Below the pieces are notes generated by a model. It saw only the letters and a list, made by a program, of their open reading frames with translations. It had not been told where the DNA came from and searched no databases. The translations under genes were made by a program, and so were the position numbers. A stretch of 64,000 bases of DNA from Pseudomonadota bacterium (GTDB lineage Bacteria > Pseudomonadota > Alphaproteobacteria > Rhodobacterales > Rhodobacteraceae), in contig JBCCXY010000007.1 of NCBI GenBank assembly GCA_039190895.1, positions 1,357 to 65,356 on the forward strand, read 5' to 3'. Numbering within the stretch: the first letter of the stretch is position 1; every line of letters begins with the position of its first letter. This document shows positions 1 to 64,000 of this stretch, piece by piece.

Positions 1-597
1 GATCACCGCCGTCGCTCCGTCGATATTCATAGGAACAGGCTTGTTGCGGCTGAGATGCGCCTCGATCCCCTCGGCAATCCCGACGAACCGCCCGCCCACG
101 ACCCCGGCGTCGGCGGCCTCCTGCACCAACGCCATCAGGCGCGGCGCGCGCGGGTCTGTCGGGTGGAACCGGTGCCCGAAGCCCGGCACGTATGTGCCGC
201 GCTCCAAGCGCCAGCGCTCGACCTCCCCGGCCAAATCGCCGCTTTCCGCGATCCGCAAATACAGCTCCACCGCCTGCTCACCCGCGCCGCCATGCACATC
301 ATCCAGCATGTTGACCGCGCTCGCCATCGCCTGGTTCAGCGACGCCCCACACGTCACCGCCATACGTGCCGTGGCAATCGACGGCGCCTGCGGCCCGTGA
401 TCCACCGCCGCCACCAGCGCCGCCTCCAACAGCCTGGCCTCCGCCTCGGTCGGCACGCCGCCCCGGACGGTCAGCCAGATCATCTGCGCAAAGCTCACCT
501 CACCGATCAGGTCCTGAATCGGGCGCCCGCGAATGTCGATGCGCCCGGGTTCCATGTCGATGATCGACGTCCGCCACCAATCCGCCACGTCACTCAT
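1..597 (-). CDS. citrate synthase-like / citryl-CoA lyase family protein (3' part of gene runs off window start)
   Basis: Reverse-strand translation from ATG at 597 reads MSDVADWWRTSIIDMEPGRIDIRGRPIQDLIGEVSFAQMIWLTVRGGVPTEAEARLLEA..., typical of the small citrate-synthase-like/CCL family. Its ATG overlaps the stop of the upstream CoA-transferase (ATGA coupling). Confidence 0.5.
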   Translation of the reverse strand, partial: MSDVADWWRTSIIDMEPGRIDIRGRPIQDLIGEVSFAQMIWLTVRGGVPTEAEARLLEAALVAAVDHGPQAPSIATARMAVTCGASLNQAMASAVNMLDDVHGGAGEQAVELYLRIAESGDLAGEVERWRLERGTYVPGFGHRFHPTDPRAPRLMALVQEAADAGVVGGRFVGIAEGIEAHLSRNKPVPMNIDGATAVI

Positions 598-1784
598 ATC
601 GCCCCCGCCTCCCGCAGCGCCTCGATCTCATCACCGTCCAACCCAAGCCCAAGCAGAACCTCATCCGTATGCTGCCCCAACTCGGGCGGCCCGGCCTCCA
701 CCGCCAGTGGCTCCCCATCAATCCGCATCCCTGTCCGGAACACTTCCGCCCTGCGCCCACCCTCCAGCTCAAACCCCGCGATCTGACCCGCAGCCCGCGC
801 TTGCTCCAACGCCTCCGGCAGCGTCAGGATCCGCCCCGCCGGAACGCCGATGTCGTTCAACTCCGCCTCCCACTCCTCCGCCGGACGGGCCTTCAGCTTG
901 GCTTCGATCGCATCGTTCAGTGCCACCCGATTGGCCTTGCGATCCGCCCGCGTCCGAAACCTCGGATCATCAACCATCCCGCCAAGGCCGAGATGCTTCT
1001 CCAACGCCTCCCACTGATCCTGCTTGTTTGCCGCAATGTTCAACGGGCCCGAAGCCGTCTCGTACGCGGCGGACGGCGCGGAGGTCAGGTTCTCGTTCCC
1101 CGCAGGCACCGCCTCAACCCCGGCGACGAGGTAGTTCGACACCGCCCAGCCCATCGTCGCCATCAGCGCATCCCGCATCGAAATGTCGATCACCTGACCC
1201 CGCTCCGGCGCATTCAGCGCCGCGCAAATCGCCAGCGCGGCGGTCAAACCGCCCACCGTATCGGCCACGGGCCACCCCGCCCTCAGCGGATGCGCCTCGG
1301 GCGCCCCGGTGATCGCCATCGCCCCGGACATGCCTTGCACGATCTGATCATAGGCCGGGCGGCCCGCCAGCGGATCGTCCTGCCCGTATCCCGAAATCGC
1401 GCAATAGATCAGCCTCGGGTTCTCCGCCTGCAGTACCTCGGCGCCGACCCCAAGCCGGGCCATCACCCCGGGACGAAAGTTCTCGACCAGCACATCCGCA
1501 CCCCGCACAAGGCGCTTTAGCAGCGCCACGCCGTCCGGATGCTTGAGGTTCAGCGTCACCGACTTCTTCCCCGGATTCGGGGCCAGAAACGACACGCCCA
1601 TATTGCGCGCACTCAGGGATTCCTCCTGTCCCAACTGCCGCGCAAGATCGCCGCTTCCGGGGACCTCGACCTTGATCACCTCCGCCCCCAGATGCACCAG
1701 TTGATGACACGCAAACGGGCCCGCCAGCACGTTTGTCAGGTCAAGAACCCGTGTCCCTGCAAGGGGTTTGCAAGTCATCCTCAT
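594..1784 (-). CDS. CoA transferase, family III (CaiB/BaiF-like)
   Basis: 396-aa ORF. N-terminus LAGTRVLDLTNVLAGPFACHQLVHLGAEVIKVE and overall length are typical of family III CoA-transferases. Confidence 0.85.
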   Translation of the reverse strand: MRMTCKPLAGTRVLDLTNVLAGPFACHQLVHLGAEVIKVEVPGSGDLARQLGQEESLSARNMGVSFLAPNPGKKSVTLNLKHPDGVALLKRLVRGADVLVENFRPGVMARLGVGAEVLQAENPRLIYCAISGYGQDDPLAGRPAYDQIVQGMSGAMAITGAPEAHPLRAGWPVADTVGGLTAALAICAALNAPERGQVIDISMRDALMATMGWAVSNYLVAGVEAVPAGNENLTSAPSAAYETASGPLNIAANKQDQWEALEKHLGLGGMVDDPRFRTRADRKANRVALNDAIEAKLKARPAEEWEAELNDIGVPAGRILTLPEALEQARAAGQIAGFELEGGRRAEVFRTGMRIDGEPLAVEAGPPELGQHTDEVLLGLGLDGDEIEALREAGAI

Positions 1785-1986
1785 CCCTCCCGCCGCGCGA
1801 CCCTAGGGGCACGATACGGCGAAGTCGAACCCTTCATCCGGGCCTTACAGCGACAATCCGGAGGTGAAACACAAACTAGTTTGAACGGCCTTCAATATCG
1901 CTTCAAAGTGCTTCGTTAGGTTTGGCAATCAATCTCGGTCGAGAGTAGCTTCGGCGAACCGTCCCAAAGCAGAGAGGCACGGGGCA

Positions 1987-2514
1987 ATGCCGCACAATGA
2001 CAAAGAAGACCAGGGCACGACCGTTTTCGACGCCATGTTGGATCACATGGGGCGGCACGGTTTAGGGGATGAAAGCGGCACCATGGATACACTCCCGGCG
2101 ATCTCCAAACTGGTCTCACACGCCGCGACGATCAAGAGCGCTGTCCTTCCGGCTGAGCGATATAGCGAGATGTGTCAGATCTCGGCGGCGGCAAATGAAG
2201 AGTCGGAGTACGCCGTTAGTCTGGTCCTCCCCGTTTTGGATACCCCACTTGGGGTACTTGATGAGGGTGGGGAGACTCCTCCGGTTGACCCCGACACGCC
2301 GTTTCTGACGGTCGCCTTTGTCGATGTCGTGCCGCACACGGCCTTCGTTCTGGCCACCGGTTTGCCCTTGTCCAAACCATCCCGCGAGGCGCTTGAAGAC
2401 AACGGGCTGACCCTTCAGGTGCTGACCGTGCGCGAGGCGATCCTGACGGCACGGCGGGCGTCGCAGGACCTCGATAGTGATTCGACCGATTCGGATGATG
2501 ATTCGCTCCACTAG
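1987..2514 (+). CDS. hypothetical acidic protein
   Basis: 175-aa ORF in a lower-GC patch. No recognisable motifs. C-terminus is Asp/Ser-rich. Confidence 0.35.
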   Translation: MPHNDKEDQGTTVFDAMLDHMGRHGLGDESGTMDTLPAISKLVSHAATIKSAVLPAERYSEMCQISAAANEESEYAVSLVLPVLDTPLGVLDEGGETPPVDPDTPFLTVAFVDVVPHTAFVLATGLPLSKPSREALEDNGLTLQVLTVREAILTARRASQDLDSDSTDSDDDSLH

Positions 2515-2687
2515 CGCGGGTGAGAGTGCACAAGAGCCGCATCAATTTTCCGCCATTACATGCTTGACCAGCGAATATTCGCCTGCCGAAACCTGAATGT
2601 TTCCCGATTTTGGAACCGCTTGCACGACCGCTGATCGAACCCCATCCGTGTGAGACTACAGGAGGTTACGCGACGGCAGTGAAGCGA

Positions 2688-2737
2688 TTCGAAACCGATA
2701 TTTGCGCGAGTTAATTTGCACTGTTCATTTCACGGTT
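2688..2737 (+). promoter_or_regulatory. tts-box-like elements upstream of the TtsI-like regulator gene
   Basis: GCGATTCGAAACCGATA ... CTGTTCATTTCACGGTTG. TTCGAAACC and TTCACGGTT elements shared with the 14.8-kb and 22.4-kb promoter regions. Confidence 0.3.
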
Positions 2738-2879
2738 GTGTTGCGCCCGACCAAAGAAGTCACACACAAGTGTCACAGTGATGGGGCACTTCGGGATAGC
2801 CCATCGCGCCGTCGGTTCGGGCTTGGGCCGCGTCGCTGCAAGGCGAAGTGCACGAGTTTTTTTGGGGGATGTTCTCAAA

Positions 2880-3566
2880 ATGTTTAATCAAGCTCATATC
2901 TTAGTCGCCGACGAAGATCGCACGCATACACATCGGCTTAGCCTCGATCTGCAGGCCGCTGGGTTCAAGGTCTCCAGTGTTCGGTCGGGTGACAGCGCAC
3001 TCGATTCCATTCTGAACAAGGCGCCGGATTTGCTGATGGCCGAACGCTGCCTAAGCGGCGTCTCGGGCATCGAACTCTGCCGCAAGCTGAAGGGCGACTC
3101 GCTGACCCGCGCGATGCCGATCCTGATGTTCGGGACGAATTCGGACCACGTCGACCTCGCCCGCGCACTCGATACCGGGGCGGACGACTTCGTCCACAAG
3201 CCCGTGACGGCCATCGAACTCGTCGCCCGCGCCCGCGCCCTTCTGCGCCGTGCTAAGCCGGTCAGCGTTGGCGACCGGATCGAGTATCAGGACATCGTCG
3301 TGGAGATGGAGACGCTGCGCGCCTTCCGCAACGACAAGCCGCTCAAGCTCGGCCCGACCGAGTTCAACATCCTCGCCACCTTCGTCGCCAAACCGGGCCG
3401 CGTCTGGTCGCGCGACCAGTTGCTCGACGTTGTTTGGGGGCCGGACACCTACATCGACCCGCGCACCGTCGACGTTCATGTCGGGCGCCTGCGGAAGACG
3501 CTGAAGGCTGCGGGCGACGGCGACCCGTTCCGCACGATCCGCGGCGCCGGATACGCGCTCGGCTGA
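2880..3566 (+). CDS. atypical OmpR/PhoB-family response regulator (TtsI-like; phospho-acceptor Asp replaced by Glu)
   Basis: Receiver domain (ILVADED..., PDLLMAERCLSGVSGIELCRKLK, conserved T and K) plus a winged-helix C-terminus (LGPTEFNILATFVAKPGRVWSRDQLLDVVWG...VDVHVGRLRKTL). In-frame ATG at 2880; the track ORF starts at 2736. No adjacent histidine kinase. Confidence 0.8.
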   Translation: MFNQAHILVADEDRTHTHRLSLDLQAAGFKVSSVRSGDSALDSILNKAPDLLMAERCLSGVSGIELCRKLKGDSLTRAMPILMFGTNSDHVDLARALDTGADDFVHKPVTAIELVARARALLRRAKPVSVGDRIEYQDIVVEMETLRAFRNDKPLKLGPTEFNILATFVAKPGRVWSRDQLLDVVWGPDTYIDPRTVDVHVGRLRKTLKAAGDGDPFRTIRGAGYALG

Positions 3567-3594
3567 GCACACCATCCCGCGTTCACTTCGCAAC

Positions 3595-3620
3595 CGGCGC
3601 CCTTGCGGCGCCATTTTTTT
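3595..3620 (+). terminator. rho-independent terminator after the response regulator gene
   Basis: GGCGCC-ccttgc-GGCGCC hairpin followed by ATTTTTTT. Confidence 0.7.
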
Positions 3621-3717
3621 CGCGGTCACCGGGGCAGGCCGCCACAGGCCAAGGGTTGCCACCGCCAATGTCCCGAACATAGCCTGGTTTTGTCACTTCG
3701 AGGGGGAGTTCCTGAAA

Positions 3718-4371
3718 ATGAGTACCGAAAAAATCCATCTGAAACAGTGGGTTGAAACGATTTTCGGCGCGCGCCGACTAATCGCCCGCGTCTTTAAAGT
3801 CGTGTCATATTCGGCTGTTCTTCTGATCGCGAGCCTAGCACTGACAGGGAAGACGATGGCCCTCGACGCGAAATTCACGGAACCGTTTCCCTACGTGGCC
3901 ATGGGGTCTGACGTTCGGGCGGTGCTGTCGGACATGGGCCGCCGGATGGGCGTCACCGTGCGCATCGATCCCGCCGTCACGGGCGAGGTATCGACCGAAA
4001 ATTCGCAGGGCACCGTGCAGACACTGCTGGACGAAACGCTAGCCCAGACCGGCGCCACTTGGTGGTACGACGGCGTCATCCTGCATGTGGAACCGCAGGA
4101 CGGCCTCAGCTCGTCGCTGATCATCAGCCAGGGCCTCGGCATCCCCGAAATCGAAGCCGAACTCGCCACGCTCGACCTGCTGGACGGACGCTTCCCGCTG
4201 ATGTCCACCGCCGACGGCGCCGTGATCCGCGTGATCGGCCCGCGCGGCTATGTCGAGCAGGTCCGCAACCTCGTTGAAACCCTCATCCAGACGCGCCGCG
4301 CGCGGACCGGAACGCCCGATGAGGTCGGGCTGTACGTGCCGCGCGTCTTCCACGGCCGCGTGCTCAATTAA
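3718..4371 (+). CDS. secretin N-terminal (N0/STN-like) domain protein; candidate N-part of a split T3SS secretin (RhcC1/NolW-like)
   Basis: 217 aa with an N-terminal TM/signal segment (VVSYSAVLLIASLALTG). The segment VRAVLSDMGRRMGVTVRIDPAVTGEVSTENSQGTVQTLLDETLAQTGATWWYDGVILHVEP matches the secretin N0/STN domain pattern. GGAG RBS upstream. Confidence 0.5.
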   Translation: MSTEKIHLKQWVETIFGARRLIARVFKVVSYSAVLLIASLALTGKTMALDAKFTEPFPYVAMGSDVRAVLSDMGRRMGVTVRIDPAVTGEVSTENSQGTVQTLLDETLAQTGATWWYDGVILHVEPQDGLSSSLIISQGLGIPEIEAELATLDLLDGRFPLMSTADGAVIRVIGPRGYVEQVRNLVETLIQTRRARTGTPDEVGLYVPRVFHGRVLN

Positions 4372-4386
4372 CCTCGGGAGAGACCC

Positions 4387-4695
4387 ATGAGCGATCCGTT
4401 CGACAACGCCGAGAACACCGAAGACCTCCACCTCCTGATGGCCGTCGCGGTCCTCTGTGGGCACAAGGGCGTCACGTCCGACATGCAGGCGGTCTATGAG
4501 ATCTGGTCCAAGTGCTATCCCACCGACGCGCTCGGCGGGATCGGGCGGGGGCTGACGATGATCGGCAATGGACGGCCCCGCGAAGGCTATCGCCTGATCG
4601 AAGAGACGGCCCGCACCGCCGAGACACGCGGCGATCAGGCGAAAGAGGTGCTCTCGTCGCTGCAACGCGACATGCGCGAACTGGTCAACGGCTGA
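4387..4695 (+). CDS. small T3SS-associated protein (paralog of next gene)
   Basis: 102 aa with a good RBS. Shares the IW..P.DA.G.IG.GL.M...G pattern with the downstream ORF. Confidence 0.4.
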   Translation: MSDPFDNAENTEDLHLLMAVAVLCGHKGVTSDMQAVYEIWSKCYPTDALGGIGRGLTMIGNGRPREGYRLIEETARTAETRGDQAKEVLSSLQRDMRELVNG

Positions 4696-4718
4696 CGGCA
4701 CGACAGGGGGCACACCGG

Positions 4719-5120
4719 ATGGAACTCAACCGCGGCGACATGAAGCTTCTGACCGAATGCGGCTATTCGGGCGTTCTGCGCAATATCGACACGACGCTGA
4801 CGCCGATCTTCGAGGCGCTCGATGTCTGGATGCCCGACCAAAGCGCCGGGCCCATAGGGCTGGCGTTGGAGGCGATGGTCGCCGGTGACATCCGCCGCGC
4901 GGATGAGATCCTGACAAACCTCCAGCGCTCCAAGCGCCAGGGCCGGGCCGAGGCGAAGGCCATTCTCGCGCTCTGCAAGGCGCTGCAGAACGACCGCGCC
5001 GCGGCCGAGGGGCTTGCCGATGACCTGCAGGGGCAGGGCGGCAACGCCGAGGAATTCACCCGTCACCTGACGGGCCGCGAAGTCGACACGCCGTCCACGA
5101 CGACCGTCGCCGCGGAATAA
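4719..5120 (+). CDS. small T3SS-associated protein (paralog of previous gene)
   Basis: 133 aa starting at an internal ATG (MELNRGDMKLL...); the track ORF starts at 4512. Similar core to 4387..4695. Confidence 0.4.
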   Translation: MELNRGDMKLLTECGYSGVLRNIDTTLTPIFEALDVWMPDQSAGPIGLALEAMVAGDIRRADEILTNLQRSKRQGRAEAKAILALCKALQNDRAAAEGLADDLQGQGGNAEEFTRHLTGREVDTPSTTTVAAE

Positions 5121-5197
5121 GGATAGACGGCCGGGTCCGCCCGCGTTCGGTCGTCTTGGGTTAGCGGGCAACTTCGAAGGCATGAAAGGAAACGATC

Positions 5198-5443
5198 ATG
5201 GGACTTTTGAGCGGTATCGGAGACGCCATCAGCGGCGTCGCTGATGCAGTCACCGGCGCGATCGGTGGCATCGCCGAGGCGGTAGGTGGCATCACCGACG
5301 TGCTCGGCGGCTTTATGAATTCTCCTCTCGGAGGCTTGATTGCGGCGGTCTTTCCGCCCGCGGGCGCGGTGATGGGCGGGCTGAATATGCTCGGCATGGC
5401 CACAGACCTCGCCCAGATGGTCGCTGGAGGGGAAGACTACTAA
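5198..5443 (+). CDS. glycine-zipper small protein (81 aa)
   Basis: MGLLSGIGDAISGVADAVTGAIGGIAEAVGG... is a Gly/Ala-rich membrane-active-looking peptide with an RBS, in the T3SS island. Confidence 0.35.
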   Translation: MGLLSGIGDAISGVADAVTGAIGGIAEAVGGITDVLGGFMNSPLGGLIAAVFPPAGAVMGGLNMLGMATDLAQMVAGGEDY

Positions 5444-5867
5444 CCCGATGACCGGGGAGGATGGCTGGTTCTTAATTGTCGCCAGCAACGACCCCAGCCA
5501 TCCTCGCCCGCCACGCTAACGAAACACAGAGAGATATGACCCACGCAACCGACACCACAGCCCAAGGCCAAGGCAGAGCCCGCCGCGCCGCGCAATTGCG
5601 CGCCGGACTGCGCCGCCTTGCGCGCCGGGCCGGTCGGTTCCGTGGACAGGTGATCCGCCGCCTTGTTCAGGCGGTGGCCCGGTCTGCCCAACCCAGCAGA
5701 CCGTCGTCGCTTGGGGTTTTGCCCCGTCGCGACACCATGCCTTCCGCTCACCTCAAGTTCACCCGGTTGGGCCTCGGCCTGGCAGGGGGCGGTGGCGGAA
5801 GCCCGGGTTAAACGTCCATTTTTGCGCGAACTGACTTCAGCAACCTTGGACGATTGGTTTTTCTGGT

Positions 5868-6245
5868 ATGAGCTCACTTGGTGACATCGGCGCGATCAGT
5901 GGCGTCACGAATTACGCCAACCCGACCAGCCCCGCACAGCTTGGCAACGACGTATCGCTGTCGGACATGGCGCGAGAGCTTCTGTCGAACATCTCGACAA
6001 TGCAGAGCGATTTCCAGAACGAGGTTGTGCCAGCGGCGCAGGGCTCGGACGAGGCGCTGATCGCCTCGCGCCCCGTCGAGGGCGCCGATGCCTCGGGCCA
6101 GCCGGTGACGGACGCCGCGAAGGCGCTGGTCGATCAGATCCAGCAAAGTACCCAAGTTCAGGAACAGCTGACGCGCTTCATGATGGCTTCTTCCGTTTCG
6201 TCCTCGCTGGGGCGAAACCTGAACATGTTCCTGCGAGGACAGTAA
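5868..6245 (+). CDS. putative inner-rod protein (SctI-like)
   Basis: 125 aa immediately upstream of sctJ with a TAATG overlap. C-terminus QEQLTRFMMASSVSSSLGRNLNMFLRGQ resembles rod/needle family C-termini (YscI/PrgJ-like). Confidence 0.45.
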   Translation: MSSLGDIGAISGVTNYANPTSPAQLGNDVSLSDMARELLSNISTMQSDFQNEVVPAAQGSDEALIASRPVEGADASGQPVTDAAKALVDQIQQSTQVQEQLTRFMMASSVSSSLGRNLNMFLRGQ

Positions 6246-7021
6246 TGTTTTCCACATTGCGACGACTAACCGCCGTGGCGGCGGCCTGCCTCGTGCTGGC
6301 CGGATGCAAGTCGGAACTCTTCACCGACATGTCCGAACGCGAGGCGAACCAGGTGATCGCGGCCCTGATGTCCGAAGGCATCCCGGCGTCGAAATCCTCA
6401 AGCCGGGGGGATGGCGTGACCGTCATGATTGACCAGTCCCGCTTCGCCGAGGCGATTGAGATCCTGAACGCCCGGGGCCTGCCCTCCGACAAGTACGACA
6501 GCTTTGGCGACGTGTTCGAAAAGGACGGCCTGGTGTCATCGCCGATGGAGGAGCGCGCGCGCTATATTTACGCATTGAGTCAGGAGCTTAGCCGCACGAT
6601 TGCCGAGATCGACGGCGTCCTCTCGGCCCGCATCCACGTGGTGTTGCCCGAGACCGACATGCTGGGCCGCGACTTCAAGCCAAGCTCGGCGTCCGTGTTC
6701 ATCCGCCATCTCGACGATGCGCCGGTCGCGAACTTTACCTCGCAAATCCGCCTGCTCGTGTCGAACTCCATCGAGGGGCTGGTCTACGACAACGTCACCG
6801 TCGTCGCCGTGCCCGCCGAGGCGAAAGACGTCTCCACCGGCAATGGCCCGATCCTGCAGGACGTGCTTGGCGTCTGGGTCCACCCAAACTCCGTCTCCCG
6901 GCTGTGGCTGATCGTCGGCAGCATCGGTGGCGTCGCGGTCCTCGCGCTAGGGCTGTTGGGCCTACAAAGCCTCTCGCGTCACCGGCGCGGGCAGGACGAT
7001 GACTTCGACCTTGCGAGCTGA
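6245..7021 (+). CDS. sctJ: T3SS inner-membrane ring lipoprotein SctJ (YscJ/RhcJ/NolT family)
   Basis: 258 aa with lipobox LAGC. ELFTDMSEREANQVIAALMSEGIPA...SFGDVFEKDGLVSSPMEERARYIYALSQELSRTIAEIDGVLSARIHVVLPE aligns closely with YscJ. C-terminal TM present. Confidence 0.9.
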   Translation: MFSTLRRLTAVAAACLVLAGCKSELFTDMSEREANQVIAALMSEGIPASKSSSRGDGVTVMIDQSRFAEAIEILNARGLPSDKYDSFGDVFEKDGLVSSPMEERARYIYALSQELSRTIAEIDGVLSARIHVVLPETDMLGRDFKPSSASVFIRHLDDAPVANFTSQIRLLVSNSIEGLVYDNVTVVAVPAEAKDVSTGNGPILQDVLGVWVHPNSVSRLWLIVGSIGGVAVLALGLLGLQSLSRHRRGQDDDFDLAS

Positions 7022-7023
7022 CC

Positions 7024-7491
7024 ATGGCCAACCGTCGCGATCCCAATTCCGTTGACGTGGCGCGGGCCCGGGTGGCCCTCGCCGCCGGAGACGCGCCCTC
7101 GCGCACCAGCCGCCGCCGTAACGGTCTCGCTCCGGGTTTTGCCGGGGTGGACACCGCCGTTTTGCTCGCCGCCGCCGACCCCAAGCGCCGCGCCGCCGTC
7201 GTGGCCCGCGCCGCTGCGGCCGCCCACGGGCATGAGATCGCCCGCGCCATCGACGCCGCTGCCCGGGCCGAAATCGTCGACACCCTCGGCCCCGACGCCC
7301 GCACCTTCGGCCTCGCCCACCGCCATCTGTCCTGCGCCCCCGCTGGCGGCGGCGCCCTGGCGGACCGCCTCACCGACACCCGCAGCGCCGCCGACCTCGC
7401 CCTGAACGCCCATCTCAGCGGCGCCCCGCTTGACGCCACGCCCCTCGGCGCCTGCCTCTTCGCCGCCCTGTCGTCCGGGGCGCCCAAATGA
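7024..7491 (+). CDS. T3SS cytoplasmic component (SctK/NolU-like), hypothetical
   Basis: 155 aa between sctJ and sctL, in the conserved position. Confidence 0.4.
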   Translation: MANRRDPNSVDVARARVALAAGDAPSRTSRRRNGLAPGFAGVDTAVLLAAADPKRRAAVVARAAAAAHGHEIARAIDAAARAEIVDTLGPDARTFGLAHRHLSCAPAGGGALADRLTDTRSAADLALNAHLSGAPLDATPLGACLFAALSSGAPK

Positions 7492-8054
7492 CCCGCGCCC
7501 GCATCCTCCGCCGCGCCGAGGTCGAGCGTCTGCGTGCCGCCGATGCCCTCGAACAGCGCCTCGCCGAAGAGCACGCCCAGCGCCTCGCCGCCGTCGAAGA
7601 GGAGCGCGCCGCGATCCTCCAGCACGCGCAAGACCGGGCCATCCGCGAAAGCACCCAAACCGCGTCGCGCATCGTCATGGACGCCGAAGCTGCCGCCCAA
7701 CGCCAGCTCACCGCACTCGAACCCGAGGTCGCCGCGCTTGTGTCAGAGACCGTCACCCGCGTCATCGGCGCCATGGACCAGTCCGACGCAATCCGCCGCG
7801 CCACCCAGCAGGCGCTGTTCGACCTGAAAGACCACCGCCGCGCTCGCATCCTGGCCGCGCCCGACGTCGTCGACGCCGTCCGCTCGGGCGTCGAGGCCGC
7901 AGGCGGGGCGGGGGCCAACGTCATCTCGGTCGAGGTTGATGAGAGGCTGGAGGCTGGCCGCACTCTTCTTTCCAGCGACCAGGGCCACGTCGAAATCGGC
8001 CTGTCCGACCAGCTCGACGCCGTCACCGAAGCCTTCCGGCGGACAGATCCATGA
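7488..8054 (+). CDS. sctL: T3SS ATPase stator SctL (FliH/YscL family)
   Basis: 188 aa, coiled-coil rich. C-terminus ANVISVEVDERLEAGRTLLSSDQGHVEIGLSDQLDAVTEAF fits the SctL/FliH signature. ATGA overlap with upstream gene. Confidence 0.7.
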   Translation: MTRARILRRAEVERLRAADALEQRLAEEHAQRLAAVEEERAAILQHAQDRAIRESTQTASRIVMDAEAAAQRQLTALEPEVAALVSETVTRVIGAMDQSDAIRRATQQALFDLKDHRRARILAAPDVVDAVRSGVEAAGGAGANVISVEVDERLEAGRTLLSSDQGHVEIGLSDQLDAVTEAFRRTDP

Positions 8055-8097
8055 TCAGGCGTTCCAGAAAATATCGAGCAATAACAATATTCTACAG

Positions 8098-8117
8098 CCG
8101 GTCCCCATGGGGACCGC
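8098..8117. repeat. palindromic element CGGTCCCCATGGGGACCGCC (copy 1) in the sctL-sctN intergenic region
   Basis: Perfect palindrome GGTCCCCATGGGGACC, preceded by an unusual AT-rich patch (AAATATCGAGCAATAACAATATTCTACAG). Confidence 0.7.
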
Positions 8118-8145
8118 CCAAAATCACGACCGTCCGGGTGCCGTC

Positions 8146-16685: not shown

Positions 16686-16832
16686 ATGGCAGATGCACTT
16701 GGCCAGATGAAAGCGGCGTTTGCGGATGCTCAGGCGGCTCAGGCGGAGATCACCGTCGAGACGATGAAGCACCAGACGATCATGAAGACCCTCGAAGCCA
16801 TGAAGAAGGCCTTCGAAGCAATCCGGGGCTAA
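16686..16832 (+). CDS. 48-aa helical-hairpin protein, candidate T3SS pilin/needle subunit (NopA/SctF-like)
   Basis: MADALGQMKAAFADAQAAQAEITVETMKHQTIMKTLEAMKKAFEAIRG. Strong GGAGAA RBS. Followed by a very stable hairpin before sctD. Below the track's 60-aa cutoff. Confidence 0.4.
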   Translation: MADALGQMKAAFADAQAAQAEITVETMKHQTIMKTLEAMKKAFEAIRG

Positions 16833-16840
16833 TCCCCTTC

Positions 16841-16868
16841 GCGGGGCGCGCGATGTCGCGCGCCCCGC
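16841..16868 (+). promoter_or_regulatory. stable GC hairpin (attenuator-like) between the pilin-like gene and sctD
   Basis: GCGGGGCGCGCG-atgt-CGCGCGCCCCGC is a perfect 12-bp stem with no T-tract. Confidence 0.5.
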
Positions 16869-16900
16869 AAACTCTGCTGCTGGATGTTGGGGGGTGCGCG

Positions 16901-17806
16901 ATGGCCGCACGTGGAAAACGCGACTACCTGCTCACGGTTCTGACCGGCCCGAATGCCGGGGCTCAGCAGACATTGACGAAACGCCGTGTGACGCTTAGTG
17001 CGTCCGGCACGTCTGACTTTTATCTCGACGGGCTCGACGAAGGCGACGTGGAAATCACCGTCGCCAAGGATCGCGTCCGTGTCGCATCGGACCGCGGCGA
17101 CGTCGCGCTGCACGGCAAGCCGCCGCCGCCCTCGGGACAGGCGCTGATCGCACAACTGCCCGCAACGTTCGACCTCGGCCACGTCGCGCAGATCAACATC
17201 AGCACATCGGGCGGCACAGCGTCCCGTGGGGCAGGGCGCCTCGTCGGCATCGCGGCGGTGCTCCTGCTGTTCGCAGGCGGAGGAGTCGCGCTCCAAAGCT
17301 CACTGGGGCAGGGGTTCATCACGGAAGTCGTGGCCTCAACACCCGACACCGTGACCTACACCCAGGCCCCCATCGCCACCACGGCGCCGGTAGAAGAAGA
17401 ACCCGCGCGCCCGAAGGTCACCTTCGACGACGCCCGCACCGCGCTGGAAAACGCGGTCGAAAATGCCGGGCTCGACGGCCTCACCCTTCGCTCCGAAACC
17501 GGCGTGATCCGGGTCACCGGCACGATCAACAAAAGCCGCCTCGGCGCCTGGAACGAGATCCGCAAGGCGTATGACAGCCAGTTCGGCCTCATCGGCCCGC
17601 TGCTGGTCAACATCACCGAAGAGAGCGACGCACCGCCCCTTGCCGTCGCCTCCGTCTGGCTGGGCGAAAACCCCCAGATCACCACCCGCGACGGCACCGT
17701 GATGGGCATCGGTGACGGCACCGAAAGCGGCTGGAAGCTTTCGGTGATCGAAGCCACCTCGGTCAAGCTGACGCGCGGTCGCCAGACCATCGTCATCGAG
17801 TTCTAG
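16901..17806 (+). CDS. sctD: T3SS inner-membrane ring protein SctD (YscD/PrgH-like, N-terminal FHA-like domain)
   Basis: N-terminal FHA-like segment (YLLTVLTGPNAGAQQTLTKRRVTLSASGTSDFYLDGLDEGDVEITVAKDRV), one TM (LVGIAAVLLLFAGGGVAL), then a periplasmic domain. ATG at 16901. Confidence 0.65.
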   Translation: MAARGKRDYLLTVLTGPNAGAQQTLTKRRVTLSASGTSDFYLDGLDEGDVEITVAKDRVRVASDRGDVALHGKPPPPSGQALIAQLPATFDLGHVAQINISTSGGTASRGAGRLVGIAAVLLLFAGGGVALQSSLGQGFITEVVASTPDTVTYTQAPIATTAPVEEEPARPKVTFDDARTALENAVENAGLDGLTLRSETGVIRVTGTINKSRLGAWNEIRKAYDSQFGLIGPLLVNITEESDAPPLAVASVWLGENPQITTRDGTVMGIGDGTESGWKLSVIEATSVKLTRGRQTIVIEF

Positions 17807-17809
17807 GCC

Positions 17810-18178
17810 ATGGCCGCCCGCCAACTCTCGCCGGTCGGACAAGATCTGCGCACCGACCCCATCCGCGCCATTGCCGAGGCCGACCTCCAGTCGCGCCCGC
17901 CCGGCACACCCACCGATGTCCCGGTTATCGACACCGGCCCCGACCTTGTCGAACCCTCCCGCCCGCTCGCGCCGCAGGGCATGGCTGGGCTCGTGGATGA
18001 GGCGCTGGGCTCCGTCAAACTGCCGACGCTGCTCGAACTCGCCAACGCGCTGGAGGACATGGCAGGCTACACCAGCCGCCTTGCCGACATCGACCCCGCG
18101 ATGGCCGAAGTTGCTCAGGCCGTCCTGTCCGACGAGCAGGCCAAAGTCCTCCGCTACGTGGACCTGCGCGACAGATGA
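17810..18178 (+). CDS. SctX-like small T3SS protein (122 aa)
   Basis: Two 120-aa genes immediately upstream of sctV with coupled starts, as with yscX-yscY-yscV in Yersinia. Confidence 0.35.
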   Translation: MAARQLSPVGQDLRTDPIRAIAEADLQSRPPGTPTDVPVIDTGPDLVEPSRPLAPQGMAGLVDEALGSVKLPTLLELANALEDMAGYTSRLADIDPAMAEVAQAVLSDEQAKVLRYVDLRDR

Positions 18179-18546
18179 ACCAGATGACCCCCCTCTCGCA
18201 GTCGGACAAACCCGACCGCCGCTCCGCAGAGGTCATCGCAGGCCTCGCCACCCTTTACTTCCGCTATAACGACCCGGCTCGCGCGTTGGTCCTTGGCATT
18301 GCCGCCATGAAGTCCGGCGCCGCAGGCCCCCGCACCGCGCTCCTCGTCGCGTCTTGCTTTCTGAAAACCGGCGATGCCGAACAGGCCGCCGCCGCCTTGG
18401 AGCCGCTGGAGGACGTCGACCTCACCCAACAGGAAGCCGCGGCCTACAAGTACCTGAAAGCAAAGGTCGCCTTCCGCCTGTCCGACCCCGACACGGCCCG
18501 CGCCCTGCTGGCGGAAGCCGCCCAAATCGCGGACACCGCGCAATGA
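18175..18546 (+). CDS. SctY-like TPR-like chaperone (123 aa)
   Basis: Helical TPR-like pattern (ATLYFRYNDPARALVLGIAAMKSG...AAYKYLKAKVAFRLSD). ATGA overlap into sctV. Confidence 0.35.
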   Translation: MNQMTPLSQSDKPDRRSAEVIAGLATLYFRYNDPARALVLGIAAMKSGAAGPRTALLVASCFLKTGDAEQAAAALEPLEDVDLTQQEAAAYKYLKAKVAFRLSDPDTARALLAEAAQIADTAQ

Positions 18547-20597
18547 CCATGCTCGCCGCCCTTGGCCGCAAACTCGCCCTGCGCCAGGACCTCGCGCTGG
18601 TCCTCTTGCTGCTGATGACGATCTTCATGATCATCCTGCCGCTGCCGACCTGGCTGATCGACCTGCTGATCGGCGTGAACCTCAGCCTCGTGCTGCTGGT
18701 CCTCGTCGTCACCGTCTACCTCAAGACGCCCACGGCGTTCTCGACCCTCCCAGCCGTCCTGCTGTTCTCAACCCTCTTCCGCCTCGCCATCTCGATCTCC
18801 ACCACCCGGATGATCCTCGTGCAGGCCGACGCGGGCCGCATTGTCGAAACCTTCGGCGAATTCGTCCTCTCGGGCTCCCTCATCGTCGGCCTCGTGGTGT
18901 TCCTCATCATCACCGTCGTCCAGTTCGTCGTGATCACCAAGGGCTCCGAACGCGTCGCCGAAGTCTCCGCCCGCTTCTCCCTCGACGCCCTGCCGGGCCG
19001 CCAGATGTCCATCGACAGCGACATGCGCGCGGGCGAAATCAACATGGCCGAGGCCAAACGCCGCCGCGCCGACCTGCAACTCGCCTCCGAATTCTACGGC
19101 TCCATGGACGGCGCCATGAAGTTCGTGAAAGGAGACGCCATCGCGGGCCTGATCATCATCGCGGTGAACATCCTCGGCGGCATCGCCGTGGGCGTCGGCC
19201 AGAACGGCATGGACTTCGGCGCCGCCGTCGGGCGCTATTCGGTGCTGACCGTGGGCGACGGCCTCGTCAGCCAGATCCCGGCGCTGCTGATGGCCATCAG
19301 CTCCGGCATTGTGATCACCCGGATCACCAACGACGAAAGCACCGATCTTGGCCGCGACATCGCCGCCCAGATGTCGGCAAGCCCAAAGGCCCTGCTGATC
19401 GCGTCCGGCGTCCTCGTCCTCTTCAGCCTGATCCCCGGCTTCCCGATGCTGACGTTCCTGGCGCTGGCGACGTTCTTCGCCATCGTCGGCGGCTTCGCCC
19501 ACGTCGCCGCGACGCGCAAGTCGGAGACGGGCCCGCAGGGGCCGGCGACGGCCGCCGAGCTGAGGCAAGACCTCCTCCTCGCCCCCATGGCCCCCGTCCA
19601 CGTTGGCATCGGCCCGGGTCTCGCCGCCGTCCTCGACCGCAATGCCTTCCGGGGCGAAGCGCTGTCTGAACGCAGCCGCCTCTTCGACCAGATCGGCGTC
19701 CCGTTCCCGCCCGTCGTACTGGTGGATGAACCCGACGCCCCCGACAGCCAATGGCGCCTCATCATCGAAGGCGTCCCCGTCACAGAGGGCACCCTGCCGC
19801 TCGGCAAACTCCGCGTCACGGATGACCCGGAGGCCGCCGAAATCCTCTCCGTCCCCCTCGACGAAATCGAGCTTTCCCAGACCCTGCAACGCACCCACTG
19901 GGCCGGCGCGGCGCACGGCCCGCTGCTGGCGAAAAACGGCGTCGCGACCCAATCGCTCGAAGCCACCCTCGCCATGCTCGTCGGCCAACGCCTCCCGAAA
20001 CACGCCTCCGAATTCCTCGGCGTGCACGAGGCGAACTCCATCCTCACTTCCATGGAAGCCCGCTACGACGACCTCGTTGGTGAAGCGCAAAAGGCCCTCC
20101 CGCTCCAGAAAATCGCCATGGTCATGCGCCGCCTCGTGGAAGAGGAAGTCCCCATCCGCAACATGCGCATCGTCCTCGAAACCGTCGTCGAATGGGGCGC
20201 GCGCGAGAAAGACCCCGACATCCTCGCCGAATACGTCCGCGCCGCACTGTCCCGCCAGATCAGCCACAAATACGCTGACGGCGACCGCTTCATCCCGGCC
20301 TTCGTCGTCGAAAGCGATGTCGAAGACACCATCCGCAACGCCCTGCGCCAATCCAGCGCGGGCACGTTCCTGTCTATGGAAGCCCAGCAATCCCGCGCGC
20401 TGCTCGCCAACATCAAAAAGGCGGTCGGAGACCTCGCCGGACACGCCTCCATGCCTGTCTTTTTGGCAACAATGGACACAAGACGTCACCTCAAACGGTT
20501 TCTTTCCGACCACGAGGTGGAATGCCCCGTGTTATCCCATAAAGAGATAGCGACCAGCTATAAGGTCCAACCGCTCTCTATGGTCTCAATGCGATGA
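18543..20597 (+). CDS. sctV: T3SS export gate SctV (FlhA/YscV/LcrD family)
   Basis: 684 aa. N-terminal 8-TM FHIPEP region (ISTTRMILVQADAGRIV..., FVKGDAIAGLIIIAVNILGGI) and a large cytoplasmic domain. Confidence 0.92.
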   Translation: MTMLAALGRKLALRQDLALVLLLLMTIFMIILPLPTWLIDLLIGVNLSLVLLVLVVTVYLKTPTAFSTLPAVLLFSTLFRLAISISTTRMILVQADAGRIVETFGEFVLSGSLIVGLVVFLIITVVQFVVITKGSERVAEVSARFSLDALPGRQMSIDSDMRAGEINMAEAKRRRADLQLASEFYGSMDGAMKFVKGDAIAGLIIIAVNILGGIAVGVGQNGMDFGAAVGRYSVLTVGDGLVSQIPALLMAISSGIVITRITNDESTDLGRDIAAQMSASPKALLIASGVLVLFSLIPGFPMLTFLALATFFAIVGGFAHVAATRKSETGPQGPATAAELRQDLLLAPMAPVHVGIGPGLAAVLDRNAFRGEALSERSRLFDQIGVPFPPVVLVDEPDAPDSQWRLIIEGVPVTEGTLPLGKLRVTDDPEAAEILSVPLDEIELSQTLQRTHWAGAAHGPLLAKNGVATQSLEATLAMLVGQRLPKHASEFLGVHEANSILTSMEARYDDLVGEAQKALPLQKIAMVMRRLVEEEVPIRNMRIVLETVVEWGAREKDPDILAEYVRAALSRQISHKYADGDRFIPAFVVESDVEDTIRNALRQSSAGTFLSMEAQQSRALLANIKKAVGDLAGHASMPVFLATMDTRRHLKRFLSDHEVECPVLSHKEIATSYKVQPLSMVSMR

Positions 20598-21853
20598 AAT
20601 TGCTGATAAGAACGCTTCTCGGCCTATCCCTGATCCTCACAACCCTTCCGGCCATTTCGCAATCCGCGAACCGATCTCTGGTTGAAGGAACCGGGCAGGT
20701 CGTGACCCTGTCGCGCCCCGCATCCTCGATCTTCGTGGGCGACCCGGGCGTCGCCGATGTCCGCGTTGTGTCCGGAACCGCCCTGTTCCTCGCAGGCATC
20801 TCCCCGGGCACCACCAACGTCTTCGCGCTCGACTTCGAAGATCAACTCATCGCCAGCTACACCGTTCGCGTCGTCGCCGACAACGCCGAAGCCCGCGCCA
20901 CCATCGGCTCTGCCGTGCCCAACGGCTCCATCCAGATCCGCTCCAACGAAGGCGCCGCCATCCTGCGCGGGCGCGCCAACAGCCTGAATGAGGCGCTGGC
21001 CGCCCTCGACGCCCGCCGCTCCCTCGAAGCCAACGATCGCCTCGTCGTGGATCGCACCACGATCAAGAACGGCACGCAGGTCTCGCTGAAGGTGCGCTTC
21101 GTCGAAGCCTCCCGATCCGACCTGCGCCAACTGGGCTTCGACCTCTCGGCCCTCGGCTCCGTCAACGGCAACCCCCTGCGATTGCTGACGGGAGACGGCA
21201 TCGCCGCCGACTTCCTTAACGGCACAACGGGGCTTGGCGGCAACGGCCTCCGCGCCGGGGTCCGCACCAGCGATGTCGACGCGGTGCTCTCGGCGCTGGA
21301 CGAACGCGGCGTCGTTGAAATCCTCTCCGAACCCACGCTCACCACCACCTCTGGCCGCCGCGCCAACTTCCGCGCAGGCGGCGAATTCGGCTTCCCCGTC
21401 CCGCAAGGCGACGGCGTCATCGGCGTGGAGTACCGGGAGTTCGGCGTCTCGCTCGACTTCCTCCCCACCGTCCTGCCCAACAACCGCATCGCCCTCGAAG
21501 TCTCGCCCGAGGTCAGCTTCATCGACCCCGAGATCGGCGTCGACGTCGACGGCTTCGTCACCCCCAGCCTCTCCGTCCGCCGGGCCGAGACGACGGTCGA
21601 GGTCGGCAGTGGCCAGACCTTCGCCATCGCCGGGCTCTACGAACAGTTCGAATCCGACAGCAATCGCGGCGTCCCGGGCCTCAGCAACGCGCCGGTCGTC
21701 GGCCGCCTCTTCGGCCGCGAAACCCGCCGTCGGGACGAACGCGAGCTGGTGATCTTCATCACCCCCTTCCTCGCCGAAGCGAGCGACATTGCCGAGCCCA
21801 ATCGCCCGGACAAACCCAAACTCGTCGACAGCGTGGGGTTCATCGTCAAATGA
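20594..21853 (+). CDS. sctC: secretin (SctC C-part; Tad/CpaC-like N-terminus), RhcC2-like
   Basis: Signal peptide. N-terminal region VTLSRPASSIFVGDPGVADVRVVSGTALFLAGISPGTTNVFALD resembles CpaC/RcpA. C-terminal secretin signature GVPGLSNAPVVGRLFGRETRRRDERELVIFITPFL. ATGA overlap with sctV. Confidence 0.8.
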   Translation: MKLLIRTLLGLSLILTTLPAISQSANRSLVEGTGQVVTLSRPASSIFVGDPGVADVRVVSGTALFLAGISPGTTNVFALDFEDQLIASYTVRVVADNAEARATIGSAVPNGSIQIRSNEGAAILRGRANSLNEALAALDARRSLEANDRLVVDRTTIKNGTQVSLKVRFVEASRSDLRQLGFDLSALGSVNGNPLRLLTGDGIAADFLNGTTGLGGNGLRAGVRTSDVDAVLSALDERGVVEILSEPTLTTTSGRRANFRAGGEFGFPVPQGDGVIGVEYREFGVSLDFLPTVLPNNRIALEVSPEVSFIDPEIGVDVDGFVTPSLSVRRAETTVEVGSGQTFAIAGLYEQFESDSNRGVPGLSNAPVVGRLFGRETRRRDERELVIFITPFLAEASDIAEPNRPDKPKLVDSVGFIVK

Positions 21854-22260
21854 AGAAAGGCATCGCCCTCGTCCTCCTTCCGCTCGCCCTCACGGCCTGC
21901 GAAGCACCCGCCCCGGAAGAGCGTCTGAGCATCATGACCCGCTCCACCGAGCCGCTCTATCAGAAGCGCGCCGACGGCAAGATCGCCGCGTCAAGCTGCC
22001 TCGCCCGAACACCCGCAAGCTACGGCAACGTGCCCTCGGCCTGCACCATCGACACGATCACCGCCCAACAGGTCGCGAACCCCCACGACCTCGTCCACCC
22101 GCACCCCCCGGGCCCGGCCCCGGCCTACCCCCGTGCAGCGGCGGCCTATGAATACATATACGGCGAAATGCCCAACGATGCCGCCGCGGAAGACCCGCAA
22201 CCCGGCATCCTCATACCCGTCGAACCCGACCCCGCCGCTGCCGAAGACGACGCCGGCTAG
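21850..22260 (+). CDS. lipoprotein immediately downstream of secretin (candidate pilotin)
   Basis: 136 aa, lipobox LALTAC, overlaps the secretin stop. Pro-rich, acidic C-terminus. Confidence 0.5.
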   Translation: MKKGIALVLLPLALTACEAPAPEERLSIMTRSTEPLYQKRADGKIAASSCLARTPASYGNVPSACTIDTITAQQVANPHDLVHPHPPGPAPAYPRAAAAYEYIYGEMPNDAAAEDPQPGILIPVEPDPAAAEDDAG

Positions 22261-22360
22261 CCCCGCGCCACGCCCTGTCTTCACCTGGCTGGAAAATACC
22301 TCCCCCGGAGGGCCGCTCTCCTCCCGAGCGGACCGTCCGGCACAAATGTGCATCGCCCTT

Positions 22361-22385
22361 CAAACAGCGTTCAAACTTCACAGGT
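22361..22385 (+). promoter_or_regulatory. tts-box-like motif upstream of the effector-like gene
   Basis: CAAACAGCGTTCAAACTTCACAGGT shares CA(A)ACAGC / TTC(A/G)AAAC / TTCACAG(G/T)T elements with the sites at 14794-14831 and 2688-2737. Confidence 0.35.
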
Positions 22386-22432
22386 AAGCTCACCACTGCT
22401 GGCGACTCCGACTTGAAGCGGAGAGCACTAAT

Positions 22433-23656
22433 ATGGGTACAGGCGCAGACGGCGTAGGCTCGGACGATGGCCCAACCGGGGGCGACAACGACGGCCCGGA
22501 CGCCGACGTCTCGGATGCAGGGGCCGCCACCGACGCAGGCATGGCGGAAGCCGCCGAAGCCGAAGGCGGATCAGGCGATGACGGCGGAACGGGCGATGAC
22601 GGCACCGGAACGTCCTCTGACCCGGACAGCACGGATACCGACACCGAAGAAGAAGCCGCGGCCGCCCACGACGCCGCCGTCGCCGCTGACCAGGCCGCGA
22701 TGGATCGCACCCGCGAAGCGGCACGTGGAACGCATCCGGCAGAGGTTGATCCGGCAGAGACGGATCCCACAGCCGAAACCGACCCGACCGCTGAGACGGA
22801 CCCCGAGGTAGCCGAAACGGACCCCGAGGTCGAAGAAGACGTCGCAGACGAAGAGACCCCACCCGAACAGGCCCCAGCCGCCACAGCCGTCCCCGGCACA
22901 TATGCCGACAGCTATGTCTCGCAGGGCCTCTCTGGCGTGAACGAAGGCATCGCCGCCGTCCTCGGCGGCCCTGTCGACCTTGTGGAAATGGGGCTCAACG
23001 GCCTGTCCTGGGGCGCCGAACAAGCCGCCAGTGTGGTGGGTGTAGAGCCGGGCTGGGCGCCGGAATTCGAGAACTCGTTCCTCGGCTCCAACCACATCGA
23101 AGGCATGATGACCGACATGGGCTCCATCGCGCCCGAAAGCGCGGACCCCAACCGCCAAACCGTCCGTGACGTGGCCGCCATCGGCACCGAGGTCGCCTCG
23201 GTCTTCACCGGGGTCGGCCTGGCGCGATCCGGCATGGGCCTCGCCAACCAGGTCGATGACGTGGCCGAAACCGTCGGCCCATCGCTTCTGCCCGATGAGG
23301 GCCTCGTCGGGACATACGACGACCTGATCGCTGCCGGGCGTGTCGGTGATGACATCACCCCACACCACGTCCCGTCGGCCAACCACATGGGACAGCACGG
23401 CGTGCGACCGGGAGACGGCATTGCCATCAACATGGAGCATCCCCATCCCGGCGCGGGCGGGCGACACCGCGAGACGTTCACCTACGGCACGCAAGCTGAT
23501 GTCGACATGGACCCACGCGACGCGCTCGCCGCCGGAATCCGCGACGCCCGCTCGATCTACCAGGGCGCCGGCCTGTACGGTGACCGTATACGCGAGGGCC
23601 TGCAGGAGGTTATAGAGCAGAACAGGGATGCATTCCCGGAGCTGTTCAACCGGTGA
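22433..23656 (+). CDS. acidic repeat-containing protein; candidate T3SS effector or translocator
   Basis: 407 aa. N-terminal Gly/Asp-rich region with (A/P)E(T/V)DP tandem repeats, a central Gly/Ala-rich hydrophobic stretch, and a C-terminal His-rich motif (ITPHHVPSANHMGQHGVRPGDGIAINMEHPHPGAGGRHRETF). Confidence 0.5.
   Translation: MGTGADGVGSDDGPTGGDNDGPDADVSDAGAATDAGMAEAAEAEGGSGDDGGTGDDGTGTSSDPDSTDTDTEEEAAAAHDAAVAADQAAMDRTREAARGTHPAEVDPAETDPTAETDPTAETDPEVAETDPEVEEDVADEETPPEQAPAATAVPGTYADSYVSQGLSGVNEGIAAVLGGPVDLVEMGLNGLSWGAEQAASVVGVEPGWAPEFENSFLGSNHIEGMMTDMGSIAPESADPNRQTVRDVAAIGTEVASVFTGVGLARSGMGLANQVDDVAETVGPSLLPDEGLVGTYDDLIAAGRVGDDITPHHVPSANHMGQHGVRPGDGIAINMEHPHPGAGGRHRETFTYGTQADVDMDPRDALAAGIRDARSIYQGAGLYGDRIREGLQEVIEQNRDAFPELFNR
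22735..22850 (+). repeat. in-frame imperfect tandem repeats (15-21 bp units) encoding ETDP-type repeats
   Basis: ...gcagaggttgatccg gcagagacggatccc acagccgaaaccgacccg accgctgagacggacccc gaggtagccgaaacggacccc gaggtcgaagaag. Confidence 0.7.
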
Positions 23657-24111
23657 CCATGACAACAGACATCGAAGAAACCCTCTCGCAGCTCGGCACG
23701 CTTGACGCGGGCGCGCCCGACTTCGTGCCCCGGTTCGAGGCGGGATTGGCCGAGGTGGTTCCGCGTTTGGACGGGGCGATGATGCCCCGGCTTCTGACGC
23801 TGTTTGCCGATGACAGGCCGGACGCCGCGATGTTCTCGTTGATCCATACGGTCGAGAAACTGGACCGCGCGACCTACCTGTCCGGCCTCGCCGATGGGAT
23901 GTCCTCCCTTGTGCGCGTGGCGCCGCGCTGGGCGTCGATCATCGTGATGCGGGTCCTCAACGATCCCGACTATGTCCAAGCCTTCGGAACGGAATTGCGC
24001 GACCGCGATGCCGAGACGAAAGAGGCCGTGACGTGGCTCATGAACGCGATCAATGCCCGCTCATCGAGTTTCAAGGAAAAGACGCAGCCGCTGCTTGATG
24101 CCATGCAGTGA
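23653..24111 (+). CDS. small acidic protein overlapping the effector-like gene (class I chaperone-like, or immunity-like)
   Basis: 152 aa, acidic. GTG at 23653 or ATG at 23659 overlaps the upstream stop. Confidence 0.4.
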   Translation: MTMTTDIEETLSQLGTLDAGAPDFVPRFEAGLAEVVPRLDGAMMPRLLTLFADDRPDAAMFSLIHTVEKLDRATYLSGLADGMSSLVRVAPRWASIIVMRVLNDPDYVQAFGTELRDRDAETKEAVTWLMNAINARSSSFKEKTQPLLDAMQ

Positions 24112-24139
24112 TGCGCCAGCCCTTACGCAGGCCCGGCGC

Positions 24140-24712
24140 ATGAGGCAGATGCTCAGCCATCAGGAGTATGTCGGCAATCGCCTGAGCAGCCTGACACCCG
24201 ACAAAGGCGCCCTGTTTCTCTGCGCCGTGTCGCAAAGACAGGTCCCGGTTTACGAACTGTTTGCCGCCGACCAGCGATGGGGGCACGTTGCGGGGTTCCG
24301 AGACCTGATGCAGCAGTGTTGGGCAGCCGCCCTGTCTCCGGGCACGTCGACACGTCCAGCGCATCCAAACGCCGAAGACTTCATATCGTCGGATTTCGGG
24401 CAATCCGGCTCAAGTCTGGCAATAGAAGCCTACTCCTCGCTCGAAGTGCTGATCGGCATCCTGAATGGAGAGCCGATAAGCGCGGCGCCAGTCGAATACG
24501 CCTACACCATCCTCGACAGCTACCTCTACGGTACTTTGGGGCTGGCCACGGTGTCCGCAGAGAACGACGCGGCAGTGGACGCTCACCCGCTGACAGTTCA
24601 GGAAATGCAAAGGCAGACCAGGGCGCTTGATGACATCTCGTCCACCAGTTGGCGCGCCGCCGACTGGGCATCCTGGCGGGACAAGGCCGCTCAGCAGAGC
24701 CTCCTGTCCTGA
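24140..24712 (+). CDS. hypothetical protein
   Basis: 190 aa from an internal ATG; the track ORF is 24053..24712. No recognisable motif. Confidence 0.35.
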   Translation: MRQMLSHQEYVGNRLSSLTPDKGALFLCAVSQRQVPVYELFAADQRWGHVAGFRDLMQQCWAAALSPGTSTRPAHPNAEDFISSDFGQSGSSLAIEAYSSLEVLIGILNGEPISAAPVEYAYTILDSYLYGTLGLATVSAENDAAVDAHPLTVQEMQRQTRALDDISSTSWRAADWASWRDKAAQQSLLS

Positions 24713-24946
24713 TCGACCCGGGGCTCCCCCGAGCCCGTAGGCCGATCGAGGCAAAGTCTCGTAACCCATGTTAACGGCCCATCACCGAGCGCGCCGTTAA
24801 CCCCGCGATTTTCGCAAACTCCACCGACGCGATACCGACGCAATACATACAAAATACCGACGTGGATTTTCCCGCATCGGCCCTTGTTAACAAAGCGATT
24901 CGGTGTCCAACGCCGCGCCGGCCCCACTGGCCGACCGCACGCCGCG

Positions 24947-34547: not shown

Positions 34548-35851
34548 CCCAGACCGCAGACGCCATCATCATCGGCACCGGCGTGATCGGCACTGCCACC
34601 GCATTCGAACTGGCCAAACGCGGGTTTAAGACCCTGTCCGTCGACCGCAACACCGCAATCGGGCAGGGCAGCACCGCCGGATCCTGCGCGATCATCCGGA
34701 TGCACTACTCGACCTTCGACGGCACCGCGTTTGCGTGGGAGGGCTACCACTACTGGCGCGACTGGGCCGACTACCTGGGCCTCCCCGCGTCGGAAGAGTT
34801 GATCAAATACGTCGAATGCGGTTGCCTCGTGATGAAAGCCGAAGGCAACGGCCATCTCGAAAAACACATCCGAAACAGCGCGTTACTGAGCATACCTCAC
34901 GAAGAATGGACCACCGACCAAATCACCCAACGCTTGCCAATATACGATCTAAAGCGCCACGCCCCCGCCAAACGCATGTCCGACGATGGTTTCGGCGAAC
35001 CCACCGGCGGCACCCTGACGGGCGGGGTCTTCTGGCCCAACGGCGGCTACGTCACCGACCCCGCGCTGTCGTCACAAAACCTTGCCGCTGCGGCCAAACT
35101 CCACGGCGCAGAATTCCTCCTCGGCGTCGAGGTCACAGACATCCTCAAAGACGCTGGTCGCACCAAAGGCGTCCGCCTCGCTTCTGGCGAAGAGCTGCAC
35201 GCCCCCATCGTCGTCAACGTCGCCGGGCCCGGCTCCGCCATCGTGAACCGCATGGCAGGGGTCACAGACGAGATGACCATCGAAACCAAACCCCTCCGCC
35301 AGGAAGTCGTCCATGTCCCGGCCCCCGATGGCTTCGCCTTCGAAGGCGACGGCATGGTCGTGTCCGACACCGACATCGCCTGCTACTGCCGCCCCGAACA
35401 CGGCAACCACATCCTCATCGGCTCCGAGGACCCCGAATGCGACCCGCATGTCTGGACTCCCGACGACAAGGACTACAACCGCGAGTTCACCGATCAGTGG
35501 ACAACGCAAGCCATGCGCTACGCCCAACGCGTCCCCAGCCTCGGCATCCCGTCCCGAACAAAAGGCGTCGTCGACCTCTACGACGCCTCCACCGACTGGA
35601 TCCCGATCTATGACAAGACGTCGCTTGGCGGCTACTACATGGCCTGCGGCTCCTCCGGAAACCAGTTCAAGAACGCCCCCATCGCGGGCAAGATGATGGC
35701 CGCCCTCATCGACTACTGCGAGGACGGCCATGACCACGACACCGCGCCCCTGAACTACACGCTCCCCTACATCGGCCAGGACATCGACGTCGGCTTCTAT
35801 TCCCGCAAACGCGCGATCAACTCCGAATCCAGCTTCTCCGTTCTGGGGTAA
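34544..35851 (+). CDS. FAD-dependent oxidoreductase (DAO family; sarcosine/dimethylglycine-oxidase-like)
   Basis: N-terminal dinucleotide-binding motif IIIGTGVIGTATAFELAKRG; 435 aa. Confidence 0.8.
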   Translation: MTQTADAIIIGTGVIGTATAFELAKRGFKTLSVDRNTAIGQGSTAGSCAIIRMHYSTFDGTAFAWEGYHYWRDWADYLGLPASEELIKYVECGCLVMKAEGNGHLEKHIRNSALLSIPHEEWTTDQITQRLPIYDLKRHAPAKRMSDDGFGEPTGGTLTGGVFWPNGGYVTDPALSSQNLAAAAKLHGAEFLLGVEVTDILKDAGRTKGVRLASGEELHAPIVVNVAGPGSAIVNRMAGVTDEMTIETKPLRQEVVHVPAPDGFAFEGDGMVVSDTDIACYCRPEHGNHILIGSEDPECDPHVWTPDDKDYNREFTDQWTTQAMRYAQRVPSLGIPSRTKGVVDLYDASTDWIPIYDKTSLGGYYMACGSSGNQFKNAPIAGKMMAALIDYCEDGHDHDTAPLNYTLPYIGQDIDVGFYSRKRAINSESSFSVLG

Positions 35852-35924
35852 TTCCGGCCTGCCGATTGTGCTCGTCCATCGCTTCGGCCATCTTCGGCCC
35901 ACGTTGTACAGCTTTGGACCAGTG

Positions 35925-36710
35925 ATGAACTACAATACCGCGCCCCGCCCGACCTTTCACCTTGCCGCATTCGCCATTGCCGTGATGCTCGGGCTTGTTG
36001 CCGTCGACATGGCTTTAGACGGGGGCGTCCGCGCCTGGTTGTTGAATGAGCAAATCTCGACACGCCTCTTCGTCCTGCTGCTCCTGTTCTACTTCGCACA
36101 GTGGATGGCCTACTTCTTCTCGGTCATCTTTCAGCCGCTTCGAATTCAGTCACTCCGGGTCCTACTGTTCAGTAGCTCGGGTGAGCCCGACGTCAGCACA
36201 GTGCGCGAGAAGGGGCGATCCGTCCTCACCACCCAGGCAATCTTCACGGCAATATCCGTGTTTGTCATTTCCGCCCTGTATCGCGGGGGCGGCCCGTCTC
36301 CCGACCCATTTACCGACTGGAATAGCCTGTCATTCTATTTGGTGCTGGGGGCCGCCGTCTGTGCGGTCGTATTGCTTATCGTGTCAGCCGATGCCGTCGA
36401 AACCACGTTCAACGAATTCGGCCCGACAGGACAACACTTCGTCCAGTATTTCTACAAGGTCTCCCGATATCGGAAATACTACGGTTTCGTGCTGGCGGTG
36501 CTATCTGTCATCCTATTCGTCAGTCGAATATCACCTGCAATCGGATGCCTCGCAGTCATCCTGTTTCTCGTCTGCGGATATCATCTTTGGTTCCCAAGCC
36601 CGAATGGCGGAACCGCGTGGTTGAACTTCTTTGCTTACCTTGCCTTGATCGCGATCTTCGTCGCGGCGGGGCACTATTATATCAGGGATGGGCTCACGAG
36701 TTTTGTCTGA
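35925..36710 (+). CDS. hypothetical polytopic membrane protein
   Basis: Multiple hydrophobic helices. Lower GC. Start uncertain; the track ORF begins at 35868. Confidence 0.4.
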   Translation: MNYNTAPRPTFHLAAFAIAVMLGLVAVDMALDGGVRAWLLNEQISTRLFVLLLLFYFAQWMAYFFSVIFQPLRIQSLRVLLFSSSGEPDVSTVREKGRSVLTTQAIFTAISVFVISALYRGGGPSPDPFTDWNSLSFYLVLGAAVCAVVLLIVSADAVETTFNEFGPTGQHFVQYFYKVSRYRKYYGFVLAVLSVILFVSRISPAIGCLAVILFLVCGYHLWFPSPNGGTAWLNFFAYLALIAIFVAAGHYYIRDGLTSFV

Positions 36711-37620
36711 TCTTGCGCAAAATCCCCTACTCTTTGGCATTTTCGCAGCACTTCTCTGGGCCCTATCATCACCCGTAATTTCCCGCGGCTTGCAAGCGGC
36801 CAGCACCATGTCCTGGCCACCGGAGACAGTGGTGCTCGGCTTAAACCTCGCCGTGATTACAGGAGCTTGCAGCCTGACCATCCTGCGCGGCATTCCTCCG
36901 TTGGACCTGTTTCTCGACCCATTCGTCATCGCCGCAGGCCTACTGACGTTTCCCATCGGAACGGGCCTCTATTACATCTCGTCCGTCTGGTTTCGAAACC
37001 GCGCCGCACTCGCGGCACAATTCGCTCAGGTAAAGCCAATCATTACCATCTCGTTCGGCCTTCTCGTTTTCAGCGAAGTCCTGAACGTCTGGTCCATTCT
37101 AGCCGCGGGAGTCATCACGCTCGGAATAGCCACCCTCGTCTATGGAGTCATACAAAAACACACCTCGCTTGGCGTCATGTTCTTCGGTTTCATGCTCGCC
37201 TGCGCCTGGGGTCTTGGAGAAGTTGCCGTACGGTTCGCCGGACAATTCGGCCGCTTCGACATCGCGCACGCCTCGCTCGTGGCGGCAATTCTCCCAACCA
37301 TCGCAATTTGGGGAGTTGTAAGAATAATTCGCCGAAATGAACCAGTCTCTTGGCCCGACAAAACGACTCTAATTGCATTTTCAGCACACGGCATTATGAG
37401 CTTCGGCGGCGCCTATTTCTTTTTTTTCGCATCAATTTCATTGCACGGATTATCTCACACCGTCCTGATAACGACATTCTGGCCGGTCCTTGCGATTGTC
37501 ATTTCGTATGTCCTGGATCGAACCACGCTTCAGAACCTGTCCACCGAAACCATGGTCGCGATGACCCTTTTCACGATTGGATCGTTCCTGCATGTCACCG
37601 GCGCTGTGTTGGGCCGCTAG
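36688..37620 (+). CDS. DMT-superfamily (EamA-like) transporter
   Basis: 310 aa with about 10 TM helices and a duplicated EamA-like architecture. Confidence 0.55.
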   Translation: MGSRVLSDLAQNPLLFGIFAALLWALSSPVISRGLQAASTMSWPPETVVLGLNLAVITGACSLTILRGIPPLDLFLDPFVIAAGLLTFPIGTGLYYISSVWFRNRAALAAQFAQVKPIITISFGLLVFSEVLNVWSILAAGVITLGIATLVYGVIQKHTSLGVMFFGFMLACAWGLGEVAVRFAGQFGRFDIAHASLVAAILPTIAIWGVVRIIRRNEPVSWPDKTTLIAFSAHGIMSFGGAYFFFFASISLHGLSHTVLITTFWPVLAIVISYVLDRTTLQNLSTETMVAMTLFTIGSFLHVTGAVLGR

Positions 37621-39018
37621 ATGCCGAAGTTCGGGACAAGCGGATTACGCGGGCTAGCCGTCGAACTAACGGATGAACTGGTCGCCCAGCATGTGCGCGC
37701 GTTCCTCTCGGTCGTGCCCCCCGCAAAGCAAGTACTGATCGGGCGAGACCTGCGAGACTCGTCCCCCCGCCTCGTCCAGGCCGTAGGGCTCGGCGCCGCT
37801 CAGGCAGGGATCCGCCCCGTCGATTGCGGAGCGCTCCCGACCCCCGCCCTCGCACTCGCCGCCGAACAGGCGGGGAGCCCCGCCGTCATGGTCACCGGAA
37901 GCCACATTCCGGCGGACCGAAACGGGCTCAAGTTCTACCGCGCCGATGGCGAGATCACGAAAGACGACGAGGCCCGCATCCTCGCCGCACTCAGCCCGCC
38001 CGCCGGGGTGGCAACCGTCCAGTGGTCCGCCGATCCGGGAGCCCTGACGGCGTTTCGGGCGCGATATGCGCGGGTCTTCGCGAACACCCTCACCGGTCTT
38101 CGGGTCGGCGTGTACCAGCACAGCTCCGTCGCCCGCGACCTGATGCTCGACCTGCTGCAAGACGCCGGGGCAACCCCGATTCCTCTGGGCCGAAGCAATA
38201 CCTTCATTCCAGTGGACACCGAGGCAGTCGATCCCGCGACCCAGGCCGCCCTCAAACGATGGGCGTCCGATCATGCCGTCGACGCCATCATCTCAACCGA
38301 TGGCGATGCGGACCGCCCGCTCTTGGCGGATGAGACCGGGCGGCTGGTTCCGGGGGACGTGATGGGCCCGCTGGCCGCACAATACCTTGGCGCCGAGGCG
38401 GCGGTGACGCCGGTGTCGTCCAACACCGTGCTGGAGGCTAGCGGAGCCGTCACCCAAGTCGCCCGCTGCCGTATCGGTTCGCCTTACGTCATCGCCGAAA
38501 TGGCCCGCCTCCGCGCCGCCGGTCAGGCCCGCGTCGTCGGCTACGAGGCCAACGGCGGCTTCCTCCTCGGCTACGCGGCAGACATAGACTCCGCCACGCT
38601 CGCCCCCCTCATGACCCGAGACTTCGCACTGCCACTCCTCTCAGTCCTCGCCCTGGCCGCCGCGCAAGGGCAGTCACTCTCCAACCTCGTCGCCACCCTC
38701 CCGCCACGCTTCACGGCGTCCGACCGACTGCAAAACGTGCCGGCCGAAGCGTCCCAAGCCTTGGTCACCCGCCTCCTGAACGGCAACTACGACCTCTTCC
38801 CCAAGCACCTCACCGACGTCGCCCAAGTCGACACGACCGACGGTGCCCGCCTGACCTTCGCCGACCAAAACATCGTTCACATCCGCCCCTCCGGAAACGC
38901 GCCGGAACTCCGATGCTACGTCGAAGCCAGCACCCCCGAAACAGCCCAAACCATCCTCAACGAAATGCTCCAGCGCCTCCACAAGGCCATCAACGCCCAG
39001 CCCGAGCCACGACGGTAG
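37621..39018 (+). CDS. alpha-D-phosphohexomutase family protein (phosphomannomutase/phosphoglucomutase-like)
   Basis: GTSGLRG N-terminal motif and TGSHIPADRNG active-site loop (variant of TASHNP). Confidence 0.75.
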   Translation: MPKFGTSGLRGLAVELTDELVAQHVRAFLSVVPPAKQVLIGRDLRDSSPRLVQAVGLGAAQAGIRPVDCGALPTPALALAAEQAGSPAVMVTGSHIPADRNGLKFYRADGEITKDDEARILAALSPPAGVATVQWSADPGALTAFRARYARVFANTLTGLRVGVYQHSSVARDLMLDLLQDAGATPIPLGRSNTFIPVDTEAVDPATQAALKRWASDHAVDAIISTDGDADRPLLADETGRLVPGDVMGPLAAQYLGAEAAVTPVSSNTVLEASGAVTQVARCRIGSPYVIAEMARLRAAGQARVVGYEANGGFLLGYAADIDSATLAPLMTRDFALPLLSVLALAAAQGQSLSNLVATLPPRFTASDRLQNVPAEASQALVTRLLNGNYDLFPKHLTDVAQVDTTDGARLTFADQNIVHIRPSGNAPELRCYVEASTPETAQTILNEMLQRLHKAINAQPEPRR

Positions 39019-39334
39019 GCCGGGGTTCACCCCGGCACGCGCCGTTCGTCGAGCGCGCGGATGAAAATGCGTCGGTCTGGAGCGGTCCCACAGTGGGACC
39101 TTCTGTAAGGCACTGTAATTGCTTTGGTAATTTGCAGGGCGTGTTTCCAAGGCTTCGGAGTGGCGTATTTGGCTGGGTTACTCCGCAAACTAAGTCGAGT
39201 GAATTAATGGAAGGCCGTCGAGACGGGCGCGACAATCCCTGTGGAGCGGTCGCTGGCGGCGTGCGCCGCGAAGGTGCACCAGAGAGCCCATAACTGCAAA
39301 ATGCTGCATGGGCACGAATGTCAGCTTTCTGATT

Positions 39335-40225
39335 TCAATGTGTTTGCACGCGTGCAATCTCGCGGATCAGTTCATTTGCCTCTGATTTCTTCGTTTGGTG
39401 CCGATAACGCAGTGCAGAAACTGACCGTGAGATTTCAACACCGTCGATAGGTATAGATACGAGACCTGCGTCCGTGGGAATTGCTGTGGTCGGCAAGATC
39501 ACCGCACCTGATCCTTGTCGCGCAAGTTCAATCAACCAATCCACGCGATTAGACCGATAAGACGCGTAGAGTTCGTGACCATAGTTCGCACATGTGCCAT
39601 GCAAAGCATCCCGCATTTCGCAGTTGGGTCTATCGAGCATGGTTGTCTTGGCGAGGGTGGCCAGTGAAACAGCATCGAACTCCGACAACGGATGCGCGTT
39701 TGAAACCACCACTTTGTACTCCTCATCATAGAGATGATCTATTCTATAAAGCTCTTCGCTAACCTGTTCCGCTGAAACGACCACATCAAACTCCCCGTCA
39801 CGCAGCCTGCGCAAGAGCGCGGAAGATGTATCTACAATCAACTCGATTTCGGCTTGCGGCAACCGCGCTCGGATACGTTCCATGGCTGCCGAAATCCGAT
39901 TGAAGCCAATCGTCTCGCCAACCCCGACCGAGATTGGAACCCGCTCCAAGCGCACATGTCGAACCGCCTCTGCCTTGGCCTGTCGGGTTTCATCATGAAC
40001 CTTCTGAAGCCTTGGTTTCATGAGTCTACCAAGGGCCGTCAATCGACACCCAGCGCGGTCTCTTACAAACAGATCACCGCCCAGCTCGTCCTCAAGCTTC
40101 CTGATCGCGGTCGTTAAAGATGGCTGCGAGACATTCGACGCGCTGGCGGCGTGGGTAAAGTTGCGATGCTCGCAAACAGCGAGAAAATATCTGATCTGGT
40201 TCATTTCCAACGCCGCATCCTCCAT
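39335..40225 (-). CDS. LysR-family transcriptional regulator
   Basis: MNQIRYFLAVCEHRNFTHAASASNVSQPSLTTAIRKLEDELGGDLFVR HTH. Alternative start at 40204. Confidence 0.85.
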   Translation of the reverse strand: MEDAALEMNQIRYFLAVCEHRNFTHAASASNVSQPSLTTAIRKLEDELGGDLFVRDRAGCRLTALGRLMKPRLQKVHDETRQAKAEAVRHVRLERVPISVGVGETIGFNRISAAMERIRARLPQAEIELIVDTSSALLRRLRDGEFDVVVSAEQVSEELYRIDHLYDEEYKVVVSNAHPLSEFDAVSLATLAKTTMLDRPNCEMRDALHGTCANYGHELYASYRSNRVDWLIELARQGSGAVILPTTAIPTDAGLVSIPIDGVEISRSVSALRYRHQTKKSEANELIREIARVQTH

Positions 40226-40369
40226 CACATCCCTTTCTGGGTCACCCAATCAACTTCAATAGCCTGTGTCTATCGAAGAATAGAAGTTCGGAATTGGTGC
40301 CTGAACCATCCGGCGTGAGAGAAGAGTGCATCGAAACAATCACGATGACACTCAAATCATGAGACGAAA

Positions 40370-41089
40370 ATGAAAACGCAAATCCTTCAGACACTCGCCG
40401 CTTTGGCTCTAGTCACAACTTCTGCAACCGCACAGGACAACCCAATGGAAAATCACACTGCCAGTTACATCGCCATGCCCGCCGCTGTAGGCCAGGCCGA
40501 AGCCTTCGCTGAGTTTCTGGCCGGGGCAGCACCGATCGTAGGAGAAACTGAACCGGGCACCCTTCTTTGGTTTGCTCTGCAAGCCGACGATACTCTCGCG
40601 ATCTTTGACATCTTCGCCGACGACGAAGCGCGCAATGCCCACTTTTCGGGTGCAGTTGCAGCGGCTTTGAACGAAAACGCTGATAAGCTGGTTGCAGGTG
40701 GCTGGGACGATGGCGTTGTCGCGAATATCAACAACTCTGATGTTCTATCGGTCAAAGCCCCGGTCGATCTTTACTCGGCAACAACCGCAACTTACATCAA
40801 GCTCGAAGCAGCACCTGGCAAGGGTCCAGAACTTGCAGCATTACTTACCGCGGCTGGCCCCATCGTTGCCGAGACCGAACCCAAGACGTTGTTCTGGGCC
40901 GCGCTTCAGATCGACGAGAACAACTTCGCCATCTTTGACATCTTTGCCGACAACTCAGGCCGCGAGGCGCACTTTGCTGGTCAGGTCGCAGGTCTGTTGA
41001 ATGAAAAAGCATCGGAGCTTGTTGCGGGCGGATGGGATGATGGTGTCGTGGCAAATGTCCACAACTTCGATATCCTCGCCATCAAGTAG
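40370..41089 (+). CDS. secreted protein with two tandem ABM (antibiotic biosynthesis monooxygenase/Dabb-like) domains
   Basis: Signal peptide (LAALALVTTSATA). Two internally repeated roughly 110-aa units each ending LVAGGWDDGVVAN. Confidence 0.55.
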   Translation: MKTQILQTLAALALVTTSATAQDNPMENHTASYIAMPAAVGQAEAFAEFLAGAAPIVGETEPGTLLWFALQADDTLAIFDIFADDEARNAHFSGAVAAALNENADKLVAGGWDDGVVANINNSDVLSVKAPVDLYSATTATYIKLEAAPGKGPELAALLTAAGPIVAETEPKTLFWAALQIDENNFAIFDIFADNSGREAHFAGQVAGLLNEKASELVAGGWDDGVVANVHNFDILAIK

Positions 41090-41108
41090 CTTGAGCTAGT
41101 TTGGAAAG

Positions 41109-41146
41109 AAGCGCCCGGTGAAAACGCACCGGGCGCTGTGCACTTT
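41109..41146 (+). terminator. rho-independent-like terminator after the ABM gene
   Basis: GCGCCCGGTG-aaaacg-CACCGGGCGC hairpin followed by TGTGCACTTT. Confidence 0.5.
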
Positions 41147-41451
41147 GGAACTCTGTACTCCAAAGCTGACATTGGCGCAGCCGCACCGAAAGCCTGCTTC
41201 GTCCGCAGTGTTTGAATTGGTCGACGGCGTCCTAAAGCCCCTACTGTATTACACTGCTGCCCATGAAACGGGACCGCTGTTAAGGAACGATCTTTGACGC
41301 GTCCCGTCCGTCGTTCCCGACCCCCATGTCCCCGACAAACAGCGACACCTCAATTCCCCGCGTGACGACCCGACAGGGGCCAACCCGTTGCACCGACTGG
41401 GGCCTGAAAGCGCATTCGCTGAAAATATATCTTGAATCCAACACCTTAAAA

Positions 41452-41471
41452 TCGGTCCCCATGGGGACCGC
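41452..41471. repeat. palindromic element CGGTCCCCATGGGGACCGCC (copy 2)
   Basis: 20/20 identical to 8098-8117; followed by an A/T-rich tract. Confidence 0.7.
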
Positions 41472-41479
41472 CGCAAATT

Positions 41480-41510
41480 GACCGGCCCGAGGTCTCCCCT
41501 CGGGCCGGCC
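41480..41510 (-). terminator. hairpin terminator-like structure after the SPFH gene
   Basis: CCGGCCCGAGG-tctcc-CCTCGGGCCGG immediately 3' of the stop at 41518. Weak T-tract. Confidence 0.45.
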
Positions 41511-41517
41511 GTGACGC

Positions 41518-42651
41518 CTAGTCGCGCAGCTTCACGAGGTCGGACATCAGGCCCTCGGTCCCGTTGTGAACCGTCAGCCGTTCGACCTTCCCCGCGATCG
41601 CTTCCAGAGTCTCCAGCTCCTTCAGCCGCAGCATGACCGGGTTCTCCGCCATCACCTTCGCCGTGTTCAGAAGCGAGCGCGTCGCGTTCGTTTCTTCCCG
41701 GCGTCGGATCACGTTGGCCTCGGCCTCCTTCTCGGCCGTGACCACCCGGTTCATGATCTCGCGCATCTCACCCGGCAGGATCACGTCCTTCAGGGCGATC
41801 TCGCCGACCTCGAGGCCGATCTTGGCCATCTCGGTCCGGACCTTCGCGGCCGCGTCCTCAGACACTGCCACCTTGTCCGCCAGAAGCGCGTCGAGGGTCA
41901 GTGCCCCCAACGTCTTCCGGAACGCGAGTTGCAGGGCCAGGTGCAGCGCCTCGGCGAAGTTCTTCACCGATTGCGTTGCCACCAGCGGGTCAACCACCCG
42001 GTAGTCCGCCGTCAGGTTCACCCGCAGCGTCACCCGGTCCGCCGTGAGCAGTTCCTGCCCCACGACCTCACGGGTCAGCCGGCGGGTGTCCACCAGCTTC
42101 ACCAGATGCTTGCGGCCCAGAGCCCAGAACCAGTAAGTCCCGGCCTCCAGCACACGCGTGACCACCCCGTCCACCGACAGGATCCCGACCTTCCCGTCCG
42201 TGACCTCTGCCGAGGTCAGCGCCCGGGTCAGCCCGGCCCGCATCAGCCGCTTGGCCAGCCCCGCCTCGACCTCGTGGGTCTCGGCAAGCGACACGGTGTC
42301 GACCGTCCAGGCCCCGGCATCCGTCCAGTAGACGACCCGTTGCTCCGGCTGGACAAGCTCGTAAGCCCGCCCGTTGCGGTTGACGATCTTCACCTCGTCC
42401 GCTCCGGCCTCGACCACCGTCAGGTGCGCCTCGACCAGATCCGGACGGGTGCGCAGAAGCGCGTCTTCGTAGACCGAGTTGAACCGCGTGGCTTCGAGCG
42501 TGAAGACCTGAAGCTCGACATTCTTCCGAGGCAGGATGTGCTCACCCGCGCCCAGAATGGTGTCGAACCGCCCCTTGCGCAGCACGAGGGCGCGCTTGGC
42601 TTCGGTCAGGGTCACCCGTTGGCGCCCCAGGATCATATCAAGAAATGTCAT
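41518..42651 (-). CDS. SPFH/band-7 domain protein (slipin/flotillin-like)
   Basis: 378 aa from ATG at 42651 with a GGAG RBS; the track ORF is extended upstream. SPFH-like core and a C-terminal coiled-coil. Confidence 0.8.
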   Translation of the reverse strand: MTFLDMILGRQRVTLTEAKRALVLRKGRFDTILGAGEHILPRKNVELQVFTLEATRFNSVYEDALLRTRPDLVEAHLTVVEAGADEVKIVNRNGRAYELVQPEQRVVYWTDAGAWTVDTVSLAETHEVEAGLAKRLMRAGLTRALTSAEVTDGKVGILSVDGVVTRVLEAGTYWFWALGRKHLVKLVDTRRLTREVVGQELLTADRVTLRVNLTADYRVVDPLVATQSVKNFAEALHLALQLAFRKTLGALTLDALLADKVAVSEDAAAKVRTEMAKIGLEVGEIALKDVILPGEMREIMNRVVTAEKEAEANVIRRREETNATRSLLNTAKVMAENPVMLRLKELETLEAIAGKVERLTVHNGTEGLMSDLVKLRD

Positions 42652-43066
42652 CGTCACTCTCCTTCGGTTCTCTCGTACGGTCTCGCTACACGCGATCCTC
42701 CTTTGGGTTGGTTTGGGTTGCGGCCCTTCATGAGCCGACAGGTGTGCTGCGCCCGCGGGCGCGGGAAACTGGTGAGGCCCGGAACCGCCCCGCGCCATGG
42801 TCAGGTGCGGAAGGCGGGCGAGGGGGCAGGGGCGCATCGCGGCGGGGCGTGGGAGCGGTCGAAACCCCTCCGGCCCGGGCGCGCGCGGCCCTGTCATCAT
42901 CCCAACCCTCGGCACAAGGCCAGAGCGGTTGCGGCCCGCCACCGCGACCCCGCGGGGCGTTGGCGTTGGACCGCCCCCGCTGGGACGATCCCGGACCCGT
43001 TTTCTGTAGCCACTTGGGTAAAGTGGACCGGCTCCCAAGGCCGGTGCTCCCTTTGCGGGGGCACAA

Positions 43067-43141
43067 TGGTTGCGTCGACGGGGATCGAACCCGCTACACT
43101 TGGATTAACATTCCAATGCTCTACCAATGAGCTACGTCGCT
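43067..43141 (-). tRNA. tRNA-Asn(GUU)-like, acceptor stem imperfect (possible pseudo-tRNA or att remnant)
   Basis: Minus-strand D-arm GCTCATTGGTAGAGC, anticodon loop ATGTTAA (anticodon GTT), T-arm GCGGGTTCGATCCCCGT, 3' ACCA. Acceptor stem has 5 of 7 pairs with two A.A mismatches when folded by eye. Confidence 0.5.
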
Positions 43142-43142
43142 A

Positions 43143-43217
43143 TGGAGGACGAGGAGGGGGTCGAACCCTCGGCCGGCGGATTAAGAGTCCGCTGCTCTAC
43201 CACTGAGCTACTCGTCC
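43143..43217 (-). tRNA. tRNA-Lys(CUU)
   Basis: GGACGAG-TA-GCTCAGTGGTAGAGC-A-GCGGA-CTCTTAA-TCCGC-CGGCC-GAGGGTTCGACCCCCTC-CTCGTCC-T-CCA. All stems pair. Anticodon CTT. 75 nt. Confidence 0.85.
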
Positions 43218-43393
43218 ACACCGTTCGTCCTCGCGGCCCTGGCATACGGGGGTCGGCAGGGCCGCCCGCACCGGACGAGGCGCGACCTCGATCCGCTAGG
43301 GTCCGTTCGGCTGTGAACGGGAGGCGGTGGATAGGGCGGGGCTGTGAGTCGATCCACAGGGCAGTTTCCCCTGCGTCAGGGGTGTTGCATGAA

Positions 43394-43430
43394 GGTAACA
43401 TTATTGCGCTAACGGGTAATATTATTGCGC
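43394..43430. repeat. AT-rich 16-bp direct repeat (GGTAACATTATTGCGC ... GGTAATATTATTGCGC)
   Basis: Two copies separated by 5 bp in the intergenic region between tRNA-Lys and the 3' end of the SWIM gene. Confidence 0.6.
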
Positions 43431-43537
43431 CACCCTGGGCGGATAGCCATAATGTTGCTCATTTACAACACCTCAGAATTCCGAAACTTGCCGAAGTCAG
43501 AGCGAGGCGAGCCTGCGAGGGCTCGATGAGCGGCGCC

Positions 43538-45532
43538 TCAGAGTGTGATGTGACAATCGCGTAAAAGCTCTGACACCAGATAGCTTACCCGCAAGGCCGC
43601 CTCGGGCGACCCCGCTGCTTCGAACTGTGCGAGCGCCGTGCTGACCGACAGAAGTCCCAGCGTTTCCGCTCGTTTCCGCACGTCCCTTAGCGGCTCCTCC
43701 GACCCACCGAATCGTAGCGCATTAGCCACGACGCCCAACACCTCTTCGCAGTACCACCGGATCGGATCCGGCCCGATGGCGGCGCCGCCACTCGGGCGGA
43801 GCCCGGACTTCAGAAACGACAGCGCCCGCTCGCCCATGGACCCGGCGCCACCCTCTTGTCGCCCGTACCGGTCGAAGGTCAGGTTCAGCACCGAGAACCC
43901 GGTGCGCCGTGTGTTCTGGTAAAGCGTCACCGGTACGATCAGCAGATCCATATCCGCAACGGTCACTTCGCACAGGACGGCGGCGATGGTTGACTTGTTA
44001 CGCTCAATCCAACGGATATCCTCCGCCCGGTCTGCCGGGACTGAAAGGGTCAGCGCCATTCTGTTGGTATCCAGCGCGGGTAGCCCGTAGCGCTGCGTGA
44101 TGTCGTCAAAGTCAGGCGCGCCGAAATCCGCAACCTCCAGCAAAAGCGGCAGCGAGATCCCGGTCCGCCGCAGCCCCTTCGGCATGCGCTTTGACAGATC
44201 CTCCAGGGCGTCGCCCCACTGGTCGAACATCACGCCCACGTCCGAGGCGGCTTGCAATGGATGCGGCCCGGCTTCAGACAGCGTGCCCCGCCCGTGATCC
44301 CATGCGATCTGCCGGTCGGATGAGACCCGGGCCCCGGTCAACGTCATCTGTTTGCCCATAAGCTTGTTTGCTACGCCCGCGCCCCACAGGGGGTTTGAAT
44401 AGGCCGTGCGGGGCGAAAAGCTTGGGTCCATCCCTGCCGCCCGGGCCTGCCCGGTGGCGTACCACGCCCCATCCTGCGAGAAGCCATAAATCCGCGCGCC
44501 CCGTGCTCCGCCATCGGCCTTCCAGTTCACCGCCCCCATCAGCCAAAGAGGGAACGGGTCCTGCTCGGCATAGTGGCGGCGAAGCACTCCGGTCAGCGCG
44601 GGGTCCGAGGGGTGCGCCTCCAGAGCCTGGGTCAGCGCAAAGGCAAACGCGGCGTCGCTGAGGAAGCGGTCGTCGTTATACGAGAAGTGATGCGTTCGGG
44701 CCTGCCGCGCTTGTCGGGCGAGCACGCGCAACAGGCCGGTTAGACGGGGGGCCGCTTGCGCTCGTGCCGAGATCGACAGGTCGAACAGCGTCTCTTCAGC
44801 GATCACCGAGCCGCCCCCGAACACGCCCCGCACGGCGGCTGCGATCGCTTTGCGGGTGGCTTCGAGGAACTCAATAGCAAGCGTTTCGGCTGTCGGTTCA
44901 TTCTGTATGAGCGTGTCGAGAGACTGCGTCCCCGCCTGCATCCGGGTGACCAGCGCGGCGGCGGTGACGGCGCGGCGCTTGGCGCTTTTTGGCCCTTTGT
45001 ACACCGCGCCTTTCAGACCGAGACCCGCGAGGAAGACGACAGGCTTGTCGGTGTCAGGCAGTTGGACTGACAGGTTCGGTCCATCCTCTGCCACCGTCGC
45101 CTCGGTACTGATCCGGGCCTGCGTGACGGCCTTGTCCCAGTCGGCGCCCGCGAATTTGCGGATGGCGGGTTCGTCGAGATCGGCGAGGTTTTCGGCGGCT
45201 GTACTGGTTGGCGTTTCTTCAACGGTCGCTTCTGCCGCGTCGTCGCCATCGGCGCGCAAGGCGAGGGTGGCTAGCAAAATGTGTCGGCAGATGCCCGTTG
45301 CGGGGCATGTGCATTTGGCGTCGGTCGGTCCGCTGTCGGTGATGTTTACGGTGAAGCCTTCGGCGTTGACTGTGGCGGACGTGGCATCGCGCGCCTCAAT
45401 GGTGGCTTTGCCCGCCTCCATGTCCCGCCCGGCACGGCGGACGAGGCCGACGGAGGCGAGCGCAGATAAGGCGGCCTCGTCGTGGGTGTCGAGCATGACC
45501 TTCAGGCTCATGACATGACCTCGGCCATCCAT
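43538..45532 (-). CDS. SWIM zinc-finger protein (YehQ-like)
   Basis: 664 aa. SWIM motif CTCPATGICRH (CxCx5CxH). Last gene of the six-gene module. Confidence 0.75.
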   Translation of the reverse strand: MDGRGHVMSLKVMLDTHDEAALSALASVGLVRRAGRDMEAGKATIEARDATSATVNAEGFTVNITDSGPTDAKCTCPATGICRHILLATLALRADGDDAAEATVEETPTSTAAENLADLDEPAIRKFAGADWDKAVTQARISTEATVAEDGPNLSVQLPDTDKPVVFLAGLGLKGAVYKGPKSAKRRAVTAAALVTRMQAGTQSLDTLIQNEPTAETLAIEFLEATRKAIAAAVRGVFGGGSVIAEETLFDLSISARAQAAPRLTGLLRVLARQARQARTHHFSYNDDRFLSDAAFAFALTQALEAHPSDPALTGVLRRHYAEQDPFPLWLMGAVNWKADGGARGARIYGFSQDGAWYATGQARAAGMDPSFSPRTAYSNPLWGAGVANKLMGKQMTLTGARVSSDRQIAWDHGRGTLSEAGPHPLQAASDVGVMFDQWGDALEDLSKRMPKGLRRTGISLPLLLEVADFGAPDFDDITQRYGLPALDTNRMALTLSVPADRAEDIRWIERNKSTIAAVLCEVTVADMDLLIVPVTLYQNTRRTGFSVLNLTFDRYGRQEGGAGSMGERALSFLKSGLRPSGGAAIGPDPIRWYCEEVLGVVANALRFGGSEEPLRDVRKRAETLGLLSVSTALAQFEAAGSPEAALRVSYLVSELLRDCHITL

Positions 45533-46629
45533 CCGGCGAACTTGTCGGGCGTCATCGCGCCGACCTGCATGCCGATATCGGCGGCTTGCGCGGCGATGCG
45601 TTCGTCATAGTAGGGCGCGCCGCCGTCATCCAGCGCCAGCAGGCCGATCATGCGGACGCGGGCCTCGGCCATGCGTGCCAGCGACGCGAGCAGGGGGCGG
45701 GGCGACGCGCCTTCGGCGAAATCGGTGATGAGGGCGAAGACGGTTCGCTCGGGGTCGTGGATGAAGTCTTCGCAGTAAGTCGTTGCGCGGCCTATGTTTG
45801 TGCCCCCGCCGAGTTGGACGGACAGGAGCGTTTCCAGAGGATCTTCCAGCTTGTCGGAGACGTCGAGGATCGAGGTGTCGAAGAGGACCATCTTCACCGT
45901 GATCCCCGGCAGCCCGCAAAGGATGGCGGCCATGACGGCGGCGTAGATCAGGCTGTCGGTCATGGAGCCGGACTGGTCGACGCAGAGGATTACCGTCCAC
46001 GGCAGCTTGCGCTTCTCACGGCTGTTGAAGCGCAGGTTTTCCGCGATGATGCGCTGGCGCTCAGGGTCGTAGGTTTTCAGGTTGTCGCGCAGGGTCGCGC
46101 GCCAGTCGAAATTAGCGGCGGACGCGATGTTGGAGCGGCGGAAGCGGTTGCGGCGGCCCGAGAAGGCGCGGATGACGTCGTGACGGATGCGCTCCATGAT
46201 CTCGCGGATGACGCGATCAGCTATCTCGCGCAGCTTGGCCTTCACCGTCGGATCGGCGCGGCCCTGGAAGCTGAGGAGAACTTTGAGCAGGTCCTGGTTT
46301 GGTTCAAGGCTGTCGAGGGTCTTCGGGTCCTTCAGCAGATCGGTCAGGCCGTATCGGTCAAGGGCGTGGGTTTGCAGCGTCTCGAAGACGCTATCCGGGA
46401 ACAGGCTGCGGGCCTTACCTAACCACTTCAGCGGCACCATCTGCGTCGGGTCGAGCGATCCGTGCGAGCGATCTCTTTGCAGGCCGCGGCCCTCGTATTC
46501 GCGCCCGTAGAGGAATTCGAGCGCGGTATCCATCTGGCCGTCCTGGCTGCCCGCGCCGCCGCAGTTGCCCAGCTTGGGCGTGGCGTATTTGCCAAGGGTG
46601 AGCCGCCAGCGGCGGGCGCCGTCGCTCAT
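45508..46629 (-). CDS. VWA-domain protein (YehP/CoxE-like)
   Basis: 373 aa. MIDAS motif ILCVDQSGSM. Overlaps the downstream SWIM gene by 25 nt. Confidence 0.85.
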   Translation of the reverse strand: MSDGARRWRLTLGKYATPKLGNCGGAGSQDGQMDTALEFLYGREYEGRGLQRDRSHGSLDPTQMVPLKWLGKARSLFPDSVFETLQTHALDRYGLTDLLKDPKTLDSLEPNQDLLKVLLSFQGRADPTVKAKLREIADRVIREIMERIRHDVIRAFSGRRNRFRRSNIASAANFDWRATLRDNLKTYDPERQRIIAENLRFNSREKRKLPWTVILCVDQSGSMTDSLIYAAVMAAILCGLPGITVKMVLFDTSILDVSDKLEDPLETLLSVQLGGGTNIGRATTYCEDFIHDPERTVFALITDFAEGASPRPLLASLARMAEARVRMIGLLALDDGGAPYYDERIAAQAADIGMQVGAMTPDKFAGWMAEVMS

Positions 46630-46654
46630 GGTGTGGCCTCCCGGGGTGCGGAGC

Positions 46655-46812
46655 CGCGCATTGACGGGCCCAGGACCGGCGATCCGACAGGTGTTCTGGG
46701 CGCTTTATGGTTGGGTCCCGCCGTCGTTCTTATCGACGCGCTTGTGGCACCCAAATCGCCGGGCCAGGGTTGGGCCCGGCGATGCGCGGCGGCCTTCGGC
46801 CTTGATTCCGCG
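46655..46812 (-). repeat. MITE/REP-like repeat, copy D (inverted orientation)
   Basis: Reverse complement reads CCTGCGCGGAATCAAGGCCGAAGGCCGCCGCGCATCGCCGGGCCCAACCCTGGCCCGGCGAT...GGATCGCCGGTCCTGGGCCCGTCAATGCGCGGCT. Sits in the 190-bp gap between the DUF5682-like and VWA genes. Confidence 0.8.
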
Positions 46813-46819
46813 CAGGGGA

Positions 46820-49210
46820 TCACTGCGCCGCTCCTTCCAGAAGCCAGCCGCCGAGGCCATCGCTTTCGATCCCGGCGCGGAGTGAGCGTTCGAGTTGTAA
46901 GGCTCGGGTGAGGTCGGCTTCGCCGTAGACGGTGGTGCTGGACAGCAGCTCTCCGGTCTGGACTTGGTGGATGCCGGCGAGTTCCGCCGCCAGCTTATCG
47001 ACTTCGCGCGGGTTTAGGGCGGTGAACGCGAGGCGCAGGTGGGGGAGCAGTTCGAGGAACTCGTCCTCCGGGATGTCGCACAGGAACCGGTCGACGACGT
47101 CCAGCAGCCCGCCCGCGTGCCACAGCAACATGGGGCTCGTATGGAGGATGCCGCGCAGAAGGCCGATCCGCTCGGGCAGGTCGAGGCTGACGCCAGTCAG
47201 CCGCCCCTCCAGCGCCTCGGTCAGTTGCTCGGCCCCGCGCAGGCGGGCCTGGACGCAGATGGCGAGCATGGCGCCGAGGATCACCGGGTCGGTCGTCTCG
47301 TCGGTGACGCGGTCGAGCGCGTCCTGAAGAAGCTCTGGGTCCAGCCCGGCTTCCTCTGCGTCGCGGAGGATTTCTGTCATCACGCGCAGGGCGCCAAGGC
47401 GTTCGCTGACCTGCTCTTCCGTGGTGCGGGGGAGTTCGTCGCAAAGGTAGACCAGCCGTTCGTACGCCGCCGCGACCACGCTTTCGACGTCGAGGTCCTC
47501 CGGTGCCCGCATCGGCCCGGTGGAGCGCTGGGTGAACATCAGCCGTTGCAGCGCGTGGGTGACCGTGTCGAAAGTGCCGAAGTTCCGGATATCCCCCGCG
47601 AGGTCCGACAGGAACGGCGCAAGGGCGGGCCCAAGGCCCGCAAGCAGGCCGCGCGACAGGAGGCGCACAAGCTCCGGCAGGTCGCGGGCGTTGCCTTCGG
47701 CGACCATGTCCATGCGCATGCGGTGGAGGAGGTTCACGCCCGCCGTCGGGAGATCGTCGCCGAGGACGGCGCATTCGATCAGATGGCCTTCGACCTGCGG
47801 CGACCACGCATAGACCCATTCCTCAAACAGCAGATCGGTGCGCGAGTTGTTAAGGTAATCCGGGCCAATCTCACGCGAGGCAAAGGTCGATCCGATCAGC
47901 ACCATGGCGTGGGCGAAGCGGGAGGCGTCAAAATGCGTGTCCTTGCGCCGGATATCCAGCTTGCGGCGCCGCTGCGCGCCGTCCGTGATGTCGAACCGCA
48001 GCTTGCCCGCCCGGCGGCGGACGTCTTCGACCAGCGGGGGCGACCCGGCGGAGGGCGGCACGTCCCCCAGCAGGTCGCCGCAGAGGTAGTCCTGCAGGCG
48101 CTGGGTCCAGACGTCGTTCACGGTCGTCTCGCCCTTGATCAGCGCGGCCTTCACGCCGTCGATCAGGTCATGCCGCAGCGCCCCGGGGCGGCCGCGCATG
48201 CGGGCCAGCGCTTCGGCGACGCGGATCGCCTCCACCTGAGAGGGCAGGGCGATCACGTTGCCCTCGTCGCGCATTTTGTCCGAGAACCGGGAGAGCAGGC
48301 CAATCGCGATGTCGCGCCAGTCCGGTGAGTCGGTTTCGGCCCTCTCCCACAGGTGCTGGTAGTAGCCCGGCTGTGGCAAGCCCGCCGCATAGCCGTTCAG
48401 TGCGTCGAGCGCGCGGAAGCCGTAGCGGACGAGGTAGCAATCGGCCTTCTCCTTGGTCGTCTCGGGCTTCTGCTTTTGCGGGTCGACCAGCGGCGCGGCG
48501 TGGAAGCCGCCCACGACGACGACGACCGGGCCGCCGTCGTCGAGCGCCTTCAGGACGGCGTTCGCCATGTGGGCTTCGCGGTTGAGGTCGCCGCTTTCGG
48601 CGATGCTGGCCTCGGGCGTGGCGGCGCGGATGCCGAGGCAGTAGACGCCGACCTCGCCGAAGAATTCGCGCCAGGTGCCGGTGGCGAGCTGGGTTTCGAA
48701 GAGGTGGTCCCAGAGTTCGAACCCGTCGCGGCAGCCCACTTGCTTCGACAGGGCGCGGACGTAGTCGTTGCTGTCGAAATGCTGCTCGTCGGTGAGCACG
48801 ACCGGCTCGGTCTGTTCGGGCGGTGCGCCAAGCGCTTTGTCGGCGGCGGGGGCGTCGATGAACTCCAACGCGGCGCCAACCTTCTGGCCCTCTTTCAGGG
48901 CGACGTATTCCGGCGAGTGCGCGCAGAAGGGGTAGTACCCGGCGACCCGGGGGCGGTCTCCCTTGGGGTCGACGAGGGCGACGAGGGCGACGGGCGGTTT
49001 GGTGGCCTTGTCTAGCAGCAGTGGGATCTGCGCGGCGAAGTCCTGCGGGGCCTCGATGAGGATGTGCTTGGGCTGGACCTCGGCAATGAGGCGCTGGAGG
49101 TGCCACGCGCAGGCGGGGGAGTGGTGCCGGATGGGCACCACGTAGAGGCCCCGGTCGGGCTGGAACAGGTCCGCCCGGAGGCGTTCGAAATTGGGGCCGT
49201 CGTCAGCCAC
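46820..49210 (-). CDS. large uncharacterised protein (YehM/DUF5682-like)
   Basis: 796 aa. Its position between the MoxR ATPase and the VWA protein and its size match YehM. Overlaps the MoxR gene stop. Confidence 0.65.
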   Translation of the reverse strand: MADDGPNFERLRADLFQPDRGLYVVPIRHHSPACAWHLQRLIAEVQPKHILIEAPQDFAAQIPLLLDKATKPPVALVALVDPKGDRPRVAGYYPFCAHSPEYVALKEGQKVGAALEFIDAPAADKALGAPPEQTEPVVLTDEQHFDSNDYVRALSKQVGCRDGFELWDHLFETQLATGTWREFFGEVGVYCLGIRAATPEASIAESGDLNREAHMANAVLKALDDGGPVVVVVGGFHAAPLVDPQKQKPETTKEKADCYLVRYGFRALDALNGYAAGLPQPGYYQHLWERAETDSPDWRDIAIGLLSRFSDKMRDEGNVIALPSQVEAIRVAEALARMRGRPGALRHDLIDGVKAALIKGETTVNDVWTQRLQDYLCGDLLGDVPPSAGSPPLVEDVRRRAGKLRFDITDGAQRRRKLDIRRKDTHFDASRFAHAMVLIGSTFASREIGPDYLNNSRTDLLFEEWVYAWSPQVEGHLIECAVLGDDLPTAGVNLLHRMRMDMVAEGNARDLPELVRLLSRGLLAGLGPALAPFLSDLAGDIRNFGTFDTVTHALQRLMFTQRSTGPMRAPEDLDVESVVAAAYERLVYLCDELPRTTEEQVSERLGALRVMTEILRDAEEAGLDPELLQDALDRVTDETTDPVILGAMLAICVQARLRGAEQLTEALEGRLTGVSLDLPERIGLLRGILHTSPMLLWHAGGLLDVVDRFLCDIPEDEFLELLPHLRLAFTALNPREVDKLAAELAGIHQVQTGELLSSTTVYGEADLTRALQLERSLRAGIESDGLGGWLLEGAAQ

Positions 49211-50312
49211 GCAGCGCGTCTTTGGCCGAGCTGTAGAACGCCGACCACGCCTTCGACGTGCGCGAACGGGGTTTGGCGATCTGGTCGATATAGGCGCGCA
49301 GCTTGCGGGCGTCTTCAGGGTCGTCCTTGAACACCACGCCGCCCAGTTGCCGCGCGATGTGCCCTGCGGTCAGGTTCCCGTCGCCGAGATACGCGGCCTC
49401 CAGCACGGCGGCGTGGGTGACGTTCACGGCCTCGGCAGTGGACATGACCGAGTTGGGGACGGCGACGCTTGCCCCGTCGGCGGTCTTGCCGGTGCGCAGG
49501 TCTCGGAAGACCGAGACGACGACGTCGAGCACGTCGGGCTTCACGTCGGGCGACACGGGTGCGTCGGCCATGCGTTCGCTGACCTGCTTGCTGACGAGGG
49601 TCTTCTCGAAGTCCGCATCGGCAATTGGGTGGACCGTTTCGAAGTTGAACCGACGCTTCAGGGCGCTCGACATGTCATGCACGCCCCGGTCGCGGAGGTT
49701 GGCGGTGCCGATCAGGTTGAAGCCCGGCACGGCGCGGCTTTCGACCTCCGCCCCGAGTTCGGGGATCGAGATCGTCTTTTCGGACATGAGAGAGATGATC
49801 GCGTCCTGCACCTCGGGCGCGCAGCGGGTGAGTTCTTCGATCCGGGCGATCTGGCCGCCGCGCATGGCGGTGAGGATGGGTGAGGGGATCAAGGCGCGCT
49901 CGCTTGGGCCTTCGGCGAGCAGCATGGCGTAGTTCCAGCCGTAGCGCAGGTGATCCTCCACGATCCCGGCGGAGCCCTGGACAACCAGCTTGGACGTGCC
50001 TCCGATGGCGGCGGAAAGGAGTTCCGACAGAAGCGACTTGGCAGTGCCGGGTTCGCCGACGAGCATCAGCCCCTGCTGCCCCATCAGCGAGACGATGCAG
50101 CGGTCGACCAGCGGGTCGTCACCGAAGAACTTCTGCGACACGTCCAGCGACGCATCGCCCAGAATGAACCGCCGCACCGCGCGGGGCGACAGGCGCCAAC
50201 CCTTGGGCGTTGGGTCCGTATCGGCCGCCTTCAAGCGCTCCAACTCGCCCGCATAGCGGATTTCGGCAGGGGCTTTTTGGGTTTCGTCTACCATGCGCAC
50301 TTCTTCTCCCAT
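49203..50312 (-). CDS. MoxR-type AAA+ ATPase (YehL-like)
   Basis: Walker A LVGEPGTAKS; AAA_5/MoxR architecture; about 360 aa. Start may be the internal MVDET at 50294. Confidence 0.85.
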   Translation of the reverse strand: MGEEVRMVDETQKAPAEIRYAGELERLKAADTDPTPKGWRLSPRAVRRFILGDASLDVSQKFFGDDPLVDRCIVSLMGQQGLMLVGEPGTAKSLLSELLSAAIGGTSKLVVQGSAGIVEDHLRYGWNYAMLLAEGPSERALIPSPILTAMRGGQIARIEELTRCAPEVQDAIISLMSEKTISIPELGAEVESRAVPGFNLIGTANLRDRGVHDMSSALKRRFNFETVHPIADADFEKTLVSKQVSERMADAPVSPDVKPDVLDVVVSVFRDLRTGKTADGASVAVPNSVMSTAEAVNVTHAAVLEAAYLGDGNLTAGHIARQLGGVVFKDDPEDARKLRAYIDQIAKPRSRTSKAWSAFYSSAKDALRG

Positions 50313-53300
50313 TCCGGGTCATGCGCGCCCTTTTCGGCCATCGCATGAAAGTCGTTCCAGCATTCCGACAGCAGCACTTCGGGCACATCCCCCAGCTTGA
50401 TCGGTTGGTGCATCCGCACGCCCGCCTTCACAAAGCCAAGCGAAATCAGCGCACACGGCTGGTTTTCTTCGGGCAGAATGTTGCCCGTGAAATCCACCAC
50501 TGCGGTTACCCCGGCGCTTGTGAAGGGCTTGCGGTACTCGTGGAACCAGCCGCCGTCTTCGGCGGGCCCACGCTCCCACCCCAGTTTGGTGGTGAGGCCG
50601 CGGAGCTGGAAGGTCTCCATCACCCAGCCCTTGCGATCTTCGATCTTGGTTGCGTCCCGCTCTTCCTCATCAAGCCGCATCAGAGAGCGCCCGAACTGGA
50701 TAAACAGCGGCTTGACCTCATAGTCCTTCAGATGCTGCGCCCAGGCTTCGGTTGTGGCCTCGTCCAGCATCGCGCCATGGGCCACGCGGATCGCGTCGAA
50801 CTGCTCCAGATCGACCTCCGTGTCTTCGGCATCCGTGAACTCACCCTCCGCCGTCGGGCGGAAGGTGCCAAGGGGCTGGCCCTCCGCGTCGACGCCTTGC
50901 CACACGATCCGCTCGATCATCCGACGCATCACGGGGTGGCCGTGGAAGTCGCGCATCCAGGCTTCCAGCGACCAGCTTCGCGCGGCGCAAAGCGCTTCGT
51001 ACAGGCGCCCCGACTGCATGGACACGACCTGCTTGAGTTCCTTCTTCGACGCGGTGAGCTGCTTTTTCGAGGTTTTCGTCGCGTCGTCGTCCCCGGCGGG
51101 CAACCCCTTGATAACCTTGCCATCCGGGTTCTGCAGAACGAAGGTCAGGTCTTCGCTTAGCGTCGCCCGATATGGCTTTTCGTCCGGGCCACAGGGCAGG
51201 TCGAGATGGCCCTCATCGTCGAGCCCGGCAGACGGGATCACCCGGTCGCCCAGCTCGTCCATCGACCAGCCCATGCGGTCGGCGACGGTCTGCACCAGCT
51301 CTCCCGCGTAGGCCTGAACGCCCTTCTGCTTCAGCCGCGTTGCCGCCGCGATGACGACTTGCAGCGAGACCGGATCACCCTTGTTCGCCAGCACATCCAG
51401 CAGCGATGACGCTTGAGACGTGCGCGAGCCGTGGTTCCTGAGGTACCCCCGCACGCGATCCGCAGCAATGGTCGCGGGAGCGCGGGACGCGAAGGCTAAA
51501 ATGCCCTTCGCCGCCGCGCCGGAGTTCACGTAGTTCGACTTGATCTCGCGCCGCAGGTCGGCCTTGCACTGCTCAAGCGTGTATTCGGGGTAATAGCGCT
51601 TGTACATGGCGTAGCGTTGCTGGGCGTTCGCCTCTGCATACGCGTTTGCCTCTTCGTCCGAAGCCGTGGTGGTGTCGTAGTTGACCCAACTGTCCAGCAC
51701 CCATTGCGACAACGTTTCGGCGCTGTCGGGGGCGAGTTGGTCGAGGAAGATCTCGAACAGTGCGTTGCCGCCGGGTTGCTTTAGCTTGAAGCCGAGGAAC
51801 ATCCACCAGCGTGGCACGTCCGGGGGTACCGCCTTCCCGGCGCGGAACTTCAGCTTCGGCAGCGTGTCCAGGTTGATCCAGTCAAGCTTCGACAGGTTCG
51901 CCTTCTTCAGCCCCGCCTCCGCCTCGCGGATCAGCGCTGTCGGACCGACATAGTCGTCGAGCGGCACGCCAAGCTCTTTCATCGCCGTCAGGATGGCGGC
52001 CTTGGCGAGCTCGCTTTTCTCTTTTTTCAGGCGCTTCTTCAGCGCTGGAATGGCATCCGATTGGCCGCGTTGGCCGATCCACTCTGCCGCGCCCGCGCGG
52101 ATTGCCTGACGGCTGTCATCGAGCAGCGCGATCAGGCGCCCATCCACCTCGGGCACATCGGCAAGCAGCTTGCGCGCCTCGGCCTTGCCGAACTTCCGCT
52201 CCCCCGTTGCGACATCCAGGAGGGGGCCAAAGAAGCGCATCGGCACTTTCGGCATTTTGCCGAGGCATTTGATCGCCCTCGGCTTGTCCAGCACAACATC
52301 CTGTTCGGCATCGCCTTGCCCGAAGCCGCAGCCCAAAACATCAAGGTTTTCAGCCAGATACGGCCACAGCGCCTCGGGTGCGATATCGTCGACCTCGCTG
52401 CCCAGATACGACTCGTCGGGGATCAGGCAGCGCAGCACATCTCCCCGCTTTGCCTTGCGCGTCTGACGGTTGCGCCAACCACCGATGGTCAGGTGCGCCC
52501 CCATCTCTTCCCAAAGGGCGTCGATCGCGCGCAGGTCAGACTCGGGCTTCCCGACATAGGATCGGAGCAAGTCGGCAAACGGGCCATGGTTATAGCCGCT
52601 CAGCCAGTGTTCGATTGAATACAGGCTGTTGAACGCCAGCGAGATCGCCTGCTTCTCGGACATTTTGCTGAGGTGCCGTTGCGCCACCTGATGCCCAAAC
52701 GTCGTGAGGAAATAGATCGCGCCCCGGCCCTTATCGTCTGACAGCGCTTTGCCTTCGATCAACTTGCAGGCCAGTTTCACAAAGCTCGGCGACAGGTGCG
52801 GCTGCTTGTAGAAGAACTTTCGGTCCTTGTTGGCGGCGTTCCGTTCGTCGATGCGCTTGTTTTCCTTCTTCAGGACGCCTTCAAGCTCTGCGATGTCATC
52901 GGGGCCGAGGGTGACCAACTCACCCGTTTTCAGCGGGCGCAGCGGCGGGATTTCGACCCGTGTGCCGTCGATGGCGGTATACCCGGTCGCGTCGTCTGGT
53001 GCCCCGCCTGATGCCCCGGCAGCCGCCGTCGCAACAGACAGCGCATTCTCGATGGCGCTGACGATGCGGGCGGTTTTTTCGGTTTTGGCATGGGCCTCCA
53101 ACGCCTCACGCGCGGTGGGCGAGCCGATCTTGACCAGCACGTCCACCATCCCGGCGCGGACGCCGACCTTGCCGGTTGCCAGAAGGTCCACCGCCTTTGG
53201 CTCAATCACTTCGGGCGTTGCGAGGCCAAGCGCCTTCACAGCGGCTTCCCGAACGGCCTTTGAGCTGTCGCCTGCCAATTCGAGCAGGAATTCCAGAAAC

Positions 53301-54010
53301 GGCCCCTTGTCGGCAAGCTCGTAAAGCGCGAGTTCGTTGATGAAGGCTTCACGGCCACCGGCGGTACAGCGCCGGACCCCGGCTATGGCTGCGTCTGGAT
53401 GCGCTTCGATCAAAGGGGCGATATCGCAGAGCTGACGCAGATATTCGCCTTTGATCGGCTCGTAGTAGCTTTGGCTGATCCAGTACAGCACCTCGAACAC
53501 GTCTTCGAGCGTTCCGCCGCAGGCCTTTGCCACATCCGCGAACCGGTCGGGCGTCAGCCCCTTTGGAGCCTCTTTCCGGGGTTCCGGAGGCCAGACGTGC
53601 CGTGAGGCCATCGAGGCGGTGAACGCCTCGGAAAAGAAGACCCGCAGGGCTGTTGGGGCCTTGTCCGATCCCACCACGCGGTCGGGCAGCGGATTGGCTG
53701 TCGCGGCCAGGACCTCGGCATAGCGGACCAGCATCGGGATGTCGTACGGATCAAGGTCGAGGAACAGCGGCGCGCGCTTCTTGTGCTGACCCTGACCCGT
53801 CTGCGCATAGTAATGACCCGGCGTGCATAGCAAGAGCGGATCGCCAGAGGCGTGGACGCCCAACGTCGATAGCACCGTTGCGGGCTCTCCACTCAGGACG
53901 TAATCGACGGCCTTGTTGCCGAGTTCTGACTGGACGTTGTTCAGGCGGATAAGGTCTGCATTGATGATCTTGCCCGTTGAGCTTGAGAGGAGCCTTTTGA
54001 AGAAACTCAT
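50288..54010 (-). CDS. giant DUF4132-like protein (MolR-like), paralog B
   Basis: 1240 aa from ATG at 54010 (MSFFKRLLSSSTGKIINADLIRLNNVQSE). The track ORF extends 540 nt further as an out-of-frame Arg-rich overlap. C-terminal roughly 150 aa is homologous to the C-terminus of the upstream paralog (WF.EYRK.F..AG...DL.F.G......LSE.WND.H..A). Confidence 0.75.
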   Translation of the reverse strand: MSFFKRLLSSSTGKIINADLIRLNNVQSELGNKAVDYVLSGEPATVLSTLGVHASGDPLLLCTPGHYYAQTGQGQHKKRAPLFLDLDPYDIPMLVRYAEVLAATANPLPDRVVGSDKAPTALRVFFSEAFTASMASRHVWPPEPRKEAPKGLTPDRFADVAKACGGTLEDVFEVLYWISQSYYEPIKGEYLRQLCDIAPLIEAHPDAAIAGVRRCTAGGREAFINELALYELADKGPFLEFLLELAGDSSKAVREAAVKALGLATPEVIEPKAVDLLATGKVGVRAGMVDVLVKIGSPTAREALEAHAKTEKTARIVSAIENALSVATAAAGASGGAPDDATGYTAIDGTRVEIPPLRPLKTGELVTLGPDDIAELEGVLKKENKRIDERNAANKDRKFFYKQPHLSPSFVKLACKLIEGKALSDDKGRGAIYFLTTFGHQVAQRHLSKMSEKQAISLAFNSLYSIEHWLSGYNHGPFADLLRSYVGKPESDLRAIDALWEEMGAHLTIGGWRNRQTRKAKRGDVLRCLIPDESYLGSEVDDIAPEALWPYLAENLDVLGCGFGQGDAEQDVVLDKPRAIKCLGKMPKVPMRFFGPLLDVATGERKFGKAEARKLLADVPEVDGRLIALLDDSRQAIRAGAAEWIGQRGQSDAIPALKKRLKKEKSELAKAAILTAMKELGVPLDDYVGPTALIREAEAGLKKANLSKLDWINLDTLPKLKFRAGKAVPPDVPRWWMFLGFKLKQPGGNALFEIFLDQLAPDSAETLSQWVLDSWVNYDTTTASDEEANAYAEANAQQRYAMYKRYYPEYTLEQCKADLRREIKSNYVNSGAAAKGILAFASRAPATIAADRVRGYLRNHGSRTSQASSLLDVLANKGDPVSLQVVIAAATRLKQKGVQAYAGELVQTVADRMGWSMDELGDRVIPSAGLDDEGHLDLPCGPDEKPYRATLSEDLTFVLQNPDGKVIKGLPAGDDDATKTSKKQLTASKKELKQVVSMQSGRLYEALCAARSWSLEAWMRDFHGHPVMRRMIERIVWQGVDAEGQPLGTFRPTAEGEFTDAEDTEVDLEQFDAIRVAHGAMLDEATTEAWAQHLKDYEVKPLFIQFGRSLMRLDEEERDATKIEDRKGWVMETFQLRGLTTKLGWERGPAEDGGWFHEYRKPFTSAGVTAVVDFTGNILPEENQPCALISLGFVKAGVRMHQPIKLGDVPEVLLSECWNDFHAMAEKGAHDPEWEKKCAW

Positions 54011-54011
54011 G

Positions 54012-57000
54012 TCAGTAAAGCCCTTTCTTCTTCCAGTCCGGATCAAACTCTCCGACCTTGGCGATTTCGTGAAGGTCGTTCCAGACTTCTGACAGCAGAA
54101 GCGGCGGGACCTGCTTGAGTACGACCGGCTGTGCCGACCACGCATTGCTCTCCGTCTTGGTGAACTGCATAAAGTCGATGGCGGCTGCGAAATCCTCGGC
54201 CCCCATGTAGCTGCCGGTGAAGTGCAGGTCGGCGTTGAGGCCCGCGCCCCGGAACTCTTTCCGGTAGGCGTCGTACCCGCCGCCATCGCCGATGGGCCCC
54301 CGCTCGTACCCGCATTTCTTCGCGGCCCCGCGCAGCTTGAAGTTGGTTGTGAGCCAGCCCTGACGATCCTCAAGCTTGGTCGAGCTCGCCATCTCTTCAG
54401 TGAGCGTCCGCACCGGGCGAGACACCTGCGGGAACAGCGGGTCGACCTCGAAATCCTTGAGATGCTGCAGCCACGCGTCCCGTGTTTCCTCGGCGATATT
54501 GGCTGTATGGGCCATGTCGATCTTCGCAACGTCCGACAGGTCGACGTCATCGCCGTCCGCGTCCATCACGTCGCCTTCCGCTGTCATCCGAAAGGTCTTG
54601 AGCGGGGCGCTGTCGGCATCGAGACCCCGCCAGATCAGCCGCTCGACAAGGCGACGCATGATCGGGTGCGTGGCGAGGTCATCCTGCCAGGCTTCCGCCT
54701 CCCAATCGCGTGGGGTCAGCATCGCCTCATACAGCCGCGCCTGCTGCTGTTCGGCCGCCGCCTTCACGGTTTTCTTGGCGGCGCTCAGCAGGGCCTTCGA
54801 CTCTTTAGTGTTCTCGTCCTTGCCCGCCGGGATCGACTTCACCTCTTTCCCCGCCGGGTTGAACAGCCGCACCGTCAGGTCGCTGTCCAGCCGGGCGACA
54901 TAGGCCTTTTCCTCCTCGCCCACGGGAAGGGGCAGCGTGCCATCCTCCTCAAACCCGCCGGAGGGGATTGAGCGGTCGGCCAACTCCTCTTCCGTCCACC
55001 CGCGCGCTTCGGCAAGCTCGCCCACGAGGGTCGAGGCCAGCTCTCGCACGGTGCGCTGGCGGAAGCGGGTCGCTGTGGCGACCAGCACCTGAATGGCATC
55101 GCGCGTGCCCATGGCGTACAGCACCTCCACCAGCGACTTCGCCTGCGCCACGCGCTTGCCGTGCTTCTTCAGGTGCGCTGCGATGCGGGGCCCCGCCTGC
55201 GTCGGTGTTGCGCCGTGGGTCAGGGCAAGGATGCCTTTGCTGTCGGCGCCAGAGTTGATGTACTCCTTCGACATCCCCATCATCAGCGACTGCACAATCT
55301 CGTCCTCGGTGCGGTTCCGCGCCATCCAATGGTTCGGCATGCTCATGATCTTGCGCGCCTGCTCGACCGCCCTCCGACGCACGTCGTCGTTCGACGGCTT
55401 GGCGACGTCATACGACATCCACGCGTCCAGCACCCAATCGGCAAATGCCTGTGCGCTGTCCGGGGTCAACTGTTTGAAGTAGAGGCCGAACAACGGCGTA
55501 CCGAGCGGCGATTTCAGCTTGAGCGCCAGCCGCAACCAGGCATCGGCAAGCACCGGGTCCGCCGTGCTGCCATCGGCCCAGTGCAGCGCCGGGGCCGAGC
55601 TGAGCTCAAGCCACTTGATCTTCTCGTTAGGCAGTTTGTCGACCAGCGTGCGAGCTTCTTTGAGCAAAGGCTCCTTCCCGAGATACGGGCTGGTGTCGCC
55701 ACCCAACGCGGCAAGCCCCGAGATCATGTCGGCTTTCGCCATCTCGGATTTCTCGGTCTTCAGGCGCTTGGCAATCGCCGTTGCGGCCTTGGCAGAGCCT
55801 CGATCCGCCAGGAATCGCGCCGCATTCGCACGAACCGCCTGGCGCTTGTCCTTCAGGAGTGTGACCAACTCGTCGTCGATGCCCTCGACATCTCGCAAAA
55901 GCTCTTGCGCCGGGCCGTGGAGCTTGGGGCGCGCGTCGATCGCGCAGAACAGCACCGCCGGTCGCAGGGCTTCGGGCAGTGTTGGAAAGTCGGCGGCTAC
56001 CCTCAGGGCGCGCAGGTTGACATGGATGTCGGTGTTGCGCGGTGGCAGAGCCTCGATCACGCTTTGCAGATGCGGGGTCGCAATCTCCCACACGCCGGGG
56101 AAGGACCGTGCGTATCGCCGGTCAGCGGACGTCCCCAAAAGCGCTTCGAGATAAATCAGGGTGTTCGGGCGCGGATCGGGCTCGTGATCGTCGGGCGTTT
56201 GCCGCGACTTGTCTTGATCTTCAACGGCGTCGAACACCTGTTTGAGGCTCAACCTGCCGTCCGTGATCGCGCTTTGAATATGGGCGCCAATCCCCCTCGT
56301 TTGCCGACCAATCAGGACGGGCAGTCCCTTCCTGTGGGAAACTGTCAGATCGATAAGCCGCCGCATGGGCACCTGGTCCAGCACCGATTCAATCACGGCA
56401 TAGGCATTTTGCTGGTGGCGGTATGTGAAGCTCGGAAGTTGCGGGCGCGCGTCCGGCGTGACTTGGGTGTTGAGCGCATCGAACCACGTCTTTGCGATGT
56501 ACTTCGTCTCGGGCGGCTTCGGTTTGTCACCCCGATTGGGGTTCGTGCTTTTCCTCCAGTAGACCAGCCGGGATTCGTACCCAAGCTGTTGCTCTTCATC
56601 GATGACTTTCTCGATCTCTTGCAACTGCTTGAAGAAGGCCTCGTCCAGCGGGCTGCCGCCGTCATCGACCAGCAACTCGTGGGACGGCAGCGTCACATGT
56701 GCGCCGGTCACGTCGATGTAGCCGTTTTCGACTTCGTCCAACTCAGCCGTAATCGCCGAGGTGTTCAGAACGGCGTCCAACGCCGTCAGCACCGCCTGCG
56801 ACTTTTCCTTCTCTCGGCGCGCTTTCAGCGCCTCAAGGGCTGTCGGCGTGCCATAGGCGCCCAGCAGTTGGACCGCCATGGTCCGGCTGTTCGCCTTGCC
56901 CGCCTGCAACAGTTCTACGGCCTTGGCCTCAACCATCTGCGGATCCTGCGTCTCCAGCACAAGGCGAGCGGCCTCGCGGACCTTCGAGGATGTCGCCTCG

Positions 57001-57653
57001 AACTGCTGGAACAGGTACTCCGCCATTTTCGGCGTCTTCATGACGGGAAGCGCCTTGTGCGATTCGATCGACGACGCTTTTCCCTGCGCATCGCACCGCT
57101 CGATTGCCTGAATGTAATGCGCCGGATCCACGTTGTCCCAGAACCCTTCGGGCGGGACGAAGCTCGTTCCGTATCGACCCGGAAGCAGATGCACGATGAC
57201 ATCGACGTCCGTTCCTCCAAGAAGTCGCGTGGCGGCGATAATGTCGTGCGGCGTCGTTGGGTTGTCAGGCTTGTGCCCATAGGTCCTGGCGGTCAGCGCA
57301 AACAGGTTTCGGATGATTTCGGGCGTATTCGTCAGATGCTGGTCTTCGCGAAACCGGCGCGGCAGGCCCCATTTCATCGCATGGCGCAGTTGCACATAGC
57401 GGGCCAACCGCTCGGGCTGGCCGCCCATGTTTCTCGGCAGGTTTTGCAGCGCGGTGTTCACATCGCGATCAAGCCGAGGGTGGGGGATCTGCAGCGCATC
57501 CAGTTCGGCGAGGATGCCGTTGGCCGCGCCATTGATCAGGTATTCCTCCGCCCGCCGGGCGGCGCCGAAGCTTGTTTGGTCAAGGAAGCTGAAGAGGGAG
57601 GTGGGTTTTGCTTTGACTGATCCGAATAGTCCCTTCAGCGCCTTGCCGAACAT
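54012..57653 (-). CDS. giant DUF4132-like protein (YehI-like), paralog A
   Basis: 1213 aa. N-terminus MFGKALKGLFGSVKAKPTSLFSF. HEAT-like repeats. C-terminal domain shared with paralog B. Stop lies 1 nt from paralog B's start. Confidence 0.75.
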   Translation of the reverse strand: MFGKALKGLFGSVKAKPTSLFSFLDQTSFGAARRAEEYLINGAANGILAELDALQIPHPRLDRDVNTALQNLPRNMGGQPERLARYVQLRHAMKWGLPRRFREDQHLTNTPEIIRNLFALTARTYGHKPDNPTTPHDIIAATRLLGGTDVDVIVHLLPGRYGTSFVPPEGFWDNVDPAHYIQAIERCDAQGKASSIESHKALPVMKTPKMAEYLFQQFEATSSKVREAARLVLETQDPQMVEAKAVELLQAGKANSRTMAVQLLGAYGTPTALEALKARREKEKSQAVLTALDAVLNTSAITAELDEVENGYIDVTGAHVTLPSHELLVDDGGSPLDEAFFKQLQEIEKVIDEEQQLGYESRLVYWRKSTNPNRGDKPKPPETKYIAKTWFDALNTQVTPDARPQLPSFTYRHQQNAYAVIESVLDQVPMRRLIDLTVSHRKGLPVLIGRQTRGIGAHIQSAITDGRLSLKQVFDAVEDQDKSRQTPDDHEPDPRPNTLIYLEALLGTSADRRYARSFPGVWEIATPHLQSVIEALPPRNTDIHVNLRALRVAADFPTLPEALRPAVLFCAIDARPKLHGPAQELLRDVEGIDDELVTLLKDKRQAVRANAARFLADRGSAKAATAIAKRLKTEKSEMAKADMISGLAALGGDTSPYLGKEPLLKEARTLVDKLPNEKIKWLELSSAPALHWADGSTADPVLADAWLRLALKLKSPLGTPLFGLYFKQLTPDSAQAFADWVLDAWMSYDVAKPSNDDVRRRAVEQARKIMSMPNHWMARNRTEDEIVQSLMMGMSKEYINSGADSKGILALTHGATPTQAGPRIAAHLKKHGKRVAQAKSLVEVLYAMGTRDAIQVLVATATRFRQRTVRELASTLVGELAEARGWTEEELADRSIPSGGFEEDGTLPLPVGEEEKAYVARLDSDLTVRLFNPAGKEVKSIPAGKDENTKESKALLSAAKKTVKAAAEQQQARLYEAMLTPRDWEAEAWQDDLATHPIMRRLVERLIWRGLDADSAPLKTFRMTAEGDVMDADGDDVDLSDVAKIDMAHTANIAEETRDAWLQHLKDFEVDPLFPQVSRPVRTLTEEMASSTKLEDRQGWLTTNFKLRGAAKKCGYERGPIGDGGGYDAYRKEFRGAGLNADLHFTGSYMGAEDFAAAIDFMQFTKTESNAWSAQPVVLKQVPPLLLSEVWNDLHEIAKVGEFDPDWKKKGLY

Positions 57654-57789
57654 AGTGCGTACACTCCCATGCCTTGATCACGCCATGCGAGTGCACCGCG
57701 TTCACGGCGATTTTGTGACGGTCTCTACGGTTTTGACATGAGGTACCATGTCGCCAACACTGCGGCTTTAGCCGCTTATGGCGACTGGT

Positions 57790-59187
57790 TTATAGCTGGG
57801 CGATGGAGCGTTCCGTTGGCGCTTTAACGACCTGTTCCGCCGCGCGAGGGGCAAGGCCGAACAGGATCAGGGCTGGGCCCGACAGCTTTGCCTCGGTCAG
57901 CGTCGGTTCCAGGGTGTCGAGCGTGGCCTCCAGGATCCGCTGATTGGGGCGGGAGGCGTTTTCGACAACCGTCACAGGCGTCGTGCGCGGCGTGCCGTGC
58001 ATCAGCAGGCGGCCTTGCACAAACCGCGCGGCGCGCTTGCCCATGTAAATGGCCGCGACCGCGCCGGGCTTGGCCAGCGCGGCCCAGTCGTGATCGGCAA
58101 AGCCCTGGATGTCATGACCGGTGATCAGGCGCACGCCAGAGTTCCGCGTGCGCTTTGTCAGGCTTTGACCGATGGCCGCAACGGCGGCTGAGGCCGACGT
58201 GATGCCGGGCACGATGGACCAGTCGAGGTTTGCGTCGGTGACAGCCTCAATCTCTTCGTCGAGGCGACCGAAAACGGCGGGATCGCCGCCCTTCAGGCGC
58301 ACGACCTGCGCGCCGGATTGGACGTGATCGACGATGAGCCTGTTGATGTCGTCCTGCGCCATGGCGGGCCCGAAGCCTTCTTTCCCTGCCGGGATCAGGA
58401 GGGCCTCACGTCTCGCGAGTTCAAGGATCTCTGGCGCGACGAGGCGGTCGTGGATGACGACATCGGCGGTGTCGAGGGCGTTGCGCGCCTTCAGCGTCAG
58501 CAGTTCGGGGTCTCCGGGGCCCGCACCGACGAAAGCAACGTGACCGGGTTCAACCTTGGCCGCGATATGCGTAGCCAGCAGGTCGTGCAGCGCGGCTTGG
58601 AGGGGGCGGCCCTCGGCCTGCGCTAGCGGGCCTGCGCGGTCGTACCAGTCGGCCCAGAACGCGCGGCGGGGGCGGCCAAAGTCGAGGATCTCGGCCGTGT
58701 CGCGGAACGCCTTGCCCGCTTTGGCAAGGAGGCCGAGCGCGGGGGACAACGTCTCTTCCAGGTGCCGTTTGATCTTCCGGGCTAGGACGGGCGCCGCGCC
58801 TTCGGTGCCGATGGCGACCGTCACCGGGTCGCGGTCGACGATGGCCGGGGTGATGAAATCGGACCCGTGCAGGTTGTCGACCATGTTGGTCAAAACGCCC
58901 GCTGCCTTCGCCACAGTCGCGACACGCGCGTCTTCCGCGTCGTCGTCCGTCGCGGCATAGACGAGGGCTTTGTCGTCAGCGTCATTCTCCGCGAACGGGC
59001 GCTGGATGAGGGTGAGGCGATCTTCGGCAACCCAACCTGCGATCAGCGGATCGGGATCGCTGGCGTAGACCATGATCGTCGCCTCGGTTTTCATCAGAAG
59101 GCGCAGCTTGGCAACGGCAGCCTCACCGCCGCCCGCGACGGCGATTGTCTTGCCCTCGACGGCGAGGAAGATCGGAAAGTGTTTCAT
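57790..59187 (-). CDS. cysG: siroheme synthase (precorrin-2 dehydrogenase/ferrochelatase + uroporphyrinogen-III C-methyltransferase)
   Basis: MKHFPIFLAVEGKTIAVAGGGEAAVAKLRLL N-terminal Rossmann. C-terminal SAM methyltransferase domain (VAFVGAGPGDPELLTLKARNAL...VVRLKGGDP). ATG at 59187. Confidence 0.85.
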   Translation of the reverse strand: MKHFPIFLAVEGKTIAVAGGGEAAVAKLRLLMKTEATIMVYASDPDPLIAGWVAEDRLTLIQRPFAENDADDKALVYAATDDDAEDARVATVAKAAGVLTNMVDNLHGSDFITPAIVDRDPVTVAIGTEGAAPVLARKIKRHLEETLSPALGLLAKAGKAFRDTAEILDFGRPRRAFWADWYDRAGPLAQAEGRPLQAALHDLLATHIAAKVEPGHVAFVGAGPGDPELLTLKARNALDTADVVIHDRLVAPEILELARREALLIPAGKEGFGPAMAQDDINRLIVDHVQSGAQVVRLKGGDPAVFGRLDEEIEAVTDANLDWSIVPGITSASAAVAAIGQSLTKRTRNSGVRLITGHDIQGFADHDWAALAKPGAVAAIYMGKRAARFVQGRLLMHGTPRTTPVTVVENASRPNQRILEATLDTLEPTLTEAKLSGPALILFGLAPRAAEQVVKAPTERSIAQL

Positions 59188-59304
59188 GGTGCAGAATATA
59201 GGACATATTCCCAATATGGCGCCATCTCTTGCTTCAAATAAGGACATATGTTCTTTATGGCGGGCGACTTGGGACGAAACAGGCGGATTTTGCAGGAGGC
59301 CGGG

Positions 59305-59766
59305 ATGAGTGTTCGGATCGATGACATGGACCGGAAGATCATGGCGGAGCTTCAGAAGAACGCCGGGCGGTCGCTGGACGAGATCGCGAAGGCGGTCGGG
59401 TCGTCGAAGACCCCGGTCTGGAACCGCATCCGAAAGCTGCGCGAGGCCGGAATCGTCGGCGCCGAGACAGTTGTGCTGAACGCCGAAGCGCTTGGGTTCG
59501 AGGCGTGTTTCTTCGTGCTGATTCGGACGGCGGAGCATGAGGCCGACTGGCAGGCGCAGTTTCTGAAGGCCCTCCGCGAGCGGCCCGAGGTGCAGGAGGC
59601 GCACCGTTTGGCGGGGGATATCGACTATATCCTCAAGGTGCGGGTCGAGAACGCGCGCGCCTACGACGTGTTTTACCAGGCGTTGATTTCGGAGGTGAAG
59701 ATCTTCAACGTTACCGCGCTCCTGTCGATGGAAGAGATCAAGTCCACCACCGCCTTGCCCCTTTAG
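59305..59766 (+). CDS. Lrp/AsnC-family transcriptional regulator
   Basis: MDRKIMAELQKNAGRSLDEIAKAVGSSKTPVWNRIRKL HTH plus a C-terminal RAM domain. ATG at 59305 with a GGAGG RBS. Confidence 0.85.
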   Translation: MSVRIDDMDRKIMAELQKNAGRSLDEIAKAVGSSKTPVWNRIRKLREAGIVGAETVVLNAEALGFEACFFVLIRTAEHEADWQAQFLKALRERPEVQEAHRLAGDIDYILKVRVENARAYDVFYQALISEVKIFNVTALLSMEEIKSTTALPL

Positions 59767-59882
59767 CCATGCGGACGCGCTGCCGCGCGATTTCTGTTTG
59801 TTGACATCGGCTGTGATCGCCTCCTGTTCCGGACGCCCGCTGTGGCCCTCCGGGGGGAGTATTTTCCCGCCAGGTGAAGGGA

Positions 59883-61052
59883 TTAGGGCGAAACCTTGAG
59901 GCAGGCCAGGCCGTGAAAGTGATAGAGGTTCGCGTAGCTGGGGCGTTCAGCGAGCGTTAGGTTCGGGAGCCTGTCGAAGAGGGCTTTCAGGGCAACCCTC
60001 AGTTCGAGGCGGGCCAGCGGGGCGCCGACGCAGAAGTGGATGCCGGCCCCGAAGGCGCTGTGTTTGGACGCGGGGCGCAAGGGGGCGAAGCGGTTGGGGT
60101 CTTCGGCAAACAAAGGGTCGCGGTTGGCCGAAGCCAGAAGCGCGCCGACCTCGTCGCCACGTTTGAGCGGGTGACCGCAGATCTCGGTGTCCTCGTAGAC
60201 ATGGCGCGTGAAGAGGTGGAGCGGGGGATCGTAGCGCAGGATCTCTTCAACCGTACGATCCGGGTCGGAGTTAAGGGCGGCTTGTGCCTGATGGTCGAGG
60301 ATCGCTTTGACGCCGTTGCCGAGCGTGTGGACGGTCGCCTCGTGCCCCGCATTCAGAAGCAGGATGCAAGTCGCGATCATCTCGTTCGGGGTGAGTTTGT
60401 CGCCGTCATCCTCTGCCGCGATCAAGTGAGTTATGAGGTCGTCAGCAGGTGTTGTGCGGCGTTCGTCGATGTGTTTGCGGAGGAAGGTGGAGAACTCGGT
60501 TGCCGCCGCCGCCGCGGCGTCCTCCATCTGACGGGTGCGGCGAGCCTGGTACATCCCGACCATCGCGTTGGACCAGCCAAGCAACTGATCCGACATCGTT
60601 TCGGGCACGCCGAGGAGGCGGGCAATGACGATGACCGGCAGGCGCTGGGCATAGACGGGAAGGAGGTCGAATGCATCCTGCGGCGCGGCGTCTAAGAGGG
60701 TTTGGGCGATCTGTTCTATGTCCGGCGCCAGCGCCGCTACGCGGCGTGAGGTGAAGGCATGCAGGACGAGGCGGCGCAGGCGGGTGTGGCGGGGGGCTTC
60801 GAGTTCGAGCATCGAGTGATCCTCGATGGCGTAAAACGGGCGGAGGTGGTCGGGCACCTCGGGCGGCACCAGCGGGGTGCGACCCATTTGGCGGTGTTTC
60901 AGCACCTGCATGACCGCGCGATGGGAGGTCGCCATGGGCATGTTGTAGTCGTTCCAGAACACCACATCTCCTAAAGCGCGAGCGCGGTCGTAGAACGGGT
61001 AGGGGTCTTGGACGAACGAAGGATCGGTGGGGGACTGGCGGACCGCCTGCAC
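59883..61052 (-). CDS. cytochrome P450
   Basis: Heme-binding loop FGAGIHFCVGAPLARLE. About 389 aa. Confidence 0.85.
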   Translation of the reverse strand: MQAVRQSPTDPSFVQDPYPFYDRARALGDVVFWNDYNMPMATSHRAVMQVLKHRQMGRTPLVPPEVPDHLRPFYAIEDHSMLELEAPRHTRLRRLVLHAFTSRRVAALAPDIEQIAQTLLDAAPQDAFDLLPVYAQRLPVIVIARLLGVPETMSDQLLGWSNAMVGMYQARRTRQMEDAAAAAATEFSTFLRKHIDERRTTPADDLITHLIAAEDDGDKLTPNEMIATCILLLNAGHEATVHTLGNGVKAILDHQAQAALNSDPDRTVEEILRYDPPLHLFTRHVYEDTEICGHPLKRGDEVGALLASANRDPLFAEDPNRFAPLRPASKHSAFGAGIHFCVGAPLARLELRVALKALFDRLPNLTLAERPSYANLYHFHGLACLKVSP

Positions 61053-61922
61053 TCAGCTGCCCCGTTTTTCGAAGCGGGGGAGCATGGCAGAGAAATCCTT
61101 CCCCGCGCCGTCTTCCGCATCGACGAACGCTTCGTACAGATCTCGGGCCGCGCGACCCATTGGGGTGTCGGCACCTGCGGCGACGGCGGCTTGCTGGCTG
61201 AGGCGGAGGTCTTTCAGCATCAGGTCCGCCGCGAAACCGGGTTGGTAGTCGTTGTCGGCCGGAGAGGTCGGGCCAATGCCGGGCGCGGGGCAGTAGGCGT
61301 TCATGGACCAGGAATAGCCCGACGACGTTGACACCACGTCGAACATCGCTTGCCGGTCAAGCCCGAGTTTGTCCGCCAAAGCAAACGCTTCGCAGGTGGC
61401 GATCATGGTGACGCCTAGGATCATGTTGTTGCAGATCTTGGCCGCCTGGCCGTTACCCGAGGGGCCGCAGTGGACGGCCTTTTGACCCATGACGTCGAAC
61501 AGAGCCTCGGCGCGTCGGAAGGCGGCGTCCGGGCCGCCGACCATGAAGGTGAGCGTGCCCGCCGTGGCGCCGCCGGTGCCGCCTGAGACGGGGGCGTCGA
61601 GGGGCAGGATGCCCGCCGCTTCGGCCTCCGCCGCGACGGCGCGGGCGCTGTCGACATCGACGGTGGAGCAGTCGAGGAAGACGCTGCCCGCTTTCATCAC
61701 TGGCAGGATGTCGGCGGCGACAGCGCGCAGGATCGGGCCGTCGGGGAGCATCGTCAGAACCACGTCCTGCCCGCGCGCGGCGTCCTTGCCGCTTTTCACC
61801 TCGGTCATGCCGTCAGGGTAGGGCGCGATGGGGTCGTAGCCCGTCACCTCGTGCCCCGCTCGGGCGAGGTTTGCGGCCATCGGACCGCCCATGTTGCCAA
61901 GGCCGATAAAGCCGATCTTCAT
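61053..61922 (-). CDS. mmsB: 3-hydroxyisobutyrate dehydrogenase
   Basis: MKIGFIGLGNMGGPMAANLARAGHEVTGYD Rossmann fold. HIBADH family length. Confidence 0.8.
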   Translation of the reverse strand: MKIGFIGLGNMGGPMAANLARAGHEVTGYDPIAPYPDGMTEVKSGKDAARGQDVVLTMLPDGPILRAVAADILPVMKAGSVFLDCSTVDVDSARAVAAEAEAAGILPLDAPVSGGTGGATAGTLTFMVGGPDAAFRRAEALFDVMGQKAVHCGPSGNGQAAKICNNMILGVTMIATCEAFALADKLGLDRQAMFDVVSTSSGYSWSMNAYCPAPGIGPTSPADNDYQPGFAADLMLKDLRLSQQAAVAAGADTPMGRAARDLYEAFVDAEDGAGKDFSAMLPRFEKRGS

Positions 61923-62941
61923 ATTGCGGTCTCCTCAAGGCTCAGCGCGTCTGCGCCGAGGGGCATTAGCATGCGGGCGACGTCGCCCGCCGTTACGTCC
62001 TCGATGCAGGCGTGTTGCCATCGGGGCGATTTGTCCTTGTCGATGATTAGCGCTCGGATTCCTTCGATAAAGTCGCCCTGTTCCACGGCGCGGTGGGAGT
62101 AGCGGTACTCCATCGCGACGGCGTTGCGGACGGTGTCGAGGCCGCGCGCGCGATTGACCGCCTCATACGCGCAGGAGGCGGCAAGGGGGGCTTGGCGGGC
62201 GAGGAGGGCTTTGGTGTCGTTATCGTCGAAGCCGCGCATCGCGTCGCCGAGGGTGGCGCCCTGGAAGGCGGTGTCGATCCAGGATTGCATTGCAGAAAGT
62301 TTGCCGTCGGGTGGGGTTTCCCCTTGAAGGCAGGCGGAATCGCCCGTGTTTTCAAGTTCGGCGATTAGGCCGAGCCACTTTACTTCCGGTATGTAAGTGT
62401 CTGCGAATGTTGCAAGAATGGCGTCCGCCGGGCCCATGCGAAAACCGGTGGTGCCCAGGTATTCCCCCAGACGCCCCGGGCCGTTGGCCAGAAGCAAGGT
62501 GCCGCCCACGTCAGGCATGAGGCCGATGGCGGCTTCAGGCATGGCGATGCGGGAGCTGTCTCCCACGATCCGGTGAGAGCCATGGCAGCCAACGCCTACG
62601 CCGCCGCCCATGGTGAATCCCTGTAGGAACGTCACGAAAGGCTTTGAATACTCAGCGATTTTTACGTTCAGACGGTATTCGTCTGTCCAGAATCGGCGAC
62701 CGTAATCGAGGTTGCCTGCGGTGCCTTGCACGTGCATCTCGACAAGGTCTCCACCCGCGCAGAACGCCTTGTCTCCGGTCGCATCGACCACGACCACAAG
62801 CACGTCATCGTCCATACGCCACGCATCAAGCGCCTCCTCGATGTCGAGGCACATCTGCCAGCTTAAAGCGTTCAGCGCGTCAGGTCGGTTCAGCGTGATC
62901 CGCCCCGCGCGGCCCGACTTTCGGATCAGCACGTCGCTCAT
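61919..62941 (-). CDS. 3-hydroxyisobutyryl-CoA hydrolase (enoyl-CoA hydratase/isomerase family)
   Basis: MSDVLIRKSGRAGRITLNRPDALNALSWQMCLDIEEALDAW...KAFCAGGDL. ATG at 62941; the track ORF is extended. Confidence 0.8.
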   Translation of the reverse strand: MSDVLIRKSGRAGRITLNRPDALNALSWQMCLDIEEALDAWRMDDDVLVVVVDATGDKAFCAGGDLVEMHVQGTAGNLDYGRRFWTDEYRLNVKIAEYSKPFVTFLQGFTMGGGVGVGCHGSHRIVGDSSRIAMPEAAIGLMPDVGGTLLLANGPGRLGEYLGTTGFRMGPADAILATFADTYIPEVKWLGLIAELENTGDSACLQGETPPDGKLSAMQSWIDTAFQGATLGDAMRGFDDNDTKALLARQAPLAASCAYEAVNRARGLDTVRNAVAMEYRYSHRAVEQGDFIEGIRALIIDKDKSPRWQHACIEDVTAGDVARMLMPLGADALSLEETAI

Positions 62942-63963
62942 GCGGTGAGGCTCCGCGCGACGATCAAGCGCATGATTTCGTTGGTGCCTTCGAGGATCTG
63001 GTGCACCCGCAGATCGCGGACGATCTTCTCGATCCCGTAGTCGCCGAGATAGCCGTAGCCGCCGTGGAGCTGGAGGCATTGGTCGGCAACGCGGCTGCCT
63101 GCCTCGGTGACGAATTTCTTCGCCATCGCGCAGCGTTTCGTGGCGTCGGGCTGGCCCGTGTCGAGCGCCCAGGCGGCCTCGCGCAGGAAGGTGCGGGCAG
63201 CCTGAAGCTCAATCTCCATGTCGGCGAGGCGGAACTGGAGGGCCTGGAACTCCTGCAGTGCTTTGCCGAAGGCGCGGCGTTCGCTCATGTACGCGCGGGT
63301 CTGGTCGAGCGCGGCCTGCGCGGCGCCCAGTGAGCAGGCGGCGATATTCAGGCGTCCGCCATCGAGGCCAGACATGGCATAGGTGAAGCCCTTGCCTTCC
63401 TCGCCCAAAAGCGCGTCGGCGGGGACGTCGCAGTCATCGAGCTGTACCTGCCGCGTGGGTTGGCTGCGCCAGCCCATCTTGTCCTCAAGTCCGCCGAAAC
63501 TCAGGCCATTAGACCCTTCGTCGACGATGATCGCCGAGATGCCCTTCGGCCCATCGTCCCCTGTGCGGCACATGACGATGTAGGCGTCCGAGTAACCGCC
63601 GCCCGAGATGAATGCCTTTGTACCGGTCAGGCGGTAGCCTGCGTTGGTTCGCTCTGCCTTGGTCTTCAAGGCTGCGGCATCAGAGCCGGAGCCCGGTTCG
63701 GTCAGGCAGTATGCATAGAAGTGTTCCATGGAAAGGGCGGCCGGCAGGCGGGCCGCCTTCATTTCGTCCGAGCCGAAGCGGTCGATCATCCAGGCGCACA
63801 TGTTGTGGATCGACAGGAACGCCGCGACGCTGGCGCAGGACATCGAAAGCGCCTCGAACACGAGAGTGGCGTCGAGGGGGTATTGTTCCTTTCTGTACCA
63901 AGACGAGTTTGTCCTGGAGAATTTCTCCTTCAGGCTCTTTCCCATCATCATAAAAATGAGCAT
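62938..63963 (-). CDS. isobutyryl-CoA dehydrogenase-like acyl-CoA dehydrogenase (N-terminus unresolved at window edge)
   Basis: Close match to the ACAD8/IBD family (VAAFLSIHNMCAWMIDRFGSDEMKA...YCLTEPGSGSDAAAL...QLHGGYGYLGDYGIEKIVRDLRVHQILEGTNEIMRLIVARSL). The expected N-terminal roughly 70 aa are missing: an in-frame stop and an AT-rich patch sit upstream of ATG 63963. Confidence 0.7.
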   Translation of the reverse strand: MLIFMMMGKSLKEKFSRTNSSWYRKEQYPLDATLVFEALSMSCASVAAFLSIHNMCAWMIDRFGSDEMKAARLPAALSMEHFYAYCLTEPGSGSDAAALKTKAERTNAGYRLTGTKAFISGGGYSDAYIVMCRTGDDGPKGISAIIVDEGSNGLSFGGLEDKMGWRSQPTRQVQLDDCDVPADALLGEEGKGFTYAMSGLDGGRLNIAACSLGAAQAALDQTRAYMSERRAFGKALQEFQALQFRLADMEIELQAARTFLREAAWALDTGQPDATKRCAMAKKFVTEAGSRVADQCLQLHGGYGYLGDYGIEKIVRDLRVHQILEGTNEIMRLIVARSLTA

Positions 63964-64000
63964 CCGTCTTTACGACTTTATAGTTCCCGTGATAGCTCAC

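Follow-up and report, generated by a model that had tools for sequence, protein, structure and literature searches.

The gene at 2880–3566 raises the question of how a response regulator standing beside a T3SS island, with Glu in place of the phosphorylatable Asp, could be active, and whether the island is under its control. The original prediction had read the protein as an orphan OmpR-family regulator of the TtsI type, independent of phosphorylation and likely to govern the island. The analysis presented here covers the window, i.e., the whole 64-kb stretch of DNA, together with related loci (L labels) and related proteins (P labels).

Receiver Domain and Active Site

The ORF matches the Pfam domains Response_reg (3.3e-19) and Trans_reg_C, and the AlphaFold2 model of the protein (pLDDT 90.9) adopts the (β/α)5 receiver fold. 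The key residues are D11, E12, D13, E55, G85, T86, F104, and K107. BLASTP aligns the regulator with E. coli PhoB at 39% identity and zero gaps, placing Glu55 opposite the acceptor D53, and the phmmer alignment with M. tuberculosis MtrA (2GWR), also gapless, places it opposite the acceptor D56. The by-eye PhoB register from which Glu had been assigned to the acceptor position is therefore correct. In the AlphaFold2 model, E55, G85/T86, and K107 lie at the ends of strands β3, β4, and β5, respectively, as expected for active-site positions. A receiver fold without the phosphorylatable Asp, as seen from Pfam, AlphaFold2, and the alignments, defines the protein as an aspartate-less receiver, or pseudo-receiver.

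The further claim that the acidic pocket, the Thr, and the Lys are all retained holds for the Lys only (K107, corresponding to PhoB K105). In both alignments, Gly85 occupies the conserved Thr/Ser position (PhoB T83), with T86 corresponding to PhoB A84. The acidic pair is D11-E12, compared to E9-D10 in PhoB, which means that the Mg-binding Asp (PhoB D10) is replaced by Glu12; the switch residue Tyr102 of PhoB is replaced by Phe104. Among the close relatives of the regulator, the acceptor is Glu in 23 of 27 members and Asp in four, and the three full-length Asp-bearing members (P0017 lies outside this tabulation) have neither the Thr nor the D10 Asp. Because even these members have lost both residues, the alignments indicate that the entire active site is eroded, beyond the acceptor alone. 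The emphasis originally placed on the Glu alone leaves out the loss of the Thr and of the D10 Asp.

Descent from PhoB

The PhoB model TIGR02154 is the best NCBIfam model for the regulator, with a score of 236.8 bits, under the cutoff of 296.2. The intact phosphorylation site of a PhoB equivalog is not found, the residues being D11/E12, E55, G85, and K107, and the E-D-E/D/S/Y/K signature is kept in all 32 canonical PhoB sequences examined. Identity to Rhodobacterales PhoB amounts to 54–56%. A housekeeping protein, too, is only 55–62% identical to named Rhodobacterales, and at such divergence the regulator may be either a PhoB paralogue or a divergent orthologue. A profile search leaves a sharp gap between the relatives of the regulator (355–423 bits) and canonical PhoB (≤325 bits). 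Judged from these sequence comparisons, the regulator is a member of a small, undescribed clade descended from PhoB, which comprises 28 protein clusters, every one of them from metagenomes.

Rhodobacterales PhoB, the nearest sequence relative, has the same length and domain order and a nearly identical recognition helix and wing, the canonical helix RTVDVH[V/I]GRLRK being almost identical in the clade. Unlike PhoB, the clade carries D53E, Ala or Gly at S/T83, Phe at Tyr102, and a variable D10 position (E, Q, H, A, G, K, S, R, or D), with the Lys retained. The substitutions fixed in the clade relative to PhoB are E9D, E11D, D53E, S83A, E87D, R91L, V92A, G94A, and Y102F, of which R91L, V92A, and G94A lie in helix α4. 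The mean column identity of the clade is 74%. Its 69 invariant columns include D102, D103, K107, E113, R117, R123, R124, and the recognition helix RTVDVH-GRLRK, and conservation is strong in the dimer-face residues (α4-β5-α5) as well as in the DNA-recognition helix. Moreover, the phoB gene of Ruegeria sits in a pstSCAB-phoU-phoB operon, whereas the gene studied here does not, and no pst, phoU, or phoR gene is present in the 64-kb window.

Among PLSDB plasmids there is no clade member, all matches being below 60% identity, and no near-identical DNA of the locus occurs in the plasmids searched. A contig search with peptides unique to the regulator returned only distant OmpR-family matches and is uninformative on cultured hosts. 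Literature searches turned up no account of the clade or of PhoB-like T3SS regulators in Rhodobacterales.

Apparent Orphan Status and the T3SS Island

The 51 ORFs scanned across the window, which belongs to the one contig of the genome that was covered, contain no HisKA or HATPase_c domain, and in the related loci no kinase was found within 10 kb of a clade member; a kinase or a canonical phoB may be encoded elsewhere in the genome. The earlier observation that no histidine kinase is adjacent is thus extended well past the immediate neighbors. The apparently orphan, aspartate-less OmpR/PhoB-type protein probably acts without phosphorylation.

The T3SS island spans approximately 1987–25681 (Table 1), and the regulator gene is the second from its left edge, in agreement with the island-edge position proposed at the outset. 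The system has both rhcC1 and rhcC2, a Y4YQ-type SctD, and the order rhcJ-nolUV-rhcN-Q-R-S-T-U, and is therefore of the Rhc type; the split secretin is a distinguishing feature of Rhc T3SS (PMC3973906). On every contig extending far enough, T3SS genes are found within 10 kb of the clade member, and on every informative contig they are Rhc-type. The role of likely island regulator gains support from this linkage and from the fact that the protein is the only recognizable DNA-binding regulator in the island. ORF175, directly upstream, has homologues at the same position in L015 (50% identity) and L014 (40%), as found by tblastn. The terminator-like hairpin behind the regulator gene suggests separate transcripts for this gene and rhcC1; a similar hairpin also stands behind the L015 orthologue.

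The closest T3SS is carried by the Paracoccus plasmids pKON1 and pPspOM122, and no homologue of the regulator is present within 20 kb of the T3SS in either of them. Rfam and tRNA scans revealed nothing near the regulator gene, and in its GC profile the island is compositionally unremarkable.

Table 1. Coordinates of the Regulator Gene, the T3SS Genes, and the Candidate Boxes in the Window
Feature	Position	Strand	Remarks
Candidate box CTTCAATATCGCTTCAAAGT	1890–1909	+	97 nt upstream of ORF175; window-free PWM rank 10; EM motif, pattern match
ORF175 (175 aa, no Pfam match)	1987–2514	+	Directly upstream of regulator; candidate box at −97
PhoB-derived aspartate-less response regulator gene	2880–3566	+	228 aa; ATG at 2880; REC + winged helix
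Glu55 codon GAA (phospho-acceptor position, PhoB D53)	3042–3044	+	Sequence read; gapless alignments
Intrinsic-terminator-like hairpin, GGCGCC..GGCGCC + T7 run	3596–3620	+	30 nt past regulator stop
rhcC1/nolW-like, N-terminal part of split secretin	3718–4371	+	tblastn with NGR234 nolW, E 7e-11
Core T3SS operon, sctJ to sctU	6245–14196	+	Pfam; sctQ and gene order from pKON1/pPspOM122 annotation and tblastn
sctJ	6245–7021	+	Core operon
sctL	7488–8054	+	Core operon
sctN	8137–9462	+	Core operon
sctQ	9932–10968	+	Core operon
sctR	10965–11603	+	Core operon
sctS	~11603–11857	+	Core operon; from ORF
sctT	~12347–13156	+	Core operon
sctU	13147–14196	+	Core operon
Candidate box CTTCACATAGCCTTCGCAAA	14751–14770	−	61 nt upstream of 101-aa gene 14404–14709 (−); PWM rank 4
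Candidate box TTTCACAGTTCCTTCGAAAA	14822–14841	+	91 nt upstream of VWD-domain gene 14913–15875; PWM rank 6
Weak candidate box TCTGAAGCTGTTGTCGCACA	16329–16348	+	94 nt upstream of yscE-like 16423; PWM rank 13
Second T3SS operon	16423–21853	+	Pfam Y4YQ_C, FHIPEP, Secretin with T2SS-T3SS_pil_N; tblastn with NGR234 y4yQ, sctV, rhcC2
yscE-like	16423–16662	+	Second operon
Small needle-like ORF	16686–16829	+	Second operon
Y4YQ/SctD-like	16853–17806	+	Second operon
sctV	18543–20597	+	Second operon
rhcC2 secretin	20594–21853	+	Second operon
Candidate box CTTCAAACAGCGTTCAAACT	22358–22377	+	75 nt upstream of 407-aa gene 22433–23656; PWM rank 2

Comparison with TtsI and Other Atypical Regulators

Like TtsI (y4xI), the activator of Rhc-I T3SS genes in S. 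fredii NGR234 and other rhizobia, the regulator is an OmpR/PhoB-type protein with Glu at the acceptor position, loss of the second acidic residue, a retained Lys, and Phe at the switch position; like ttsI, its gene is embedded in an Rhc-type T3SS cluster whose secretin is split, and no kinase gene adjoins it. The Glu of NGR234 TtsI shares the alignment column of E55 and a Glu is reported for ChxR (PMC4395418), which bears out the parallel drawn with these two proteins. As a family assignment, however, "TtsI-like" does not stand. Identity to NGR234 TtsI is 28%, which represents generic OmpR-family similarity, compared to 54–56% for PhoB, and in an NJ tree with TtsI as the root the clade groups with canonical PhoB, a long branch setting TtsI apart. 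The rhizobial tts box, the consensus of which is reportedly GTCAGCTTNTCGAAAGCT, gives no match in the window with up to three mismatches. The active-site signature of TtsI is D-T-D/E/S/F/K, so that Ser remains in TtsI at the Thr/Ser site, where the clade has Ala or Gly.

Gene order differs as well. The NGR234 ttsI gene, found at L012:6121–6801, is followed by rhcC2 and then a CpaD-like gene, whereas the regulator gene precedes the terminator-like hairpin and rhcC1. Rhizobial ttsI belongs to region II of the Rhc-I cluster. It stands upstream of rhcC2-y4xK and is preceded by a nod box that NodD controls (PMC3973906). The one LysR regulator gene seen in the window (39335–40249) lies beyond the island. 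Furthermore, the clade hosts are non-rhizobial, probably marine Rhodobacterales, unlike the rhizobial hosts of TtsI, and the match on an R. etli plasmid belongs to a different T3SS type without ttsI. The weak TtsI identity, the PhoB affinity, the absence of the tts box, and the other gene order together indicate that the resemblance to TtsI is convergent; the kinase-independent design appears to have been reached independently. We consider it rather likely that the regulator is a functional analogue of TtsI with an origin of its own.

The closest experimental parallel is provided by two E. coli PhoB mutants, D10A/D53E (PDB 2JB9) and D53A/Y102C (2JBA), both of which are called constitutively active in the title of the paper that reports them (cited in PMC4395418). 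As in 2JB9, the clade joins D53E to the loss of Asp at D10; in P0009, P0015, P0020, and P0022 the residue at D10 is Ala, exactly as in the mutant, and P0007 has Cys at the Y102 position, as in 2JBA. Unlike 2JB9, the protein of the window has Glu at D10, and the natural proteins carry many more changes. In aspartate-less receivers, the acceptor is most often replaced by Glu; the Lys and the first residue of the acidic pair usually persist, the second varies, and Ala commonly takes the place of the Thr (PMC4395418, PMC12632262). The D-to-E change in PhoB is by itself insufficient for constitutive activity, and ChxR stayed active after replacement of its Glu (PMC4395418). Consequently, the Glu of the regulator may not be the cause of its presumed activity.

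With ChxR of Chlamydia trachomatis, HP1043, and GlnR, which form dimers in the unphosphorylated state and recognize direct repeats (PMC3960148, PMC12632262), the regulator shares the class of orphan, aspartate-less or phosphorylation-independent OmpR/PhoB-family proteins, its own orphan status and independence being predicted. These three differ from it in that there is no close sequence relationship and none is PhoB-derived or tied to an Rhc T3SS; ChxR, moreover, uses a distinctive dimer interface (PMC4395418).

Candidate Pho-Box-Like Element

De novo EM revealed a Pho-box-like direct repeat with an 11-bp period, cTT[TC]A[AC]-N7-T[TC]ACA, upstream of island operons. Its log-likelihood of 126.5 compares with 95.3 ± 6.7 (maximum 108.2) in eight dinucleotide shuffles. 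In the leave-one-locus-out analysis, 14 of 32 top matches fall in correctly oriented upstream regions, compared to 6.3 ± 2.1 of 32 for column-permuted PWMs (0 of 200 reach 14), the motif being AT-rich and the enrichment partly compositional, as the control value of 6.3 already indicates. With a window-free PWM, three island promoters are among the top six matches in 128 kb. Orthologous promoters carry boxes at conserved distances: the divergent promoters of L003 (−55) and L016 (−51) have a box at the same distance as CTTCACATAGCCTTCGCAAA, and those of L005 (−97) and L013 (−96) have strong boxes at the distance of TCTGAAGCTGTTGTCGCACA. The 407-aa gene behind CTTCAAACAGCGTTCAAACT is followed by an Imm30 gene. 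The candidate half-sites resemble the Pho boxes of Ruegeria pstS (TTGTCAT/TGTTAC/CGTTACAT), which also have an 11-bp period, and the canonical Pho box TGTCA-N6-TGTCA has no match in the window.

The word TTCGAAAAC, from which promoter fragments had first been proposed, proves to be the downstream half-site of the candidate box at 14822–14841 and not the motif itself. With one mismatch it has 21 matches versus 11 expected, most of them in coding DNA, and relevance is confined to the two exact copies, at 14804 and 14834. Another motif guess, TTCATTTCACNGTT, was rejected, being restricted to two sites in the window and unconserved elsewhere. Exact 8-mer enumeration across loci was uninformative, and the divergence of the upstream regions is too high for footprinting by MAFFT alignment. 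The form of the motif varies by subclade, between a TTCAC type and a TTTAA/TTACA type. In the window, boxes at the rhcC1 and sctJ operons are weak or absent, and one Paracoccus plasmid has similar boxes without the regulator. Another factor, e.g., canonical PhoB, could also read the T3SS boxes.

Proposed Mechanism and Alternatives

Taking these data together, the protein is probably a PhoB-derived pseudo-receiver orphan that would be dedicated to activating the Rhc-type T3SS island next to it, with no need of a histidine kinase. Its phosphorylation independence, dimerization, DNA binding, and activation are predicted by analogy with PhoB D10A/D53E. As in that mutant, D53E together with the loss of D10 would keep the receiver locked in an active form that readily dimerizes, to which the α4 changes R91L, V92A, and G94A may contribute. 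With the receiver locked in this way, output would be set by the amount of protein made, and positive autoregulation would be possible through the box that precedes ORF175 and the regulator gene. The dimer would bind the tandem half-sites of cTT[TC]A[AC]-N7-T[TC]ACA, relatives of the Pho box, approximately 50–100 nt (in a few cases approximately 200 nt) ahead of operons of the island and of candidate effector genes, and would there recruit RNA polymerase as PhoB does.

A pseudo-receiver could also be switched by a partner or ligand, such as ORF175, or a T3SS chaperone or anti-activator feedback of the kind found in other T3SS, instead of being constitutive. The conservation of ORF175 immediately upstream in L014 and L015 would fit such a switch, as would residues 56–59 beside the acceptor, which vary in the clade with Arg or Lys conserved at D+1; however, ORF175 has no recognizable domain, and in L003, L005, and L013 it is not seen beside the regulator gene; we regard this reading as unlikely. 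Negative action, in which the regulator occupies Pho-like boxes or heterodimerizes with canonical PhoB and thereby uncouples or represses T3SS or Pho genes, is more doubtful still. Conservation in the transactivation-loop region and the α4-β5-α5 dimer face follows the pattern of activators, the boxes mostly precede the start codon by 50–100 nt, which suits class-II-like activation, and TtsI and similar dedicated T3SS regulators of the family are activators; these points outweigh the almost PhoB-identical recognition helix, the Pho-box-like character of the sites, and the related Paracoccus T3SS which has similar boxes but lacks the regulator.

That the protein is simply the ordinary PhoB of the organism, phosphorylated by a distant PhoR and close to the T3SS by chance, is very improbable. 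PhoB is the best family model, JGI labels some clade members PhoB, and the housekeeping protein is similarly diverged, but the score stays below the model cutoff, Glu cannot take the kinase phosphate in the normal way, and loss of the Thr and of the Mg-binding Asp runs through the whole clade while all 32 canonical PhoB sequences are intact. Neither pst/phoU/phoR linkage nor a canonical Pho box is found in the window, and T3SS linkage recurs in every informative contig. A true TtsI orthologue carried along with the Rhc T3SS would account for the Glu in the same column, for the second acidic residue lost in TtsI too, and for the split-secretin cluster; the 28% identity, against about 55% for PhoB, the NJ grouping with PhoB, rhcC1 in place of rhcC2 downstream, and the missing tts box make it hardly credible. 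Hardest of all to accept is a decaying, nonfunctional phoB duplicate. Its only sign is the eroded active site, against which stand an intact ORF in 28 clusters, the mean column identity of 74%, the concentration of the 69 invariant columns on the dimer face and DNA-binding domain, the conserved T3SS synteny, and the confident AlphaFold2 fold.

For the origin of the proposed island activator, we offer a tentative scenario: a PhoB duplicate in uncultured Rhodobacterales may have lost its phosphorylation chemistry by a route like D10A/D53E and then been captured by a mobile Rhc T3SS as master activator, re-using Pho-box-derived promoters independently of TtsI. In Paracoccus, canonical PhoB may still act on the T3SS boxes, an arrangement that would represent the ancestral state.

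Conclusions

The regulator would be the natural equivalent, fixed in evolution, of a response regulator engineered to be constitutive, and its clade opens a test of how receivers become independent of kinases, the question being which of its nine fixed receiver substitutions are enough. The clade is also an annotation trap, its members now being labeled PhoB or generic winged-helix proteins. Together with the candidate box, the regulator gives a handle on the T3SS regulon and effectors in uncultured marine Rhodobacterales. The findings suggest convergent, TtsI-like control of Rhc-type secretion systems beyond rhizobia; if this is true, aspartate-less OmpR-type activators would be a recurrent, convergent means of controlling Rhc T3SS islands.

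Receiver domain and its active site

The 228-residue regulator joins a receiver domain to an OmpR-type winged helix. Its open reading frame is intact, with a plausible ribosome-binding site (GGGGGA) 8-13 nt 5' of the ATG, and its N-terminus agrees with those of its homologues. BLASTP aligns it without gaps to E. coli PhoB at 39% identity, placing D11, E12, D13, E55, G85, T86, F104 and K107 on PhoB E9, D10, E11, D53, T83, A84, Y102 and K105, respectively. In an independent phmmer alignment, the acceptor Asp of MtrA (2GWR) pairs with E55 and its Thr with G85. The original prediction of a Glu at the phospho-acceptor position is thus correct, and the gapless PhoB alignment bears out its by-eye register. 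The claim that the conserved Thr and the acidic pocket are retained does not hold: the Thr site is G85, with a Thr one residue downstream, and in the acidic pair Glu (E12) takes the place of the Mg-binding Asp. The AlphaFold2 model (mean pLDDT 90.9) adopts a normal (β/α)5 fold plus winged helix, with E55, G85/T86 and K107 at the C-terminal ends of β3, β4 and β5, and Foldseek matches it to OmpR/PhoB-family structures.

Relationship to PhoB and TtsI

The best NCBIfam model for the regulator is PhoB, at 236.8 bits against a curated cutoff of 296.2. Among 5.8 billion clusters searched, the 27 best matches (58-81% identity) are all metagenomic, and canonical Rhodobacterales PhoB proteins follow directly at 54-56%. 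A profile of this clade, counted as 28 clusters with fragments included, scores its members at 355-423 bits versus at most 325 bits for canonical PhoB; the search returned no intermediates between the two, and none of the 28 clusters comes from a named or cultured organism. NGR234 TtsI (encoded on pNGR234a) shares only 28% identity with the regulator, and a neighbor-joining tree with TtsI as its root pairs the clade with canonical PhoB as sister groups. Consequently, the regulator is PhoB-derived and not a TtsI orthologue. The TtsI-likeness first proposed fails as family membership, also with regard to gene neighbourhood and to the absence of a tts box from the window. From PhoB, in turn, it is set apart by the sub-cutoff score, the altered active site and the lack, in the window, of pst linkage and of a canonical Pho box. 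There is very little doubt that this is a PhoB-derived, aspartate-less, T3SS-associated protein distinct from TtsI. Clade members P0016, P0018, P0023 and P0192-P0194 carry the JGI/IMG label 'phosphate regulon response regulator PhoB' without having the phosphorylation site, which looks like systematic mis-annotation.

Among 26 full-length clade members, the first acidic position (PhoB E9) is Asp wherever present (P0007 lacks its N-terminus), and the second (PhoB D10) varies among E, Q, H, A, G, K, S, R and D. Twenty-three members carry Glu as the acceptor and three carry Asp, with a fourth Asp in the fragment P0017. At the Thr/Ser site, only the window protein (Gly) departs from Ala, the switch Tyr is Phe except in P0007 (Cys), and the active-site Lys is always kept. 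All 32 canonical PhoB proteins compared read E-D-E / D / S / Y / K. The receiver differences from PhoB fixed in the clade are E9D, E11D, D53E, S83A, E87D, R91L, V92A, G94A and Y102F; six more fall in the linker and DNA-binding domain. This signature agrees with published statistics for aspartate-less receivers, in which the acceptor is most often replaced by Glu, retention of the first acidic residue and of the Lys is usual, the second acidic position varies and Thr-to-Ala exchange is common (PMC4395418, PMC12632262).

The Asp-bearing members each adjoin Glu-bearing sisters in the tree; therefore, Asp and Glu interchange within the clade with the other active-site residues staying eroded, and the acceptor itself is not the target of selection. 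The recognition helix (RTVDVH-GRLRK) and wing are conserved, as are D102, D103, E113, R117, R123 and R124, which we take to lie on the α4-β5-α5 face of the active PhoB dimer. Both the dimer face and the DNA-binding surface are under constraint, a pattern that points to a functional protein, not a decaying one.

Genomic context and linkage to T3SS genes

Only one gene of the T3SS island lies to the left of the regulator gene. A split secretin together with a Y4YQ domain identifies the island system as one of Rhc type (PMC3973906). A strong terminator-like hairpin lies 3' of the regulator gene, and no other DNA-binding protein is recognisable within the island. As originally claimed, no histidine kinase is adjacent: a Pfam scan of 51 ORFs covering the 64-kb window found no HisKA or HATPase_c domain. 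The closest T3SS in annotated records are those of the Paracoccus plasmids pKON1 and pPspOM122 (SctN 67-69% identical). A housekeeping phosphomannomutase encoded in the window shares 55-62% identity with proteins from Rhodobacterales such as Poseidonocella, Aliiroseovarius and Albidovulum, and the host is therefore a divergent, uncultured member of this order.

Contigs were fetched for seven clade members. The regulator gene lies at most 10 kb from T3SS genes for P0019 (contigs L003 and L004; Rhc-type), P0012 (L005 and L006), P0014 (L013) and P0011 (L016 and L017), and immediately 5' of an rhcC1-like gene for P0013 (L007) and P0027 (L014); the contig of P0007 (L015) stops 0.6 kb downstream, within an rhcC1 homologue. 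Linkage to T3SS genes is thus a property of the clade, and the fetched spans hold no histidine kinase gene. ORF175, a 175-residue frame with an acidic tail, has a candidate box in front of it. Both L014 and L015 keep it immediately 5' of the regulator gene, and it could encode a co-regulator, chaperone or effector.

Several other features were observed. A repeat with core GCGCGGAATCAAGGCCNNAGGCCGC occurs in four intergenic copies: two in tandem (about 230-250 bp each) fill the roughly 490-bp sctS-sctT gap, one lies 3' of sctU and one far outside the island. The repeat has the appearance of a small mobile or REP-like element that breaks up the sctRSTU operon; in Bradyrhizobium, rhcS and rhcT are reported to be separated occasionally by about 650 bp (PMC7643967). 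A 407-residue protein without Pfam match and the product of an overlapping Imm30 (polymorphic-toxin immunity) gene, encoded within the island behind a candidate box, may be a toxin-like effector and its immunity protein. Unrelated to the regulator finding is a cluster that resembles a MoxR-VWA ternary system; it encodes two giant HEAT/DUF4132 proteins of 1213 and 1420 aa, together with a MoxR-like AAA ATPase, a DUF5682 protein, a VWA CoxE-like protein and a SWIM-finger protein.

Coordinates of features in the window and related loci (box ranks: matrix trained without the window, about 128,000 positions)
Feature	Position	Remark
T3SS island	~1987-25681	
Candidate box	1890-1909	rank 10
ORF175	1987-2514 (+)	
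Regulator gene	2880-3566 (+)	
E55 codon	3042-3044	GAA
Terminator-like hairpin	3596-3620	
rhcC1/nolW-like	3718-4371	
sctJ, sctL, sctN, sctQ, sctR, sctS, sctT, sctU	6245-14196	
GCGCGGAATCAAGGCCNNAGGCCGC repeat	11873-12330; 14208-14290; 46789-46813 (-)	
Divergent small/VWD pair	14404-15875; L003:11720-13325; L016:566-2072	
Candidate box	14751-14770 (-)	rank 4
Candidate box	14822-14841	rank 6
VWD-domain gene	14913-15875	
yscE-like, Y4YQ/SctD-like, sctV, rhcC2 secretin with pilus-N domain	16423-21853	
Candidate box	22358-22377	rank 2
407-aa protein, Imm30 gene	22433-24111	
HEAT/DUF4132 cluster	43538-57677 (-)	
ttsI of NGR234	L012:6121-6801	
phoD region	L014:5350-7058	phoD ~2.8 kb 5' of regulator gene
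pPspOM122 boxes (examples)	L002:27177-27196; L002:14811-14830	GTCAC/TTCAC tandem

Candidate target boxes

The window and seven related loci supplied 85 oriented upstream regions for an EM motif search, which yielded a 20-bp element, cTT[TC]A[AC]-N7-T[TC]ACA. Its two half-sites are spaced by 11 bp, as in tandem OmpR/PhoB binding. Its log-likelihood is 126.5, versus 95.3 ± 6.7 (maximum 108.2) for eight dinucleotide-shuffled sets. With one locus left out at a time, 14 of the 32 best genome-wide matches fall in correctly oriented upstream intergenic DNA (1.9 expected by area); column-permuted matrices of identical composition place 6.3 ± 2.1 of 32 there, and none of 200 reaches 14. The derived pattern TTCAM-N6-TTCRM, in a post hoc test, matches the window five times against 0.73 expected, and four of these are the ranked boxes of the table. 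A TTCGAAAAC word previously singled out as a candidate regulator site is only part of such an element, the downstream half-site of the 14822-14841 box.

The distance of the box from the start codon is conserved in orthologous promoters, at -61 in the window, -55 in L003 and -51 in L016 for the small gene of the divergent small/VWD pair, and at -94 (weak), -97 (L005) and -96 (L013) for the yscE-like operon. The element is AT-rich and differs in form between subclades, and the rhcC1 and sctJ promoters of the window hold no good copy. The divergent pair encodes one protein of about 100 aa and one of about 310-380 aa with a VWD domain; these T3SS islands conserve it, and each of its two genes has a box facing it. 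On pPspOM122 the VWD-gene homologue alone was detected. For a bacterial T3SS cluster, a VWD domain is unusual.

A TCAC/TTAC core is common to the half-sites and Pho boxes; the pstS promoter of Ruegeria has the sequence TTGTCATAAAA-CTGTTACGAAA-GCGTTACATAA. Similar boxes stand at the rhcC1-like and yscE-like promoters of pPspOM122, and no regulator homologue occurs within 20 kb of the T3SS on this plasmid or pKON1. Such boxes may also be read by another protein, possibly canonical PhoB, and the plasmid arrangement may be ancestral, with canonical PhoB or a regulator from another locus reading the boxes. In L014, the intergenic region between the PhoD alkaline phosphatase gene and its neighbour carries a strong box, CTGTAATCTTTCTTCAAACT, which could be a genuine Pho box and hint at an overlap of Pho and T3SS regulons.

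Proposed mode of action and significance

The E. coli PhoB receiver mutant in PDB 2JB9 reads VVEAEAP and LILLEWMLP, that is, D10A/D53E, and 2JBA is D53A/Y102C; the title of their paper, as given in reference 33 of PMC4395418, names 'two constitutively active mutants'. The natural clade likewise pairs D53E with loss of the Asp at D10, a position that is literally Ala in several members, and one member has Cys at position 102. The co-occurrence is the informative point, because D-to-E exchange alone is insufficient in PhoB (PMC4395418). It is mainly from this parallel that we infer constitutive, kinase-independent activity.

Accepting this, D53E and D10 loss would lock the receiver in an active, dimeric state, perhaps with a contribution from the α4 changes R91L, V92A and G94A, and activity would then follow the abundance of the regulator itself. 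Positive autoregulation is suggested by the box 5' of the ORF175-regulator pair, which is also found 5' of the orthologues in L015 and L007. The dimer would activate the island operons and candidate effector genes through Pho-box-like tandem sites. Taken as a whole, a phosphorylation-independent dimeric activator of the island acting from such sites is the reading we moderately favour.

The regulator, an orphan as far as the available sequence reaches, is an aspartate-less protein of OmpR type and a predicted T3SS activator that arose independently from PhoB, alike in proposed mode of action to TtsI, ChxR and other atypical OmpR/PhoB regulators. According to Teulet et al., ttsI occurs in RhcI clusters only and is missing from the other T3SS clusters (Bradyrhizobium clades B-D; PMC7643967). 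In the literature searched, neither this clade nor PhoB-like T3SS regulators of Rhodobacterales are described. The general principle is already established; the biology is coherent and testable, and specialists would be interested in the naturally occurring D10x/D53E parallel and in what appears to be convergence with TtsI.

What the first reader, a model, noticed from the sequence alone, without database searches (positions are those of the whole stretch)
3718..4371. Secretin encoded in two separate genes, 16 kb apart, with a Tad/CpaC-like body
The protein at 3718..4371 (217 aa) looks like a stand-alone secretin N0/STN domain. The protein at 20594..21853 (419 aa) carries a CpaC/RcpA-like N-terminal beta-rich region and the C-terminal secretin signature (NAPVVGRLFG...ELVIFITPFL). 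It is far shorter than a canonical SctC of about 600 aa. Rhizobial Rhc systems have a split secretin (RhcC1/NolW plus RhcC2), and Tad-derived secretins have been reported for some T3SS lineages. The lipoprotein at 21850..22260 is a candidate pilotin. The TadD-like TPR lipoprotein at 24947..25681 is a candidate assembly factor.
Basis: partly seen in the sequence, partly recalled or inferred. Interest (0 to 1): 0.6.

Follow-up and report, generated by a model that had tools for sequence, protein, structure and literature searches.

The report
Two-part secretin of Rhc-type T3SS
The window holds a complete type III secretion gene cluster of the rhizobial (Rhc) kind. As already described for that family, its outer-membrane pore is made from two separate proteins, a short leftover of the original injectisome secretin and a pore taken from a Tad pilus system, so the finding is real but ordinary.

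Summary
Both observations hold. The protein at 3718-4371 is a stand-alone N0+N1 module of a T3SS secretin. It matches TIGR02516 positions 2-148, and its AlphaFold model superposes on the N0N1 domains of EscC, InvG and MxiD. The protein at 20594-21853 is a Tad-type secretin (pil_N plus Secretin domains; best solved relative is RcpA, E 1e-41). Its start overlaps the sctV stop, and the window contains no tad genes.

The next gene, 21850-22260, encodes a CpaD-like lipoprotein. The TPR lipoprotein at 24947-25681 is homologous to the proteins that occupy the TadD position in genuine tad loci.

This is the RhcC1/RhcC2 "split secretin", the published hallmark of Rhc-family T3SS (Abby & Rocha 2012; Tampakaki 2014; Gazi 2012; Mercante 2015). 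The two genes are not halves of one gene. RhcC1 is a remnant of the ancestral SctC, and RhcC2 was recruited from a Tad system.

What is new is the host, an uncultured MAG that looks Rhodobacterales-like. Its system belongs to a well-supported clade shared with Paracoccus plasmids. Two conserved terminal motifs suggest how the pieces dock.

Verdict: a new member of a known kind, of low interest.

The parts
3718..4371 (+). RhcC1/NolW-type protein: signal peptide, then the N0 and N1 domains of a T3SS secretin, then a short conserved tail (VPRVFHGR, residues 207-214). It has no secretin pore domain.
   Evidence: TIGR02516 positions 2-148 of 463, E 3.8e-21. PDB sequence hits to MxiD, EscC and InvG N0N1. 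AF2 model and Foldseek. A family of 155-275 aa stand-alone homologues, many carrying precomputed PF21304 and/or PF03958 hits, one of them named RhcC. Tail motif conserved in 55 members. A Shine-Dalgarno-like GGGGGAG lies upstream of the ATG.
20594..21853 (+). RhcC2: a Tad-type (CpaC/RcpA-like) secretin. It has a signal peptide, a pil_N beta domain (28-93), an N3-like region, a secretin core (234-392), a variable linker and a conserved C-terminal VGFIVK.
   Evidence: Pfam. Best PDB relative is RcpA 8ODN at E 1.2e-41, against InvG at 1.7e-5. ATGA overlap with the sctV stop. T3SS context conserved in relatives. Tree and bootstrap. C-terminal motif.
21850..22260 (+). CpaD-like small lipoprotein in the Y4xK position (lipobox LTAC), translationally coupled to rhcC2.
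   Evidence: ATGA overlap with the rhcC2 stop. Pilus_CpaD is the only Pfam family hit: E 1.4e-3 for this protein, and 3 of 5 orthologues match with best E 2e-5. The Inquilinus T3SS locus has a clear Pilus_CpaD protein at the same position. M. loti mlr8762 is described as a CpaD homologue.
24947..25681 (-). TadD-like TPR lipoprotein (lipobox LAAC). It is the candidate pilotin or docking factor for RhcC2.
   Evidence: It is 61% and 51% identical to the TPR lipoproteins that lie directly after the rhcC2-lipoprotein pair in L011 and L012. hhalign against TadD-position lipoproteins of tad loci gives 99.85%, E 1.4e-30 over 210 columns; the control against the small TPR protein gives E 2e-8 over 95 columns. 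Only 52 of 72,556 plasmids match. Every match whose position was checked lies in or near a T3SS cluster (next to rhcC2 in P. sanguinis and R. sullae) or is the last gene of a tad locus.
16853..17806 (+). SctD/RhcD (Y4yQ type), the inner-membrane ring protein. It is the expected partner of the RhcC1 N0-N1 ring.
   Evidence: PF23893 Y4YQ_C and PF21934. TIGR02500.
6245..7021 (+). SctJ/RhcJ, the inner-membrane ring lipoprotein.
   Evidence: PF01514, E 5e-30.
18354..20597 (+). SctV/RhcV export gate. This is the ORF as listed; the real start is probably near 18543. Its stop codon overlaps the rhcC2 start.
   Evidence: PF00771 FHIPEP, E 1.5e-203, from residue 90 of the ORF. Junction sequence.
18175..18546 (+). 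Small cytoplasmic-type TPR protein upstream of sctV, in the YscY/bll1801/PSPPH_2519 position. It has no lipobox and is not the TadD-like protein.
   Evidence: TPR Pfam hits. Conserved position in L011, L012, L014 and L017-L019. Gazi 2012.
7488..14196 (+). The rest of the core T3SS operon: sctL, sctN, sctO-like, sctQ, sctR, sctS, an unknown 163-aa ORF, sctT and sctU.
   Evidence: Pfam.
2736..3566 (+). OmpR-type response regulator directly upstream of rhcC1, in a TtsI-like position.
   Evidence: PF00072 plus PF00486. No tts-box-like motif above chance in the window.

Best explanation
The window encodes an Rhc-family (rhizobial-type) type III secretion system whose outer-membrane part is a two-protein chimera.

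RhcC2 (20594-21853) is a secretin recruited from a Tad pilus system. It forms the gated outer-membrane pore. It came with two Tad outer-membrane accessory lipoproteins. One is a CpaD-like protein encoded immediately downstream. The other is a TadD-like TPR lipoprotein that most likely acts as pilotin by binding the conserved extreme C-terminus of RhcC2 (VGFIVK), as TadD binds the last four to five residues of RcpA.

RhcC1 (3718-4371) is what remains of the ancestral injectisome secretin SctC: its N0 and N1 ring-building domains. It most likely forms the periplasmic ring that contacts the C-terminal domain of SctD (Y4yQ type) and SctJ, and so links the inner-membrane rings to the foreign Tad-type pore. 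A conserved tail motif after N1 (consensus P-R-V-R-V-F-R-G-G) is a candidate docking peptide.

Shown here: domain identities, folds, homologies, synteny, gene overlaps and motif conservation. Inferred: the RhcC1-SctD and RhcC1-RhcC2 contacts, the pilotin role and the binding mode.
For: RhcC1:
- N0+N1 of T3SS secretins by profile, PDB sequence search and model plus Foldseek. T3SS secretins superpose better than T2SS or T4P N-domains.
- All 120 listed relatives are 154-275 aa long, and many carry precomputed PF21304 and/or PF03958 hits.

RhcC2:
- Pfam pil_N plus Secretin.
- RcpA is by far the best solved relative.
- sctV-rhcC2-lipoprotein are joined by ATGA overlaps.
- No CpaB, CpaE, CpaF, TadB/C or Flp gene was found among the window ORFs scanned.
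- The module sctD-x-TPR-sctV-rhcC2-lipoprotein recurs in L011, L012, L019, Inquilinus L017, Pseudomonas L018 and S. meliloti L014.
- Relatives of comparable identity in Skermanella, L020 and L021 sit in complete tad loci.
- T3SS-linked and Tad-linked secretins separate on one branch in 171 of 200 bootstraps. The window clade with Paracoccus has 200 of 200.

Accessory proteins.

C-terminal motif: it is conserved across RhcC2 and CpaC proteins, while the preceding linker varies.

Literature:
- RhcC2 derives from Tad, and RhcC1 is the N-terminal remnant proposed as a linker to SctD (PMC3459982).
- The split secretin is the hallmark of Rhc clusters (PMC3973906; PMC3574062).
- A y4yS (TPR lipoprotein) mutant has less RhcC2 in membranes (PMC4311626).
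- RcpA residues 412-416 bind the TadD groove and are essential for secretin assembly (PMC10499894).
Against: - There are no experimental data for this organism, an uncultured MAG.
- A direct RhcC1-RhcC2 or RhcC1-SctD contact has not been demonstrated in any Rhc system that I could find, and no complex prediction could be run here.
- In the window the TPR lipoprotein gene is on the opposite strand, separated from rhcC2 by a 2.7 kb insert.
- Its single-sequence AF2 model is poor (pLDDT 60), so the rank-2 TadD match is weak.
- The window lipoprotein's own CpaD hit (18.9 bits) is below the Pfam cut-off of 31.1 bits.
- SctN identity does not clearly separate Rhc-II (54.7%) from Ysc (53%) relatives.
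- No tts box was found.
Confidence: 0.85

Rival explanations
1. Degenerate system. RhcC1 is a truncated pseudogene remnant of sctC. The CpaC-like gene with its lipoproteins is an orphaned fragment of a decayed tad locus that happens to lie next to sctV. On this reading the T3SS has no dedicated functional secretin.
For: RhcC1 lacks any pore domain. RhcC2 and its two lipoproteins are of Tad ancestry. R. etli Rhc-III clusters are reported to lack rhcC2 altogether.
Against: The RhcC1 fold is predicted with pLDDT above 90, and the family has invariant residues at about 28% mean identity. The same sctV-rhcC2-lipoprotein arrangement, with rhcC1 found wherever the fetched stretch reached that far (L012, L014, L017, L019, Paracoccus), persists across loci whose RhcC2 is only 37-61% identical. 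The genes have 4-bp overlaps. All core sct genes that were identified are uninterrupted ORFs. In M. loti, RhcC2 is a membrane protein of a working T3SS.
Confidence: 0.04
2. The 20594 protein is a genuine Tad pilus secretin that serves a tad locus elsewhere in the genome and is only fortuitously located in the T3SS island.
For: Its domain architecture and C-terminal motif are the same as those of CpaC/RcpA. Secretins from real tad loci are as much as 42% identical to it.
Against: No tad gene is present in 64 kb. It is translationally coupled to sctV. Every member of its clade whose context was inspected is T3SS-linked (window; P0019, P0020; Paracoccus sp. TOH). The clade separates from Tad-linked proteins in 171 of 200 bootstraps. 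Genuine tad loci carry their own cpaC between cpaB and cpaD.
Confidence: 0.03
3. RhcC1 and RhcC2 both belong to the T3SS but do not form one continuous channel. RhcC1 has another role, for example as a periplasmic assembly or peptidoglycan-spanning scaffold, or as a regulator. RhcC2 contacts SctD directly through its own pil_N (VirB9-like) domain.
For: In rhizobia rhcC1 is reported to be expressed constitutively and without a tts box, unlike the other rhc genes, which has prompted suggestions of an additional function. The RcpA N-domain is predicted to form a periplasmic ring of its own. No RhcC1-RhcC2 contact has been shown.
Against: In canonical injectisomes the N0-N1 domains are exactly the part of SctC that binds the SctD C-terminus (solved InvG N0N1-PrgH and MxiD N0N1-MxiG complexes are among the best structural matches). 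RhcC1 retains only these domains, plus a conserved tail.
Confidence: 0.08

Closest known systems
RhcC1 (NolW) plus RhcC2 of rhizobial Rhc T3SS (Sinorhizobium fredii NGR234, Mesorhizobium loti MAFF303099, Bradyrhizobium). The alpha-RhcII subgroup is closest (pNGR234b, S. meliloti LMB1 pB), along with HrcIIC1/HrcIIC2 of Pseudomonas syringae T3SS-2.
   Same: - A stand-alone N0-N1 protein plus a CpaC-like secretin.
- Gene order rhcC1 ... rhcJ-x-rhcL-rhcN-x-rhcQRSTU, and rhcD-x-TPR-rhcV-rhcC2-lipoprotein-TPR lipoprotein.
- SctD with a Y4YQ_C domain.
- A CpaD-like lipoprotein after rhcC2 and a TPR lipoprotein nearby.
   Different: - Low identity: RhcC1 about 28% and RhcC2 about 37% to the S. meliloti Rhc-II proteins.
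- RhcC1 is too divergent for the Pfam N0 models.
- The whole cluster is co-directional on one strand, and no tts box is present.
- The host is an uncultured, Rhodobacterales-like bacterium rather than a rhizobium or a plant pathogen.
- It forms a separate, 200/200-supported clade with Paracoccus.
Plasmid-borne T3SS clusters of Paracoccus (for example Paracoccus sp. TOH p3 NZ_CP098364, P. kondratievae NZ_KP294352, P. sanguinis NZ_CP051543). I found no paper describing them.
   Same: These are the closest cultured relatives: RhcC2 47-48%, RhcC1 32-34%, SctN 69% and TPR lipoprotein 38-42% identical. They have the same split secretin and the same lipoprotein downstream of rhcC2.
   Different: In Paracoccus sp. 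TOH, rhcC2 lies upstream of rhcC1, about 5.8 kb from the end of one gene to the start of the other. An SLT transglycosylase and a 1326-aa protein lie between them, and the TPR lipoprotein gene is after sctU.
RcpA-TadD secretin-pilotin complex of the Pseudomonas aeruginosa Tad system (PDB 8ODN), and cpaC-cpaD of Caulobacter-type tad loci.
   Same: RhcC2 has the same domain layout as RcpA and a conserved extreme C-terminus. The neighbouring lipoproteins are CpaD-like and TadD-like. The pilotin is expected to bind the C-terminal peptide, as it does in RcpA.
   Different: There is no pilus machinery here (no CpaA, B, E or F, TadB/C or Flp). The secretin is coupled to sctV and presumably passes a T3SS needle or pilus rather than a Flp pilus. 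It needs an adaptor to the SctD/SctJ rings, presumably RhcC1.
Canonical single-chain injectisome secretins SctC (InvG, EscC, MxiD, YscC, HrcC), about 500-600 aa.
   Same: The RhcC1 N0-N1 module superposes on theirs, with target-normalised TM 0.75-0.83.
   Different: The N3, secretin and S domains are absent from RhcC1. They are supplied by a protein of a different secretin lineage (InvG matches RhcC2 at only E 1.7e-5).

Membership tests
Rhc-family T3SS | Secretin function divided between RhcC1 (N-terminal SctC piece) and RhcC2 (CpaC-like secretin). | tested here: met
Rhc-family T3SS | Conserved central operon order (rhcC1; rhcJ, nolU-like, rhcL, rhcN, rhcO-like, rhcQ, R, S, T, U) and an rhcD-rhcV block. 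| tested here: met
   Pfam assignments in window order. The order is the same as in S. meliloti Rhc-II and as described in the literature. An extra 163-aa ORF lies between sctS and sctT.
Rhc-family T3SS | Core proteins (for example SctN/RhcN) branch within the Rhc clade. | tested here: inconclusive
   Only pairwise identities were obtained: Paracoccus 69%, S. meliloti Rhc-II 54.7%, Ysc 53%, S. fredii 51%. No multi-family tree of core proteins was built.
Rhc-family T3SS (alpha-RhcI subgroup only) | TtsI regulator with tts-box promoters. | tested here: not met
   An OmpR-type response regulator precedes rhcC1, but tts-box-like matches are no more frequent than chance. This is consistent with the non-RhcI subgroups, which also lack tts boxes.
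RhcC1/NolW family | A protein of about 200 aa with a signal peptide and only the N0 and N1 domains of a T3SS secretin. | tested here: met
Tad-type secretin (CpaC/RcpA) lineage, RhcC2 subgroup | pil_N domain plus secretin domain, closer to RcpA/CpaC than to SctC, GspD or PilQ, and encoded with T3SS genes rather than tad genes. | tested here: met
   Contexts.
TadD-type pilotin | Outer-membrane TPR lipoprotein homologous to TadD and encoded with a CpaC-type secretin. | tested here: met
   Lipobox. hhalign 99.85%, E 1.4e-30, against proteins in the TadD position. The matches are restricted to TPR genes with T3SS or tad neighbours.
TadD-type pilotin | Binds the C-terminal residues of its secretin and is required for multimer assembly. 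| not testable with these tools
   Only the conservation of the terminal VGF(I/M)xx motif of RhcC2 could be shown.
CpaD family (PF09476) | Match to Pilus_CpaD above the Pfam gathering score. | tested here: not met
   The window protein scores 18.9 bits against a cut-off of 31.1, over the C-terminal 37 residues only. Three of 5 orthologues match, best E 2e-5. A full CpaD protein sits at the same position in Inquilinus. The protein is therefore a divergent, shortened relative and not a certified family member.
Canonical SctC secretin | One polypeptide with N0, N1, N3, secretin and S domains. | tested here: not met
   RhcC1 ends after N1. No other secretin-domain ORF was found among the window ORFs scanned.

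The most novel reading that the evidence does not exclude
The window and its Paracoccus and metagenomic relatives may represent an undescribed Rhc subgroup in non-rhizobial, probably marine or host-associated Rhodobacterales. This subgroup would have kept the complete Tad outer-membrane module (CpaC, CpaD and TadD). It also carries polymorphic-toxin-like cassettes with immunity genes inside or beside the island: an unknown 407-aa protein plus Imm30 here, and Endonuclea_NS_2 plus SUKH_6 in L012. That would point to T3SS substrates that are dangerous to the producer, and possibly to a target other than plants.
Probability: 0.1. Interest if true: 0.55.

Novelty: new member of a known kind. Interest (0 to 1): 0.2.

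Why it matters
The two-protein secretin of Rhc systems is a textbook case of partial replacement of a machine part by a homologue from another machine. How the retained N0-N1 piece docks onto the foreign Tad-type pore is still unsolved.

This locus does not change that picture. It extends the known host range of the arrangement to an uncultured Rhodobacterales-like lineage and to Paracoccus.

The comparison also highlights two conserved terminal peptides: the RhcC1 tail (consensus PRVRVFRGG) and the RhcC2 C-terminus (VGFIxx). Both are concrete, testable candidates for the RhcC1-RhcC2 and RhcC2-pilotin interfaces. Cultured Paracoccus strains carrying the related cluster would be a tractable system for those tests.

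Tried and rejected
- Pfam alone fails to recognise the 3718 protein. NCBIfam, the PDB sequence search and structure prediction were needed.
- The single genome-contig scan with RhcC2 returned only distant secretins and did not find the source genome.
- A profile of the TPR lipoproteins searched against PDB sequences was swamped by designed and generic TPR proteins, and TadD did not stand out.
- The single-sequence AF2 model of the TPR lipoprotein was poor (pLDDT 60.3). Its Foldseek result (TadD 8ODN_B at rank 2, E 0.03) counts only as a hint.
- A tts-box search gave no signal above chance.
- SctN pairwise identities do not discriminate Rhc from Ysc.
- Literature searches for Paracoccus or Rhodobacterales Rhc systems found no description.
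- I considered and rejected a frameshift or assembly artefact that split a single sctC. The two genes are 16 kb apart and belong to different secretin lineages.
- I considered and rejected an unrecognised tad locus. No tad gene was found among the window ORFs scanned.
- AlphaFold-multimer of RhcC1 with RhcC2 could not be run with the tools offered.
Full report
**Layout of the window.** The window has about 65% GC. ORF listing and third-position GC, together with Pfam and NCBIfam scans, show one type III secretion island from about 2736 to 25700, almost entirely on the + strand. In order it contains:

| Coordinates | Assignment |
|---|---|
| 2736-3566 | OmpR-type response regulator |
| 3718-4371 | the first protein of the finding |
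| 4387-6245 | several small unknown ORFs |
| 6245-7021 | sctJ |
| 7024-7491 | unknown ORF |
| 7488-8054 | sctL |
| to 9462 | sctN |
| 9459-9935 | sctO-like ORF |
| 9902-10960 | sctQ |
| from 10965 | sctR, sctS |
| 11859-12350 | unknown 163-aa ORF |
| within 11921-13156 | sctT |
| to 14196 | sctU |
| 14913-15875 | VWD-like protein |
| 16423-16662 | YscE-like co-chaperone |
| 16686-16832 | 48-aa helical ORF |
| 16853-17806 | sctD with a Y4YQ_C domain |
| 17810-18178 | unknown ORF |
| 18175-18546 | small TPR protein |
| to 20597 | sctV |
| 20594-21853 | the second protein of the finding |
| 21850-22260 | small lipoprotein |
| 22433-24712 | 2.7 kb insert |
| 24947-25681 (minus strand) | TPR lipoprotein |

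The flanks and the rest of the window encode ordinary metabolism and a MoxR/VWA/DUF4132 system. No CpaA, B, E or F, TadB/C or Flp gene was found among the ORFs scanned.

**The observation.** Both ORFs are real and have coding-type GC3. The 217-aa protein has no Pfam hit above threshold. It matches the SctC equivalog TIGR02516 over model positions 2-148 of 463 (E 3.8e-21). It also matches MxiD residues 37-180, the EscC periplasmic domain and the InvG N-terminal domains among solved structures.

A profile search found a family of stand-alone proteins of 154-275 aa. Many carry PF21304 and/or PF03958, and some are named type III secretion protein C or RhcC in Sinorhizobium, Phyllobacterium, Rhizobium and Paracoccus. 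With 55 of them as the alignment, AlphaFold2 gives pLDDT above 90 for residues 51-190. The topology is N0 (59-126) followed by N1 (130-197). Foldseek against the PDB ranks EscC 3GR5, InvG N0N1 and MxiD N0N1 first (target-normalised TM 0.75-0.83, rmsd 2-3.5 Å). They rank ahead of T2SS and T4P secretin N-domains. The protein is therefore an exported N0-N1 module with no pore domain.

The 419-aa protein has T2SS-T3SS_pil_N (28-93) and Secretin (234-392) domains. Its best solved relative is the Tad secretin RcpA (8ODN, E 1.2e-41), while the injectisome secretin InvG scores only 1.7e-5.

**Is the CpaC-like protein part of the T3SS or of a hidden tad locus?** Four lines of evidence place it in the T3SS.

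- Its ATG overlaps the sctV stop (ATGA), and its own stop overlaps the ATG of the lipoprotein gene.
- Relatives were placed in genomic context with nine look-ups. Proteins 59-61% identical (L011, L012), 43% (L019), 41% (Inquilinus, L017), 38% (Pseudomonas seleniipraecipitans, L018) and 37% (S. meliloti LMB1 pB, L014) all lie in the same module, sctD-x-TPR-sctV-secretin-lipoprotein. An RhcC1-type gene is present wherever the fetched stretch reached that far (L012, L014, L017, L019; also Paracoccus sp. TOH).
- Proteins 37-42% identical from Skermanella (L016), L020 and L021 lie in tad loci with the order flp-cpaA-cpaB-cpaC-cpaD-cpaE-cpaF-tadB-tadC (complete in L016 and L020).
- In a neighbour-joining tree of 118 such secretins, the eight T3SS-labelled and three Tad-labelled sequences are separated by a single branch in 171 of 200 bootstraps. 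The clade holding the window protein, its metagenomic relatives and the Paracoccus proteins is recovered in 200 of 200.

**The accessory lipoproteins.** The 136-aa lipoprotein after rhcC2 has orthologues at the same position in L011, L012 and Paracoccus (39-53% identity). The only Pfam family that any of them touches is Pilus_CpaD: 3 of 5 members match, best E 2e-5, and the window protein scores E 1.4e-3, below the cut-off. In the Inquilinus T3SS locus the gene at this position is a clear CpaD family member. M. loti mlr8762 is described as a CpaD homologue.

The 244-aa TPR lipoprotein at 24947-25681 is 61% and 51% identical to lipoproteins that lie directly after the rhcC2-lipoprotein pair in L011 and L012, in convergent orientation. 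It is 31% identical to the TPR protein at the equivalent place in S. meliloti Rhc-II.

A profile of six T3SS-linked TPR lipoproteins aligns with the lipoproteins that occupy the TadD position of two tad loci at 99.85% probability, E 1.4e-30, over 210 columns. The aligned stretch includes a non-TPR C-terminal segment. The control against the small TPR protein upstream of sctV gives E 2e-8 over 95 columns.

In 72,556 plasmids only 52 records match the window protein. The best are the three Paracoccus T3SS plasmids, followed by TPR genes next to or near rhizobial T3SS-II genes and a Pseudosulfitobacter TPR protein that is the last gene of a complete tad locus. The protein is therefore TadD-like in a specific sense, and not merely TPR-rich.

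**Mechanism.** Published work gives the framework.

- Abby and Rocha (PMC3459982) showed that RhcC2 branches with Tad secretins. They showed that RhcC1 is homologous to the N-terminus of injectisome secretins, and proposed a partial gene replacement with RhcC1 retained as a linker to SctD.
- Tampakaki (PMC3973906) and Gazi et al. (PMC3574062) describe the split secretin as the distinguishing feature of Rhc clusters, including P. syringae T3SS-2.
- Mercante et al. (PMC4311626) found that loss of the TPR lipoprotein Y4yS lowers RhcC2 in membranes.
- Tassinari et al. (PMC10499894) showed that the last four to five residues of RcpA bind the TPR groove of TadD, and that this is essential for secretin assembly.

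Two sequence observations made here fit that framework. First, in about 120 RhcC2/CpaC proteins the linker after the secretin core is variable, but the extreme C-terminus is conserved. It reads VGFI(V/L/T)(K/E/R/D) in the window clade and GF(I/Y/M)x(E/D/N) in other T3SS-linked and Tad proteins. Second, the RhcC1 family has a conserved motif after the last N1 helix and a proline-rich linker. The consensus is P-R-V-R-V-F-R-G-G, with R and G at 93-96%, and the window protein has VPRVFHGR at 207-214. This segment is predicted with low confidence in isolation, as expected of a docking peptide.

My reading follows.

1. RhcC2 forms the pore.
2. The TadD-like lipoprotein pilots it by binding its C-terminal peptide.
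3. The CpaD-like lipoprotein is a further Tad-derived outer-membrane accessory of unknown role.
4. RhcC1 forms the N0-N1 ring that joins SctD and SctJ to the pore.

The domain assignments and homologies are shown here. The contacts are inferred.

**Comparison and membership.** The locus meets the structural definition of an Rhc-family T3SS: a split secretin, the conserved gene order and a Y4yQ-type SctD. It resembles the alpha-RhcII arrangement most closely. It has no tts box, like the non-RhcI subgroups. I did not build a core-protein tree. SctN identities (Paracoccus 69%, Rhc-II 54.7%, Ysc 53%) do not settle the subgroup.

**Host.** The source is a 65 kb contig of a MAG labelled only Pseudomonadota. 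The closest cultured carriers of the system are Paracoccus plasmids. A flanking MttB-family gene is most similar to Leisingera genes (71%). The host is therefore probably a member of the Rhodobacterales, but this is an inference. I found no paper describing Rhc systems in Paracoccus or Rhodobacterales.

**Verdict.** The feature has been in the literature since 2001-2012, so this is a new member of a known kind. Interest is low (0.2). The residual value lies in the extended host range, the two candidate interface motifs and the toxin-immunity-like cassette noted in passing.

Noticed in passing
window 22433-24712: A 2.7 kb insert lies between the CpaD-like lipoprotein gene and the TadD-like lipoprotein gene. 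These two genes are adjacent in relatives L011 and L012. The insert encodes a 407-aa protein with an acidic, low-complexity N-terminal ~150 residues and a histidine-rich C-terminal region (ITPHHVPSANH...) and no hit in Pfam, NCBIfam or the PDB. It overlaps by 4 bp an Imm30 immunity-family gene (23653-24111), which is followed by a DUF416 protein. This looks like a polymorphic-toxin/immunity cassette inside a T3SS island.
   Followed up: partly
L012 17833-21254: In a related T3SS locus, a 1024-aa DUF4781 plus Endonuclea_NS_2 protein is followed by a SUKH_6 immunity-type gene a few kb from rhcC2. This is a second case of a nuclease-toxin/immunity pair beside this T3SS type.
   Followed up: no
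window 16423-16832: A YscE-like needle co-chaperone (PF08988, 28.7 bits, above the cut-off) is followed by a 48-aa all-helical ORF. Counterparts of 48-56 aa occupy the same place in L011, L012, L019 and Paracoccus sp. TOH. This is a candidate very short needle or pilus subunit, and a Ysc-like trait in an Rhc-type cluster.
   Followed up: partly
window 14913-16245: A 320-aa glycine-rich protein with a weak VWD-domain match (E 4e-5) and a 100-aa acidic protein lie between sctU and the yscE-like gene. They may be secreted substrates or tip or translocon components. Relatives carry large LysM plus DUF6973 proteins near the cluster instead.
   Followed up: no
window 11859-12350: An extra 163-aa ORF with no family match sits between sctS and sctT. 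These two genes are adjacent in the L011 and Paracoccus loci. [quoted passage not shown]
   Followed up: no
window 3718-3850: RhcC1 and its two closest relatives have an unusually long N-terminus of about 25 charged residues before the hydrophobic segment. AF2 models residues 7-44 as one helix. It could be a long signal peptide or an uncleaved membrane anchor. More distant family members have ordinary short signal peptides.
   Followed up: no
window 43538-57653 (minus strand): This is a gene block unrelated to the T3SS: two very large HEAT plus DUF4132 proteins, a MoxR-type AAA_5 ATPase, DUF5682, a VWA CoxE-like protein and a SWIM-finger protein. It resembles a MoxR-VWA ternary system. The two DUF4132 ORFs, as listed, overlap by about 540 nt.
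   Followed up: no

Follow-up and report, generated by a model that had tools for sequence, protein, structure and literature searches.

Two giant repeat proteins, a MoxR-family ATPase, a DUF5682 protein, a VWA protein and a SWIM zinc-finger protein are encoded side by side in a 64,000-nt stretch of Pseudomonadota DNA, hereafter the window. What these proteins do together is the question raised by this locus. The first-pass annotation had recognized a widespread module resembling Escherichia coli molR/yehI-yehLMPQ and considered it to have no established function; the searchable literature likewise yielded no functional study of the Yeh-type module. In identity and composition, the cassette is almost certainly the Rhodobacteraceae counterpart of E. 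coli molR/yehI-yehL-yehM-yehP-yehQ. On balance, it is best explained as an ATP/MIDAS-gated hydrolase complex with a possible stress- or conflict-type role. New in this analysis are the fold and invariant residues of DUF5682, DUF5682-VWA fusions, a gradient of conservation across the cassette, a variant carrying DUF5691, and the recognition of the giants as old paralogs.

Genes, junctions and the E. coli counterpart

The six ORFs are present on the minus strand at 43538-57653 and form an intact, translationally coupled operon. Listed in the direction of transcription, the features of the locus are:

57654-57789, minus strand: 136-nt intergenic region separating giant 1 from the cysG-like gene, presumed promoter region
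54012-57653, minus strand: giant 1, 1213 aa, HEAT repeats and C-terminal DUF4132 (residues 935-1116; Pfam)
50288-54010, minus strand: giant 2, 1240 aa, HEAT repeats and DUF4132 (residues 964-1145; Pfam), adjoining the MoxR gene
49203-50294, minus strand: YehL-subfamily MoxR AAA+ ATPase (AAA_5), 363 aa from Met7, Walker A GEPGTAKS
46820-49210, minus strand: DUF5682 protein, 796 aa, predicted N-terminal TIKI/TraB/ChaN-like alpha/beta domain (~20-270) followed by an alpha-solenoid
46630-46819, minus strand: strongly folded intergenic repeat element (~180 nt) between the DUF5682 and VWA genes
45508-46629, minus strand: CoxE-type VWA protein (VWA_CoxE), 373 aa, MIDAS DQSGS at 218-222
43538-45511, minus strand: SWIM zinc-finger protein, 657 aa from Met8, CxCx5CxH at residues 74-84 (664-aa numbering)
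43067-43217: tRNA-Lys and tRNA-Asn, 320 nt downstream of the SWIM gene

The domain assignments first made by eye are borne out by Pfam. DUF4132 is matched in both giants (E 4.7e-34 in giant 1, together with HEAT_2; E 3.2e-36 in giant 2, together with HEAT), as had been claimed for two proteins of these lengths. AAA_5 is matched in the MoxR ORF at 49203-50312 (E 1.2e-32), PF18934 in the DUF5682 protein (E 9.4e-109) and VWA_CoxE, PF05762, in the VWA protein (E 1.8e-47), while the SWIM ORF at 43538-45532 scores 19.7 bits, just above the cut-off of 19.6. The Walker A and MIDAS motifs can be read directly in the proteins, as can the SWIM motif CTCPATGICRH. Some starts have alternatives: the longest ORF of giant 2 extends to 54550, and the ATG at 54010 yields the length of its orthologs; an ATG at 50312 would give a MoxR protein of 369 aa, the likely product being 363 aa; and the likely SWIM product has 657 aa.

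Overlapping or 1-nt-spaced starts, as described earlier, occur at four of the five junctions. Giant 1 is followed by giant 2 after a 1-nt spacer (TGA-C-ATG), giant 2 overlaps MoxR by 7 nt if translation begins at Met7, the likely start (25 nt if at Met1), MoxR overlaps DUF5682 by 8 nt, and VWA and SWIM share an ATGA overlap at the annotated Met8 start. The exception is the DUF5682-VWA junction, a 190-nt gap filled by the repeat element; the VWA gene is preceded by a GGGAGG ribosome-binding site of its own. The corresponding junction measures less than ~50 nt in most relatives and ~190 nt at most. The module had been called interrupted by a MITE-like repeat, but the element is a small intergenic one that lies between two genes and breaks neither. 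It has a fold energy of -96.9 kcal/mol (z = -3.96), matches no Rfam family and recurs in the window at 11865-12110, 12115-12320 and 14185-14390.

The E. coli locus, molR(yehF/yehH)-yehI-yehK-yehL-yehM-yehP-yehQ, holds the same five families on one strand and in matching order, and the homology proposed earlier is upheld by full-length identities of 44% between MoxR and YehL (355 aa), 42% between VWA and YehP, and 27% between DUF5682 and YehM (772 aa). Elsewhere the similarity is regional: the giants share 29-32% identity with YehI and MolR over the C-terminal ~300 aa, and SWIM shares 31% with YehQ over the N-terminal ~120 aa only (YehQ residues 15-133). The two loci also differ. The small gene yehK has no counterpart in the window, where the junctions overlap; the window operon carries the additional 190-nt repeat; and MolR carries a WGR domain that the window giants lack.

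An almost one-for-one match in size and order had been expected, and it is at the giants that this fails. Each locus has two tandem divergent giants (37% identical in E. coli, 34% in the window, the latter over ~1050 aa), and both window giants match both E. coli giants equally. In a neighbor-joining tree, the duplications fall in different lineages. Giant 2, the MoxR-adjacent copy, is the ortholog of the single giant found in most cassettes, with ortholog lengths of 1190-1280 aa across phyla, while giant 1 is the extra, upstream paralog and clusters in the tree with the Yoonia-clade upstream copies and the single giants that Paracoccus and Microbulbifer carry. Judged from their sequences, the two giants are thus old paralogs with no one-to-one pairing with MolR and YehI. 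WGR was found neither in the window giants nor in the 33 giants scanned, all of which contain HEAT and DUF4132 only (33/33); it is an addition of the E. coli lineage and not a defining feature of the cassette.

Distribution and the question of mobility

The order DUF4132-MoxR-DUF5682-VWA-SWIM is kept in 53 of the 58 loci with enough flanking sequence, across seven phyla, which confirms that the genes co-occur outside the source genome. The range comprises Alpha-, Beta- and Gammaproteobacteria, Acidobacteriota, Verrucomicrobiota, Cyanobacteria and Bacillota, and the cassette is also found in Bacillus mycoides and Streptomyces plasmids. The five protein families form a self-contained cassette whose genes move and are inherited together. 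The cassette is rare (3463 clusters among 1.84 billion). Its surroundings are different in all 80 related loci, including relatives that are 67-68% identical, and no flanking family recurs in more than nine of the 80 loci or among more than three of 147 neighbor ORFs. In the window the neighbors are ordinary metabolic genes; the cysG-like (siroheme-synthase-like) gene directly upstream of giant 1 is a neighbor unique to this window.

The first-pass annotation had called the module mobile or accessory. The accessory part is supported by the differing flanks and by copies on megaplasmids, such as that of Yoonia maritima on a 215-kb plasmid; against it stands E. coli, where 5333 of 5426 complete genomes (98%) carry a single copy of the cassette at a fixed place in the chromosome. 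Mobility fared worse. A mobile or genomic island inserted at the tRNA pair, carrying the cassette as cargo and marked by the MITE-like repeat, could be suggested by the nearby tRNA genes, the structured repeat inside the operon, the absence of flanks in common with any relative and the Yoonia plasmid copy. However, no integrase, transposase or recombinase was found among ten neighboring genes, neither tRNA 3′ end is duplicated within the 64 kb, and the module is located 5′ of the tRNA genes, whereas integration usually occurs on the 3′ side. Its G+C content (0.62-0.685) lies inside the range of the window. Moreover, the other repeat copies occupy unrelated intergenic regions 32 kb away, which indicates a repeat dispersed throughout the genome rather than the edge of an island. 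An island origin is therefore very improbable.

The proposed motor core and its partners

The six proteins evolve at different rates. Compared with a related locus (L003), identity is 85% for MoxR, 82% for VWA, 67% for DUF5682, 58% for giant 2, 53% for SWIM and 48% for giant 1. MoxR and VWA thus form a slow-evolving core, and the HEAT/DUF4132 giants and SWIM change about three times faster. Key motifs are retained throughout the related loci (Walker A in 74/74, MIDAS in 69/70, SWIM in 69/69), and across 59 homologs the SWIM CxCx5CxH pattern shows a conservation of 90% or more. With ~50% identity between close relatives as against ~80-85% for MoxR and VWA, the giants and SWIM look like recognition subunits.

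A MoxR-family ATPase encoded with a VWA/MIDAS protein is also the arrangement of RavA-ViaA, CbbQ-CbbO, NorQ-NorD and CoxD-CoxE. Each of those pairs is encoded beside its client, the enzyme on which it acts (Rubisco, NOR, CO dehydrogenase or Complex I). In contrast to these client-dedicated pairs, the window-type cassette has no conserved client gene nearby (at most 9/80 loci and 3/147 ORFs for any family) and adds three large obligatory partner proteins. It is reasonably likely that the motor acts on the cassette's own proteins. By analogy with other MoxR-VWA pairs and with Midasin, the YehL-type AAA+ ring (YehL being one of seven MoxR subfamilies; PMC3893208) and the MIDAS-bearing VWA adaptor would form an ATP-driven remodeling motor. 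Through the VWA protein, this motor would make physical contact with DUF5682 and would gate or position a TIKI-type hydrolase site in it, with the HEAT/DUF4132 giant or giants as the scaffold for this gating. The giants and SWIM would provide recognition of a target or signal, and the output would be hydrolysis of a protein or ester substrate encoded away from the cassette. In line with such coupling, three independent DUF5682-VWA_CoxE fusion proteins exist in nature, which could nonetheless be gene-calling read-throughs.

Another use of the same parts would be a split Midasin-like assembly factor, in which an AAA_5 ring, the MIDAS protein and, as a linker between them, the DUF5682 solenoid would remove a protein from a large housekeeping complex, for example the ribosome. 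Midasin/Rea1, whose AAA modules are the only solved ATPase relative found by sequence (E 1.8e-8), combines an AAA_5-type ATPase with a MIDAS domain as the cassette and CobNST/BchHID do, and its ring-helical region-MIDAS order is colinear with MoxR-DUF5682-VWA and mirrored in the fusions. However, the cassette ATPase has one AAA module per chain, the solenoid matches are generic, and the TIKI-like domain is left unexplained. Nor is a cassette so rare and patchy, and dispensable in K-12, where molR is a pseudogene, what would be expected of a core assembly factor. An assembly-factor role is accordingly extremely unlikely.

The N-terminal domain of DUF5682

The N-terminal domain of DUF5682 is predicted to adopt the TIKI/TraB/ChaN/erythromycin-esterase fold, an alpha/beta structure with a parallel beta-sheet core like that of known members. 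At the GGFH motif it has weak Pfam matches to TraB_PrgY_gumN (E 0.13) and ChaN (Cofac_haem_bdg, E 0.21), both far under the gathering score of these curated models; similarity to the TIKI/TraB-PrgY/ChaN/erythromycin-esterase superfamily (RRSP, PMT, HopBA1, Bcr135/136) stays under every curated threshold. Unlike superfamily members, the domain has a ~90-residue insertion between its halves and is joined to a 500-aa solenoid within an ATPase cassette. From the window protein to those of E. coli, Streptomyces and Deinococcus, the residues H29/H30, E53, E172, R211/E212 and H237 are invariant. At the level of sequence, their order and spacing resemble the 2His/2Glu plus Arg site of RRSP (PMC6254334), although the first Glu of the canonical E-x-H falls at an Ile/Arg position in DUF5682, where Glu is not conserved. 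Together, the fold and the invariant His, Glu and Arg residues make DUF5682 a probable hydrolase; that it is the catalytic output of the cassette is a tentative proposal.

Among the best fold matches is ChaN, which is not an enzyme but binds haem. DUF5682 could likewise be a ChaN-like haem binder in a cofactor- or metal-insertion machine, in which MoxR-VWA loads a metal or tetrapyrrole onto or through the ~1250-aa subunit. The models for such a machine are CoxD/CoxE, NorQ/NorD and the class I chelatases CobS/CobT/CobN and BchI/BchD/BchH. The VWA protein belongs to the CoxE family and has a sub-threshold match to a putative cobaltochelatase model, and an AAA_5 ATPase, a VWA protein and a ~1230-aa subunit mirror the stoichiometry of a chelatase, the third recalling CobN/BchH in size. 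The siroheme-synthase-like gene upstream and the historical name of MolR, "molybdate metabolism regulator", point the same way. Yet the giants, with HEAT and DUF4132 only, have no CobN/BchH-type domain or homology, and a class I chelatase (CobNST/BchHID) was rejected for want of that subunit. No client-enzyme or cofactor-pathway gene is conserved beside the cassette, the cysG-like neighbor occurring only in the window; the invariant DUF5682 residues resemble a TIKI hydrolase catalytic set; and the Deinococcus study in which a DUF4132 gene was induced upon DdrO depletion reports no co-regulation with molybdenum-cofactor genes. Metal insertion is for these reasons quite improbable, and a gated hydrolase is the reading followed below.

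Possible stress- or conflict-type roles

The proposed gated hydrolase probably serves a dispensable function of the stress or conflict type. The E. coli operon is H-NS-silenced, with its first gene listed under the SOS regulon: yehLM is up-regulated in hns/stpA mutants (PMC3686432), and molR appears, with a known box, among the SOS genes listed in PMC6590174. The induction of a Deinococcus DUF4132 gene upon DdrO depletion also fits such a role. K-12 has a LexA-like site immediately upstream of yehF/molR, but none was found upstream in the window, where the 136-nt region before giant 1 yielded neither the alphaproteobacterial LexA box GTTC-N7-GTTC nor a sigma-70 consensus. The DNA-damage link may therefore not transfer from E. 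coli.

A more specific role would be anti-phage or anti-plasmid defence by abortive infection, the giants and SWIM sensing an invader or DNA damage and a MoxR-VWA switch freeing a TIKI-type toxic effector. As a statement on role, this is compatible with the mechanical model. TIKI-fold domains do serve as toxin effectors (RRSP, PMT and HopBA1), and the cassette is patchy across phyla, differently placed in every locus, present on megaplasmids and built of fast-evolving large repeat proteins beside a conserved NTPase core. In E. coli, the silencing and SOS listing are joined by the molR pseudogene of K-12 and by ST131 copies disrupted by a transposon. The ATPase also matches bpMoxR, the MoxR type found in ternary conflict systems, but below threshold (25.8 bits against a cut-off of 27) and over only 50 residues. 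However, none of the six proteins matched any of 5027 PADLOC models (PADLOC-DB v2) at E <= 0.01. The neighbors show no enrichment in defence models (at most 3/147 for any family, and those generic) and are ordinary metabolic genes in the window, and phage genomes contain essentially no members of the family. The single-copy fixed site in E. coli is unlike variable defence islands, and presence at one site in 98% of genomes is unusual for conflict systems and counts against a conflict-type role in general. A dedicated defence function is thus unlikely. The MoxR-vWA-beta-propeller ternary conflict system itself was rejected, as bpMoxR is below threshold and a beta-propeller protein is absent from the cassette.

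A plasmid of Deinococcus taeanensis encodes a variant in the order SWIM-DUF5691-AAA-DUF5682-VWA. It has MoxR, DUF5682, VWA and SWIM in common with the window, but it begins with the SWIM gene, has a DUF5691 protein in place of the DUF4132 giant and contains an additional small ORF. Its DUF5682 protein retains the candidate active-site residues, as in the window.

Organization of the cassette and its E. coli counterpart

The cassette consists of six minus-strand genes (43538-57653), located where the first-pass annotation placed them, which encode two giant proteins, a MoxR ATPase, a DUF5682 protein, a VWA protein and a SWIM protein. Pfam upholds every domain assignment made in that annotation, that of SWIM marginally. 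Giant 1, the upstream copy (54012-57653, 1213 aa), and giant 2, the MoxR-adjacent copy (50288-54010, 1240 aa), both carry HEAT repeats and DUF4132 (E 4.7e-34 and E 3.2e-36, respectively) and are 34% identical over ~1050 aligned residues. MoxR (369-aa call) matches AAA_5 (E 1.2e-32), the 796-aa DUF5682 protein its namesake family (E 9.4e-109) and the 373-aa VWA protein VWA_CoxE (E 1.8e-47), while the SWIM protein (664-aa call) scores barely above threshold (19.7 bits vs the 19.6 cut-off). The Walker A (GEPGTAKS), MIDAS (DQSGS) and SWIM (CTCPATGICRH) motifs are all present as first described, and are retained in related loci in 74/74, 69/70 and 69/69 cases, respectively. For the cassette proteins, NCBIfam returned nothing close to any cut-off and PADLOC zero matches. 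The cassette occupies ~14 kb of coding sequence, and two of its products are among the largest proteins of the genome.

The six genes are arranged as in a translationally coupled operon, with the following junctions read from the sequence:

giant 1 to giant 2, minus strand: 1-nt spacer
giant 2 to MoxR, minus strand: 7-nt overlap, likely Met7 start
MoxR to DUF5682, minus strand: 8-nt overlap
DUF5682 to VWA, minus strand: 190-nt gap
VWA to SWIM, minus strand: ATGA overlap, annotated Met8 start

The tight spacing originally reported thus holds at four junctions, as overlaps or a 1-nt spacer, and fails between DUF5682 and VWA. Start choices at Met7 and Met8 give likely products of 363 aa for MoxR and 657 aa for SWIM. 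The longest ORF for giant 2 (50288-54550, 1420 aa) would overlap giant 1 by 540 nt, but the ATG at 54010, with its 1-nt spacing, and the lengths of the orthologs identify the 1240-aa protein as the real product.

The gap between DUF5682 and VWA contains a ~180-nt repeat element, which has four copies in the window:

11865-12110, plus strand: repeat element copy
12115-12320, plus strand: repeat element copy
14185-14390, plus strand: repeat element copy
46625-46840, minus strand: copy in the operon, at the DUF5682-VWA junction

The element is G+C-rich, dispersed and intergenic, with long internal complementarity. Its four copies have 71% mean column identity, two of them in tandem near 12 kb, and its RNA fold is much better than that of shuffled controls (z = -3.96); Rfam holds no family for it. 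The same junction is shorter than ~50 nt in most relatives, with a maximum of ~190 nt. The repeat is a dispersed intergenic element that landed between two genes. The VWA gene retains its own ribosome-binding site, GGGAGG, so the MITE-like repeat named in the first-pass annotation breaks no gene. A separate 160-nt duplication (40596-40755 and 40926-41085, 71% identity) lies inside an ABM-domain ORF (40370-41089), which suggests a tandem two-domain ABM protein.

Homology of the module to E. coli molR/yehI-yehLMPQ is established by protein matches. MoxR is 44% identical to YehL, VWA 42% to YehP and DUF5682 27% to YehM, all at full length, and SWIM is 31% identical to YehQ within the first ~120 residues. 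The one-for-one correspondence originally drawn breaks down at the giants, each of which matches MolR and YehI alike (29-32%) over the C-terminal ~300 residues only. The K-12 locus reads yehF(WGR)-yehH(pseudogene)-yehI-yehK-yehL-yehM-yehP-yehQ, and in an E. coli strain with the intact gene a 1262-aa MolR (WGR+DUF4132) precedes the 1210-aa YehI, to which it is 37% identical. The WGR domain of MolR is missing from both window giants, as it is from all 33 giants scanned across phyla. A single giant of 1190-1280 aa is usual among the cassettes. In a neighbour-joining tree, giant 2 clusters with this single giant, whereas giant 1 clusters with the Yoonia-clade copies in the upstream position and with the giants of Paracoccus, Parasulfitobacter and Microbulbifer, which have only one. 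On these groupings, the extra giant is either an ancient paralog or one taken from a different cassette lineage, as opposed to a recent tandem duplicate, and E. coli gained its pair separately.

Distribution and genomic context

The cluster is already known from the E. coli annotation, and Pfam covers its components with families of their own. The presence of the cassette is itself unsurprising to a specialist; the window adds a further, ordinary member from a marine alphaproteobacterium. Scanning the DUF5682 alignment against one genome per species yielded 243 confirmed loci, 80 of which were fetched from Alpha-, Beta- and Gammaproteobacteria, Acidobacteriota, Verrucomicrobiota, Cyanobacteria and Bacillota. 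All five families co-occur in the order DUF4132-MoxR-DUF5682-VWA-SWIM on a single strand at 53 of the 58 loci whose flanks are long enough, which extends the association well outside this genome. Order and motifs are conserved from Proteobacteria to Bacillota, Actinomycetota and Cyanobacteria. The nearest named relatives of the window's DUF5682 protein (63-68% identity) are from Rhodobacteraceae (Cognatiyoonia, Yoonia, Tateyamaria, Sedimentitalea). The DUF5682 family is wide phylogenetically but rare numerically, with 3463 clusters (E <= 1e-3) among 1.84 billion representatives.

Variants of the arrangement also occur. In Agrobacterium vitis the giant is placed between DUF5682 and VWA, and a Deinococcus taeanensis plasmid (L083, 4783-12829) encodes SWIM-DUF5691-AAA-small ORF-DUF5682-VWA without DUF4132; DUF5691 is mentioned by no paper of the searchable literature. 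An Acetobacter plasmid (L087) carries a solitary 932-aa DUF4132 protein amid toxin-antitoxin genes, so DUF4132 proteins occur outside the cassette too. Searching for homologs with the DUF4132 C-terminus brought up fragments for the most part, which told nothing further about architecture.

Annotated copies of the same cassette are found on a plasmid of Bacillus mycoides and on linear plasmids of Streptomyces, and further copies reside on megaplasmids; phages essentially never contain it. A 215-kb plasmid of Yoonia maritima YPC211, unnamed2 (L004), bears a close relative's cassette. Of 5426 complete E. coli genomes, 5333 (98%) have yehM as a single copy on the chromosome. Clustering of 606 flank ORFs revealed no sixth conserved family, as no flank family appears in more than 9 of the 80 loci, and then at varying positions; among 147 nearest-neighbour ORFs, no Pfam family or PADLOC model was seen more than three times. 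A role in defence, which would be compatible with the hydrolase model proposed below, is rather improbable: it has no PADLOC or neighbourhood support, and is in part contradicted by the fixed, near-universal E. coli locus.

The cassette of the window is surrounded by a siroheme-synthase-like gene, a P450, valine-catabolism genes, an SPFH protein and a LysR regulator, which flank the cassette at no other locus, even where DUF5682 is 67-68% identical. Proximity to tRNA genes and the MITE-like repeat had been taken as signs of mobility. This argument is unsupported, since the neighbouring genes include no integrase or transposase, neither tRNA 3' end is repeated in the 64-kb window, G+C content shows no anomaly at the cassette, and the cassette is located 5' of the tRNA genes. 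An island integrated at a tRNA gene, which finds no support here, is very unlikely. The cassette is nonetheless accessory in a broader sense, being laterally reshuffled, with differing contexts and megaplasmid copies.

The siroheme-synthase-like ORF (57790-59604) directly upstream contains TP_methylase, NAD_binding_7 and Sirohm_synth_M; ~140 residues precede the first domain, and its GTG start may be over-extended. This cysG-like neighbour was rejected as evidence for a chelatase-like reading because its adjacency is unique to the window. The short gap between it and the P450 gene holds the second copy of a 36-nt inverted pair (22279-22314 and 59844-59879, 92% complementary), which may be a small dispersed element or a shared terminator.

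Component proteins and a possible mechanism

In agreement with the first-pass annotation, the searchable literature contains no functional study of DUF4132, DUF5682, DUF5691, yehLMPQ or the MoxR+vWA+SWIM combination. YehL is one of seven recognised MoxR subfamilies (PMC3893208). Alone among the seven in E. coli, it has no functional lead, and its function was reported in none of the papers found. The only solved relatives of the cassette MoxR by sequence are the AAA modules of Midasin/Rea1 (E 1.8e-8), from which we infer a motor analogy. Gene order is colinear with Midasin; however, the cassette is too rare and dispensable for a Midasin-like assembly factor, a reading that we regard as extremely improbable. 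Sequence searches of the PDB, run with single proteins or with profiles, gave no relative of DUF5682 (full length or N-domain), SWIM, VWA or giant, the only matches from these queries being designed HEAT proteins (E > 0.1).

The DUF5682 alignment contains invariant RHHSP, LIEAP, FIDLP, WDHLFE, REAHM and GGFH motifs, which suggest membership in the TIKI/TraB/ChaN/erythromycin-esterase superfamily. In a permissive Pfam scan, residues 1-270 match TraB_PrgY_gumN (E 0.13) and the ChaN family (E 0.21) alone, both on GGFH. TIKI-superfamily members include ChaN, HopBA1, PMT and the Ere-family Bcr135, and share a catalytic set of 2His/2Glu and a conserved basic residue (PMC6254334). H29/H30, E53, E172, R211/E212 and H237 of DUF5682 are invariant in a diverse 32-sequence set and in YehM and the Streptomyces and Deinococcus proteins, with a spacing (His(+24)Glu ... 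Arg(+26)His) similar to that of RRSP (His(+28)Glu ... Arg(+29)His). The TIKI relationship was recovered neither by Foldseek nor by profile searches of the PDB, and ChaN is itself a haem binder. H29/H30, E53, R211 and H237 of DUF5682/YehM are the probable, candidate catalytic site. The ChaN fold, the CoxE-type VWA and the subunit sizes would suit a chelatase-like cofactor loader; this is unlikely, however, as the giants are unlike CobN/BchH and no pathway genes are linked to the cassette.

DUF5682 is fused to VWA_CoxE in three independent cluster representatives (P0354, P0410 and P0398). Their lengths, in ascending order, are 1248, 1262 and 1342 aa; domain order equals gene order, and VWA_CoxE is C-terminal. 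By the Rosetta-stone argument, these natural fusions predict that DUF5682 and VWA work in contact. Identity to a close relative's locus (L003) falls from MoxR (85%) and VWA (82%) through DUF5682 (67%), giant 2 (58%) and SWIM (53%) to giant 1 (48%), and this ranking persists out to other phyla. This gradient sets a conserved motor apart from variable subunits, which probably serve recognition. The giants are HEAT solenoids with DUF4132 at the C-terminal end (residues ~930-1213), where the invariant R973, H996, H1049, D1067 and Q1076 may form a second active or binding site.

A dedicated chaperone of the CoxDE or NorQD type is disfavoured, since the cassette differs from these in having no conserved client gene alongside. 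The preferred reading is an ATP/MIDAS-gated hydrolase complex. In it, a YehL ring and VWA adaptor would remodel the cassette's own proteins, with the VWA protein coupled to DUF5682. Catalysis would be the task of the TIKI-type site in DUF5682, and recognition of a signal or target that of the giants and SWIM. Composition and conservation of the cassette are established, and the motor analogy, the coupling and the catalytic role are inferred. In its fullest form, this proposal would make the cassette a new class of ATP-gated hydrolase complex, a bacterial 'split Midasin', in which MoxR ring and MIDAS adaptor would mechanically license the TIKI-family protease/esterase DUF5682 on a HEAT/DUF4132 scaffold once giants and SWIM detect a DNA-damage or invader signal. 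This fullest form has a rather low probability of being right; if true, it would reveal a new stress or immune effector system with members as far apart as E. coli, Streptomyces and cyanobacteria. The questions about function become sharper with the DUF5682 structural annotation, the fusions to VWA, the gradient of conservation and the DUF5691 variant. Hypotheses on the y-genes can now be put to experiment through four handles: a candidate catalytic site, a predicted DUF5682-VWA link, a motor/recognition split and a regulatory lead (SOS/H-NS in E. coli, DdrO in Deinococcus).

Regulatory leads

In E. coli, molR is on the SOS gene list with a known box (PMC6590174). In K-12 (L082, 4450-4465), a LexA-like CTGGATAAAATTACAG is found 10 nt ahead of yehF, which is the 5' part of the molR pseudogene; this is consistent with the listing. 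Expression of both yehL and yehM rises in hns/stpA mutants (PMC3686432). In Deinococcus radiodurans, depletion of DdrO strongly induces a DUF4132 gene and a WGR gene. Upstream of the window operon there is no alphaproteobacterial LexA box, the single match in the window being at 6335, so a link to DNA damage is only a lead here. The upstream region has no sigma-70 consensus, and the operon no excess of internal terminators. The AT-rich patch between the SWIM stop and tRNA-Lys contains two copies, 21 nt apart, of a direct repeat, GCGCAATAAT(A/G)TTACC (43394-43430), which may serve as an operator or belong to the tRNA promoter.
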